A stretch of DNA of 63,574 bases, filler included, from Jimgerdemannia flammicorona (lineage: Eukaryota): the NCBI GenBank assembly GCA_003990765.1. It is 3 parts of 3 records of this genome, joined end to end, with 100 filler letters (N's around TTAATTAATTAA, not from the genome) between each part and the next. Parts side by side here need not be neighbours in the genome. Positions count along the whole stretch, not along the records: positions 42,455 to 63,574 come from RBNJ01001526.1; 2 more parts are not named here. The stretch is one strand, 5' to 3'. Positions within the stretch are counted from its first letter, which is position 1; the number at the start of each line of letters is the position of its first letter. Of the stretch, positions 1-63,574 are shown one piece after another. Below the pieces are notes generated by a model. That model worked only from the letters and a program-made list of their open reading frames with translations, ran no database searches and was not told where the DNA came from. The translations under genes and the position numbers were made by a program.

Positions 1-187
1 GCATACCAATACCAGCACCTCGACCCCCCCCCACATGCTGCCAGTCAAAGGCACTGGGGCCCCCCCTGTCCAGTACGCTCACCAGAGTGCGTGTTGCTCG
101 CCATGTTAATAACACCAAGACTTGAAAACGTTGTCGAAAGTGTTGCCTGAAGTTTGTGTCACCTGAATGTTACCAGTGAAAGGAGTG
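1..187 (-). mobile_element. 5' end (UTR and ORF1 start) of a young L1/Tx1-like LINE, family A, running off the window
   Basis: Reverse complement CACTCCTTTCACTGGTAACATTCAGGTGACACAA...ATGGCGAGCAAC matches the element start at 18760. ORF1 ATG at 104. CpGs retained. Interrupts ORF2 of the element to its right. Confidence 0.85.
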
Positions 188-3100
188 CCTTTCTCCTCAC
201 TCCACAGATCCTGCCAATTCTCCTTCAATACTCCCAGGATCTGCTGTGTACCATGCACCAACTCTCCCTCAGTATCAAAGATCCCATCCCACTGATGTCT
301 CACCTGCCTGGCTTTGAGGAGCCTAGACAAGTACCTAGTAGGCTGCCCCCCCTCCTCAAGCCCCTGCCACCATAGCCTGGCAGCCATTCCTTGCATATGA
401 GTCTCTTCCTCCTCTCTCAACACCTGTTGCAGTTCCACCACTTCCAATTTCACCCTCCCTAAACTCCAATCCTCTACCTCATCAGATATAAGCAAATCTG
501 CCCACTCCAACTGCAATCCCTGCAGCCTATTTGAAGCACACTGTACTCACCTCCTCCTCTGTCTCCCTGCCTCTCTATCAGCTCCACCCCAATAGACCCT
601 TGCAGCCTCCTTCAACCTCATCCAATGGACATCCACAGACAAACCCTCCCACCTCCAGAGCAGAACCTTTACCTGGACATCCTCCACCCATGAGTCCCAC
701 AACCCCTTCTCAGCCAGCAGGAAGGAGTTAAGGCACCAATGTCCTGGTTCATCTCCACTCCCCCCAAACTGCCCCTGCCCAAGCAGTCCCCAGTAATCAG
801 ACCACAGGCACCACACCACCTCCAAAGTCTTCCAGACATCAGTACCCCAACATTTGGCCATCAAAATCCAGTCAATCCTTGTCCCTAGGCCATTCACCCA
901 GTGTGTGTAGACCCTGGAGTTGCCCGACCATGTTCTGCTCATATCCCCTAAGGAGCTAAGGTTTTCCACCTCCTCCCACACATCTAGACCACCACTCCTC
1001 CCACCGGCATTCCTCTCTCCATCAGTTCTATCCAGCTGCAAATCCCAAACCATGTTAAAATCACCACCAAGAACATCAACCCCTTCCTCCAAGAGAATGC
1101 CCTCCTCCAGTAGCTCCTTAATCCACACAACTCTCTCCCCTAGCCACTGGATAGTAACAAGAGCCCACCCTCACCAATTCCCACCCTGGCCAGTGCCATT
1201 CACCCCAGACCAAATGATCTCCCCAGCTCTTGATTCCCTCCAAATCTCCTCTACCCTTCTTTACCAGAATCACCACCTTTCTAAACCAAGTGGTAGCCCA
1301 ACCCCATTCCTTAGTCCACTCTACCCGATCATTCTCATCCTCACATCATACATCCTGCAGTAAAAAGAGATCAGCCTCCAATCCCTTTAGCCATATAAAA
1401 ATGTTCTTACACTGCACAGATCCCCAAAGGCCATTCACATTGAGAGAGAAAATGTTAGTTGTACTCTTCATAAGGAATATTGTTAAAGATCAAACTTCCC
1501 CTCTACAAATCTGCACTCAAGTCCTCCTCTACCAAATCCAAGATGTGTTCCACAGCCAGTTCCTTCTTCTCAGCTTTCTGTGCCTCCAACCCCCCAGAAT
1601 TTCAACCATAGCCCAATCCTCTTTCTCCTCAAAGTCCTCCCGATACTCCATACAGGCCTCTTGCCAGAACTGCAAACCATGTCATTCTGCCCAACAGTAG
1701 GCAGCCTGCTCACCAGCAACAACCACCAGCTCTGCCTTCCTCACCTCATCCACCTCATATTCCTCTTCTTCTAATAAGATTGCAAGAATCTCCACCTTCA
1801 GCGCCTCCATCACTCCATCACCTCGCAGAATCCATGCCCAGTGCTCCTCTGGCATGACCCCTAGATTCACTTCTCCCAACACCTCAGCCGCAAGATTTTC
1901 CATCACCTTGCTCATCCACAGCAGATTCCCAATCTCCTTCCCTCCAGGGGTCCCCGGCTGCCCTGCATCCAGCATTGTAGTATCAGTACCTACACTGGCA
2001 TCCTCATTCCACTCCTCCTCTGGGATATCCACTAGCTTGTCCTTACTAACTGCCACCACCAGGCCCCCTTTCACCACATCTGGGACCCCAAAGGTAACTT
2101 GCTGGGGCCCCTGCATTGGTACATCCTCTGCCGCCCCTCTCCACCCCATCAGGCCCCTCCTGACAAGTGGGGGGGGGTGCTATCTGATTCCTCCTCTCAA
2201 ACTTCAAAAGTACCATCTGCATAGAGATCCTTGCCCAGCACCTTCACAGCCCATTCTTCCATCACCACCACCTCCTTCTCTCCTTTGCTAGCCCATACAC
2301 TGGCTTTGACACCTCCAGACTCTTCAGCCTCATCCACCTTCCTCTTCTCCCCTCTAGTCATACTTGCCAAGAGCTCCTTCTGCCTCAGGCACCCCTGGGC
2401 CTGCTCCCACTGCCTCTTGTCAGTATGGACATGCTTCCCCTCTACAATCTCCAGGTGTATCAACTCCTCATAGAGCTTCCAGGCTTTTGCCCTCCTCTCT
2501 ACAGCACCACCCAACTCCTCCAGCATCTCCAACAAGTCCTCCTCCTCCTCTTCACTCTCTTTAACCCTCGATACCTTACAGACAAAGGTCCCCCACATCA
2601 ACACCAAGGGCCAGTCACTCATTTTCTCAGTGGCCTCCTTCCCTGCCAACTGAATCCTGACTTCGACATCACCTGTCCTGATCATCATCCCCTCCGACAC
2701 CTAAAAGCTGATGTCCACTACATCCCCATACTCTGCCATCACCTCCTCCACTCTCCTCCTAGTCTCCTCCTTAGTCACCATGGGTACCCCCCTCACCAGA
2801 AGCTGCACCACCCTGGGGTCCCACCACAAGCACCTCACCAAGGGGACCACCACCTCCCCAACTATCACTCCAGTCTTCAGGGCCTTATCCAGTAGGCCTG
2901 CCTCCTCAAAGCCCACCTCAACCCCCTCCAGGCCCTTCAAGAATTTCACTGAGGCCGCCCTAGCCACCTGCTTCGAGATAAGCCCCAGGACCATTCTCAC
3001 TGTCACTGCCAAGCCCCGGAAGCACAAGGTAGCCTCGAACTCCAAAATTGACTTCTTGAGCAATGGGGCCACTGCCAGTCCTGTTACACCATCTGCCAGG

Positions 3101-3615
3101 TCCCCTTTCTGCATTGAGAACCCCTGCCCCCCCTGCCCATCAGCCATCACATCTCTTTTTTTTTCCTGATTCACTGTCATACCACTATCAGCAGTCCCAC
3201 CACTACCCCCAGCAGTCCCTTCACTTCCCCCACCTCCCACCAGCGAAGGCCCAGCTCCCCCAGCATCCCCAGCCTTCTGCTTCTCCTTCCCTCCTGCCTG
3301 ATCACTGCAGGCTCCCATTGGCCAACCCCCAGTCCTCAGCATGTCTGCAAAGCTCCTCCCCTGCTGCCCTCCAGCCCCCCCACTGGTGCTGCCTCCACTA
3401 CCCAAGCTGCCCAGTCCACTCAAGCTACCAAAAGACCTCATCCCCAGCCCATGCCCCCTCCCAACATGCTGCCAGTCGAAAGCCCCAGGTCCACCCAACC
3501 TAATACATACGTCAGCTTGCTTGCTGCTTAACATCTTCTTAATATCTTTCTCCAATAAATGTTTCAAAAGAGTGTTGTAAAACATGTGTAACGTGAAATG
3601 TAGCAGAGAGAGGTG
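188..3615 (-). mobile_element. LINE family A: 5' UTR, ORF1, APE endonuclease and start of RT region (degenerate)
   Basis: ORF1 motifs (FEATLCFRGL, WDPRVVQL). ORF2 starts at ATG 1471 (MKSTTNIFSLNVNG) and includes GGDFN, RIDWIL and SDY(H)W. Multiple stops. Confidence 0.9.
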
Positions 3616-3830
3616 CCATAATAACTTCTCCTGTAAACCCATCTATTGCCCCTTCTCGAAAACAAGGAGCCAATGACCAGCCAGTCCTACCCACACTACT
3701 AAAACCCACCCTACAGTGAGCCAACTATTGTCCACACTACTAACTAGCCAACATTTCAAATTCTCCCAGCAGCCTCTCACACCATCCATCCTCCTCTCCA
3801 CACCCAGCCTATTCTCTACTTCTAGGATGA
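3616..3830 (-). mobile_element. LINE family A ORF2 C-terminal fragment (host of 188-3615)
   Basis: Reverse complement resembles the ORF2 3' region seen at about 13730-13930 and 50290-50480. Confidence 0.6.
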
Positions 3831-3944
3831 TCTCATTATCAGGAGGTGGTATAATTTAAAATATAACATATACTCCATATGCACCAATTCTGAAAGATAG
3901 ATTGTAGACTTTCTTATTAATGATATGTGAGGTTTCATCAGCTA

Positions 3945-6900
3945 TAGTAGGGCTGCGAGAGTAGTAGCTAGAGAGAGTGGAACTACTGATGACAAGGGAA
4001 CTACCAATCTGAAAAAAAATCCAGATGTGATAGTTGATAGTGGGTCTGGACAGAGGGTGGGCACAAAGCCCAGGGACCTGGCAGATAGTGTAATAGGTTT
4101 GGTGGCAATACTATTACTCAAGAAATCAAAGTCAGAATTCACTATCACACTGAATTTCTGAGGCTTAGCTGTGACAATAAGGATGATTCTGAGACTTCTG
4201 GCTCTGAGAATGAAAATTGTAGCCTTGGTAAAATTTTGAAGAATCTGGAAGAGGTGGAGGTGGGCTTTGAGAAGAAGGATATACTATTAGAAGTGATGGA
4301 GAAGAGAGTAGTAGTGAGGGGGATAGTGATGCCCATAGTTCAGTACTTATACTGATACCCCAGAGTAGTGCAGTTGATAGTAGTAGATATACCTAGTGTC
4401 AAAGGAGATGGTAAGAGAGTTGATTGAAGAGGCAGTCAAGGAGTATGGGGATATTATTAATGTTGAGTTTTGGATCTAAGAAGGTGTTAAATTTAGAATA
4501 AAAGATATGGATATTAGAGTATAGCTGGCAAGTAAGAAGAATATTGGGAAGACAAGGGACTGGCCTATAGTCCTCAAATGGAGACCTGTGGAATATAAGG
4601 TCTTGAGAGTAAAAGGGATGCCAGAAGAAGAAGATGACTTGCTAGAGATGTGGGAGGATCTGGCTGGAGCTATTGAAAGGAGGAGGTTGGCCTGAAAAGA
4701 GTTTGAGACCAAGATGATATTGGAGATTGTAAATGGCAAGAAGGTGCAGTTATATTGTTCAGCCTGGGAGAGGGTACAGGAGAGGCATATTCAGAAGAAT
4801 CTGTTGGTAATTTAGAAGGGGGGCAGAGAGGGAGATTGCTACTGAAGTTGTGTGGGTCAAGGGCAAGTGTCTGGGTAGGAGAGAAGAGAGTGATACCAAA
4901 GGAGACCCTGGGAGAAAGTGAAGGCTCAGGACAGAGTATAGTCATAGAAGATGAGAAATTAGCCAAAGAGGAGTGCCCTCAGTATGGGGTGACAGCAGGG
5001 GCTAGAGGATATGATGAACTGGTAGATGAGCTGGAGGAGGATTGAGATGAGTCAGTAAGGATGAATGCAGAGAGAGGGCTGGTGGAAAGGGGGAAGAGAG
5101 TGGTCCAGAAGGTAGAGAAGGCTATTGATGAGGAGAGGAGGTAGTGGAAAATACTGATGTATATGGTAGCTGAGGAGGTGGGGGGAGAGGACTTTTGGGT
5201 GCTCAGCAAGGGGCACTAGGGTGAAATCCTGTAAGGTGAGGAGGTGCTGCAGAAACTCCAGGATGATATAATAGTGACTTTGCTAGAGACTTAATATATT
5301 AGGTGGATGATGAAAGGGAGGCAGTACTTCAGGAAATTGTGAATAACTAGACTGTATATCTGTGGGTCTTAGAAATGAGCTGGCAAAGTGGCAGATGGTA
5401 TGTAAGAAGTACTAATTGAATATGGAAGTAGTGGATGGTGTATATTATCAGGAGATCTTAGAGATATTGAAGGCTCAGTAGGAGGAGGCAGATGAGCTTA
5501 AGGTAGAGAGAAACCTGAATTTTACTGGTGATATAGTAAGTATAGAATTGTAGAGTAAGTAGCTGTTCTTTATAAAAAACATTATTTATTATGAATAGTA
5601 TAACTAGAATATTCTCTTTGAATATCAATAAGTTATAAGGAGTAGTGAGATATTGAAATATCTTTGGCTAGCTAAATCTGTAGAATATTAGATATGTGGA
5701 AGACTTAGATATTCTGGACTGGATGAAGGAATGGGGTGGTGTGACTATATGGTGAGATTATGTGGGCATTCTGATTAGAAAGAGCAAGAGAGATATTGGA
5801 CATTAGGAGAGCAGAATAGTGTGGGGAGTTTGGAAGAGATCCAGGTAGAGACCCCTAACTGTTGGGTCTTGTTATTATCCAGTAGAAAGGCAGGAGAGAG
5901 TGGAATGGATTCAAGGGCTATGAGAGTTTAGAGCATTGGTAGAGGCAGAGATTGACTGTCTAGGTGGGAACTTTAACATAATATGTGATAGTAAGGTAGA
6001 TAGAAATGATAGAGGAAGAGAGATAGCTATAAGAGTGGTAGTATGGAAGTCTGGAAGAAAGTTGAATGTCTGAGTTCCTTAGTGAATACTGAGAGACTTG
6101 GATGGAGAGAGCATAGGGTCTATACTCACTGAATGGTAGGGTTGGAATGAGGATTGACTGGATTTTGATAACTGAATGCTAGAAAGTTGATATCTGAAGA
6201 TCTTTGGTATCCATGGTCCAATTACTGGGGCCTTCTAGGAGGGGGGAGTTTTGAGAGAAGTGGGGAGAGGCATGGACATTGGTGCCTGAATACCTCATTA
6301 TTAGAAGAGGCCTCCTTATGGCATGTATGGGTGATAGATATTAGATCTAGGATACTTGGCTAGAGAGTAAAGGGGCTGCTGATTAGGGATCACTGGAGGC
6401 AGCTGAAATCAGATATGAAATAGTACTGTGGGATGGCAGAAAGGGCACATAGTACTCAGATGAGAAAATGGGTGAGGTGGGCCTCTCAGATTTTGGTGAG
6501 ATTGTTAGTAATGTGAGTAGATCTACTGAATGATAGTGAGGGGAGAGATTGGAGGACCCAATGGATCCAGCTGGAGGTGGAGGAGTTGAAGGGATTGCTG
6601 GAGTAGAAAAGGACCTACAGATCTAGAGCATGGTGGCCCAGCTGAGATGGCAGGAATTGGAGAAGAGGAAGAGGCCTATAAAGTTTTGTCATACTTTCTG
6701 CAGGTGAGCAAAGTATGGCAGAGATGAGAGGAGGTATTGGGTGATGCAGGGCAGTTAATCATTGGTATGTCAGAGATTTTAGATCAGTTGAATACAAAGT
6801 GGGGACAATTGTGAAGTAAGTTGGAAGGGGAGGTGGGGGTACTGGACATTGACAGATACTTGGAGGACTGGTACTCTGATCCAGCAGCAGGCTTAGGTGA

Positions 6901-9900
6901 CCTTTGTGATTCTGTCCAAGGAGAAGAGATTTAGCAAGTACTGATGATGATGAGCTCAGAGACAGAACTAGGGAAAGATGGCTTACTATGGGATTTTTGG
7001 AAGAAGATGGCAAAAGTCAAGCTAATTCTGAAAGAGATGATAGAGATATGTGATGAGGTCATTAGCTCAGGGATATGGATTGGGGGGCAGTGCTTAGGTC
7101 CTGTAGTACTGCTGTTTAAAAATAAGAGGAGGAGGGAGGAGTGGAAAACCTAGAGGCCAATCATACTCCTGGATGTAGATTACAAGTTAGTCATAAAGAT
7201 ACTAGTGGCTAGGTTGCAAGGAGTGGCTCAGCAGATACTGAGGGCTGAGTAGAGAAGATTTATAGGGAGATGTCTCATCAGAGATAAGACAGCCTTAGTA
7301 TATAGTGTCATCAAAGGAACTTATACTGCTGGAGTAAGACAGCTGGTTTTTTTAGACCAAGAGAGGACCTATGATAGGATCTAATGAGAGTGGTTAGAAG
7401 GAGTGCTCAAGTATACAGAGGTTCTCCCTGGGGTCCATAGGTCCTTGGTCAGTCTGTTGGAAGAGAGTCAGGCAGCAATTATAGTAAATAAGTATAAGGG
7501 GGTTTCATTCCTTCTGGGCAGAGAAGTGCTGCAGGGGGATCCACTGTTACTGATCCTATATACATTGTCCCTGGAGCCTCTTTTGGATAGGATTCAGTGA
7601 AAGGTGGAGTTGGACATTCTGGGGGTTAATTGGAAGATAGGGTCTTTGCTAATAATATGATAGTCAAGTTGGAGTTGGCAGAGGATGTAATAATATTGAA
7701 AGGTATAGTAGAGTGATATAAGGAGTACATAGGTGCTAAGCTCAACTAGCATAAATATGAGACTTTGGTGTTGGGAGGAGGGATAGAAGGTTGGAATATG
7801 ATTGGAACAATTATCTCTATAAAAGAGGCTGTTTGCTATCTGGGAATCTACTTCTCAGTATATGGCTCTTTGTTATCTCATATTTAGATAGGGGAAGCAG
7901 CAGTTGGCAGAGTAGGGGAGTGCTCTTTTGGAGTGGGGGGGTCATTATATATCTCTGATAGGGAGGGTGACAGTGCTGAATATATACTGGTTACTGAAGC
8001 TATAGTACCTGAGATACCACTTTAAATTTCTAGCATAGGTGGTCAAGAGATTGTTGAAGATGGCCAGGACCTGGATATGGGCAGAGTGATAGAGTCAGAT
8101 TGGCTGAAAGATGATGACCTTAATAGGGAACCAGGGAGGCCTGAGTCTACTGGATTTTTCTAAGTACCTTTATTGTTTATTAGTAGGGTTTCTGAAGTGA
8201 GCTAGCAATTTGAGGGGCAGAGAGTGGGTTCCCCTCATATAATGGGTGTGGGAGGCCAAGTTCTCCCCCCATAATAGGACTGGGGATCTACTATCCCTGG
8301 TAGCATTAGAGGAGAGGCAGAGGATGTACTTTCAGTATCTTTCTCAGTTACTGCTTACATTACACACACTTTTACAACATACTTTCAAAGCTTTTATTAG
8401 AGAAAGATACTAAGGTCATAGCAACCAACAAGTAAGCTGATATGTGTACTAGGTTGGGTAGACCTAGAGCTATCAACTGGCAATATGTTGGATGAGGATA
8501 TAGTTTAGAGAAGGCAGGGTAGTTCAGGCAGTGGTAGCAGCACTGGGGGAGAGGCAGGAGGGCTAAAGAGGAGGAGCTTTGCTGATATACTAAAGGATAG
8601 TGGATGGCCTGTTCATTCTTATGGCAGGTAGACAGGAGGGAAGAGATAGCAGAGGTAAGGAGAAGTGGGAGGTGCTGGGCCTCAGCTGATGGGTGGAAGA
8701 GCTAGTGGAGCAGCAGCTGGGAGTAGGAGTGAGACTGCTGATAGTGGCATAACTGGGAATCTGGAAAAAAATCCAGATATAACTGTTGATGACAGAGCTG
8801 GGCAGATGGGCCCAAAGAGGAATAGAGACTTGGCAGATGGTGTAATGGGGCTGGCAGTGATATCATTACTCAAGAAATCAATCTTGAAGTTTGTAGCAAA
8901 ATTGTACTTCTGGGACCTGGTAGTAATGGTAGGGATGGTCCTGGAGATTATCTCAAAGCAGATAGAGGGAGCTGCATCAGTGAAGTTCCTGAAGGGATTG
9001 GAGGGGGTTGAAGTGGGTTTTGAGGAGACAGGTTTATTGGAGGAAGCTTTGAATCCTGGAGTAGCTGTAGGAGAGGTGGTGGTCCCTATGGTGTGGTGCT
9101 TGAGGTGGGACCCCAGAGTGGTTCAGCTACTAGTGAAGGGGGTACCTATGGTGACAATGGTGGAGATCAGGAGGTGGGTTGAGGAGGTGATGGTGGAGTA
9201 TGGTAAGATAGTGGATATTGGATTTCAGATGTAGGAGGGGACTACTTTCAGGACTAGCAATGTTGATGTCAGGATTTTGCTGGCTGAGAAAGAGGCCACT
9301 GGGAAGGCAAGTAACTGGCCTTTGGTAATGCTGTGGGGGGCTTTCGTCTGTAAGGTTTCAAGGGTGAAGGGGAGTGAAGAGGAGGAGGAGGATCTGTTGG
9401 AGGCTCTGAAGGAGATGAGTAGAGCAGTTGAGCAGAGAGTGAAGGCCTAGAAGATATATGTGGGGTAAATGCATTTGGAGATTATGAATGGAAAATATCT
9501 CCATACTGACAAGAGGCAGTGGGAGAGGGCTCAGGGGTATAAGAGGCAGTGAGAGTTGTTAGCAAGCCTGAAAGGAAGGGTGAAGAAGAATGCAGGTGGC
9601 ATTGAGGAGTCTGGGGGGTGCCAAGGCAAGGGTCTGGGCCAGTAAGGGGGGAGCAGATGTCAAGATGGGTCAGGATGGGGTTAGGGAAGCCACCACACAA
9701 TGACCCTTATGCAGATGGTACTTTTGAAGTCTGGGAACAGGACTTGGATGGTACTCCTCCTCTTATCAGGTGAGGTCCTGCTATAAGGAGCGAGATGGCA
9801 AAGGATGTGCTGATGTGTGGTTCCCAGCAAATATACTTTCGAGTTCCTGATATGGCAAAAGGGGGACAGGTGGTGGCAGTTACCAAGGAGAAGCTGGTGG

Positions 9901-12900
9901 ATGTCCCAGAGGAGGGGTGGGATGAGATGGCAAGTATAGGAGCTGATATCACAATGTTGGATATCAGGAGGCCAGTGACACCAGGAGGGAAGGAGGTGGA
10001 ACACCTACTATAGATATACCAGATGATGAACAACTTCACAGCTAATGAGTTGGGAGAAGTGGACCTGAGAGTAATGAGTGAGGAGCATTGGGCACAGATC
10101 TTATGTAGTGATGGAGTAGTGGAGGCACTGAAGGTAGAGGTACTTACAATTCTTCTAGAGGAGGAGGGGTATGAGGTGGATAAGGAGAGGGAGGCCAAGC
10201 TGGCAGTTATTGCTGATGAGCAGGCTGCCTTCTGTTGGGCAGAGCATTATGGTCTGAAACTCTGGCAGGAGGCCTGCTTGGAGTATCAGAAGGACTTTGA
10301 GGCGAAGGAGGATGGGGAGATGGCTGAACTTCTGGTTAGATTGGAGGCAAGGAGGCTGAAGAAGGGGAATTGGCTGCTGAACATAACTTGGCCATGGCAT
10401 GGGATGTGGATTTGTATAGAATGAGCAGACCCTATCTCTAAATATCATTCCTAATGAACAGTACAACTAAAATTTTTTCTCTGAATGTAAATGGGTTATG
10501 GGGATCTGGGTGGCAGAAGAACATTTTCACTTGGCTTAAGGGATTGGAGGCTGATCTCTTTCTGCTGCAGGATATATATTGTGAGGATGATGTGGATCAA
10601 GTGGAGTGAACTAGGGAATATGGAGGAGCTATAGCTTGGAATGGCAAAGTGGCAATTTTAGTGTAGAGGGGTAAAGGGGATTTAGGTGGCATCAGAAGCT
10701 GGGGAGACTGTTTGGTAGAGGGGGGATAGTGTTGACCTGGGTGGGAGCCAGTGAAAGTTGGCTCCTGCTATTGCCTGATAGCTAGGGATAAGTGGATTGC
10801 ATTGATCAAGGGACTGTTAGAGGAGGGCACATTCTTAGAGGATGGGGTGAATGTTCTAGGAGGTGACTTCAATATGGTACAGAATCTCCAGTTAGATAGA
10901 ACTGATGGAGGGAGAAGTGTGGATGGAAGGAGTGGCAGTCTGGATGCATGAGAGGTGGTGGAGAACCTTAGCTCCTTAAGGGATATGAGCAGAATACAGT
11001 GGAGAGAATGGAGGATTTACACACATTGGGTGAATGGCTTTGGCATGAGAATTGATTTGATATTGACAGCTGAATGCTGGGGCCCAGATATTTAGAAAAT
11101 CCTAGAGGTAGAGTAGTATCCTTGGTCAGACCACTGGGGACTATTAGAGCAGGGGTAGTTTGGGGGAAGTGGAGATAGACCTGGACATTGGTGTCTTAAC
11201 TCCTCTCTGCTGACTGAGAAGATGTTGTGGGACCATTGGGTATAGGATATTTGGGTGAAGATCATAAGCTGGGTACATGAGGGCTTGTAAGTGGATGTCT
11301 AGTAGATGAAGTTGAAGAGGCTACAAGGGTTTACTGGGGAGAAGTTGGTAGGGATACTGAGAGGTAAAGAAGTAAAAGAGTGAGGTGTGCTTCTAATAGA
11401 TTGATTATATTGTAGATAGAGTGGGCTGATTTGATTAATTCTGGTGAGGTGAATGATTGGAGGTTAGTGCAAGCTAGACTAGAAGTAATAGAGTTGCAAT
11501 AGATACTGCAAGAGGAGGAGATGACACATTTGAAAGAAATGGCAGCTACGTTGAGGTGGAAGGGGCTTGAGGAGGGGGAGAGGTCAACTAGATACTTGTC
11601 AAGGCTCCTCTAGGTGAGGAGGGTGTGATATCAGTGTGATGGAGTCCTTGATGCTGAGGGGGGAATAGTATATAGTATGCAACAGATCTTGGGGCTGCTG
11701 AAGGAGCAGTAACAGGGTCTGTGGAGTGAGGAGAAAGGGGGTGCTGATGTAAAGGCAATTGGAGATACATATACTGGAGGACTGGAAGCTACTATAAGTA
11801 GAGGACCTGGAAGATCTGGTACTTCTGATCTAAGAGGAGGAGATCCAGAGAGTCCTTACAGCAACTAAGCTTGGTATGATACCAGGAGAGGATGGTCTAC
11901 CTTGGGACTTTTGGAAGAAGATGGTGGGGGTCTCTGGAGTATTAGGAGATATGGCAGCCCTCTGTGATCTTGTTCTTCTGAGGGATCAGTGGGTGGGAGT
12001 GCAGGCCCTAGGGCTGGTGGCTCTGTGGTACATGGACAAGAGGAGGAGAGAGGATTGGAAGAACTGGAGGCCAATAATGCTTCTAGATATAGATAGGAAG
12101 ATGGTGACTAAGGTGATTGTAGTGAGATTACAGAGGGTTGCCCAACAGGTATTGGGTGAGGAGCAGCAGGGCTTTGTTGGAGGCAGACTTATCATAGATG
12201 GAACAGCCTGGGTCTATGGTATCATTGAAGGAGCAAGGGCTAGTAGATTGGATGAGAGATTGGTCTTTTTGGACCAGGAGAAGGCCTACAACCATGTTCA
12301 GCAGATGTGACTGGGCAAGGTACTGGATAGAATAGGAGTTACCCTGCTCTTCCAAACTTCTATGTTGAATCTGTTGAAGGGTAGTAGGGTGGCACTATTG
12401 TGTAATGATTACTGAGGTATGACATTTCTCTTGGGGAGAGGAGTTCCTCAGGGGGATCCACTGTCTCCTATTCTATATGCTCTTTCATTGGAACTTTTAA
12501 TGGATAGTATTTGGCGGGCATACTATTTATAGTATAGTGTAAAAGATGGGGGCCTTTGCAGATGACATGGTAGTTGGACTTGGATCAGTGACAGATATGG
12601 AGGCCCTTAAAGAGACAGTAGAATGATATGAGGCACACTCTGGGGCAAACCTCAACTAGTATAAGTATGAGACAATGGTGTTGGGAAATGAGTTAGTAAG
12701 AGGGGATGTCATTGGAACAATTGTCTCAGCAGGAGAGGCAGTGAGGTATCTGAGCATCTTTCTTTTGATATATGGATCAGTCTTGCCATAGGTGTGGTGG
12801 GAGAGGAGAGTGGCTATCTGGGGGGAGGCCCTTTAAGGCTGGGGAGGTCACTATATCTCTCTGGCAGGCTGGGTAATGATTCTGAATGTCTACTGGTTCT

Positions 12901-14172
12901 CTAAGCTGTAGTATATTGCCTATCACTTGGACTTTCCAACTTGGGTGGTGAAGAGGCTGATGAAGCTGGCTAGGGATTGGATTTGGGCTGGGAGGTAGTC
13001 TCAGATCAGTTGGGATACCCTTGCAATGCCAATAGTTTGAGGGGGGCTAGGACTGGTGGACTTTTCTAAGGCTTCACTGCCTGAGAACTTGGTGGTTGAA
13101 GTGGGCTGTGGAACTGAGGGGAGGGGGATGGGTATCATTGATGCAGAAGGTATGGAAGATGTGATTCTCCCCAAGAGGGTCATTGGAGGATTTGCTTTCC
13201 CTGGTAGACCTGGGTGAAAGCTGTTGGTTGCAGTATAAAGGCTTCTGGTGAGAGGTAGCAGATGGAGTACACTACATAGACTTATACTGCCATAGCAATG
13301 AAGGAGAGATGCTGTGGGGTCCAGCAATATAGAGATAGAACAGACTACTTCTGGGGGGCACCTCTCTTATTGAGTTTGATATTAGTGATAGAGTGAAGTG
13401 TTAGAGAAGACTTGGTCAGGATCTTTGGCCTAGCAGTTGGCAAGCAGTGAGGATTGGCAAGGAGTGGAATCAGGCAGGAGTCTGGGAATGGTGTGCTGAG
13501 GTGTGGAAGTGGCTTCCTCCCAAGTACTGGGTAGTATGGTAGTGGATGCTATGGAGGAATTTCATGGTGAATTTCCATGCTAGGTATCTTGTGGATAGTG
13601 GTCTACTGGAATGTAAAGCATGCTACAATATAGGACAAGTTGGGGGATTTGTGCAGACACCAAAACATTGACTAGGATTGTATAAGGTTCTGAGAGACTT
13701 TTGGATGTGGTAGAGGACTGGCTGGGTGTGGAGAGGAGATCAGATAGGGAGAGGGGCCACTGGGAAGATTTGAGAACTATGTAGGTTAGTGGGTGGGATG
13801 GGCAATGAATGTCTCACTATAGGGTGAGTTTTAGTTATATAGGTGGGGCTGGCAGAACATTGACTCTTTGTTTTTGAGGAAGGGCAATAGCTGGGTTTGC
13901 AGGAGAGATTGTTAAGATGGGAGTGGTTGATGGGTGATATATTGACAGAGTGGTAGATTGGGTGGGGTCCCCAGGGTGGACATTACTACCATCTGGTAGA
14001 GGAGATTTGAGGACAGAGTGGTGGACAGATAGAGGTAGTTAATGGCCTAGTAGTCTTTAATAGAGAGGGGGTAGGGGGGAAAGTCCCCCCTAGGGGGATC
14101 AGATATGGGTGGGCTTAGTGTATTATATTTGAGTTAGATGGCTGTATTAATAAAGGATGGAGTCCAAGAGAC

Positions 14173-14225
<53 letters not shown>

Positions 14226-14928
14226 AGATGCACTTTCAGAGATTCTGGTGGGGGGTGATAGATGGAGTCCACCATATTGGTCTCTGATAGCAGAGTTATG
14301 AGTGGGAGAAATGGGGACCCCAGATATAGAGGTGGAACTGTCTTCTATTGAGTGGGATACTGGTTGATAACTTCTGCTTAGGAGATGACATAGAGTATCT
14401 TTGAGAGCATAGAAGAGATCTGTGGTCTGAGGTGTAGCAGAGAGTGGAAATTGGAGTAGAGTGGGATTAGAATGGAATTTGGTTGTGGGCCAAGCAGGGG
14501 GCAAGATGGATTTCTCCCAAGTTCTGGGTAGTATAGTAGAGACTTCTAAAGTATAAATAATATTGAATTACTAGTTGTATTATTTAGTAGAAGGAGGTAC
14601 TCAGGAGTGTTAGGAGTATCTAAACATCAGACAGGAGAGTAGAGTGGTACAGACTCCTGAACATTGGCTAGGGGAGTGTGAGGTATTGGGTAACTTCTAG
14701 AGAGCAATTGAGATATGGCTGGGAGTGTGATCACTAGGGCTAGTGATAGGAGAAAGGTAGTGTGACCTCTGGAGGAGACTGGTGGGGGGGGTTAGAAGAT
14801 GAGTGATTGTTATTACAATGAGTGCTGGCTATTTGAATTGGGCTTGCCAGATATTAGCTATATATATTTGAGAAATATCAATAGCTGACTTCAGGGGTTA
14901 GAGTTTGTTAGATAGGAGTAGTTGACAA
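3945..14928 (+). mobile_element. Heavily mutated LINE family A (ORF1, EN, RT, C-terminal Cys/His region), interrupted at 8336-14222
   Basis: ORF1 remnants, EN start near 5590, RT QGDP motif near 7530. Sequence resumes after the poly(A) at 14223 via a target-site duplication. Confidence 0.85.
8336..14222 (+). mobile_element. Full-length (about 5.9 kb) L1/Tx1-like LINE, family A, degenerate
   Basis: 5' UTR, ORF1, ORF2 (MNSTTKIFSLNVNG, GGDFN, WRPIMLL, DQEKAY, PQGDPLSP, FADD, C-terminal CxxC..H), AATAAA and poly(A). 17-bp TSD AGAGGATGTACTTTCAG (8319-8335) / AGAAGATGCACTTTCAG (14223-14239). Confidence 0.95.
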
Positions 14929-17900
14929 GACCTTTCTCTGGTTACATTCAGGTTATACAACCTTTTGGCAACACTTTCAACATAGTTTTTAGAGAAAAGC
15001 TACTAATATTATAGCAACTGATAAGCATTCCGAGGTGTATACTGAGTAGGGTGGCCTGGGGGCATTCAACTGGTAGTATGTAGAAGGGGCCCTGGCTTGG
15101 GGAGAAGCATGAGGGGCCTGCTGGCAGGAGGATGTGGTAGGGGAGGGGCAGCACTAGAGGTCAGGGGACAGGGAGGGTGAGCTTTGTAGATAAGATAAAG
15201 GGGAGTCAGCAGGGAGCTGGTCTAGAGGGCTGGCTTCAGAGAGGCAAGGAGACAGCAAAGACTACTGAGCAGCAGCCTTAAGGGAGAGTATCTCTGGGGG
15301 ACCAGAGTAGTGGGGCTGATGGTATATGGGCCAAGGGGGTGACTGCTGATGAGAGCATGATGGGCAAATAGAAAAAAAATCTAGATGGGACTGCTGATGG
15401 TGGACCAAGCTGGGGGAAAGACATGAGGCCTAGCAATTTGGCAGATGGTATAACAGGACTGGTAGTAGCACTATTACTCAAGAAGTTGATCTTGGAGTTT
15501 GCAGTTACCTTGTGCTTCTGGAGCTTAGCAGTGATGGCAAAAATGGTCCTGGGGCTGATTGCTAAGCAGGTGGCTAGAGCAGTATCTATAAAGTTCCTGA
15601 AGAGACTGGAAGGAGTAGTGGTTGGCTTTGTGGAGACTGGACCATTGGAGGAGGCACTGAAGGCAGGGTTGACAGTAGGAGAGGTGTGTGTTCCAATGGC
15701 ATTCTGCTTGAGGTGGGACCCCAGGGTGGTGCAATTGCTGGTAAAGGGGGGTGCCCATTTTGACTGCTGAGGAGACAAGGAGGAGAGTTGAGGAAGTTAT
15801 GGCTGAGTATGGCAAGGTGGTTGATGTTGGGTTCAGGGTCTGGGAGGGGACCTTGTTCAGAACTGGAGATATCAATTTTTGAATTCAGTTGGCAGAGAAG
15901 AAAGCAACCAGGAAGGCTAGAGACTGGCCTTCAGTAATAGTCTGGGGGGCTTTCTTGTGTAAGGTGATGAGGGTGAAGGGGAGTAAGGAGGAGGAAGAGG
16001 ATCTGCTGGAGGTGCTGGTAGAGCTGAGTGGTGCTGTAGAGCAGAGAACTAAGGCTTGGAAGATGTATGTTGAGTTGAGACATTTGGAAGTAGTGGATGG
16101 AAAGAGGATTCAGATAGATAAGGGGTGGTAGGAAAGATCCCAGAGAGACAAGAGGCAGAGAGAGTTGTTGGCAAAACTGAAAAGTATGGTAAAGCAGGAT
16201 GCTGGTGGTATTGAAATCATGGGGGGAGCCAAGGAGAGTATCTGGGTCAGGGGAGAGGAGGGAGCCCTGGAAGAGGCCGCGCTCAGTGGGGACTGAAGGG
16301 GTGACAAGGCCATTAACAACCACCTGATAAGAACAGTGGTTGAAGAGAATGCAGGAAGGAGCCAGGAGGAGGAGAGGAGGCAAAGAGAAATGACCCTTAT
16401 ATAGATGGCACATTTGAGGTCTGGGAGCCATCCCTAATCCTTATGCTGCTTATTAGATAAGGTCCAGCCTCAAGGGGCAGGGTGGTGGAGGATGTGTCCA
16501 TGCAGAGAGCCCAGAGAGTACACTTTGGAGTTTCTGAGATAGTAAAGGGGGGGCAGGTGGTAGTGGTGGATGAGAATAAACTGTTAGATTAGTGGGATAA
16601 GGCTGCAATACAGGGGCTGATATCTCAATACTGGATGGAGGGCAGCCAGTAACTCCTGGGGGGAAGGAGGTGAAGAATCTGCTCTGGATATATAAGATGA
16701 TGAATAACTTTGCAGTAGAAGAGTTGGAGAGGTGGACCTGCGAGTGATGAGTGATAAGCATTGGGAATATATCCTGCATGATAAGGGAGTGGTAGAGGTG
16801 CCAAAGGCAGAGATTCTTGTAGTTTTCCTGAAGGAGGAAGGGTATGAGGTTGACAAGGAGAGGGAGGCTGGGCTGGCAGTTGTGGCCAGTGAGAGGGCTG
16901 CTTTCTGTTAAGCAGAGTGGTATGGGCTGTAGCTCTGGCTGGAGGTCTTCTGTCTGGAATATTGTGAAGAATTCCAGGAGAAGGAGGATGGGGAGCTTAT
17001 GGAACTTCTGGCTGTAATAGTGGCTAAGAGGACTGAAGAGGAGGAGGAAGCTACAGAACATGATTTAGACCTGGCTCAGGATGAGATGTTCATAGAGCAG
17101 TAGTGAATAGGCTTACTATTATACATTATTCCTTATGAACAGTACAACCAACATATTTTCTTTAAATGTGAATGGGCTCTGGGTTTTAGTTTGTCAACAG
17201 AATATTTTTGCTTGGCTGAAGGGATTGGAGGCCAATCTCTTTCTTTTGCAGGATGTCAGGTGCAAGAATTATTTGAATAAACTGAAATGAATGAAAGAAT
17301 GGAGAGAGGAGGCAGTTTGGAAGGGCAAGGTTGAGATCCTGGTCAGGAAGGGCAGAGGGAAGATACAGGATATGCAGAACTGGAGAGACAGGCTGGTCTG
17401 GGCTGAGTGGATTTGCACTGGTCAGGAACTAGTTATGGTTGGATCCTGCTACTATTCTGTAGTATGGGGTGAGTATGTAGAGTGGCTGAAGGGTCTCCAG
17501 GAGGAAGAGACTCTGGCAGGGACTGGAGTGGATATACTTGGTGGGGACTTTAATATGATCAGTTATGCAATGTTGGATAGAACTGATGGAGAGTGGGGGG
17601 TAGAGGAAAAGAGTGGAGGTTTGGAGGCATAGGAGGAAGTAGAGAGGCTGAGTACTTTGGTGGATGCTGGCAGAGAGCTGTGGGGTGACAGAAGGGTATA
17701 TACATATTGGACAAGTGACCTGGGGATGAAGATTGACTAGATTTTGACAGTGGACTACTGGGGGCTGGATGTTTGGGGGTCTCTGGAGGCAGAATGATAT
17801 CTGGGGTCTGATCATTGTGGACTACTGGGACAGGGCCATTTTGGGGGGAGTGGGGATGGACTGGGACATTGGCACCTCAACTTCTCCCTGATAGACAATT

Positions 17901-18759
17901 GGATACTATAGGACAAGTGGGCTGAGGATATTCAGCAGAGGATAGAGGGGTGGATAAGTGAAGGTACCTCAGTTGGCATTAGGTGGATGAGGCTGAAGGA
18001 GGCTGCAAGGGTCTATTGGAGGGAGGCAGATGCAGCTGCTGGAAGACAGAGGAAGAAGAGGTTGTGGGCCTCTACTAGATTGATGAGGTTGTTGGAAGAT
18101 TGGGCAGGTTTGGTAGCCCTGATTGCTACAGGTAAAAAAGAAGGTTGTATAGTTGCAATAGGTATTGCAGGAGGAGAAGGAAGCACAGGTACAGAGTATG
18201 GTAATACATCAACATTGGCAGGGGCTGGAGGAAGAGGAGAGACCTTCTAAGTTTCTCACAAGGTCCCTTTGGGCAAAGAGAGTTTAGCAGAGGTGAGAGG
18301 GGGTTTTTGATTCTGAGGGGACATTGGTACATGGTATACAAGACATTCTCCAGTCACTGAAGGAGCAGTGGAGTGGATTGTGAAGTGAGGAGGAGGGTGG
18401 GGTAGAAGATGCTGCCATTGGTCTGGCCTTGGAGGATTGGTATCCACTACAGGGAGAAGAGCTGGGCAATCTGATGATGCTGGTATAGGAGGAGAAGATT
18501 CATCAGATTCTTGTTGCAACTATATTGGGTATGGTACCAGGTGAGAATGGCCTGCCCTGGGTTTTCTGGAAGAAGATGGTGGACATCTCTGGTATGCTGG
18601 GAGAGCTGAGAGCTCTCTGTGACTTGGTACTGCAGTTTGGAAGATGGGTAGGGGAGCAGGATCTGGGATGGGTGGTGCTGCTGTATAAGGTCAGGGGTAG
18701 GAGAGAGGACTGGAAGAACTGGAGGCCAATCATACTACTGGACATGGACAGGAAGAAGT
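14929..18759 (+). mobile_element. LINE family A: 5' UTR to early RT, degenerate, interrupted at 18760
   Basis: 5' motif CCTTTCTCTGGTTACATTCAGG, ORF1 and EN remnants. WKNWRPIILLD lies just before the junction. Confidence 0.9.
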
Positions 18760-21134
18760 CACACCTTTCACCGGTAACATTCAGGTGACACAAGATTTGG
18801 ACAACACTTTCTGCGAAGTTTTTGGTGAAAAGCTACTATCAACATGGCGAGCAATGAGCATACTGGTGGGCATGGCGGCCAGGGGGGCAGCGGTGCCTTC
18901 GGCTGGCAGCAGGTCGGGAGGAAAAGAGGAGATGGTCTGGGGATGCCAGGGCCGTTGGTGGTTGGAGGTGGCGCTGGGGGTGGGGGAAGAGGCGGACTGA
19001 GGCAGCGAGGTGGGGGGAGGACGACCTTTGCTGACAAGGTCAGGATGGAGAAGATGGCAGCGGGGCTGGATGGCTGGTTGGGTCTGGGGAAGGCAGTGCT
19101 GGGTTCAGGTGGCGAACAGAGAGGACCCCTCATGGGAGCTTCAGTCGGTATGGGGGGATGGGGAGTAGGGGTTGGAGATGTGACTGCTGATGGGGCTGTG
19201 ATGGGGAATCTGGAAAAAAATCCAGATGTGACGGGGGTTGGCGGATCAGGAGAGAAGGAGGGCATGAGGCCCGGGGACCTGGCTGATGGTGTGACGGGCA
19301 TAGTGTCAGCACCATTACTCAAAAAGTCGAGATCGGAATTCGCGTTCACGTTGTGTTTCCGAGGCTTAGCGGTGACTGCGAGGATGATTCTGGGGCTGGT
19401 GGCGCAGGAGGTGAAGGGAGCGGCTACAGTCAAGTTCCTGAAGGGGAAGGAAGGAATTGAGGTCGGGTTTGAAGAAAAGGTGTCGATGCTGGAGGCTGTG
19501 GAGAAAGGGGTAGTAGTGGGCGGAGTGGTAGTCCCTATGGCGAGGTACATGCGCTGGGACCCACGAGTGGTGCAGCTGACAGTGCTGGATCTTCCTACGG
19601 TGTCACGGGAGAAGGCCAGAGAGTTGATTGTGGAGGTGGTCAAGGAGTATGGGGAAATCATCGATATTGGGTTCAAAGTCTGGGAGGGTACGGAACTCCG
19701 GACTGGTGATGTTGATGTAAGGGTACGATTGTTTGGTCGGGAGAACACAGGGAAGGCGAGGGACTGGCCGGCGACGCTTAAGTGGGGTCAGGTTGAGTGC
19801 AGGGTCTCCCGGGTGAAAGGGACGCTGGAGGAAGAGGAGGATTTGCTGGAGGCTCTGGAGGATCTGTCAGGAGCTGTCGAGAGGAGACGATTGGCTTGGA
19901 AGGAGTATGAGGCCAGGACAGTGGTGGAAATTGTGGAAGGGAAGAAGATCAGGATGGATCGAGGGACCTGGGAGAAGATGCAGGGGAGGCGAATTCAGAA
20001 GGAGCTGCTGGAGAAATTGGGAGGGGGCATGGGGGGAAGGGGTGAAGGGGGAGGTGGTGTTGGATTGAGGGAAAGCGACTGGGCTGGGGAGCCCAGAGCA
20101 GTTCAGGGGGGGGCCCAAGAGGTCCGTGGTGAGGAAAGGCAAGGCGGCTTGGTGGAAGACGCTGAAATGAGCGTGGAAGTACCGACACAGTATGGGGTCT
20201 CAGGAGGAGCCGGAGGTGAGGAGGAACTTCTTGACGTCCTGGAGGAGGAGTGGGATGAGTCGGGGAGGAGGATCACATTGGTGGACCCGGTGGTTGAGGT
20301 GGAAGGAAATACTCAGGGTGCCGAGGCAGAGGTGGAGGAGGAGAAGTGGTTGTGGAAGACGCTGGAAGGGGTGGCAGCAGAGGAACTGGGAGGGGAGGAC
20401 TTCCGGGTGATGAGTGATAGGCACTGGGAGGAAATTCTGCGTGGTGAGGAGGTGCCGGGGAAGGTCAGGAATGAAATTCTGGCAGTGCTCCTGGAGTCGG
20501 TGGAGTATCAAGTTGATGATAAGAGGGAGGAGGAACTTTGAGTGATTGCAAACGATCGAGCAGTGTACTTGTGGACTTCGAAGAAAGGGCTGGAGAAGTG
20601 GGGAGTAGTGTGCAAGGAGTATTGGACGGAAATGGAGGTGGTTGATGGGGCAGAGTGTCAGGAAATTTTGGAGGCACTGGATGCGCAAGAGGTGATGGAG
20701 GATGAGTTGGAGGCTGCGCGGCGCCTGGATCTGGAGGGGGACAGGAGGAGCATGGAATTCTAGATTGCGTTATCTCTACCAAACATTATTCAATATGAAC
20801 AGTACAACTAGAATCTTTTCTTTGAACGTCAATGGGCTAAGGGGGGCATCACGGTGTAGAAATATCTTTGGCTGGTTGAAGGGTCTGGAGGCAGATCTCT
20901 TCCTTTTGCAGGATGTACGGTATGAGTCGGATGTGGACCTACTGGACTGGACTCGGGAATGGGGTGGGGCGGCGATATGGACTGGGCAGGTGGACATCTT
21001 GGTTAGAAAAGGGATGGGGGACATTGGGGACATTGGACATTGGGGGAGTAGGCTGGTATGGGGAGTGTGGAGGAGGCCTGGCTGGAACTCTTTGACTGTT
21101 GGGTCGTGCTATTGCCCAGCTGAGAGAGGGGAAC
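18760..21134 (+). mobile_element. Young LINE family A copy, truncated by the assembly gap
   Basis: CpG-rich. 84-nt 5' UTR, ORF1 18844-20763, 31-nt spacer, ORF2 from ATG 20795 (MNSTTRIFSLNVNG...LLQD). Confidence 0.95.
18844..20763 (+). pseudogene. LINE ORF1 protein (Gly-rich N-terminus, RRM-like core, acidic helical C-terminus) with one internal TGA
   Basis: 565-aa and 73-aa ORFs are contiguous in frame across TGA 20539-20541 (likely CGA to TGA). Confidence 0.85.
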
Positions 21135-21234
21135 NNNNNNNNNNNNNNNNNNNNNNNNNNNNNNNNNNNNNNNNNNNNTTAATTAATTAANNNNNNNNNN
21201 NNNNNNNNNNNNNNNNNNNNNNNNNNNNNNNNNN
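21135..21234. other. Assembly gap with artificial TTAATTAATTAA linker
   Basis: N run with a central six-frame-stop linker. Same design at 42355. Confidence 0.95.
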
Positions 21235-21238
21235 AAAG

Positions 21239-21300
<62 letters not shown>
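21235..21300 (+). repeat. Poly(A) tract, probably the tail of one of the upstream LINEs
   Basis: About 65-nt A-rich run directly after the gap. Confidence 0.65.
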
Positions 21301-21303
<3 letters not shown>

Positions 21304-21364
21304 GCCTAAAGGGTTTCAACGAGGGCATATTTTTCATAGCTTCGAGGTACGATAAATAAAAAGT

Positions 21365-22837
21365 TTAATTGATCTTTTGCTTTGCCGTCACTTTTGCCGC
21401 CAACTCTCGCATTGTCAATACTCCCACTCCATCCGCGATCGCTTGGAGATCCATTTTCGTTAAAGCGACCTCAGCACCCTTCGCTCTACCATTAAACTTC
21501 AACGTCTCTTCATAAACCTTTATCGCCTCCTCCAGATTCTCCCGCAAATATGCCACTCTCTGCCGACTGGGCGGATGCGACGACCCAAACCACGCGTACA
21601 TAGAGCCCACCAAACCCCCAGTCTGATCTGGCTCCTCCACTTTCTCGGGTATTTCTGCGCCCCCCCTTGACAGCTTCTCGACCTCCTCGGTGATAATTCT
21701 CCCAATGACCTCCACCGTCCTGACCTCTTCTGTTTGAATCCGCGCAACGAGCCCCTCCTCCAGACTCGCCATGCGCTCCCACATCAGCACGGCCTTGGTG
21801 GGATCATACCCGGCCTTGGCCATAATCTTGAGTCCGATGAGATCGGCCTCGCGCTCCAGCGGGCGATTGTACGCCGTCCCCTGTCCGAGCGACGTGAAGG
21901 CGCTCCAGCCGTCTGTGATGGCTTGCGTGAGGAAGGGTCCAAAGCTGCGTAGCACGGTCCAGATGAGGCCGCGCACGGCTGCCTCGGCGGTGGTGAGGGT
22001 TTCGCCAAAGGATAAGGACTCCATGCTGTGCTGCTGGATTGAGTGAGAGATCTCGTGGGCAAGGGTAAAGGCGATCATGTCTGGATCGTAGCTGAAAAGC
22101 TTAAGTAACAAGCAGTATACGAGAATGTTATCGCCCGCGCAGGCCGCGTTGAGCGTGGAATGGTCGTCGACGACGTAGATATTGTACTTTTTAGCGGCCG
22201 CGGCGCCCTCGGGGGTGAAAGCGCGGATGGGGTCGCGCACATCATCAATGGCGGCCACGGAGATGTCTTCGACGACTTGTTTGATCCAAAGCGTGGTTGG
22301 ATGATCTGGAAGGAGGACTAGGCTACGCATTGGTCCTATGACCTCGTTTAGGGCTTGATCCATTACTTCTTTCTCTTCGGTCACGTTGTGGTAGATGAGG
22401 CGCCAGCGATCCGTGTTAGGCGCATGGTCGACGCCCAACGCGAGCACGAAGGTGAGGGCGCCGCCGGTAATGAGGAGCAGTCGCTTGTAGAGATGTGGGC
22501 GGCCTTTTGCTAACGGCAGGAGGGTGAGGGAGACTTTAGCGGACGCGGTGAACAGTTGCAGGACTTTTCCGGTTTTGAGGAAGGTGAGGAAGACAGAGAT
22601 TGGTAGGAGAGGGACACGGTTTGGGTTTGAAGTGTGGAAGGCGCGACGGAGATTCGCCGTTGGTGCGGATGTAAAATTCGATGTATGTATGAATGTCTAG
22701 GGTGTGGGTTTTATGCCGTCGAGAGGCGAGATGGCAGCCCTGGAAAAGAATCTTGGAGCCATCACAGCTCGGGTTGGCACAATGTGGGTTTTCAGTAAGG
22801 TCTTGCGCCTAGCAGCAGCTATTGTGATTCTGAACAT
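21365..22837 (-). CDS. OMA1: OMA1-like mitochondrial M48 metallopeptidase with an in-frame TAG at codon 47
   Basis: HEISH (HExxH), LEREADLIG, AGYDP and SHPP motifs, plus a hydrophobic segment. Upstream ATG 22837 gives a basic presequence (MFRITIAAARRKTLL) in the same frame. TAG at 22697-22699. Confidence 0.75.
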
Positions 22838-23828
22838 GGAGTTTCTGAAGATTTTATTGCCATATTGTCGAAGACCACAGGCTTAAATACTTTCAACTGG
22901 GCTCGCAATATTCACAAGTTACTATTACTATGCGGAAGGAATGGGTTGAGTCAACGACAAAGAGCCATCCGCACTTCCTCCGAAGGCGCAGTGTGATGCA
23001 TAGTATGGCGCAGGCAGCAAACGATCGGGGACTCTTTGCTATCGGAAGGCTCTCTTCCCGAAATGAATCATTTTCGGGGAGTCATCTGTGGCACAGGGAA
23101 TCTTCGTGACACGAAGTTGCTGCGTGAAAGATATTGATCCATTAAATAATCATTTTATTTTGAAAACGGGAATGGGTCTACTACATGCCACCTAACATGA
23201 TGCCTCCAAAGTTATGTACGCATTCAAATTTATTTCTCCAATAGTTGCGCAGGATATTTTGATTATGCAGGAATATGGCTTTCTAGAACTATTGTAATAA
23301 TCCACTACCTAATTATGCACTAAATTCTCTTTATTAAAAAAAGAAAAAAAAAAAAAAGTTTCCAAGTCTACCACGACAGGTTGAGATCCACTAAACTGTT
23401 AGCTGAAGGTGCACATTGCAAGCTGGATTTGATCGCGCAGCTGCACACAATAGAAGATAAAAGTTCTGAATTAGTCTTCATCTTCAACCCATCGGTCCGC
23501 CACCGTATGGGCCACGATGCTGTAAGTTGCTGCCGAAAGGAAGCACCAGCCGACGAGGACGGAGCGAGATAGGATTGAATGCGTCGTGGTTTGGAATTCG
23601 GGTGGGAACGCCGAGGTTTATAAGACTGTGGAGGAAGGTAGACTCGGTGCCTTGGTGCTTTGGCAGTATGCTTTTTCAAATGTATAGTGCAAATAACTCA
23701 CATATGCTCATTATAGCCATGGTGCCTAGGCGGTGTCTTGTGGTGCTGGCATAGTGGCATGAGCATGAGTTTACCCCCTCGCCCCCTCTCCAATTCTTAA
23801 GCTTGAAAAAAGACACATCTTTTATATA

Positions 23829-24494
23829 TCTCACTACTTGAAAAGACTGTCTGTACCCCTTACTTGAGGTACAATTGTATATATTCTCTGTACTTTTTTT
23901 TAGAGGAGGGGAGGGTGTGTGCTCAGTTCTGATAGTTTTGTTTTTATTACTCTGACTTATATCACTCTTACTCTAACTCACTCCCTCTCTTACTCTGTCT
24001 TATACCTTCACTCTGTCTCACTCCTTTACTTTACTTTACTCTATCTTGTTATCTACACTAGTGCTCTGCCAATTCTGGTACTTATTTTAATGTACTGTCT
24101 TACTATTCTGACTACTCTGACATACCTCACCACTTAAAAAGGCTGTCTGCACTTCTTATTTAAGGTATATTACATATATTTTCTGTGTATTTTTTTTTGG
24201 AGAAGAGAGAGGGCATGTGCCCAGTTCTGATAGTCTTATTTTTATCACTTGGACTCATATTACTCTCACTCTGACTTATATTTACTCACTCTGACTCACT
24301 CTCTTTCTCACTCTGTCTCACATCTTTACTTTCTTACCTTTTACTCTTCTTTACTCTGTCTCACTATTTACCCTAGTACTCTACTTATTCTGGTATCTAT
24401 TTCAGCATACTATCTTACTATTCTAACTACTTCAATATACTTTGCCTCTTGAAAAGGCTATCTATACTCCTTACTTAAGGTATATTATATATAT

Positions 24495-24525
<31 letters not shown>

Positions 24526-24655
24526 AGAGAGAGGGGGGGATATATACTCAGTTCTAATAGCCTTGTTTTTATTACTCTAACTTGTATCACTTTTATTCTA
24601 ACTTATATTGCTCTTATTCTAACTCACTCTCCTTCTTACTCTATCTTATATTTTT
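23829..24655. repeat. Tandem repeat of about 300 bp, about 2.7 copies, pyrimidine-rich and CpG-free
   Basis: The motif CTT(G/A)AAAAG(A/G)CT(G/A)TCT recurs in units starting near 23830, 24126 and 24441. Confidence 0.85.
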
Positions 24656-24656
24656 A

Positions 24657-25395
24657 CTTTATTTTTATTTTTATTTTTATTTTTATTTTTTATTTTTAGT
24701 TTATTAATAAAAGTCTTTTTTTTTATATATATAGTTACTTAGACTTCATTCTTTATTATCAAACCCATCTATATCCTTAAAATATACAGTAATTTCACTC
24801 TCTATCCAATTCTTCTGGGAGATCTTTCCTCTTCTCTATTATATTAGATTATTAATTACTGTAATTCTCTCACTATTCTGCTCATAAATATCTTCTACTA
24901 GGTATTATTACTGACCACTCTGGGGGCCCACCCCATCTACCAGCTAGCCAAAATATTTTTCAATAACTATTCTCACCTCATTACCTTCTCCTCTAAGCTC
25001 ATCTATCTACTCTTTTTAAATATATATAGTCAATATCCAGCCAACCTCATCTATAATACTAATGTCCATCTCACAGTAAGTTACTTATTACTGATATACT
25101 CTATCAACCCTCATCTTCAAATCCTTCCATCTATTCCCAACTCTATCAATATACTATTTCACTCCTAGATAACTTCTGACTATCTTTTAAAAGTTACCAG
25201 TAATCACATATTCTCCTAGTCAATATCAAATATCTGTACAAAACTTCTCTCCTACTCTATATCATAATACTCATTACAATTAAAGTATATACTCTCTATC
25301 AAACAAATAATCTAAATAAAAGTTCAATATAATATTTCTCTTCAATAAGTATCACTATACTATCTAGAACTTCAAAGGAAGCTACTACTGCTAAT
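24657..25395 (-). mobile_element. LINE family A 3' fragment with A-rich tail
   Basis: Reverse complement ends AATAAAG...AGTCTAAGTAACTATA, followed by poly(A) and (TAAAAA)n. Confidence 0.8.
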
Positions 25396-28300
25396 ATCTT
25401 TCTCTAGTATAATTTGAATTATACAAACTTCTGACAATACTTTCAGTATCATTTTTAGAAAAAAGGTACTATTAATATAGCAACTGATGAGTGTTTTAAG
25501 AAGTATGCTAGGTAGGGAGACTTCAGTACATTTGACTAACAGTATATAGGAAAGAGTTATAGATTAGAAGAGAGTCTGTTGGGTACTCTCTCTGGTGAAT
25601 AAGAAGGTGGTCAAGGTGAGTCTAGTCAACAGGGGTCTGAGAGGATGAGCTTTACTAATAAGGTCAATATAGAGCATCTGGTGACTAGATTAGAGAAATG
25701 ACTGCAGAAGAACAAGAAGAAGAAGGGAGCTATAAAACTTAGTGAGGGAGCTCATAGTGGTAATAGCAGTAGGGCTAGAGGAGTAGAGACTGGAAGAAGT
25801 AAGATCATTGATAGAAAGAAGACTACTAATCTGAAAAAAAAAAATCCAGATGTAATAGCTGATAGTGAGACTGAGCTGAGAGGGGGTCTGAGGTCAGAAG
25901 ATCTGACTGATAGTATAACAGGTCTGGTGGCAGTACTGTTACTCAAGAAATCAATATTTGAATTTGCTATCACATTGTACTTCTGAGACTTAGTAGTTAT
26001 AGCCAAAATAGTTCTAGGGCTTTTAGTTTAGGAGATAAAAGAAGCAGTATTATTGAAGTTTTTGAAGAGTTTAGAAGAAGTAGAAGTAGACTTTGAGGAG
26101 AAGGAGTTGATGTTGAGAGTATTAGAAAATAGAGTAGTAGTGAGAAGAGTGACAATTTCTATAGCTTGATATCTATACTGAGACCCTCAGATAGTGCAGC
26201 TGGTGGTAGTGAATATATCTACAGTAAAGAAGGAGATAGCCAGAGGGTTGATTGTTAATGTTATCAAGGAATATGACAATGTGATAGATGTTAGATTCAG
26301 GGTCTGAGAGGGTATAGAGTTCAGGACTAATAATATGGATATTAGAGTAAGACTGACAGATAAGAAGAATACTGAAAAAGAAAGAGATTGGCTGATAGTA
26401 CTTAAGTAGAAGCTAGTGGAGTATAAGATCTCAGGAGTAAAATGGATATCAGAGGAGGAGAAGAACTTACTAGAGATATTGGAGGATCTGGCTGAGATAG
26501 TAGAGAAGAGATGACTGGCTTGAAAGGAGTTTGAAACTAAGATAGTAGTAGAAATTATAAATGGCAAGAGAGTGTATCTGAATCAGATAGCCTAAAAGAG
26601 GGTATAGAGGAGATAGCTTTAGTAAGAGTTATTAGCAAAGCTGAATGAGAAGGTAGCAGGAGAAAATACTATTAAAGGAGTTATATTACAGACCAGTGCT
26701 TAGGCTGGGAGAAGGGAGTAATATCTATAGTAGTTCTGGAGAAGAGTGGAGGCTCTGAGCAGAGTGTAGTGGTAGAGGATGAGGTAATAGTAGAGGAGGT
26801 ACAAATCCAGTATAATGTGCCCTCAGATAGAAGAAGACTAGATGAGTTACAGAATATGCTAAAGGAAGTCTGAAATGAGTCAGTAAGAATGAATGCTGAG
26901 AGAGGTCTGAGGGTTGGAGGGCAGAAGACAGCTCTTAATATTGATGAGACCATTGGTAAGGAGAGATAGTTATAAAAGATACTGATGAATATTATAGCTA
27001 ATAAGTTGAGCAAGATTGATTTCTATATAATTAGTAAGTGATACTAGAGAGAGATCCTACAAGGTGAAGAAGTAGTGAGGAAGCTTCAGGATGAGCTGAT
27101 AGTAGGGCTGTTGGAGGCAGAGAAGTATGAGGTAGATGGTAATAGAGAGGCAGCACTTCTGGGAATTATGAATAACTATGCAACATATCTATAGAGCCAT
27201 AGAAAGAGATTAGCAAAGTAGCAGGTAATATATAAGGAGTACTGGTCTAATATAAAAGCTGTAGATGGTAAGGACTATTGGGAGATCTTGGCAGCTCTGA
27301 ATATTCAGCAAGGAGAGACTGAGGAGCTTGAGGTAGAGAGGAATCTGGATATTACTGATGATATAATAAGTATGAAATTATAGAGTAGACAACTTCTCCT
27401 ATAACAATTATTTAATATAAATAGTACAACTAGAATTCTATCTTTAAACATCAATGGGTTACAGGGTGTAGTGAGATATAAGAATATTTTCTGCTGGTTA
27501 AAGAGGCTTAGTGCTCCCAATAAATCAAATCAAAGGTCTAATTTGAACCCTATTTTTCAAAATATAATAACTCAATGAATACATGTCCAAATTCAATAAT
27601 CTTTAGCTTATTAGATTTCTCTTATATAGAGGAATCTAACAAGCTAAAGATCATTGAATTTAGATATATATATTCATCAAGTTATTACATTTTGAAAAAT
27701 AGGATTCAAATTAAACTCTTAATTTAATTCAAACTTAATTTGAATTGAAAAATCCCCAATTGGATTTGATTTAAATAACTCTCAATTTGATTCAATTTGA
27801 ATTAATTCAATTCATTTAGAAGTACTAAGGGGCTGAATGTGAATCTGTTTCTGCTACAGGATGTTAGATATGATATAGACTTAGATATGCTAAACTAGAT
27901 AAGAGAATAGGATAGAGCAGCTGCTTGGTAGAGCTGAGTGGATATTTTGGTTAAGAAGAGCAAAGAAGATATTGGAGATATTGGACATTAAGGGGGCAGA
28001 GTGATATAGGGAGTATGGTAGAGACTAGGCTAGAGCTTCTTAACTATTGAGTCTTATTATTGCCCAGCAGAAAGGAGAGAGTATATAGAATAAATAAGAA
28101 GACTCTAAGATGCTAGAGTAATAATAGAGGCAGAATAGACTATTTGAGTGAGAACTTTAATATGATTTGAGATAAATAGTTGGACAGAACTGATAGAGGA
28201 AAAGAGATAACTGGAAGGAGTAGAGATATTGAGGGCTGAGAGGAGATTGAAAGATTGAGCTCTCTGGTGGATACAGGGTAACTTGGGTAAAGGAACTATT

Positions 28301-29712
28301 AGGTCTATACTTACTGGGTGACAGGGTTGTGCTTGAGAATTGACTAGATCTTAACTATAGAGTATTGGAGTAAAGATGTCTGGAGTTCTCTAAAGATGAT
28401 TTGGTATCTGTGGTCTGACTATTGAGATCTGCTAGATTGAGAGAGGTTCAGAGGAAGTGAAGAGAGATCTGGATATTAGTATCTAAATATCTTATTGCTG
28501 GGGAAGCCCTCATTATAGGATATATAAATGGTGAACATAAGTTCCAAGATTCTTAGCTAAAGAATGAGGGGGCTAGAGATCAGGAACTAATAGCAGTATT
28601 TGAAATCAGATACTCAAAGGTTCTGAGAGAAGATGAGAAAGATGAGGGGTAATGAGAGGAGAATTCAATTATAGTGAGTCTCTTGGAGATTAGAGAAGTT
28701 ATTAATCTAGACAGATTTGCTGAACAATGGGAAGGAGGAAGATTGAAGGATTCAGCAAATCTAATTTAAGATAGAGAAGCAGAAGGAAATACTAAAGCAA
28801 GAGAAGAATCTGCAGATAAAGAGTATTTATAATAGTAGAATATTAAAAAGGGAGAGTAACCTACAAAGTTCCTATCATAACTTCTTTAGGTAAGAAGAAT
28901 GAGGCAATAGTGAGAGAGAGTATTGAATGAGGTAGAAGAGATAGTAGTTGAAACCTCAGAGATCTTAGACTAGTTAAGTTTGAGATAAGGATATTTGTAG
29001 AGTGAGAAAAAAAGTAGAGAAGATATTCTGAACATTGAATAGTATCTGGAAAATTAATACTTAGACCTAACAGCAGATCTTAGAGATCTAAAAATATCTG
29101 TCTAAGGTGGGAAGATATGTAGGATTTTGACAACAACAAGTCTTAAGATAGTCTCTAAAAAAGATGACCTACATATTATGAGATTTTTGAAAAAAGATAG
29201 CAGGTATGAAGCTAGCTCTGAAGGAGATAATATAAATATGTGATAAAGTCATTAGATCAGGAGAGTGAATTGAGAGACAATAACTAGAGCTGATAGCTCT
29301 ATTGTATAAAAATAAGAAGAGATGAGAGAAGTGAAAAAACTGAAGACCAATTATACTTTTGGATATAGATTGCAAGCTAATTATAAAGATATTAGCAGCT
29401 AGGCTGTAAGGGGTGACTCAGCAGGTACTGGGGGCTAAACAGAGAGACTTTGTTAGGAGATATTTAATATAAGATAGAATAGTATAAAAACATAGAATTA
29501 TTGAAGGAGCATGGGTTGCAGGAGTAGATAAATCAGCTAGTTTTTCTAGACCAGGAGAAGATATATGACAGAGTTCAGTAAGTATAGCTGGCAGGAGTGC
29601 TAAAGCATATAAGCATTCTCCCAGAGTTCAGACAATCATTGATCAGACTATTAGAGAGAAGTCAGACAGCAATATTGGTTAATGGGCACAGAGGGGTTTC
29701 ATTTCCCCTACT
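25396..29712 (+). mobile_element. Very heavily mutated LINE family A (5' UTR to RT), 3'-truncated
   Basis: Collinear with the other copies. TGG to TAG and CAG to TAG changes throughout. Ends abruptly mid-RT without poly(A). Confidence 0.85.
27509..27827. mobile_element. hAT-like fold-back MITE, copy 1
   Basis: Ends TAGTGCTCCCAA / TTAGAAGTACTA. Flanks AGAGGCT / AGGGGCT. Central palindrome. Inserted in the LINE endonuclease region. Confidence 0.8.
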
Positions 29713-30116
29713 GCTGAGGTCAAGTTTGGTCAAATTTGTATTCTACTTTAAAATCCCAAGGATGATGCACACCCTATCACCAATGTTTTTTCCTAAAGAT
29801 GAAGAGGGATGAGGAATTAAGCATTGATGAGGGGCTTGATTTTTACAAACAATTGTTCACACAGTTTTGTCATACCAGAGAGATTCAACTCATTTGAGAT
29901 CATGTTCTGCTTCAAAGATTCGACTAGAGTTCTGGCCCCTTTGTCACCAATACCATTGTTTGAAAATAAATAGGATATGAGAAAATATGTGCAAATTATT
30001 TGCTTGATAATGTCAGACAGCTACAAACAATGGTTCACAAAATTCTGACATACTGGCTATGTTCTGCTTCAGAGGCTCGGCGAGGGCGTGCGACTCGTCA
30101 GTCTCAAGGTCTTTTT
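29713..30116 (-). pseudogene. Ribonuclease-inhibitor-like LRR exons (three short exons)
   Basis: KDLETDESHALAEPLKQN, NNGIGDKGARTLVESLKQNMISNELNLS and KNIGDRVCIILGILK*NTNLTKLDL, with GTATG donors and one stop. Confidence 0.7.
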
Positions 30117-30311
30117 CTAACATAGGTTAATAATCAATATACATGAACTGGCAGTTAGCTGTAAGTATGTAAGCTCTGCAGTGACCATCTCACTCACCAC
30201 CATTACCTTTGATATTACCATGGTCCGAATGATGGGAGGTGAAGCAAAAACACAAATACCCATTAGTTTGCAAATGTTAATATGATAAACAGTGGACAAT
30301 GATGCAACATA

Positions 30312-30530
30312 CCTAGACTTAATTGTCGCACAGGAGTGACAAGCGCCGACAGTAAGTGTTTTTCCGTGCTTAGGCATGGGAGTGACAAGCGCCGATAGCG
30401 AGTGCTTTTCCGTGCCTAGACTTAGTTCCCGCACGGGAGTGACAAGCGCCAATAGTGAGTGCTTTTCCGTGCATAGACTTAGTTCTCACACGGGAGTGAC
30501 AAGCGCCGATAGTGAGTGCTCTTCTGTGAT
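30312..30530. repeat. 57-bp coding minisatellite (about 4 units)
   Basis: GGAGTGACAAGCGCC at 30333, 30379, 30436 and 30493 (spacings 46, 57, 57). Confidence 0.9.
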
Positions 30531-30831
30531 CCATTTGAGTTGTGTAGAATTTACTGCTGACGACACTGCTATTTCGGGATTCCAACATTTGCTGATAGAT
30601 GGCCCGTCAGGGGGTGGGGCCCCCAGGGCCTGGTGGAAGGAATTTGTGAGAAGAGTCATGGGCGGGTCACAGTGGTTAATGGTATGGTTGTGTTTGAAAA
30701 GGTGGGAGTGGGGGAGAGGGAGTGTGTTGGGATGGGATAGAGTTGGGTGGGTTAGGTTGGGACTGCCTGTGTGGTATGGGGACCTTGTGTTTGTTATAGA
30801 CTAGTTAATAAAGTATGAGAGTCTAAGTAAC

Positions 30832-30885
<54 letters not shown>

Positions 30886-32030
30886 TAGATGGCCCGTCGT
30901 CCGATGAAGAATGATTCTATCTCGGGTGAAAATGGCATTGGTGCAATTGCAAGCCGTCCCAAAATTGGTTGCAAGACAGGAGAAATCCCAACTAAATCAG
31001 CTGCACATTCGATCAACTGATTGTAGACTTGAAGAGAGCTTGGCCGCTGGTCAGGGTCGTGGTGCCAGCAGCTCCTAATGATATTGTTGAAAGCCGTTAG
31101 TGCACCAGGAATCATCTGTTCGCGGAGGCCATCCGGATTTCTGGCAACAGCTGTCGATGCAACGCCTCGTGGTGGGACGCCAACGATCAGCTGCCACAGT
31201 AGTGTTTCCAAGCAGTAGACATCTGATTCTGTGTATACTCCTTTTCCTCGAAGATCTCTGGAGGGATATATTCTATCCGACCATATACACCCATCCTCGA
31301 GATGTGCCTCTTCCACAGAACGGCTAAGGCCAACATCAATCAAAAGCGTGGTGTGAGATTTGTGGAATACTACGTTGCCGCCGTGGAGATCCTCATGGCT
31401 GAAACCCATATGATGGAGACTGACCAGGCACCTGGTGAGTTTTATGGCATATGTTAAAGCTGTGAACCAATCACCATCTTGTTCGCATGGCTGATTCTCG
31501 AGAGTACCCAGGTCAGCAAACTGCATAACCATCAGATCTCCGCAGTGACTCAAGTAAACATTCAACACTAACTATGTTGGTGGGATGAAGACATAGCAGG
31601 GTTACTGATAAGTGAGCTATGTGGAAAATATAACATATATTACACCAACTGCATCTCACCTCTGCAACCATTGATGACTTTAATTCTTTGCCGGCCACCT
31701 GGTACACTATTGACTTCACATGAACATATGCCTGGTAAACTTTGGCAAACCCTCCTTCGGCAATTAGTTGAACATCATATAGCTTATTGGGCGGAATCCA
31801 GGTAAGGTATGGCTCCAGCTGGGACACGCCCAAGGTGTCGAGGCAGGTGCGGAGTTCTTGGTCATAGCGGGAATACCGATTCTTCCATGCCAAGATTTCT
31901 GTTTTGTGGGTTCTGTGCAGTTCGTTCCAGGGCTTGATTCGAGCCAGCAGGTTTTGCAGGCGGGTGTGGGCAGACATATTCCCAAGCGATTTCTTGATAC
32001 AAAGACAGGTGTTTCGAGATATGTCACCAA
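30531..32030 (-). pseudogene. TKL-like protein kinase pseudogene interrupted by a LINE fragment
   Basis: IAEGGFAKVY, VAGKEL, HEDLHGGNV, DVGLS, SDVY and CWHHDPDQRPS motifs. Intron near 31618-31660. Frameshifts. Confidence 0.85.
30609..30883 (+). mobile_element. 5'-truncated LINE (275 bp including poly(A))
   Basis: Perfect 15-bp TSD GATAGATGGCCCGTC (30594-30608 / 30884-30898) and the family 3' motif GAGTCTAAGTAACTATA. Confidence 0.95.
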
Positions 32031-32999
32031 GGACGCATGCCGTTGCGATTTTAATCTATTATATCACAGCCATAAAAAAAAAAACAAAAGATGAGACGGT
32101 TTTTCGACATATGAGGCAAGATTGAGGTTATGGTCAATTTGTGACTAGATGATTATTAATGTAGATATCAAAAATAAAATCGTAACATCCTGTTTTTTTT
32201 TTAATCATACTAAGCCACCAGAAGTAACGTTATCTTGGCCTTTGGCACATAAGACGTCTTCTTGCTAAGCTCGCTCTTTGCATACTCAACGACTATGCGC
32301 CTCATGAAGTTCCCCTCCCTCCTCCCCTTCAAGCATGTACTTGGGCCAGTTTCCTCTGTGAGGATTGACCTTCACGCGAATTCGCCCAACACATACACAC
32401 ACTCTTAAAGATATTCCACTCGCATTGGGGCAATATGCATTGAGAGCGTTCTTTATGATGCAGCTTGAGGTTGATCTGCTCTTAGGTTATTCCTTAAGCA
32501 CGCTATTTACGGAACCATCATGCATTATGTCACGGTTTTTTTGGGTGTACCATGTGAGCTTTGGAAATTAACCGACTGACATCATGTGCGATAAGGCCCC
32601 AAGGTTCGAGGACGACTGGCGATTATTGGAGATGGTGGGATGGATTTAGAAGCAGGGCCTTTACGAGGTTGCGAGGATAGAAAAGAATGTATGGAACGTG
32701 CGAAAAGTAGTAGTTTTTTTTTTTTTTTTTTGACTGGAATTGAAATTCGAACAGTTATCAAAATCCAGGAATCGTAACCAATGAGAACCCCGCGCTCTCG
32801 ACAACCGACACTAGCCCACCTAATGTCAAGTTGGCACTTTTTTATGAACTCGGTCAAGGACCCCATAAGATGACAGCAATAAAAAAAGGTCCCTTACTGA
32901 GCCGACGGACCCACATCCGCCATCGCTAGAGGGCGATTCAACCGGCCGAATTGGATATCTCATCTGCGCCGATGGTGGGAGAGCTTGCACGCGGCTGTC

Positions 33000-34353
33000 C
33001 GTCAATGTCTTGCGAAACAAAGCTGAATTTCCAGCTCCAGTTCCCTTGGCAGCGGGTCGCATAACGCTGTGCGAGTCGGCGACAAGTTTAGGGTCCACGA
33101 GCTTGAAGTTCTTGTCTCCCGGTCCGACGGGTGCGTCGAACGCGATGTTATTGGACCAGGTAGTGTCGACGAGGGTGAGTTCCGGGAACTTGATGAGGTT
33201 CTTCCCTGCGGATCCGTAAAAGATATTGTTGGCGAAAACGGTGTTTCGAACGGACGTCCTTGTCCCAATACTACCGAACCCGACGGTGACGCCGCCGAGG
33301 AAGGTATTGAATGCGATGGTGGAGTCCTGGACCGTGGCGTGACCGTCCTCGCCGCCCCCGACAATAAGTGCTTGGTTGAGGTGTAGTCCCGCGGATATCG
33401 ACGTAATTGTTCCAGGCGCGGTGACTGTAGCCGTACATGCGGATTCCATGCGCGCCTTCGAACCCGTCGCCGAAGATGAAGTTCCCGTACACGTCCGTCC
33501 CGTTCCCGTCACGCAAGTTGAGGCTTCCCGTACATCCACGGAAGGTGTTATATCGGACTTTGCATCCGCCCCACTTGAGGCTGAAGTATTCGTTGTCGCC
33601 TTGCGCCTTTAAGATGAGAGTGTACTGGGTGATGGTCGGGCTGTGGACACGGATGGTGTCCATACCATTGGAAACGATTGGGCCGACGTCGTGAAGGTAA
33701 TTGCGGTCGATCATATTGTTGATAGAGTCGTAGATGTCAAGCGGGTTGCCGTTCTGGCATTTTGGGCCGATGTTGTTGTGGGCAATGTGAACGTTCTTGC
33801 CGCCGAAGTCGACGGAGATTAGGTACGACTTTGTGGTAGCTACACCGGTTTCTTTTGTGCTGATGGTGCTGCGCGAGAGACGGGAAGTAATGATATTTCG
33901 AACGCGGACGGCGAACCACAGTCCATGGGAGATATAAACTTGATGCCTTCTATAAAGATATACGCCGAATCGTGGACCAGAATCATGTCGCTTAAAATCA
34001 ATGCCTTGCCGACGTTCTGGGCCTTGATCTGGATCGGTTTCCCAGAGACATCCTTGACGCCCTGAAGCGTGAATCCATTGTACTGGCCGTCCGCGAGGTT
34101 CACGCATGTACCTGGCGCAAGGTTCTTTAGGGTGGTCTGGAGGTTATTTTTATTGTCCATATTTACAGTCTTCGTGCACGCCGGCATGGGGTCTATCAGA
34201 TGACCCGCGGGAACGGCATCGTCAAGACCACTTGAGACGCCTTTTGCTACCCAGACCACTGGATTGCATTTTGTGAGCGGCCGGCCTTGCATTGATCGGG
34301 TTCGTCAGCAAGGTGAGAAAGTGCCGTCGGGAGGATCTTGTGGTGTAGGGCAT
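33000..34353 (-). pseudogene. Polysaccharide lyase family 6 (chondroitinase B / alginate lyase-like beta-helix), frameshifted, intronless
   Basis: APGTCVNLADGQY..KPIQIKAQNVGKA, NGMDTIR, DNEYFSLK, RYNTF..GSLNLRDGN, GIRMYG and TIAFNTF/FANNIF across three overlapping frames. Confidence 0.8.
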
Positions 34354-35637
34354 TTTGAATCTCGATGGATAGTGTAGTTCTGCTTGTGATGTCTGTGATG
34401 CCTGTGATGCTTTTATAACCATAACATTAGCGAGAGATATCGGCCCATACAACAGCCGTGGGTACAATGCTGACATTATAACAGGTGTCTTGTAAAATAA
34501 TGCTAGCCAATCAGATGCGAGATCCCCAATTACTAAATAATGTAAAGGACCTCAAATTGTACTATTTATATACGTATATATGCGTAACGTTTTGTTTTCA
34601 TTTCAGCAGGTGCACAATTAGTTTGCAGGCAAAATTATTACCAATCATTATTATTAAGCCGTTCAAAGTGCTTTGACATTCAGATTCTTTCACGTATATC
34701 CAACCTCAACAGCCGACATGTGAGAAGGGCTGATAGCTTACGCACCCCTGGTAGAACGTCTTGTTCAAAATAGGCCGTTGAGACTCAGTGTTCGCCTCAT
34801 CGCACTGACACGTGGGTTCTGAAAAAGGAAATTCTCATAAAGCGATGGTCAGACTGACCGAGAGAAGTGGCTAGATATGGCATAGGAAGTTGACGGGTAC
34901 ATGTAATTTACGTATGCAGAATCCGGATCTCCGTAATTTCGCATGTGGCTGGATCAGTGAATTTGACCAATCATCCCAAAATGAGGCGTAGATCACATGC
35001 GATGGCGCTTAGGCGATGTGTCATCTAACAGCATGCCAACCATCGTTAGCAAAGCAATTTTGTGACGACGTCAAAACAGTGAAGGCCCCGCGAGGGTCAC
35101 TTATCGAGCCGTATAATCCAGGAGGAAACAACAACAATGATGCACGTTTAGATATACGTGGATGCAACGATATTCGATTACTCCACAATGCCGATAATGA
35201 TTCCTGATTAGGGCGGTTGTCGCAATTTTTTTACATTCACAATGTTACGACGTTACGAAGTTTGATTGTGAAGATACAAATTGCAGATACTATTTTCCTG
35301 CCATACTGTCTACATAAGTTGTCATATTGCAATCTCAACCAACGGAGAATATAATTAATCCCTTCCGGTATGCTTGTCATTATTCTTATCGTTTTCCCGG
35401 CTTTCAAATATCGTGCTATATGCCTTTTTCATCTCCTGCCCTTTCTGTCCTCCACCATGTCCAGCGTCATCGGCGTTCGGTTTCCGTCTACATTTTCCGA
35501 GGCCATACTGTAATTCTTTTTTGCTGACACGTTGATAACAATATCCAGATTAACTTAGACATTGAACGTTCTCTTGATCATATGTCGGTTTTTTCTTTTT
35601 ATTATTTTTCTTTCTTTTTCTGGTACACCCCGAAACA

Positions 35638-36870
35638 TGACAATATTGAACGAACCATTCCAAAAGGGATGTATCGTACCATTCTCGATTACAATCACAA
35701 CATTGAGGGTTGATTGGACGACGACAAATGGCAATCTACACCAACGGAAACTCCGGGAAACGGTGATAGGAAATGCGCAGGATCACGAAGTTCATTGATT
35801 CATTTGTAGATTTCTCTCTTGTGCACCAAGCACACCCGCGTAATTCACGTACGTCGTATTCTTGCCTTGCCCTCGTCCCACCCATCAATACCCTCTTTCA
35901 GGCCATGATAGCGATTTTATTGCGATCAGCAGTATCGGTGATGACGGGCAGAATGTACCCTCTGCATCTTCATACATAAAATACCCAATAATTATGATAA
36001 ATTCGTTTGCAAACATAATACCAAAGTCATATCTAGCTCTAAATCCTCTAGCTATGTACATGTTACTCTTCAAAGCTATGGAAAACCAAAGGCACACTGG
36101 TATTCGACAGAACTCCATCGTACGTAATGGCTATGATGAATTGGTGCTGCACCTAGAACCAGATGAATATCTCTTTAAGTTTTCAGTCGAACGGGTCTGT
36201 CGTTTATGTATTTAACCCTTTTCAAGAGCTGGCGGTGCTTAACTCACCTTGCAACCGTTTACTTCCATCTGTATCTTTCAGGGATACTACAATGAAATGA
36301 TGGTTCGGGCCCCTTCTCTACATAATCGGACATCCATAATCTAGAGTGGCGTACCCGTCCACTGATGTATCGCTATCACCTGCCCCGTCTCAAGACGGAC
36401 GACGACGCGACCCCTACCTAGAATCAACAACTCGGGAGAGTTTGGCCAGTTGCACTGTTAAGATGGCTAGCCAACAACCGAGTTAGCACTCCCGAGGATC
36501 TACTTAGAGTAACAACGGGCTGTCTTATGTTATTATGTGCGCCCACCAAAACGCAGTGGGGTCAACAAAGGCCGAAACGAAGTTTTCATCGTATTGGTTG
36601 TTTAGGCCTGTCTCCCGCGGCTTGGACGATGGACGATCCGAAATACCCCCTCATACTGCTTCTGGTCTAGTTATAGTAGTTATAATTCATTGAAAGCGGA
36701 TATTACTACGCATCTGACGAACGTCGACCCTCAGCCTACATACAGTATGTGAACGAGAACGCGGGCCTTTGTTCTGAAACCAATGCCTATAATTGGAGGG
36801 GACGTTCATTCATCTTGTACTATGAGTGCGCAAAACTGAGTTCCCATTACGTCGATAGACAAACTTAATT
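35638..36870 (+). pseudogene. Decayed intron-containing gene of unknown function (one segment weakly jacalin-like)
   Basis: 117-aa ORF ending LHLEPDEYLFKFSVE followed by a GTCTGT...TTTCAG intron. Broken frames elsewhere. Confidence 0.3.
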
Positions 36871-37482
36871 AATAATGGAGTATTTCTGAATAAAAAGTAA
36901 ACCGTTTGAATAAATATTGGTGTGACACTCATAGGTCTGTATAACATTATACTAAGGGAGCATGCGAAACCACCATGTCTTAGGTTGGGAAGAAGTACAC
37001 GAAATCACCACGTCCTAGTGAATAGCGGCTCCATAAGACAATGACAGCAATATTCTTTGACTTCGTTAGATAGTGAGTGAATAAGAATAGTATGTGTTCC
37101 GCGCCACTCGGCCAAATCCAGTTCACTTAAAGAGGCCATAAAAACTCAGTTTTGCGCACTCATAGTATCTCCCAAGATGCTTATTATTCCAAATTCACAG
37201 GCACAAAAGTCTGCTCTTAGCAATGCGGCCGGGCGTTTCCAAAAAAAGTTTTTTTGTTTGCAGCACAACCAAGTATTTTTGCGCCATGTGGGAAGAGGTA
37301 CAAGTAGAGATATCGGGACAAGCTTTGCTCTTGTGTGTGTGTCACAACTGCGATTGCACCCCTCGCAATGAACCACCCAAAGTTGGGGATTGTACATACC
37401 AACCCCGAGTCCGATAAGCACAACCTGCAACTGATTAATCATGCAACTGTTGAACTTGTTTCGAAACGAGCTCGCGGATAAG

Positions 37483-37513
<31 letters not shown>

Positions 37514-37574
37514 ACGCTTAACCCCACTATCCCACCCACATTATGTAACATGGCGGGCTTTTTCACGGTCTGTA

Positions 37575-37670
37575 CTATGCAAACACAATTGAAATAGCCA
37601 CAAACAAAACCTATTGTATAATAAGATATGTGTAGGTTTTGTTTATGGCCATTTCAATTGTGTTGCATAG
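37575..37670. mobile_element. Tiny fold-back element flanked by TA (Tc1/mariner-type MITE candidate)
   Basis: About 40-bp imperfect inverted arms CTATGCAAACACAATTGAAAT... / ...ATTTCAATTGTGTTGCATAG, with TA on both sides. Confidence 0.6.
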
Positions 37671-40600
37671 TAGCACTGGCCGAATGGTGCTGGACCACTT
37701 TCGGGCTGGCAATAGGTTAAACCTCCTATCAATATTCTGTTATCGTCGCGTTCCCAACTGGGCCACATGTCCTGGTTTTGGACAATCGAACACCCGGCTG
37801 TAGATACGCTGCCGTTGTGGATAGAGTCGTGAGTACAAACAAGAGGGGGGGAAGGATTTCACATGTCAAAATCGTCCGGCACGCCGAAACGTGTTTCCGG
37901 CACATGGCGTTCGCTCGTACTACTTTTTCTTCTTCTTCTAGGTCAACTAGTTCTGAATTTGTGCGTTCTATGAGATGGCAGTAGAGACAGCTTCTAGTAC
38001 TATTTTTATCCAACTGTGCCCGCGTGTCTTCCATGGAAAATGATTAGCCAAGTGAACCTTGTTACTTGCATTGCTGTCACCGTCCTCCATACTTTATTTT
38101 TCTTTTCTTTTTTAATAAATAAATAAATAAATAAACCAAGAGATCCACGGACGCTCTACCTTAACTGGAGAGAAAAGATTCACGCGTGTGAGTCTGTCGA
38201 CAGGCAAATACTACAAGCCGATCCGTAATCGGATATACTGTCGGGCTATACATAACGTGACCTCTGGATGACCAATACGATCGCAAGGACATTTTGTTCT
38301 CCTTTCTATCCTTTTAGACACGAACTCCATTTCTTTCTTTTGTGACCAAAAATAATCTACGCTTTGATCTTACAAACATCCCATTTAGTCATATTTGGGT
38401 AGTGAGTTTAAATACTCTAGGAATGCGTGATTTTGTTGGTATATTTCGACACTACCCCGACGACCGCAGGGATTAACTCGCCGTCTGTATTATTCCTGCA
38501 GGATAAGCCTGAACTTTCTTTTTTTCTCAGTATATGACCGAGATCCGGAGCATCAACCTTATCTTCCTGCGACATAACGACACCCTGTCTGTGACGCGCG
38601 TTCCAGGGTGTGCCTCTTTTTTCCTTGTGACCATGGGTTGCGATTGTTAGCGTAATGCATTCATAGCTCATACCCGCAATTTGGGGATACGATCAGTTTG
38701 AAACATTTTTTCTTTTAGGTCCAGGTCCCAGACTCGCCGGCACACCTTCTGAAAAACCCTGCATAAGCATCGTCATCCATGTCATTCATGACAACGCACC
38801 AGTCTCGTGACTCGTTCGTGGCTGTGATCCATGATGGATGGCGTCATACAGGTTATTTGGATTCCTCCCTTACACAACAACTACACGCTTCTGACGCCAT
38901 CGTGTACCGAAGTCGCGTGCCCAGCGCGTGTCTCGACAATGAACACCCAGAATGCACGCTTGGCTCTAGGAAACAATACAATAGGAATACAATACGAAAG
39001 AGTCATGCGAAAAAATATGAGCTCCGCCCACCAAATAGACGCGTCGCCGATCAAGCGATCGGGGTCACAGGGGGCAAACAAATAAGAGTGTCGATCTGGC
39101 CGATTTTCGGGCGGATGGTTCGTTTTGTGTGAATGGCTGGCCACATGGGGATATGGTTGGCACCAGTTCAATGTGTGTTATATCGACGTGCATGCGTTGT
39201 TTGTTGAGGTTTCAGTCTGTAATCATGGGGGGGCGGTGTCAAAACGGTGGTGTTAGAGACATAGGGGTATGGAGGTGAGGATTTGTGGATCCACAGGTTG
39301 GGGTTGGCAAGGAGGTTGACTTCAGTGCCAGGTATATACTACTACAGTGGTATTTTAACTCTAGCCTCCAGAATGGGGCAGGAGATATAGAGCGTTCTGA
39401 GATAGGGCTCGACGTTCGGACACACTTCCCCGTTTCACTCTCAAACCTTATCCCCCTGCCCCCAAACAACAATAAAATATTTAACAAAGAAACTAAAAAA
39501 TAAAATACAACAGAATAAAAATTTGACAGCATCTCCTCAATCACCCGACATCCCCTTACATATATACAATGCATACCCGAACACTAGCTCACCCAGACCC
39601 TTCTTTCCCCACACAATCAAAATCAGAATCACAAAAACAGCTCACGTACAAACCCGTGTCATCACATATCTATTATAAAATAGGTTTGTTTATGACTATT
39701 TCAAATCTCACGGAGAGGGTTCTTGTGTTTCATGAAGGAATAAAGTACGCATCGTGACGCGATCGGTTCCCGCGTGACAACGCATGGCGCGCAAATGTAA
39801 CATGCATGGCCGAATGAGGATAGACGAAGAGGGTGAGAGGGATGTGGGAAGGGGGGGAGAGAGGAAAAATCTAGAAGGAAAGCATGGCAAAAGTGGCTCA
39901 TGCAAACAAAAATTTAGGGGCAATGTGTAACTATGTATGGGTAGTCTGTGCGCACACGCCTGGAAATGTGACGTCGCCGACCCAACTGCGCTTACGCGCG
40001 CCCCACGAATCACAGATGCGGCACATTTGTAGTAAAAACCAGTAATTTTTATTTCCCGCTCTCTGAGTCATAGAATCTGCAGGGTCGAGGAAGGTCACCG
40101 GTCGCGTCGAGTGGACGCGATTTTAGCTGAGGAGAGAGCGTGATCGCGTCAGTGGCGTGGTAGTAGGGTAATGGTGATGGGTGAGATGTTATTTTGATTT
40201 TGATGTAAGACCGTCATTTTGCACGGGCGCAACCGAGGACAAAATGTGCATCCACGTTAAACAATAGGTAACATGTAAAAAATGGTCGACCCGATCTTCT
40301 GGGCCCCGTATGAATAAATAAATAAAAAATCAAGCCCGCCCGTGGTCCATAGGGTACCGACTGTATGGTCCTGATGGTCTTCGCCCCCCGAAATGCAATA
40401 ACCTCAAATGCAGCCTCACGGAAATTTCGACACCCAAAAAATGCAACAATTTTTTTCGCACGGAGGGTCCGAAGTGGATTACGGATTCCATACTGAGCAA
40501 GGGCTAAGGGATAGGTCCGCATTCGCTGGTCCCGGATCAACGTGTGTGACGGGCGAACACAACGGCTTGCGCTCATGTGCCTCGGGTGCTGGGACGGAAG

Positions 40601-42354
40601 GCCCGAGATAAGTTAGCGCGGGGGGGATTGATTGGAGGTAAACAAGTGGGCGGCGTGAATAAGGGGGATGGACGGTGGTGAGTTTTTTGGGCAGGTGGGG
40701 GGTGGGTTTGCATGTGGACAGCATATGGGGGGGGGGGGGGGGGGGGGGGAACCAGGGAACCCAGGAAGGAAGAAAAGTTCTTACAAGAAGTCTAAAAAGA
40801 AGTTTTTGGTTTTATTTGGAAGGGGCTGAGAAGGATGTGGTGGGTGTTTCTCGGTGGTCGGATCGTGCGGAGCGATGCGGGACGGGGTTAGTGGGCTGGC
40901 AAAAATTATTTCGTGAGGGCAGCATTTGGCGGTGGGGATCAAGTGACGGGGGGGTTCCGGTCATATGCCCCGCTGGTCAGCTAACCCCGTTTCGGGGGTG
41001 ACCGAGCAGGCATTATAAGATGAGGCAGGCAATGTGCGGAGGAGAGGGTTTTTCGTTGTTGTTGTCGATATTATAACCGGAGCTGTTGCCAGGCACGTCC
41101 GTCCGCCCGTCCTTCCCGCCGCTTCCATACACAACAGGCCCTGTGGATCCCGTCCTGCGTTCGTTATATTCGTCCACGTCATCGACCGAATCCAGAGTGC
41201 GTGTTTAATTTAATTGCACCCCGACCCAACCATCCTGGCCTTGGCTGTGTCTAGACCTCTCTTTTTTGACCACCCCACACTTCCCTCCACCTCTCAACCC
41301 CCCACCCTTACACCTTTCCCCCATCCCCCCACCCCCACAGCCCTCAACAACAATCTGACACTGCTCAAAGGAAAATCCCCTAAAAAAATACACCTCCACC
41401 TGCCCATCTTGTCCCCCTTCAGTGCTCCAGTGGAACTAGCCCATCAAGTGAACAGTTCCATCTAAGCACTCGTTCCTAGTTCCCCCACAATTCCAGTCTA
41501 GCCGACCGGATCCGCTCTCTACCCTTCTTTTCCACACTCCCAAAACCTCCCCCAACCCTGTCTCCCTCCTCTCCTGGTGTCCGTTCAAAACCTCCCCGAC
41601 TCGACTCGACAACTCGTAGCGGAGAGATTTGAACCTTGACCAACCTCCATTTCACTGTCACGACGAGAAAGCCGAACACGCGAACTCACCTTCGCTCGTT
41701 CTCTTATCGTCTGCCCCTACCACATTTGCTTTGAGCTCAGACCCCTCACGCTTGTCGGGACCTAGCTCGAACTCATCGTCTGTGACGTCTCGCAGAGGAA
41801 TGTCAATGACCCATCAACCGGCTACTGGATCTCTATAAAGCCGATCGACCTTTCGTTTCCCAAGCTCCGTATACCTATTTGCTTGACACCTTAATTTTCC
41901 CTATTTCCTCTTATAATTTCTCCTGTATCATAGCCGCTCTACATAACTTGCTTTTATTGTTCTCCTCGCTTGGCATCATTTATTTATCTCCGCTTCACAG
42001 CTTAATATCTTCCCCCACAAATCCACATCGCTTTTAGTATCCCTTTTCTAAACAAAAACACTCTATCCACTACGTCCACCAAGATGGCCCTCTAACGCTC
42101 TCCTTCCCCTCTGCAAAAAATTTGCAAAAACCCCTTTCCCTACCCCGTGAAAATGATCTTCCTCCACATCGCGACCTTCGTTCAGAGTTGTACCGACTCG
42201 CAATCATCCTTCGTCACCAAACACATCCACTCTCTTGATCTCATCTCGGCTATTGTCGCCACCCCTACAACAACATCGAACTTTCTTTGCATACCCACCT
42301 CAGTCCTCGCGTAGTCCACCCTTTTTTTACACACACATCGCACGAAGATTTTTT

Positions 42355-42454
42355 NNNNNNNNNNNNNNNNNNNNNNNNNNNNNNNNNNNNNNNNNNNNTT
42401 AATTAATTAANNNNNNNNNNNNNNNNNNNNNNNNNNNNNNNNNNNNNNNNNNNN
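42355..42454. other. Assembly gap with artificial TTAATTAATTAA linker
   Basis: N run with linker. Confidence 0.95.
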
Positions 42455-42981
42455 TTTTTTGACAAGTTTCATGATAACGGCAGAATCAAGGTGAATAGAG
42501 AGCCAAGTGGTGGAATTTACCGAAGACAAAGAGAAACGTGTATATCAAAATTAAAATGGCATGAGGAAAGACAGGCAAAATATGATTACAGGAGACGGAA
42601 GAAAGAAAAAGCGGTGTGATACAAGTTGCACTGAACCAAAGGACCATATACAATCACTTCATTGTCCGCTTTCACATTCTACTGCCTGCCCTAATGTCAT
42701 TGACATGATACCTCTGATGTGTTACAGGGTGGCATGGTATTACGGACACTGGCAGTGTTCCAACACAGTTCGTGAGTAATGCCAAGCACGAGAACATTGG
42801 AATATGATTGAAAAAAACAATCCACCATACAACTTTCCGTTCCAGTTTCCAATACGACAATCCACGTGCAATTCCCATCCCCATTCAAATAGACTGTTCA
42901 AGATCGTTACTACCAAAGACATCCATGCCCCTCCATATATCCATGTGATTCTAGAAGTTCCAGTCAATGACTAAAGTTGTA

Positions 42982-45048
42982 TCACAGATCTATCATACCC
43001 GGACCGGCGGATTTTTTCTTCTCTTTGGCGTTAGCACCTCCACCGCCTCCTTTGCCACGTTGTAGCTTGCGCTGTCGCGCTTGCTCCATTTCTTCGCGCT
43101 CACGTTGTTCTTCACGCAAGTCTTCGAGGCGAGCTAGTTTGGCACTTTAAAAGCATGGCCGAAAGTAGGTACCCTGGTTGTAAGATGGAACTGGACGAGG
43201 AAAACCTCCTTCGATTGACAAGTGTATGAACAAGGTGAATGGAATTGGATATATACCTTCGCTGCTCCTCACGCAGGACGTCTGACGCACCAGCTTCCAT
43301 GTCCTCATCCGAATATTCTTCATCACGGTATCTGTCATTGACATAAGGAAACCAAATGTTGGACGCATTGCGGGTGTGTGGGAACAACAAATCCTTCCTC
43401 ACCGTTACAACAAGAGTGCATGTACGGAAGCACACTGGTACATTTCCACCCAATTGCAACTCACCTTTTCCTATCGTAATTAAACATCCTTCCAATTATA
43501 CTCCTTGCGTCGAGTACCTCCTCGTCGTCATCGTCGTCGTCGTCGATGAATGAATCCATATCATCGTCGTCATCTTCATCGTAGTATCGTCCTCGGCGAC
43601 CACGGTCAGGTCTGCGCGTAGAAGGTGGCGGCGGAGGCCGTCTTCTCGGCGGGGGTGGGGGCGAATGACGGCGGCCAGAGGGTGGTGATCTCGACATAGG
43701 ACGCCTCCGCACTCCGTTCGAAGCAGGTACAGGTGAGTGATCTCGACGAACTCCATTCTTTGCCCTCGTGGATGTGGAGGATCCTCGTGCAGTCTGGACT
43801 GGCCTCTTCTGGTCGCTATCGTCCTCTCGGTCTCGATAGCTAATCCGATCCCTATCTCTGTCTCGCTCTCTCTCTCTGTCCCGATTCCGATCGGCTGTGC
43901 CACTTACGAATCCAATCCTCCCTGCACTTGTCGTCCGATTATCTCTCGAAACCATCCCATGATCGTTTCTGTGCGAACTAGGTCCAGATTTACGCTTTGT
44001 CATATCTTCCTGAATTTCTTCGACACTTCGCAGATCGCGCTTGTTCGTGTTAAGCCGTTGCGGAGGAGCTAAAACTGATGCTTTCAAGCGATCGCGGGCC
44101 GAGGCTCCACCAGCAGATGAAGAAGTGCCGCCGTTGCCGGTCGAACGAGAGACGTTCGCGGTGCGTTTAGAGCCGTAGATGGTGCCATTAGTTAGCCTTG
44201 CTGGACTAGCGACTCGGCCGTTCCCGCCACCATTAGTATGGGATCGAGGATTAGCAGCGGACGAAGAAGATCCGGAGAGTCGTGAAGATATCGCTGACGC
44301 ACTGAGCCGTGTGCCACCAAGACTGCCGTTTCCATGCAACCTGCCTCTATCTCTATCCCCAACGGATTTCCGAGAAATGTCTGTATTGTTGTTGATGTCG
44401 CGAGAATTCCCTCGCGCACCCCGGTCGTCCATCTCCCTGTCCCTGTCCCTGTCCCTCTCATTTCCTTTCAATGTAGGACTACTTCGCGACACCCCTGTTG
44501 ATGGACCCACACGTAAAGCTTTGGCGTCAATAGCGTCCGCTTGTTTCAGAAGTGCGTCAAAAGAGAGGTCCGCTGATTTCTGTGCGCGAGTTGTACCAAT
44601 AAGAAATGGCACAAGGAACATAGTCAGGGTCAGATAGACCATGGTTCGGTTGGCGTGACCAACTCGGAAAACCAAGAAAAATAAAAATGCAAAACCATAA
44701 GAACATTGAAAATCTCCGGCGACCTGCCTTCTTGTCTGGTTTGGCACTCAACCCAGCTGTTCGCCCAAAACCGCCGCTGGAGGTGTTTGATTTTCCGACG
44801 CCAGGTCTGTCCCTGTCACGCTGTTCTCTTTCTTTTTCACGCTTATCTGCTTCGTCTTTCCTACGCTTCTCCTCCATTGCCCTTCGTCTTCTCCGTTCGT
44901 CTGCTTCTTTTTGTTCCCGGCGTCTGCGTTCTTCGTCCCTCTGCTTACGCTGCTCCTCTTCATGCTGTCTGCGTTTCCGGCGTTCAATATCCTTTTCGGC
45001 CTCTTTTGTGTTTGATGAGGCCATCCTGAGGATCTCCTCGAATTCCAT
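42982..45048 (-). CDS. SPT2: SPT2 chromatin protein / histone chaperone, 4 exons
   Basis: ATG 45048 (MEFEEIL), charged coiled coil, low-complexity middle. Spliced C-terminus DMDSFIDD...IGRMFNYDRKRYRDEEYSDEDMEAGASDVLREEQRSAKLARLED. Stop at 42982-42984. Confidence 0.9.
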
Positions 45049-45125
45049 TGTGTGAGGCGGGTGAATGGGTAAGAAACAGCGGGGGTGGCGATGTGTGGTC
45101 AAGCGAGTTGGGTGAGTGTTGTGGT

Positions 45126-45201
45126 GGGTGACGTCACCCTGCATATTGGCTTTGCGGATATAATTATGGGGCATGCCAGACAAAGTGAACATGTGACGTC
45201 A
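45126..45201. promoter_or_regulatory. Divergent promoter with two CRE-like TGACGTCA sites
   Basis: Palindrome GGGTGACGTCACCC at 45126-45139 and TGACGTCA at 45194-45201, between ATGs at 45048 (-) and 45247 (+). Confidence 0.5.
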
Positions 45202-45246
45202 TATACAGTGATGTTTTGTTTTCATTTACTCACACACAACCCTATA

Positions 45247-47272
45247 ATGTACGACAATGGACTCAAAGGTATGATAAATAACATATTTGTATTCGTTCGA
45301 GAAAGCAAATATAGTATAAACTGGTGATATTTATCAAACTTTGAAACTGATCAAACCACTGGCAGCAGACCGAGCAGCTCAAACTGTTCTTTATCTTGGA
45401 GAAATACACACTGTTGGATTTTCTCCAGTATGCTGACGCGACCAAGTACTTGGCGCCAAAAGGGGAAGCGCACCGCCAATACATGATATTACTGGAAAAC
45501 ATCAAGCGTGCAAGTGGTGGACACTATGACAGAGAGAGCTTCTCAAGCCTTATCAAATTTTCAGGGGAGTTACTGTAACTTTTTATGTTATTTTCTTTAA
45601 AAAGAGCATCCGGTCGAGTCCGGTAATCCTGTTGTCGAGTCAGTGGGCATACTCTAATACCTGGAGGAGTGTGCTAGGTCGAGTCTGAAAGACCCCTGTC
45701 GAGTCAGGGAATGCTGCTTCTGTGTGCTTTTTAAGTCTAGTTGAACATAATTAACAACCTCTCTCTTAATTTTAACAGCTTGAAGCAAATTCATCCGAAG
45801 TGAAAGGATCCTGGCAGAAGAAAAATGCATATAACCTCGTTCAACAATCGGCTATGGACATTGTGCAAAATATCATAAAGTAGGTCAGCAAGGTGCAAGA
45901 AACAACAACAATGTATTGGCAATGGAAATATAGGAACAACTGAATAATCTAAGGCAAAGATCATCAGGTATGCTTATTATTTAATTTTATAGCATCATGT
46001 TATTATGTGAAGCAAAGAAATGTTGAACAAGTATATGAGAGATCAGATATCGGCTCATACAATTTAGATGAATCAAATTCTTTCAACGCGGTAAGATTTT
46101 ACCTGATAACATTGGTGATTCTCATACTTTTTATGTTATCACATATGTCCAACAGCTGCCGGGTGACAACGAACAAGCGCATTATCAGTCAACAATGAGG
46201 TACAGGAAAATTCTTTGCCGTCTTCCAACGATGATGTCGAGTGTGAGTTTGGTACAAAAGATCTAGAACTTTTCACAAAACGGTATGTTTGTCCTTTCAC
46301 TCTTTTTTCGTCCGAAATTGCAACTTGAATATTTACTATTTTATAAAAATTTGAAGGATGAAGCCCGCCCACAAATGGAAACTTAAAAGTGGAAGGACTA
46401 TTGAAGATATTTTATATGAGTTGGGCAAAAGGTGTAATAATTATAAGTATTTCAAAACCTACTCTTCTGAAAAATACATAATAAATATTATGATAGTTAC
46501 TTTAGTCTAGTCCATTCTTTCATAATCGATCCAGAGGACGAGTACATACGCTCTAACTTTACTGAAGAAGAGCTAAGCGAGGTTGTGCATGAAAACTATC
46601 GAGCTCCTTCAGATTTGGATCTGAATTTGCTCGAGTTTGTGAGCTCCTTTGCCAAGGCAAATAAAATAGTATACCCTAAGTGCTTTTTTCTTTCGCCTCT
46701 TCTGTCAATCTACAACACGTGATTTTATAATATACAGTCGAGATTCGAGAGGAGTTAAATCGTCCGCATCCAAAGCTAGGGCGAGACTACAATCCAAAAA
46801 CAGATTTCCTTACCATCATGTCAAGGCAGCCGTCGCCGACTGGTAAGTAATCAACATTTTTCCAGTAGATTGACGCTGCCACAATGGATTGAAGTCTCGT
46901 CACTCTGAACAGCAGTCTAATGTCTCTCTGAATTTGTAATCTTGCAGGGTTACGCTCCTAGAGTCAGACCCCAACCCTCTCGTCTTAGACCTTCCGGAAG
47001 CTTGGGATCGAACGAATGTCTAGCGATGCATTGACATGGCGTTTTCAGACGTTCATTACGGTTTTGTTATTGGGTAGGATGAATTATAGTAATAATCTAC
47101 GAAGTTGTGCGCTACTTCTTTTAACTTTGCCTTGTGCCTTTTTCGTTTTAGAGGTGAGAGGGCTGGTGTTGCTAGCACAGAGAGGGAAAATCTGTCTAGA
47201 ACACTGGGAAACGAAGCTCCTATGCAACGCAAATCAGTCAGGGAAAAGGGCGACGGATACGTGAGGAATGTG
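45247..47272 (+). pseudogene. Multi-exon Mucoromycota-type hypothetical gene (possible Crinkler/REase-fold family), decayed and truncated by a LINE
   Basis: Exon peptides KWKLKSGRTIEDILYELG, HSFIIDPEDEYIRSNFTEEEL and GERAGVASTERENLSRTL..RKSVREKGDGYVR. Short introns and internal stops. Family assignment is from motif recall only. Confidence 0.55.
45597..45734 (+). ncRNA. Candidate structured intronic RNA or TTAA-bounded insertion with four G-UCGAGU-C stem-loops
   Basis: GTCGAGTC at 45613, 45634, 45678 and 45698, each the loop of a short stem. Central hairpin. Closing stems AGCAT/ATGCT and TTAAAAAG/CTTTTTAA. Confidence 0.5.
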
Positions 47273-47274
47273 GG

Positions 47275-48960
47275 ACAAAGATTAGGGGTCCACATTGGGA
47301 TGGTGAAAAAGGCACGAAGACAGTGTAGGCGGGATTGGCTAGACACTAGTTGTATGTGTTTGAAGATGAGAGGTAGATAAGTTTAGAGAAGTATTTGGTG
47401 AGATGGAAAGAGTTGTTAAGAGATGTTATATCTAGCTAGTGGATTCAGGGAGGTCATTACTAATACTTAGTAAAAGAGATTTATATGTAGAGTAGGGGGA
47501 GAATTAGAGTGGTTGATGGTTTAGTAGTCTTTAATTATGAAGAAATTGAGAGTAATTTCTCTAGGAGGATTAGTTAGGAGTGGGGTTACTGTAGACAGTA
47601 GAGTGGTATGAGGTGTACTCTGGGGCTAAACTCAATTAGCATAAGTATGAAATAATAGTGTTAGGCAATGACCTGGTGGGAGGAGATGTCATTGGAACAA
47701 TTATCCTTACTGGGGAGGCAGTACAGTACTTGGGTATCTATCTATCAGTATATAGGTCAATTCTATTGAGACCTTGGTGGGAGCAGAGGGTTGTAATCTG
47801 GGAGAAGGCCCTGCAGAGTTGGAGAGGACACTACTTGTCTCTAATAGGATATGTTTTGATTTTGAACATCTACTGGCTGCTGAAGCTGTGGTATTTAGCT
47901 TATCACCTGAACTTTCCAGCCTGAGTGGTGAAAAGACTGATGAAACTGGCTAAGAGGTGAATCTGGGCCAAAAGAAGGAGTCAGATCAGCTGGGAGGTCT
48001 TGTTTTTACTGATGACTAGAGGGGATCTTGGGCTGGTTGATTTTCCAAAGAGACTATATTATCTGAGAGTATAATAGCTGAAGAGAGTGATAGAGTTGAG
48101 AGAGAGTAGTTGAGTTCTTCTGATGCAGAAGATCTGAGAGATGAGATCCTCACCAAGAGGCTCTATAAGAGATCTACTATCCTTGGTTAGGCTTCAGAAT
48201 AATGGACATATATAGTATAAAGGCTTCTGGTGAGGGATAGTGAATGGGGTATACCATATTGAAATTTGCTAGTAGAGAAATAAAGGAGAGATACCTTGGA
48301 ACCCAGTGATGTAGAGATAGGACCAAGTGTTATTAGAGGATATCTCTCTAGTTGACTTTGATATTGACAATAGAATTAAGTACCAGAGGGGGCCAGAACA
48401 GGATCTATAACCTAGTAAATAACAGCTGGCAGATATTAGAGAGGAGTGAGACTGGAATGGGATTTGGGTCTAAAGTACTGAGGTATAGTAGTAGCTACTA
48501 TCAAAGTCTGGTGGTATATACTATAGATGAATATTATACTCAACTTTTACTTGAGACACCTTATTAAGGAGGAAAGCTTTGACTGTGAGGAGTGCTATAA
48601 TGTAGGATAGGAAGGGGAATTTATACAGATACTTGAATATTAGCTAGAAGAGTATAAGGTACTTAGTAACTTTTGGCTAGCTGTTAGAGATTAATTAAAT
48701 ATTATATATAAAGAAGATGGTAAGTGAGATCAGTAAGAGGATTTGAGAGATAGATTGGTGGGGGGGGTGAGAAAGGAGTAACTTACTTTAGGTAGGATAT
48801 TAGTAGTTTGAGTAGGGCTGATAGCTCACTGGTTATTTGTTTTCAAGGAAGAGAGGTGTCTGAGTTTGGGAGTGTAGTTATTGAGATAGCAAGAGCTAAT
48901 AGAGAATATATATTATGATAGGCTAGTGGCTTGGTTGGAGTTTGTAGAATGGTCAGAGGC
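47275..48960 (+). mobile_element. Two abutting LINE family A ORF2 3' fragments
   Basis: YLGIYLS and LNIYWLLKLWYLAYHL motifs shared with the other copies. Junction near 47595. Confidence 0.75.
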
Positions 48961-49687
48961 ATCACTAGAGAAAGGGCCAAGAAGGTAGTAGTGGTCTCAG
49001 CTAAGCTTTAAATATTTTCTTTGATAATGATGAATAGTTTACACATCTTATCAATCAATATCAATGGATTGTATGATGGTGTTAAGAGGCAGAGGCTCTT
49101 TTTATAGCTTAAAGTCAGAAGATATGATATTGTTTTTCTTCAGGATATTAGGGCATATGGAGAGCAGGACTTTAAGGTGTGAAGTAAAGAATGGTATGGT
49201 GGAATGGGTTGGAATAAGCAGATGGATATCTTGGTTGGTATAGATAAAGGTGAGCTGATAGAGGTTGAGGTCTATAGTGATAGATTGGTGTGGGGAAGGC
49301 TAAAAGGAGGAGCAGGTAATGGTCTAGCAGTAGGCTCAGTTTATCTCCCTGCTGTTAGCAGAGAGCAAAAGTAATGGGTTGAGGACTGGTGGACTTGGAA
49401 AGGTCAGGAGGTGGCTGCACTAGACATTCTGAGGGGGGATTTTAATATAGTACATAATTGGGTACTGGACAGATCAGATGGAGGAGCAGATATAGTAGTG
49501 TCCTCTGGGCTGTCTTGGTGGCTTCAGATAGAGCATGATATGAGACTGGTGGATAGTATCTATTAGCATCAGAGAGATGAGTCAGGATCTTTCACTTAGT
49601 GGCACCTGGTTGGAAACAGATTGATTGGGACATGAATTGATTGGGTGCTGGTGGGTAATATACTGGATGTTGTAGAGGTACATTGGT

Positions 49688-50721
49688 GGGTGCTGCTATT
49701 GCAGAAGGTATGGGAGATGAGATTCTCTCCTCAAGGGTCCTTGGGAGATTTGTTCTCTTTGGTAGGGCTGAATGGAAGTCAATGGTTGTAGTTTAAGGGC
49801 TTTTGATAGAGAGTGGTAGATGGAGTATACAGAATTGATCTGTACTAGTAAGATAATGAGGGGGAGATAATATGGGGTTCTAATATATAGTGATGAGACA
49901 GACTGCTTCTGAGGGATGCTCTGCTTGCTGAGTTTGATATTGGGGATAGAGTGGAGTGTCAGCAGGGTCTTGGCCAGGATCTTTGGCTGAGTGGCTGGTA
50001 GGCAGCAAGAATTGATGAGGAGTGGGACTGAGCAGATATCTGGTTATAGAGTGCTGAGGTACAGAGGTGGCTTTCTCCCAAGTTCTAGATAGTATAATGG
50101 AGAATGCTATGGAGGAATGTCATATTGAATTTCTATACAGGGCATCTGGTGGAAGGTAGCTAGTTAGATTGTAAGGAGTATTATAATATAGGGTAAGTTG
50201 GGGGATTTGTACAGATGCTGGAACATTGGCTAGAAGAGTATGAGGTTTTGGGGGACTTTTGGATAGAAGTAGGAAATAGACTGAGTGTAGAGAGAAGGCT
50301 AAATGGTGTGAGAGGCCACTGGGAGGATTTAAAATCTCAGCTAGTGAGTGGTATTAACAATAGTTGGCTTACTGTAGGGTGGATTTTAGCAGTATAGGTA
50401 GGACTGACTAGTTGTTGGCTCTTTGTTTTCAAGGAGGGGTGACAGATGGATTTATAGAAGAAGTTGTTAAGGTAGGAGGGATTGATGGGGGATTGGGTGG
50501 GTGATGTCATGGTCTGGTGGAAAGGATCTGTAAATAGAGTAGTGGGTGGGTGGAGATGGTGTTAGACAAAGTAGTCTTTTATCAAGTGAGAATGGAGGGG
50601 AGGGAGTTCTCTTAGGGGGATCAGATGAGGGGTGGGCTTAATATATTTATATGGGATAGATGGGTATTAATAAATAAAGGAGTCTAAGTAACTATAAAAA
50701 AAAAAAAAAAAAAAAAAAAAA
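49688..50721 (+). mobile_element. 5'-truncated LINE family A with poly(A)
   Basis: TSD AGGTACATTGGT (49676-49687) / AGGTACATTAGT (50722-50733) and the family 3' motif. Confidence 0.9.
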
Positions 50722-53678
50722 AGGTACATTAGTACCCTTGGTCAGATCATTGAGAAGTGGAGGTATGTGGCAGATTCCAAGCAGCAGGCTATAGAGGAGG
50801 GCACTGGCACCTCAATGTGACTCTACTCAGGAGGAAGAAGAAAAGAGATCAGTTTGTGGATATTATGCAACAGAAAGTAACACATTGACAGAATGATGGG
50901 CAGTTAATAGCAGAATAGTGGGGTAAATTCAAACATTTGGCTGGTGCTTACTGGTAGGATGTTGGTGAAATAGCTGGAAAGGAGTAGAAGGACAAGGAAA
51001 GGAGGGTAGAGAAGAGACTGAGATAGTGATTAAATCTAATGGAAAGGGGGAATCTGTCTAGAAATATGTACTACTAGCTAGCAGTGGAGGTGGTAGAGCT
51101 GTAGGCTGAATTGAGAGTAGCTGAGGATAGGGCAGTAGATGGCCTGCTTGCCAGGCTATGGGTGAGGTGGTTGGAGGAAGATGAGAGGCCAACTAAATAC
51201 CTATCTGGAATTTTGAAGACCAGAAGAGTGCAATATAGCTGAGCCTCAGTTTTATATAAAGATGAAATGGAGATCTCTGAGATTACTGATATATTGAGAG
51301 AGGTCTCAGGACAATGGCAGGCTCTCTGGCAGGATAGAGGAGAGCATGCAGAGGATGTGGTGCTTAGAGAGGATGCTGATAATATGGTGAACAATTGGTC
51401 AGTAGTAGTAATACCTGAGATAGGCGAGATAGTGATAGGGGAAGTGTCTTTAGATGAAGTTCTGGAGATATTGCAGAAGACACAGACTGGTTCATCACCT
51501 GGGGAGGATGGGCTACTCTGGGAATTCTGGAAGGAGTTCAAGGCTGAGTTTGGTGGCTGGTTAGTAGAAATGGCCAACTTTGTTCTAAAGGAGAGCAGCT
51601 AGATTGGCAATGGCTTCTTGGGATTAGTTTCCCTCCTATATAAGAAAAAGGGTAATTGACAGGTGTGGTGAAATTGGCAACCTATTATGCTGCTAAATGT
51701 GGATAGAAAGCTGGTCTCAAAGATTCTAGCAGGGAGAATGTAGCAGTATATAGATATGCTGGTTAGTGAAGAGCAGTGAGGCTTTATTAAAGAGAGGCAG
51801 ATCAGAAATAGTATAGCTTAGGTGCAGAATGTCTTAGAAGGCTGTAGGAGCTAGCAGGTGGATGGTAGGATGGTTTTCCTGGATCAAGAGAAGGCCTATG
51901 ACAGAGTGAGGTGGATTTACTTAGAGGCCATTCTGAGGAAGGTTGGATTTGGAGTAGCAGAAGTAGAGAGATTGATGGGTTTAGTATAGGAATGCAGAGT
52001 GGCAGTTATGATGAATGGATGGCATGGCCTGGAGTTTGCTTTGAGGTGTAGAGTGCCACAGGGGGACCCTCTCTCCTCCCTCCTTTATATACTCTCTCTG
52101 GAGCCATTGCTGGTATGATTGAAGGAGCAGCTTTCTAGACTGCAAATGGGTGATGTGGTCTGGAAGCTAGGTGCTTTCACAGATAATATGGTGGTTGGGT
52201 TGGATAGTATGGAGGATGTGGACCTCTTGCAGGAAGAAGTTGGACAGTATGAGAGACTAGCAGGGGTGAAGCTGAATTGGGGCAAGTGTGAGACAATGGA
52301 ACTTGATGCTGGTCTGGGGGAACATGGACAATTTGGACAATTGGTGGCTCCTGGAAGTACTATTCAGTATCTGAGTATTTGGTTCTCAGTATATAGGACA
52401 GTCCTACCAAAGGAGTAATGGAGTGGCATAGTTCAGAAGTTGGAAGGTGCTTTGACTGATTGGTCTGAGAGGAGTTTCTTCTTGATAGGCAGGATTGTAG
52501 TCTTGAATATATATTGGCTGCCAAAATTATAGTATCTAGGGTATCACCTGAACTTTCCAGGGTGGGTAGTACAGTGGCTGAAGAAAATTGCGAAAGGCTG
52601 GTTATGGTATTAGAAGTGGCTACAAGTTGGGTGAGATGCATTGATGATGCAGATAACTGATGGCAACCTGGGGTTGGTGGACTTCAGGCAATGGCTGAAG
52701 GTACTTAGAGGTTAGTGGGGGTGCTGATTGGCTGAACTAGATGAAGGGGGCTGGGGCAGGCTGGTGATGGACAATTGGGAGATTCAGCTCTACCCCCATG
52801 GTGAGGTTTGGAAGGATATGCAGGGTTTGCTTCAGGTTAGGAATGTCAGTTGACTATGGTATAGGAGATTCTGGTGGGATATAGTAGAGGCCTGGCTGGC
52901 CATGAGATTGGCAGAGCCAGAGATGGGGGTTGGTGAGGATCCTGAGCAGAGATGGTGGCAATTGAGAGACCTCTGTATTGGTGGTCATAGTCTGAAGGAG
53001 TACTCATTGATTGAGATGATGGAGTGGATCAGGTCTGGCCCCCTGGAGAGATGACTGGTAGATTGGCAGAAGGCAGGATTGGGTAAAGGCTGGGAGTGGG
53101 GCTGAATCTGGGGTTGGGGAGCTGCCTTGTTTAAGGTAGTATCCCCTAAGTACTGAGTTATATAGTGGCACTTTATGAGAAGAAATGTGATGTTGGGGTA
53201 TCAGACAGGATGGATGGAGATAGATGGCTGTAGAGACTACAAATAGTATAGTGAGGTAGATAATAGGGTGGTTCAGTCACTGGAGCATGTTCTGGTAGCC
53301 TGCCCTGGTGTAGAAGAGTTCTGGCAGTATTTGGAAGATTACTGGTGCCCTGCTGGTAGAAGGACAGGAGATCCTATCAGTCTGGTGGTCAAGTGCCAGC
53401 TGGTGGGGGAGATAGGAGATATCTGGGATAGCTTTGGTCGAGTTCTGGGGGTCTAAGTTCTGATGGCAGTATATTGGAGATAGGTGTTTGAATAAGACCC
53501 ATGATTAGAGATTGGTGAGCTAGTAGAGCAGTGAAAGTGGCTTCTTTAAGAGATAGTATAAGGGTGGTGGTATCAGGAGAGGCAGCTTCAACCAGGGGCC
53601 TTGTAGAAGGTGTAGGACATTATCCAGCAGAGTAGAGGACACCTGGTACTAGATGAGCATGGGGTCAGGTGGAAGGAA

Positions 53679-54110
53679 TAGTACTCCCAATGAATCAAAT
53701 TGAATCAAATTAGACTCAAATTCGATTTGATTTGAAAACTTCAAATTGAATTGAGGCCTAATTTGATTTGAATCAATTCAAATTGAGGTCTAATTTGATT
53801 CGAGATCTGATTTGAACTCTATTTTTAGAAATTAAATAACTCAATAAATATACATCCAAATTCAATAATCTTTAGCTTGTTAGATTCCTCTTATATAGGG
53901 GAATCTAACAAGCTAAAGATTATTGAATTTGAATATATATTTATTGAGTTATTACATTTCTAAAAATAGGTTTCAAATCAGACCCTCAATTCAATTCAAA
54001 TTTGATTTGATTCGAACTCAATTTGAATTGAAAAATCCCCAATTCGATTTAATTTGAATGACCCTCAATTCAATTCAATTTGAATTGATTTGATTTGTTT
54101 GGGAGCACTA
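53679..54110. mobile_element. hAT-like fold-back MITE, copy 2
   Basis: TIR TAGTACTCCCAA / TTGGGAGCACTA, perfect 8-bp TSD GGAAGGAA, pentamer subterminal repeats and a long central palindrome. Confidence 0.9.
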
Positions 54111-54222
54111 GGAAGGAAGATATTGGATAAGTAATCCTACCTATATATAATATGTTATAGTAGTAGTTTGTGATTAATTTTCATTGTAATAAGTATTTTA
54201 GATAGTCCAAATAAAGGAGTCC

Positions 54223-56358
54223 ACTCCATCTACAATCTAACCAACCTATTAGAGGCTCACCTTATCCTTCTCCTCCTCTTACCTCTAGTATTTCTACCAG
54301 CTCTCTCTCAGTAAACTCATGATACTTCTTCAACTTTATCCACTGGATACCTACTGGTATACCCTCATATATCCAACAAGCAATCATCTCCTATATATCC
54401 TCTATTCAATAGTCCTACAGTTCTTTCTCAGCCAGCAGAGAGAAGTTAAGGCATCAATGTCTGGGTCTATCTCCACTCTCCCCAAACTGCCCCTATCTTA
54501 ACAGACCTCAATAATCTGACCATAGGTACCACTCTACCTCTAAGATCCTCCAAACATCTACCTCCCAGCAATCAGCTGTCAGGATCCAGTGAATTCTTGT
54601 ACCCAAATCATTTATCCAGTATCTATAGATCCTCCTTTCTCTCTATGATGTTCTACCCATATCCCCTAAGGAGCAAAGATTCTCCACCTCCTTCCATGCA
54701 TCCAGTCCATCACTCCTCCCCCCAGTATACCTCTCACCATCTGTTCTATCCACCTGAGGATTTTGAACTATATTGAAGTCCCCACCCATCACATCAACTC
54801 TATCCTCCAAAAGAGCACCTCTTCTCTAAAAGATTCTTGATCAAAACAATCTGCTCATCCTGATCAACAGAGCAGTAACAAGAGCCCACCCTCACTGATT
54901 TCTATCCAGGTTGATTCCATTCTCTCCATACCAACCAGTCTCTCTAATTTCTGATTCAATTCAAAGCTCCTTTACCTCTTCTCATCAGAATTATCACTAT
55001 GCCAATCCAAGCTACAGCATCACCCCATTTCTTAGTTCACTCTTCTTGATCTAGATCATCTTTACATTGCACATCCTGTAATAGAAAGAGATTAGCCTCC
55101 AAACTCTTAAGCTAAGTAAAAATGTTCTTGTGCCTCTCAGAGCCCTGTAGCCTATTCATATTGAGAGAAAAAATATTGGTTGTACTGTTCATTGAGAATA
55201 ATGTTTTTGAAAAAAGTCTCTATACTCTCTCTACTACTTCATCTCTATTCTCTCCTGTGCTAAGTCCAAGTTATATTTCTCAGCCCACTCCTCCTCCTCA
55301 ACTCTCCTTGCCTTCAATCCCTCCAGAAACTTATTCAGGTCTCTCTCTTCCTTTTCCTCAAAATCTACACAATACTTCTAGCATACATTCTGCTAGAGCT
55401 ATAGTCTATATTGTTCTACCCAGTAGTAGGCTGCTTGCTCACTAGCCACTACAGCCAGCTCAGCCCTTCTCTCCTCATCAATCTCATACACTTTCTTCTT
55501 TAAAAAAACTGCAAGTACTTCTGCCTTCAGTGCCTCCACCACCCCATCACTATACAGAACTCTTGCCTATTGCTCATCACTCATAACTCTCAGATCCACT
55601 TCTTCCAACTCCTCAGCCACAAAGTTATTTATCATCTAGCACATCCAAAGTAAGTTCCCCACCTCCTTTCCCCCCAGGTGTTGCTGGCCATCTCCCATTC
55701 AGCATCATTATGTCAGCCCCTATACTTGCAGTCTCATCCCTCCCTTTCTCTAGAATATCTAACAGTTTCTCCTCACTTATTGCCACCACCTGTCCCCCCT
55801 TGCTCCATCTCAGAAACTCTAAATCACACTCACTGGGCCAAGTATTGGTATATCTACTGTCTCCTATCCCTTTACAGCAGGACCCCTCTTGATAAGTGGG
55901 ATAGAGAAATCCTCTCAGACTTCTTCTCAGACTTCAAACATGCCATCCTTGTATGGGTTCATGCTCAGTGCCTTCCCAGTTTCTGCTAGGCCCACCTCCA
56001 CCCCCCCACTACCTTTACCAGTCCAGACACTTATCTTTACTCTCTCAGTATCCTTACCACTACCAGCAGACTTCTCTGTCTCACCCCCCAGCTTTGTCAG
56101 CAGCTCCCTCTGCTGCTTATACCCCTGGGACCTCTCCAACATCTTCTTGTCAACCCAAATACACTTCTCATCAACAATCTCCAAGTGTGTTATCTCTATA
56201 TATACTTTCCAAGCCTTCACCCTCCTCTCTCTAGTACTACTCTGCTCCTCCAATACCTTCAGCAGATCCTTCTCCTCCTCCTTCTCCTCCCTCCCCTTTA
56301 CCCTTGATAGCTTACAGATAAAGACTCTCCACAATATGACCAAAGGCCAGTCACTCAT
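54223..56358 (-). mobile_element. LINE family A internal fragment (ORF1 3' half and EN)
   Basis: DWPLVILW..KAWKVY ORF1 motifs and an MNSTTNIFSLN ORF2 start near 55192. Confidence 0.85.
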
Positions 56359-56359
56359 T

Positions 56360-59300
56360 ATAATAACTCTTACTTCTATCTCTCTCTTATCCTTTGGATA
56401 CTTAGGGAAGTAAGACTATTACTTAGAGACTTAATATACAATATATACAAAGAGGCTTTCAGTTGAGGAAGCACTTACTTAAAAGTAGTTATAGCAGTAG
56501 TACCTTATCTTTTAAAGGTCTTTCTGGTTTGTTCTATCTTTCAAGAGTCTTGTTTTTTACTGTACACAGACTGAATTTACCTTAGAATTCAGATTTAATG
56601 AATTTTCTTAAGTCTTTGGGAGTTTATATACTAGTCTCAGTTCTGGCAGAAGTTAGCTAGACTTCTGGAGTTTAGTCAGAAATACTAGAGTTACTTAGAT
56701 ATCATTACTAAGACTTAGGAGAATGTGTGTATATAGGGGGAGACTTGATTTTTATATTAAGGACTGAACTAAAACTGATTTATTTTAAAGGATACATATT
56801 TATACAAGTTGGTTCATGATTTCTGACTAAGTATAAGTGACTAATTTGGTAACTATAGAGAGGTTTGTGATTATGACCTTTGTCAGATAGTTTGTAACAA
56901 AAATAATTTTATAATTAGGATCTCAATTACTAGGTAATAATCAGCTACTATGGTAATAGTTACTGTAGCTGTTATTGTAGCACTGATTGTTGGGGGTAAG
57001 CTGAATATTATTTTTTATACCATTTCACATTGTTCATTATGTTTATCATTTATAATATTATATGTTATGCTCAATTATATGATGTCATTGCTCACTGGGT
57101 CATGTAATCACTCATCTCATTATATCTCATCTATTTGCTAATTCATTTTATTACATTCTTTTCTCTTTAGAAATCAATATTCTTATTGATTTAGAAACTA
57201 AGAACCAGGAGAGAAAAAGGTGGGAAATCTTTCTTGGTATTATTGTCATCTTTTCCTATAGCCAAAGGGATGGTTGCTGATAGCTTAGTATCTAGGATAG
57301 AGAAATCAATAAGGTCTGCAAATGGCTCTTGAACAGATATGAGTACTGGCATAAGGGTTCTCTATCTAATACAGTTGGGACCATCCAAGTAGGGCTCTTG
57401 ATTCTTATGCCTAGAAATATCTATTCAGATGGGTGATCCTTCAAAGAGATCAGAGAGTCCTTGGAGTCATTGGTCTGGGTTGTTATTTAGGAGAGAGCTC
57501 TAGTAGGGTTTGCAGTTAGTAGACTTGAGAGTAATCCAGAAGCTGGCTTCTTGGGCTATCTTAATTTCTAACTCATCAACTTTAGGGAAAGAGAGGTTCT
57601 GAAAGTCCTTCAGTTGTATATAGTTGAGGTTGGGAATTATAAAGGATGTATGGTATATAATTTGATGGACCTTCTTAGCTAGTCTTTACTTGTGCCTATT
57701 CAGGTAGATTCAGTCTGAGACCTGATCAGTGGGTAGGTCTTTAGCATGTTGAAGAAGTTGATGGCCAATTTCATATTTATACCAGATCTCTAGATAGCTG
57801 GTAGCAAGGTAGATCCTTTCAATAAGTTCACAGTAGTCAAGAACATACTGTCTTAGATTCTGACTGGAGAGGTTAAGGGCCTCAGAGTGACAGTTCTTTC
57901 CTTAGATAGCAACCTGGATATATCCAAAGAGGCAGTTAATCTGGCTTGGGAGAGGCTGGCTATGATGGGCAGTTTGGTAGCAGATAGCAGATATTCTTAT
58001 CTTATCTTTACTTTATAGAGAGAGGAGAATAAGAGTTGTAATATATTCTTGTCTTGGGTATTTATACTTATTCATCTGTCTGGTGTGACTATAATTTGGT
58101 CATACTTTCCAGCAGAATGTGTGATCTGCTGCTATAAGTAGAGCATATACTGGTCATTTGAGGAAATCTTAATTTTAGAGATATCACTACTTGTAGTTGT
58201 AGTTATACAGAATTGACAGATCTTATTCTTCTTTTTTTTTATCTGGTTGGTGTATTTGTGAGGACTGGCCATCCTTGTCTAGGGCAAGGGCTCCCATTGT
58301 CACAGCTGGAGATTCAAATCTCTCAGAAATAGTATTTCTTGTAATCTGAGGCAATTTTTAATAACAATATCTGTTATGTAGATAGGCTTAGATTGGTTTT
58401 AACATTGTTGGCTTTCTTAAGTTCTAAATGAAGCATCTGTCATATTTAATAGAGATGATACAGATAGTATAAAAAAGAGTTGTTCAAATGTATTTTGCTA
58501 TACTGTACTGGATTATTCCTCACTTGAGGCTTTTTCTTGGTAGTTAGTTATAGTATCTATTTTTCTGCAATGTTTAGTATTGTATATTCCAGGTAAAAAT
58601 ATATGATGTCTTCATATCATTACTGTATGCTCTAAGCTTTAGAGTTATAGTTCCTTTCTTTACTAAGGAGTAAGTATATCTATATAGTCCTGAAGGGCTT
58701 TACATGTATTCTTCAGAGCTTCTTCTTTTTTCCAGATAGTATTATGAGTGGGGTAACCTTTCTACTTGATGAGAAAAAACTGCTTGACCATTTTGGGATA
58801 TTTGTGGACCTTGTGGTCAAGTACTTCCTCAATTTTGAATTCCTTATAATTATTGATCCTAATTGGGGGTGGTGGTGGAACTGTATACTTAGAAAAAGGT
58901 TTTTCATAGTAGTCTACTAGCTGGCTGATATGGAAGACTGGGTGTATTTGAATATTATAGAGAAGTTGTAACTTGTAGTTACTTTGCTGACTTTTTTTAC
59001 AATTTTATATAGTCCAATACTTCAAGCATAAAGTTTCTTGGCTAGTTACTATACTAGGATATCTGGGTGAAGATGATCTATTTTAAGCATAACTATGTTA
59101 CCAATATTGTAAGAGAATTCCCTTTACTTCAAGTTCACATACTTGGTCTGGTAGTCCTGTGTCTCTATAAGAGCATCTCTTACCATTCGAGTAAGGTTAG
59201 AAATGGTCTCAGCCAGATCTTGGACTACTAGGACTACTGATTTCACAGTGGTACTCAGGGTCCTTGGGTGTTGGCCATAGTTCAAGAAGAATGAGGTCTT

Positions 59301-62300
59301 CTTTGTAGAGGTTTGCTGGCTATTGTTATAGGCAAACTTAGTATGGGCTAAATACTTGTCCCAATTATTCTGCTTATAATAGTAGAAGATGCTGAGTATT
59401 TACTTGAGAGTTCTATCAGTTCACTCAGTTTAACTATCAGTCTGGGGGTGGTAGGTAGTAGAGAACTTCAGTTTGGTTCTGTGGAGAGAGAAGAATGTCT
59501 TCCAGAAGTTACTTATAAACTTTGTATCCCAGTCAGACCCAATGGTGCTAGATATGCTATATAATCTAAATACTTGATTGAGGAAAATCTCAGCAATCTC
59601 AGATACTGTTACAGTGGTCTTAATGGGTACAAAATGGGCTTGTTTGCTAAGATGGTCCACAAATACTATAATGGTATCTCATCCTGCTTTGGTCTTAGAG
59701 AGCTGGACAATAAAGTCTATTGAAATCTGATCTCAGTTATGACTCAGGATAGGCAGAGGTTGCAGGAGTCCTGCTAGTAGCTTGTTACTACTTTTGAACC
59801 TTTAGTATATCTTGTATGAGACCATAAAGTTTTTAACATCCTTGATCATCTTTACCAGTAGAAGTCTCTTGAGAGGAGATTGTAGGTCTTTTCAAAACCA
59901 AAATGTCCTGCTACAGGAGTGTCATGGAGTTTCTCTATGATCTTGAGTCATAGAGTATCATTATTGAGTACAACTACTCTGTTATAGTCTCTATAGATAA
60001 GTCCATCATGGTAAGTGAATCTCTTGGACATTTTCTTCATGGGTTCTGAGACTTCAGCCTCTGAGTTTTGGCAAAATTGAAGGAAATTCACTAGAGGGCT
60101 GTCTTGTTGGTAGCTATTCTTGATTATCTGAGTAAGGTCTCTAATTATCTTGACTATAAAGATAAGTTCATCTTCCATATATCTAGAGAAATCATCAGTC
60201 ACACAGTTGGTTTTGTCTGGGATATACTCAATTTCCATACTTAATTTCCATATCAAAGTTAATAATAATTTCCATCTAGCAGGCTTGTCTGTAGGTTAGT
60301 ATGAGCTATATATAGATATATCACAGAGTATGGTGATCAGTATAGGCTATAAATGGTTGTCTTAGAAGGAAGTAGTACTATTCCTAGAGTAAGTAATAAT
60401 GGCTAGGAGTTTCTTCTCATAAATAGTATACTGGGTCTCAGCTGACTTAAGCTTTTGAGAAAGGTAGACCACTGGGCAATCCTTCTGGCTGAGTACTGCC
60501 CCAATAGTGATATTAGAGGTATCTGTGGTCAGGGTGAATGGTCTGGTAGGGTCTGGTGTAATTAGTACTGGAACCTTGGTAAGGAGTCTCTTGAGGTAGT
60601 CTATAGTCTGAATATACTCAGGAGTCTATTCTATCTTAATGTTTACTCCTTTGTAAACCAGACTAGTCAGTGATACTGCAATAGTAGAGTATTCTTAGAT
60701 AAACCTTTAGTAGTAACTAGCAATATCCAGGAAGTATTGGAGTAACTTGAGAGTAGTGGAAATGAGAATATTCTTGAGGGCTAATACTTTTTGAGAGTCT
60801 ATATTGATATCTTCAGTCGAGATAATATGTTCTAGATACTCAATCTAGTTTTAATAAAACTTCAACTTACTTATCTTAGTATAGAGCTAGTGTTCTCACA
60901 GAAGAGTCAGTACCTATCTGAGATAAATATAGTGTAACTCTACTGTTTTACTATAGATTAGTATATTATCAATATATACAAGAATATAAATGTTGAAGAG
61001 TGGTCTAAAAATGGCATTTATCAGATACTAGAATATTACTAATATATTGGTCAAACCAAAAGGTATGACTCAGAACTGATAGTATCCAAACTATATTTGG
61101 AAAGCTGTTTTTTCAATATTCTTCTCATTAATGAGAATCTGGTAGTAGATATTTTAGGGAAAAGATCTTGGCCTTGAAGATTTGGTGTAATAACTTATCA
61201 ATCCTGGATAAAGTATACTGGTTCTTGATAGTAATCTTGTTGAGAGCTCTATAGTCTATATATTTACAGAGAGCTATCCTTCTTCTTGATAAATAGAATA
61301 GGGGCTCCAAATAGAGAGCAGCTAGATTCAATATATCTCTAGGCCAGTAGTTTAGTCAACTTATTCTTGAGAGTCTTGAGTTCAGATTGGGTCAGCTGAT
61401 AGATACTCTTGTGATCCTGGATTAAGATTAATTCCATATTGGATTTAGTACTTAGGTGGAAGTCTCTTGGAGTCCTGAAATATATCTTGGAATTCCTCAA
61501 ATAGTTCTTAAGCTTCTGTTAGGATTGGGCTACTTGGGACTTTGGTAACTTCTTGTATAGTACAGATAAAGTATATATTTTCTTTTTTTTGAGAGAGTCT
61601 CTTCATTTAGATGGTTGAGATGATTTTGATTTCTTAATAGTTAGTATCTTTCTGGGGTGTCATGATCTTTCTGCCTTCATGGATCAGGTTAACCTCATTG
61701 GTCCTCTAATTAATATCTGGATTATATTGGGTCAACCAGACTTTTTCTAGGATAATGTCTTATCCTGGGAGATCTACTATACTGAAGTCTAACTTCTCTT
61801 GATATTTGTCAATCTTGGGCAAAAGATCTTTGCAGATCTTAGTCAATGGTGTAGTCTTACTATCACTAAAGATAACACTCCTTTTCTCAGTAGTTGGTCT
61901 GCTTTGGGCTTCTATTCTCTTAGTAGTCTTGGTACTGATATAATTTCTAGTAGTACTACTATTAAGCAAGATATTAACCTTCTATCTATAGACTTGGCCT
62001 GTGAACTTGATACAACTGTCCTCCTTTTTGATAGTGTTGAGTTCTTCATTTTCATTGTTGTCCCAATTGCTATCAGTCTTCTCAAAGTCAGTTTCTTTCT
62101 ATTCTTTACAAGAAGAATTATTTTGTTTAGGCTCCTCAGTTTATAGGACTTAGCACTTTTTAGATTAGATTTTGAAAACTTTGGAGAGATATATATGATA
62201 TTTACCAATATGTTCTATACAGTATATTTAAATAAAATGAATATTGTCTATATGATACATAACTATCTATAATTCTCTTATATCAGTTTTCATTATCTTC

Positions 62301-63128
62301 CTTTATAGTGGTGACCTTTTGACTGAAATATTTATTAGTTGATCCAAACTCTTTCTTGCTATGATCTGTCTGGGAGAATTCAGAGACTTTTTCAATAGTA
62401 AGATCTTGATAGATTTCTTCAATAATTGCCTGAGCAATTCTTTGGCTTACTTTGACTTCAAATAATGTGTCTCCAAAATTTCACAAGATGATACTGATTT
62501 CACTAGTAAATCCTTGGTCAACTACTCTTCCTCCTAGCCCAATGTTGAACTCTTTGGCTAGGCTGCTTTACTCAGTAAGACAGATGTATATATCTTTAGA
62601 GGCTTGTATTACTATCTCTATTCATACTGTAACATTGATATTTGGTAAAATAGTAAGATCTTGGCTACTATAGAGGTCATATCCTGTATCTGTAGGGTGA
62701 GCTTTAGTGGGGATGGTAGCCTTGTATCATATCTTCTGTACTTTGATAATATTCTCAGAGTTCTTCTTTCCTAAACCTTCTCTAATGATAGTAATGTTCT
62801 GATTACTAAATTCACCTGATCTATTTCTTTTCTCAGGACATTTGACTGAGATGTGTCCTGCCTTTCTGCAGATGAAGTACAATCCTTTTTCATGGAGCTG
62901 CTTCTTTTCATCCTCAGTGGGAGGTCTGGGTCCTCTGGGGTTTTACTGGTTCTTTTGATCATTTTGTTGATCATTTCTTCTAGTGGGATTCCTTCTATCT
63001 TGGTTATCCTTCTTGTATTCTGGATTTTGTGGGGCCTGTGTGGCAAGAATTTTATGGGCTCTTTGTTGTACTTGGGCAAAGCACCATGAGTAGTGGGGAC
63101 ATCCTTGGGGGAGATAATCTTCTGGTGT
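56360..63128 (-). mobile_element. Degenerate Ty3/Gypsy chromovirus (gag, protease, RT, RNase H, integrase, chromodomain, extra 3' region). LTRs not securely resolved.
   Basis: IDYRALNKITIKNQY (RT), TTDTSNITIGAVLSQ (RNase H), DHLSKQAHF..SDWD..STTYHPQTD (integrase) and IEEVLDHK..FLIK*KGYP..W (chromodomain, about 58715-58840). Confidence 0.85.
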
Positions 63129-63224
63129 AATAGAACGAACGAATGAGACGCGATGAGACAAGCGATCACGTGGTCATCATACGATTGAGTGCGACATATG
63201 ATATGGGGGCGTGCTGTAACAAAA

Positions 63225-63250
63225 CCAGACAAAGTGAACATTTGACGTCA
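63225..63250 (+). repeat. 26-bp near-identical copy of 45176-45201, containing TGACGTCA
   Basis: CCAGACAAAGTGAACATTTGACGTCA versus CCAGACAAAGTGAACATGTGACGTCA (25/26). Confidence 0.8.
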
Positions 63251-63574
63251 ATCAGATATCATGCTTAAGGACTTTTCGCTTTGTCCGTTACCTTTTAATT
63301 ATTCAACACCATACTCTCTGTTTTCGTAATTCTCTACATTTCTTTCTAATCTGATCTTTTGCTTTTCTCAAGTTCTGACATGATAAGTGTCCTATTTTGA
63401 ACACTTTCATTGAATTTATAATCCGGCATCATATAGGGAGGAAGATTCTTTCTTGAGCTTGAGAAATTAAGGATGAAGATACCAAGATCGGAATAATTGT
63501 TTCGAATCCATTCTCAACGAAATTCCCCTTCTCTAAACACCCAGGTTTTGGAATTGGTCTTGAGCAATAAAAAC

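Follow-up and report, generated by a model that had tools for sequence, protein, structure and literature searches.

The window, a 63.5-kb stretch of DNA (63,574 nts, filler included) joined from three parts of the genome of Jimgerdemannia flammicorona, contains an unusual block of repeated motifs within an intron of a gene encoding a hypothetical protein on the plus strand. The upstream exon (45367-45564) contains the reading frame annotated as hypothetical protein P0001, and the downstream exon (45779-45967) is joined onward to 46156 in both of the runs whose contigs served as transcript evidence. These runs were taken to be RNA only by guess, but they behave like RNA at seven listed joints, six of which have canonical ends. 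An RNA-like contig joint defines an intron of 214 nts (45565-45778), with the donor CAG/GGGAGT and the acceptor AG at 45777-45778; the other contig-joined introns of the locus measure 74 to 188 nts. The donor is defective, having GG in place of GT, and a 271-nt contig reads through 45565-45778 unspliced, with exon sequence on either side. By a rough measure, the mean word depth is 20.8 for this unspliced contig versus 7.8 for the joined form. The host intron appears to be poorly spliced. Its acceptor is also used in run X2, by an alternative GT..AG intron of 667 nts (45112-45778) that skips the upstream exon together with the block, and in an X2-type transcript the block is located in the first intron, with a divergent gene pair at a distance of approximately 670 bp. 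On a practical note, both annotated gene models at the locus disagree with the transcript contigs, while positions 46461-48400 are covered by neither run, which are hence uninformative on the 3′ exons of these models.

The first-pass annotation attributed a nuclease fold to the host protein and proposed that this protein could be the partner of an RNA element carried in its own intron. However, no nuclease family or fold was detected. Pfam searches with five exon pieces returned nothing above chance, and the only two relatives, both hypothetical proteins, come from the species itself. The Atlas model of the protein has a pLDDT of 0.39, with hits of at most 0.80, while the AlphaFold2 model of P0001 (pLDDT 37.5) is all-helical and not reliable enough to serve as the query of a fold search. 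The host gene is a species-restricted orphan and, with relatives in the same species only, no basis was found for a partnership between a nuclease and the RNA.

The block itself (45597-45734) is small (138 nts) and non-coding. It is bounded by a perfect inverted repeat of 8 nts, of which the left arm, TTAAAAAG (45597-45604), is followed by AGCAT (45605-45609), while the right arm, CTTTTTAA (45727-45734), is preceded by ATGCT at 45711-45715; these pairs are present in the sequence as described in the first-pass annotation. TTAA forms the outer part of both arms. Between 45605 and 45715, the GC content reaches 54%, as opposed to 28% and 30% in the intron flanks and 27-30% in the other introns of the host gene. 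In addition, the intron without the block would amount to 76 nts, against 74 nts for the neighbouring intron. Together, the GC-rich core and the size of the remainder make the block look as if it had been added to a short intron. The length of the host intron had initially been put at about 225 nts, which is corrected here to 214 nts, while the related observation that its excess over a short intron approximates the length of the element holds.

Signs of an insertion event are less clear. When the flanks are shuffled, an inverted repeat as good as this one arises by chance in 284 of 5000 cases, and no direct repeat that could represent a target-site duplication abuts the inverted repeat of the block. 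The sole duplication-like direct repeat, CTTTTTATGT / CTTTTTAAGT (10 nts with one mismatch), overlaps the right arm and is matched in 660 of 5000 shuffles. The TTAA boundaries do not coincide with the joined form seen in the contigs (45564 to 45779). Hallmarks of a TTAA-targeting mini-element, as envisaged earlier, are weak, the terminal repeat being marginal, a clear target duplication being absent and the four octamers sharing one orientation. Insertion of 45565-45775 with duplication of CAG was also considered and rejected, because this interval has no terminal repeats and ends on the right at a genuine acceptor, the one also employed in X2. The block has retained six CpGs (observed/expected 0.74), in agreement with the earlier remark that they are intact, whereas the neighbouring repeat blocks have values of 0.00-0.03.

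The most distinctive feature of the block is the octamer GTCGAGTC, which is present four times on the plus strand and in the same orientation. The positions reported for it are confirmed: the copies span 45613-45620, 45634-45641, 45678-45685 and 45698-45705, with a spacing of 21, 44 and 20 nts between starts. In the whole window, the octamer is found in six copies versus 0.74 expected, a count reached in none of 100 shuffles, and it is the only 8-mer with at least four copies within 100 nts at a spacing of at least 12. Copies 1 and 3 share a type A core, GGTCGAGTC, identical in the alignment over 9 nts, while copies 2 and 4 share a type B core, TGTCGAGTCAG, identical over 11 nts. The block is therefore ordered A, B, central hairpin, A, B, with 20 of 20 core positions identical between its two halves. 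In contrast, the spacers between the copies are unrelated to each other (p 0.87, 0.18, 0.91 and 0.25). The 138-base block with its cluster of four octamers is real and non-random.

Local duplications or slippage could have produced such an arrangement as a neutral side effect, without any reader, which appears improbable. The octamer corresponds to 1.6 units of the pentamer GTCGA, and its two remaining copies overlap within a (GACTC)n run (41598-41610) located 4 kb away in window coordinates. Apart from the octamer, units 1 and 4 are alike at 12 of 22 positions. Public collections offer further examples of simple repetition: a metagenome scan for triplets of octamers spaced as in the element gave at least 120 loci, and the matches listed are nearly all tandem arrays, in addition to one transposon-like family, while the same pattern in a viral scan gave 22 loci, all of them tandem arrays. 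However, Tandem Repeats Finder reported no row at the block, and the lack of relationship between spacers (p 0.18-0.91) argues against simple tandem duplication. Because the cores are identical while the spacers are unrelated, the cores are more readily explained as constrained, or specifically made, than as a decayed tandem repeat. We therefore agree with the initial proposal that a constant motif, itself asymmetric, on variable, self-complementary flanks is not the product of simple tandem duplication. It should be added that 8-bp duplications of the hAT type were rejected as the source of the octamers, as the copies interleave.

Four exact and directly repeated 8-mers could also form a cluster of sites for one sequence-specific DNA-binding protein, arranged on one helix face and acting as an intronic enhancer or silencer. 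In favour of this possibility, the starts of the octamers are almost in phase when 10.5 bp are counted per turn (0, 0.00, 0.19 and 0.10 of a turn), and in the X2-type transcript the block belongs to the first intron, close to the divergent gene pair. Nevertheless, by a rough estimate such phasing would occur by chance in about 1 in 10 cases, and the papers listed for the octamer concern mainly primers, with no known motif matched. In addition, if the reader recognized double-stranded DNA, the complementarity of the non-conserved flanks would not be accounted for, and we regard a DNA-level function as rather unlikely. A Zn-cluster site of the form CGG-N6-CCG was rejected, since it fits at octamer 1 only.

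The complementarity of the flanks is statistically significant. Beyond octamers 1 to 4, Watson-Crick pairs number 3, 1, 0 and 4, respectively (sum 8, p 0.001), and 3, 6, 1 and 4 when G-T pairs are allowed (sum 14, p 0.0006), each p value being based on 200,000 simulations. By comparison, eight other TCGAGT sites, from the window and among the matches listed, have 0 to 1 flanking pairs each. This dyad symmetry is a further argument against a neutral by-product. The hairpins proposed around the octamers are however of unequal quality. Hairpin 1 (CCGG / TCGAGT / CCGG, 45610-45623) and hairpin 4 (CCCTG / TCGAGT / CAGGG, 45694-45709) are real, folding alone at -5.9 and -8.5 kcal/mol, each with 13 of 200 shuffles as good, and their stems differ by one paired change, G-to-T and C-to-A. 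Hairpin 2 (CCTGTTG / TCGAGT / CAGTGGG, 45628-45647) is marginal at -3.2 kcal/mol, with 94 of 200 shuffles as good and three G-U among its seven pairs, and hairpin 3 (TAGG / TCGAGT / CTGA, 45675-45688) remains unfolded alone at 0 kcal/mol. The central hairpin (45647-45674), whose stem GCATACTCT / GGAGTGTGC encloses a loop of 10 nts and is present as first proposed, reaches -13.4 kcal/mol, with 1 of 200 shuffles as good and a pair probability of 0.98. As first drawn, G45647 was shared by the stem of hairpin 2, as its last G, and the central stem. Hence, the credible hairpins are 1, 4 and the central one only.

The non-canonical pairs were initially described as mostly wobble pairs on the transcribed strand. 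In line with this, the central hairpin folds at only -5.6 kcal/mol on the minus strand. For the block as a whole, the plus strand folds at -44.7 kcal/mol versus -32.1 kcal/mol for the minus strand, but the means of shuffled sequences are -39.7 and -29.4 kcal/mol, and the difference between strands is mostly compositional. The five-hairpin RNA that was put forward is not favoured: its energy of -30.8 kcal/mol (-33.0 without hairpin 3) lies 11.7-13.9 kcal/mol above that of the minimum free energy (MFE) structure, and the pair probabilities of hairpins 1 to 4 in the ensemble are at most 0.02. In the MFE structure, a long fold-back is preferred, in which the UCGA palindromes of the left half are paired intramolecularly with those of the right half. 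The stability of the whole element is itself ordinary (z-score -1.32, 25 of 200 shuffles as stable). In a test for structured RNA, stability did not exceed that of shuffles and the proposed fold was not dominant, the sole standout being the central hairpin.

These results bear on the possibility that the block is an RNA element of the host, in which unspliced transcripts would display up to four UCGAGU hexaloops closed by G-C pairs, for recognition by several copies of a loop-specific RNA-binding protein or for loop-loop pairing through the self-complementary UCGA. In favour of such a function are the constancy of the loops on stems that are unrelated yet complementary, the paired change between hairpins 1 and 4, the wobble pairs, the retained CpGs and the unspliced contig, in which the block is framed by exon sequence and which has the greater depth. 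Palindromic loops of four bases are also reported, in an excerpt of PMC8789046, to drive kissing dimers of the s2m element; in the literature, UCGAGU in combination with the word loop returns mostly s2m and tRNA papers. On the other hand, the proposed fold is far from the MFE, hairpin 3 is unfolded, hairpin 2 is no better than shuffles, and the strand difference is largely explained by composition. The block does not belong to a known RNA family, as had been surmised: an Rfam 15 scan with E values up to 10 gave no match inside 45597-45734 and only chance-level matches outside the block in 44500-46800, and no match was found at gathering scores in the entire window. No homologue was found among the metagenome loci listed or the viral loci, and the host gene is an orphan with conflicting gene models. 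An RNA function for the host is thus possible but unlikely. A more elaborate version, distinctly unlikely in our view, would have the retained intron expose two to four copies of the UCGAGU hexaloop, identical to one another and carried by stems of free sequence; these loops could recruit several copies of one loop-reading protein or link transcripts via UCGA, as an MS2-type tag or a condensation signal, maybe spread by a mobile element. If it were a host RNA, the block would represent a type of array seldom met in nature, with identical loops for protein binding, in an early-diverging fungus.

Other RNA identities were considered and rejected. A tRNA T-arm or B-box is incompatible with a loop that is one base short and with the absence of any tRNA (ARAGORN) or Rfam match. 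The boxes of Box C/D or H/ACA small nucleolar RNAs are absent, with no Rfam match, and splice sites of the IRE1 type lack the flanking hairpins.

Searches for relatives of the block gave equally little. No further copy was found in the 63.5-kb window. BLAST of 45540-45800 against the 120 metagenome loci listed reached a best E value of 0.049 over 31 nts, with no relative beyond the octamer, while the best E value for the viral loci was 0.027, in low-complexity sequence. A frame of 52 amino acids across the block, used as a protein route to hidden copies, has no relative that was found, which is weak evidence. The 64 open frames of the window yielded no transposase and no Rep domain.

This last result weighs on the highly improbable scenario in which the block is what remains of a recognition module of the rolling-circle or origin type, where direct repeats resembling iterons surround a hairpin and are read by an HUH/Rep protein, as in Helitrons and small circular DNA viruses. 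The spacing of the direct repeats (approximately 21 bp), the single strong hairpin between them, with its loop of 10 nts, the AT-rich flanks and the strand-specific pairing, which fits recognition of single-stranded DNA, are in line with this scenario. However, neither a Rep nor a helicase domain occurs in these 64 open frames, about 5 of the 9 positions of the usual nonanucleotide agree with the loop, and Helitron-type ends are not convincingly placeable.

We tentatively favour, at somewhat less than even confidence, the reading of the block as a small insertion, probably derived from a mobile element and made of hairpin recognition sites. In this reading, a short, AT-rich intron would have acquired the segment 45597-45734 as a self-contained GC-rich module, which most likely represents all or part of a small non-autonomous mobile element. 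Each octamer, centred in its own short dyad, may be a site read by the element's own sequence-specific protein. Hairpins of one strand, in unwound DNA or in RNA, would be the form recognized, a proposal prompted by flanks that are complementary without being conserved. Because the 214-nt intron has a GG donor, the block is carried in unspliced transcripts, in which it would be a passenger able to fold back on itself.

Several lines of evidence point to a mobile origin: an octamer cluster that is without parallel in the window and greatly exceeds chance expectation, flank pairing that is significant and not approached by any other listed TCGAGT site, none of which has two or more pairs, and a GC island bounded by a perfect inverted repeat that includes TTAA. 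The genome of J. flammicorona, of approximately 240 Mb, is also rich in repeats (more than 77%, as reported in an excerpt of PMC10386755), and arrays of (TC)GAGTCA are found beside the conserved end of a multi-copy metagenome repeat family, at 20 loci or more. Against a mobile origin, the four octamers share one orientation, in contrast to the mirror-image ends of classical miniature elements, and the CpGs are intact although every neighbouring repeat block has lost them. The absence of a second copy in the window and of relatives among the 120 listed metagenome or 22 viral loci, the frequency of comparable end repeats in shuffles, inverted as well as direct, and the lack of a transposase or Rep domain also speak against it. 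Exact octamers together with retained CpGs would fit a young or low-copy insertion. As a mobile insertion, the block would provide a small example of intron lengthening in a repeat-laden genome of the Endogonales. In addition, motifs in the same orientation, each on its own dyad, are an unusual design, which could point to a hairpin-reading transposase or a Rep-type protein.

Among known systems, MITEs and fold-back elements, including the TTAA-targeting piggyBac and Kolobok, resemble the block in being small, non-coding and self-complementary overall, and the TTAA-containing inverted repeat of 8 nts that bounds the block may correspond to their termini; the block also forms a sharply delimited GC island in an AT-rich intron. 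It differs from them in that its terminal repeat is short and marginal, with no clear target duplication, and in that the block has no second copy in the window, a single motif orientation and CpGs that are not eroded. The coat-protein sites of MS2 and PP7, the IRE and the Smaug/Vts1 SRE are hairpins or hairpin arrays read through their loops. By analogy, the constant loop closed by G-C pairs, the free sequence of the stems and the presence of several units per transcript may recall these systems, but only two of the four hairpins of the block are stable and its ensemble prefers a long fold-back. Iteron-type replication origins combine direct repeats of the same orientation with a hairpin and AT-rich flanks. 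The block likewise has these three features, its repeats being approximately two helical turns apart, but it lies in a chromosomal intron, its repeats measure 8 nts and no initiator gene is found nearby among the 64 open frames.

The kissing-loop element s2m of coronaviruses, as presented in excerpts of PMC8789046 and PMC12291111, has a short palindrome in its loop and is comparable to the block, each proposed loop of which contains the four-base palindrome UCGA, with the difference that the palindromes of the block pair within the molecule in the MFE structure, left half with right half. Finally, the metagenome repeat family with motif arrays like the subterminal ones of DNA transposons (L006, L017, L030, L089, L104 and at least 15 more loci) occurs in many copies, in which the spacers are conserved and a single conserved boundary is defined, and, unlike those of the block, its motifs have no individual dyad flanks; its similarity to the block does not extend beyond the motif. 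Like the block, however, it concentrates many copies of the motif, (TC)GAGTCA, in about 150 nts, and the 10-mer TGTCGAGTCA is common to this family and to octamers 2 and 4.

The octamer GTCGAGTC lies on the + strand of the block (45597-45734) at 45613, 45634, 45678 and 45698, which confirms the sequence and the four positions reported in the first-pass annotation. Six copies were found in the whole window versus 0.74 expected, a number reached in 0 of 100 shuffles. The remaining two copies overlap each other within a (GACTC)n run (41598-41610), which ends a low-complexity C-rich stretch at 41300-41610 and holds the sole octamers outside the block. The window shows no enrichment of the hexamer TCGAGT alone (13 found versus 14.8 expected), hence the signal is the cluster itself. 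Among all 8-mers of the 63.5-kb window, solely GTCGAGTC has at least 4 copies within 100 nt at a spacing of 12 or more. Two subtypes alternate about the central hairpin (45647-45674), GGTCGAGTC being copies 1 and 3 and TGTCGAGTCAG copies 2 and 4. The octamer cluster is genuine and under constraint.

The first-pass annotation was right that simple duplication would not yield such an arrangement, because octamer cores of 9 nt and 11 nt are identical while the likeness of the spacers between and after them stays at shuffle level (p 0.87, 0.18, 0.91 and 0.25). Tandem Repeats Finder reported no tandem repeat in the block. Outside the octamer, the sole resembling pair is units 1 and 4 (12 of 22 positions), whose stems differ by a paired G-to-T and C-to-A change. 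Neutral duplication trails the leading readings and is improbable.

The first-pass annotation described the block as a five-hairpin RNA with four UCGAGU loops, a claim of which the symmetry stood and the fold found no support. Beyond the octamer's own G...C, Watson-Crick pairing of the flanks extends over 3, 1, 0 and 4 steps (sum 8, p 0.001), or 3, 6, 1 and 4 steps with G-T allowed (sum 14, p 0.0006), and only 0-1 flank pairs were seen at the 8 further TCGAGT sites listed in the window. Dyad symmetry about a constant centre is real. A phased cluster of DNA binding sites would leave these free-sequence dyads unexplained, which makes this reading of the repeated octamers quite unlikely.

Folded alone, hairpins 1 (-5.9 kcal/mol) and 4 (-8.5 kcal/mol) were each equalled by 13 of 200 shuffles and hairpin 2 (-3.2 kcal/mol) by 94 of 200, hairpin 3 yielded 0 kcal/mol, and the central hairpin reached -13.4 kcal/mol (1 of 200 shuffles equally good). 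G45647 is common to the annotated hairpin 2 stem and the central stem. The five-hairpin fold amounts to -30.8 kcal/mol (-33.0 without hairpin 3) versus -44.7 kcal/mol for the minimum free energy fold, in which the left half of the block pairs with the right half. Ensemble pair probabilities are at most 0.02 for the four small hairpins and 0.98 for the central one. Whole-element stability is not unusual relative to shuffles (z -1.32), and the difference between the + strand (-44.7) and the - strand (-32.1) is nearly matched by the shuffled means (-39.7 versus -29.4). A specific multi-hairpin RNA is thus without thermodynamic support. A search of Rfam families and tRNA found nothing for the block, in line with the earlier remark that it was not recognised as a known RNA family. 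A host RNA scaffold or kissing-loop element, which the dyads favour and the five-hairpin fold energy does not, is unlikely.

The block resembles an added module. GC content is 54% in its core (45605-45715), 28% and 30% in the two intron flanks and 27-30% in the other introns of the host gene. The host intron, described as longer by about the element length, measures 214 nt rather than about 225 nt, and without 45597-45734 it retains 76 nt, close to the neighbouring intron (74 nt). An 8-nt inverted repeat, TTAAAAAG/CTTTTTAA, bounds the GC island and was equalled in 284 of 5000 shuffles; the sole duplication-like direct repeat at the block arises in 660 of 5000. As noted before, CpGs are intact, with an observed/expected ratio of 0.74, similar to the genic region (about 0.98), versus 0.00-0.03 in the repeat blocks. 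These large, nearly CpG-free blocks (4001-20000, 24001-28000 and 48001-60000) are interleaved with genic blocks whose CpG ratio is normal (0.8-1.2) and show extreme GC skew, close to +0.45 or -0.43 (4001-16000, for instance, has G 3975 versus C 1481), which suggests a strand-asymmetric, repeat-targeted mutation process. The CpG-poor blocks contain LINE-type remnants, matched at 11834-12307 (RVT_1, + strand) and, weakly, at 550-1170 (Exo_endo_phos, - strand). Four short N runs (176 bases in total, 21134-21234 and 42354-42454) are masked or withheld stretches. The genome of Jimgerdemannia flammicorona is reported to be about 240 Mb with more than 77% repeats (PMC10386755).

Contigs from two public runs of one organism, X1 and X2, whose RNA nature is only guessed, join across seven listed joints in the host gene and its neighbour, six with canonical ends. 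One contig path of X1 connects 45564 directly with 45779 and so removes 45565-45778, with 3 letters (CAG) fitting either side. The right boundary is an AG acceptor also used in X2, where it ends a GT..AG intron of 667 nt (45112-45778). At the left boundary, CAG|GGGAGT, the donor is GG and departs from the standard consensus only in having G, not T, as its second base. A 271-nt X1 contig passes through the intron unspliced without differences. The mean word depth of this unspliced path is 20.8, that of the joined path 7.8 and that of the flanking exons about 41, all being rough contig figures only. We read 45565-45778 as a genuine intron of 214 nt whose donor is crippled, so that the block is retained in many transcripts; it is possibly a natural case of such retention. 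The X2 contig joining 45111 to 45779 (44728-45111 and 45779 onward) also covers an oppositely oriented SPT2-like gene, reflecting either head-to-head overlapping transcripts or an assembler merge. The joint at 44580-44727, with CT..GC ends, is a minus-strand GC..AG intron of the SPT2-like gene.

The host gene encodes a hypothetical protein of J. flammicorona, annotated as P0001 (100% identical) and, in a second isolate, P0002. Both models conflict with the transcript contigs (45258-47022): P0001 skips from 45575 to about 46496, over three contig-supported exons (45779-45967, 46156-46282 and 46357-46460), and one P0002 exon falls within a contig-supported intron. The 68 residues of the upstream exon match P0001 solely among 1.84 billion representatives, a Pfam search of the host exon frames found no domain, and the models are poor (Atlas pLDDT 0.39, hits at most 0.80; AlphaFold2 pLDDT 37.5). 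The nuclease-fold label and the proposed partnership between block and host protein are therefore unsupported.

No second copy of the block was found in the window. The 64 open frames of the window held no transposase or Rep domain, the domains seen being LINE-type remnants and ordinary genes only; a rolling-circle relic trails the other readings and is highly improbable. The reading that we tentatively favour is a small insertion of mobile-element origin, in which the octamers would serve as recognition sites carried on hairpins. All 22 matches of a viral scan were tandem arrays. When metagenomes were scanned for three octamers spaced much as in the block, at least 120 loci were returned, nearly all of the listed matches being tandem arrays and none of the listed loci resembling the block beyond the motif. 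One family recurs at 20 or more of these loci (L006, L017, L030, L039, L089, L092, L104, L105, L110, L115 and at least 10 more), with more than 10 (TC)GAGTCA motifs within about 200 nt beside a conserved boundary. Its conserved part opens with CAGTGATGTG, followed by the motifs; the flanking sequence inspected showed no transposase frame. The family resembles one end of a DNA transposon, its (TC)GAGTCA array being similar to the subterminal binding-motif arrays of DNA transposons.
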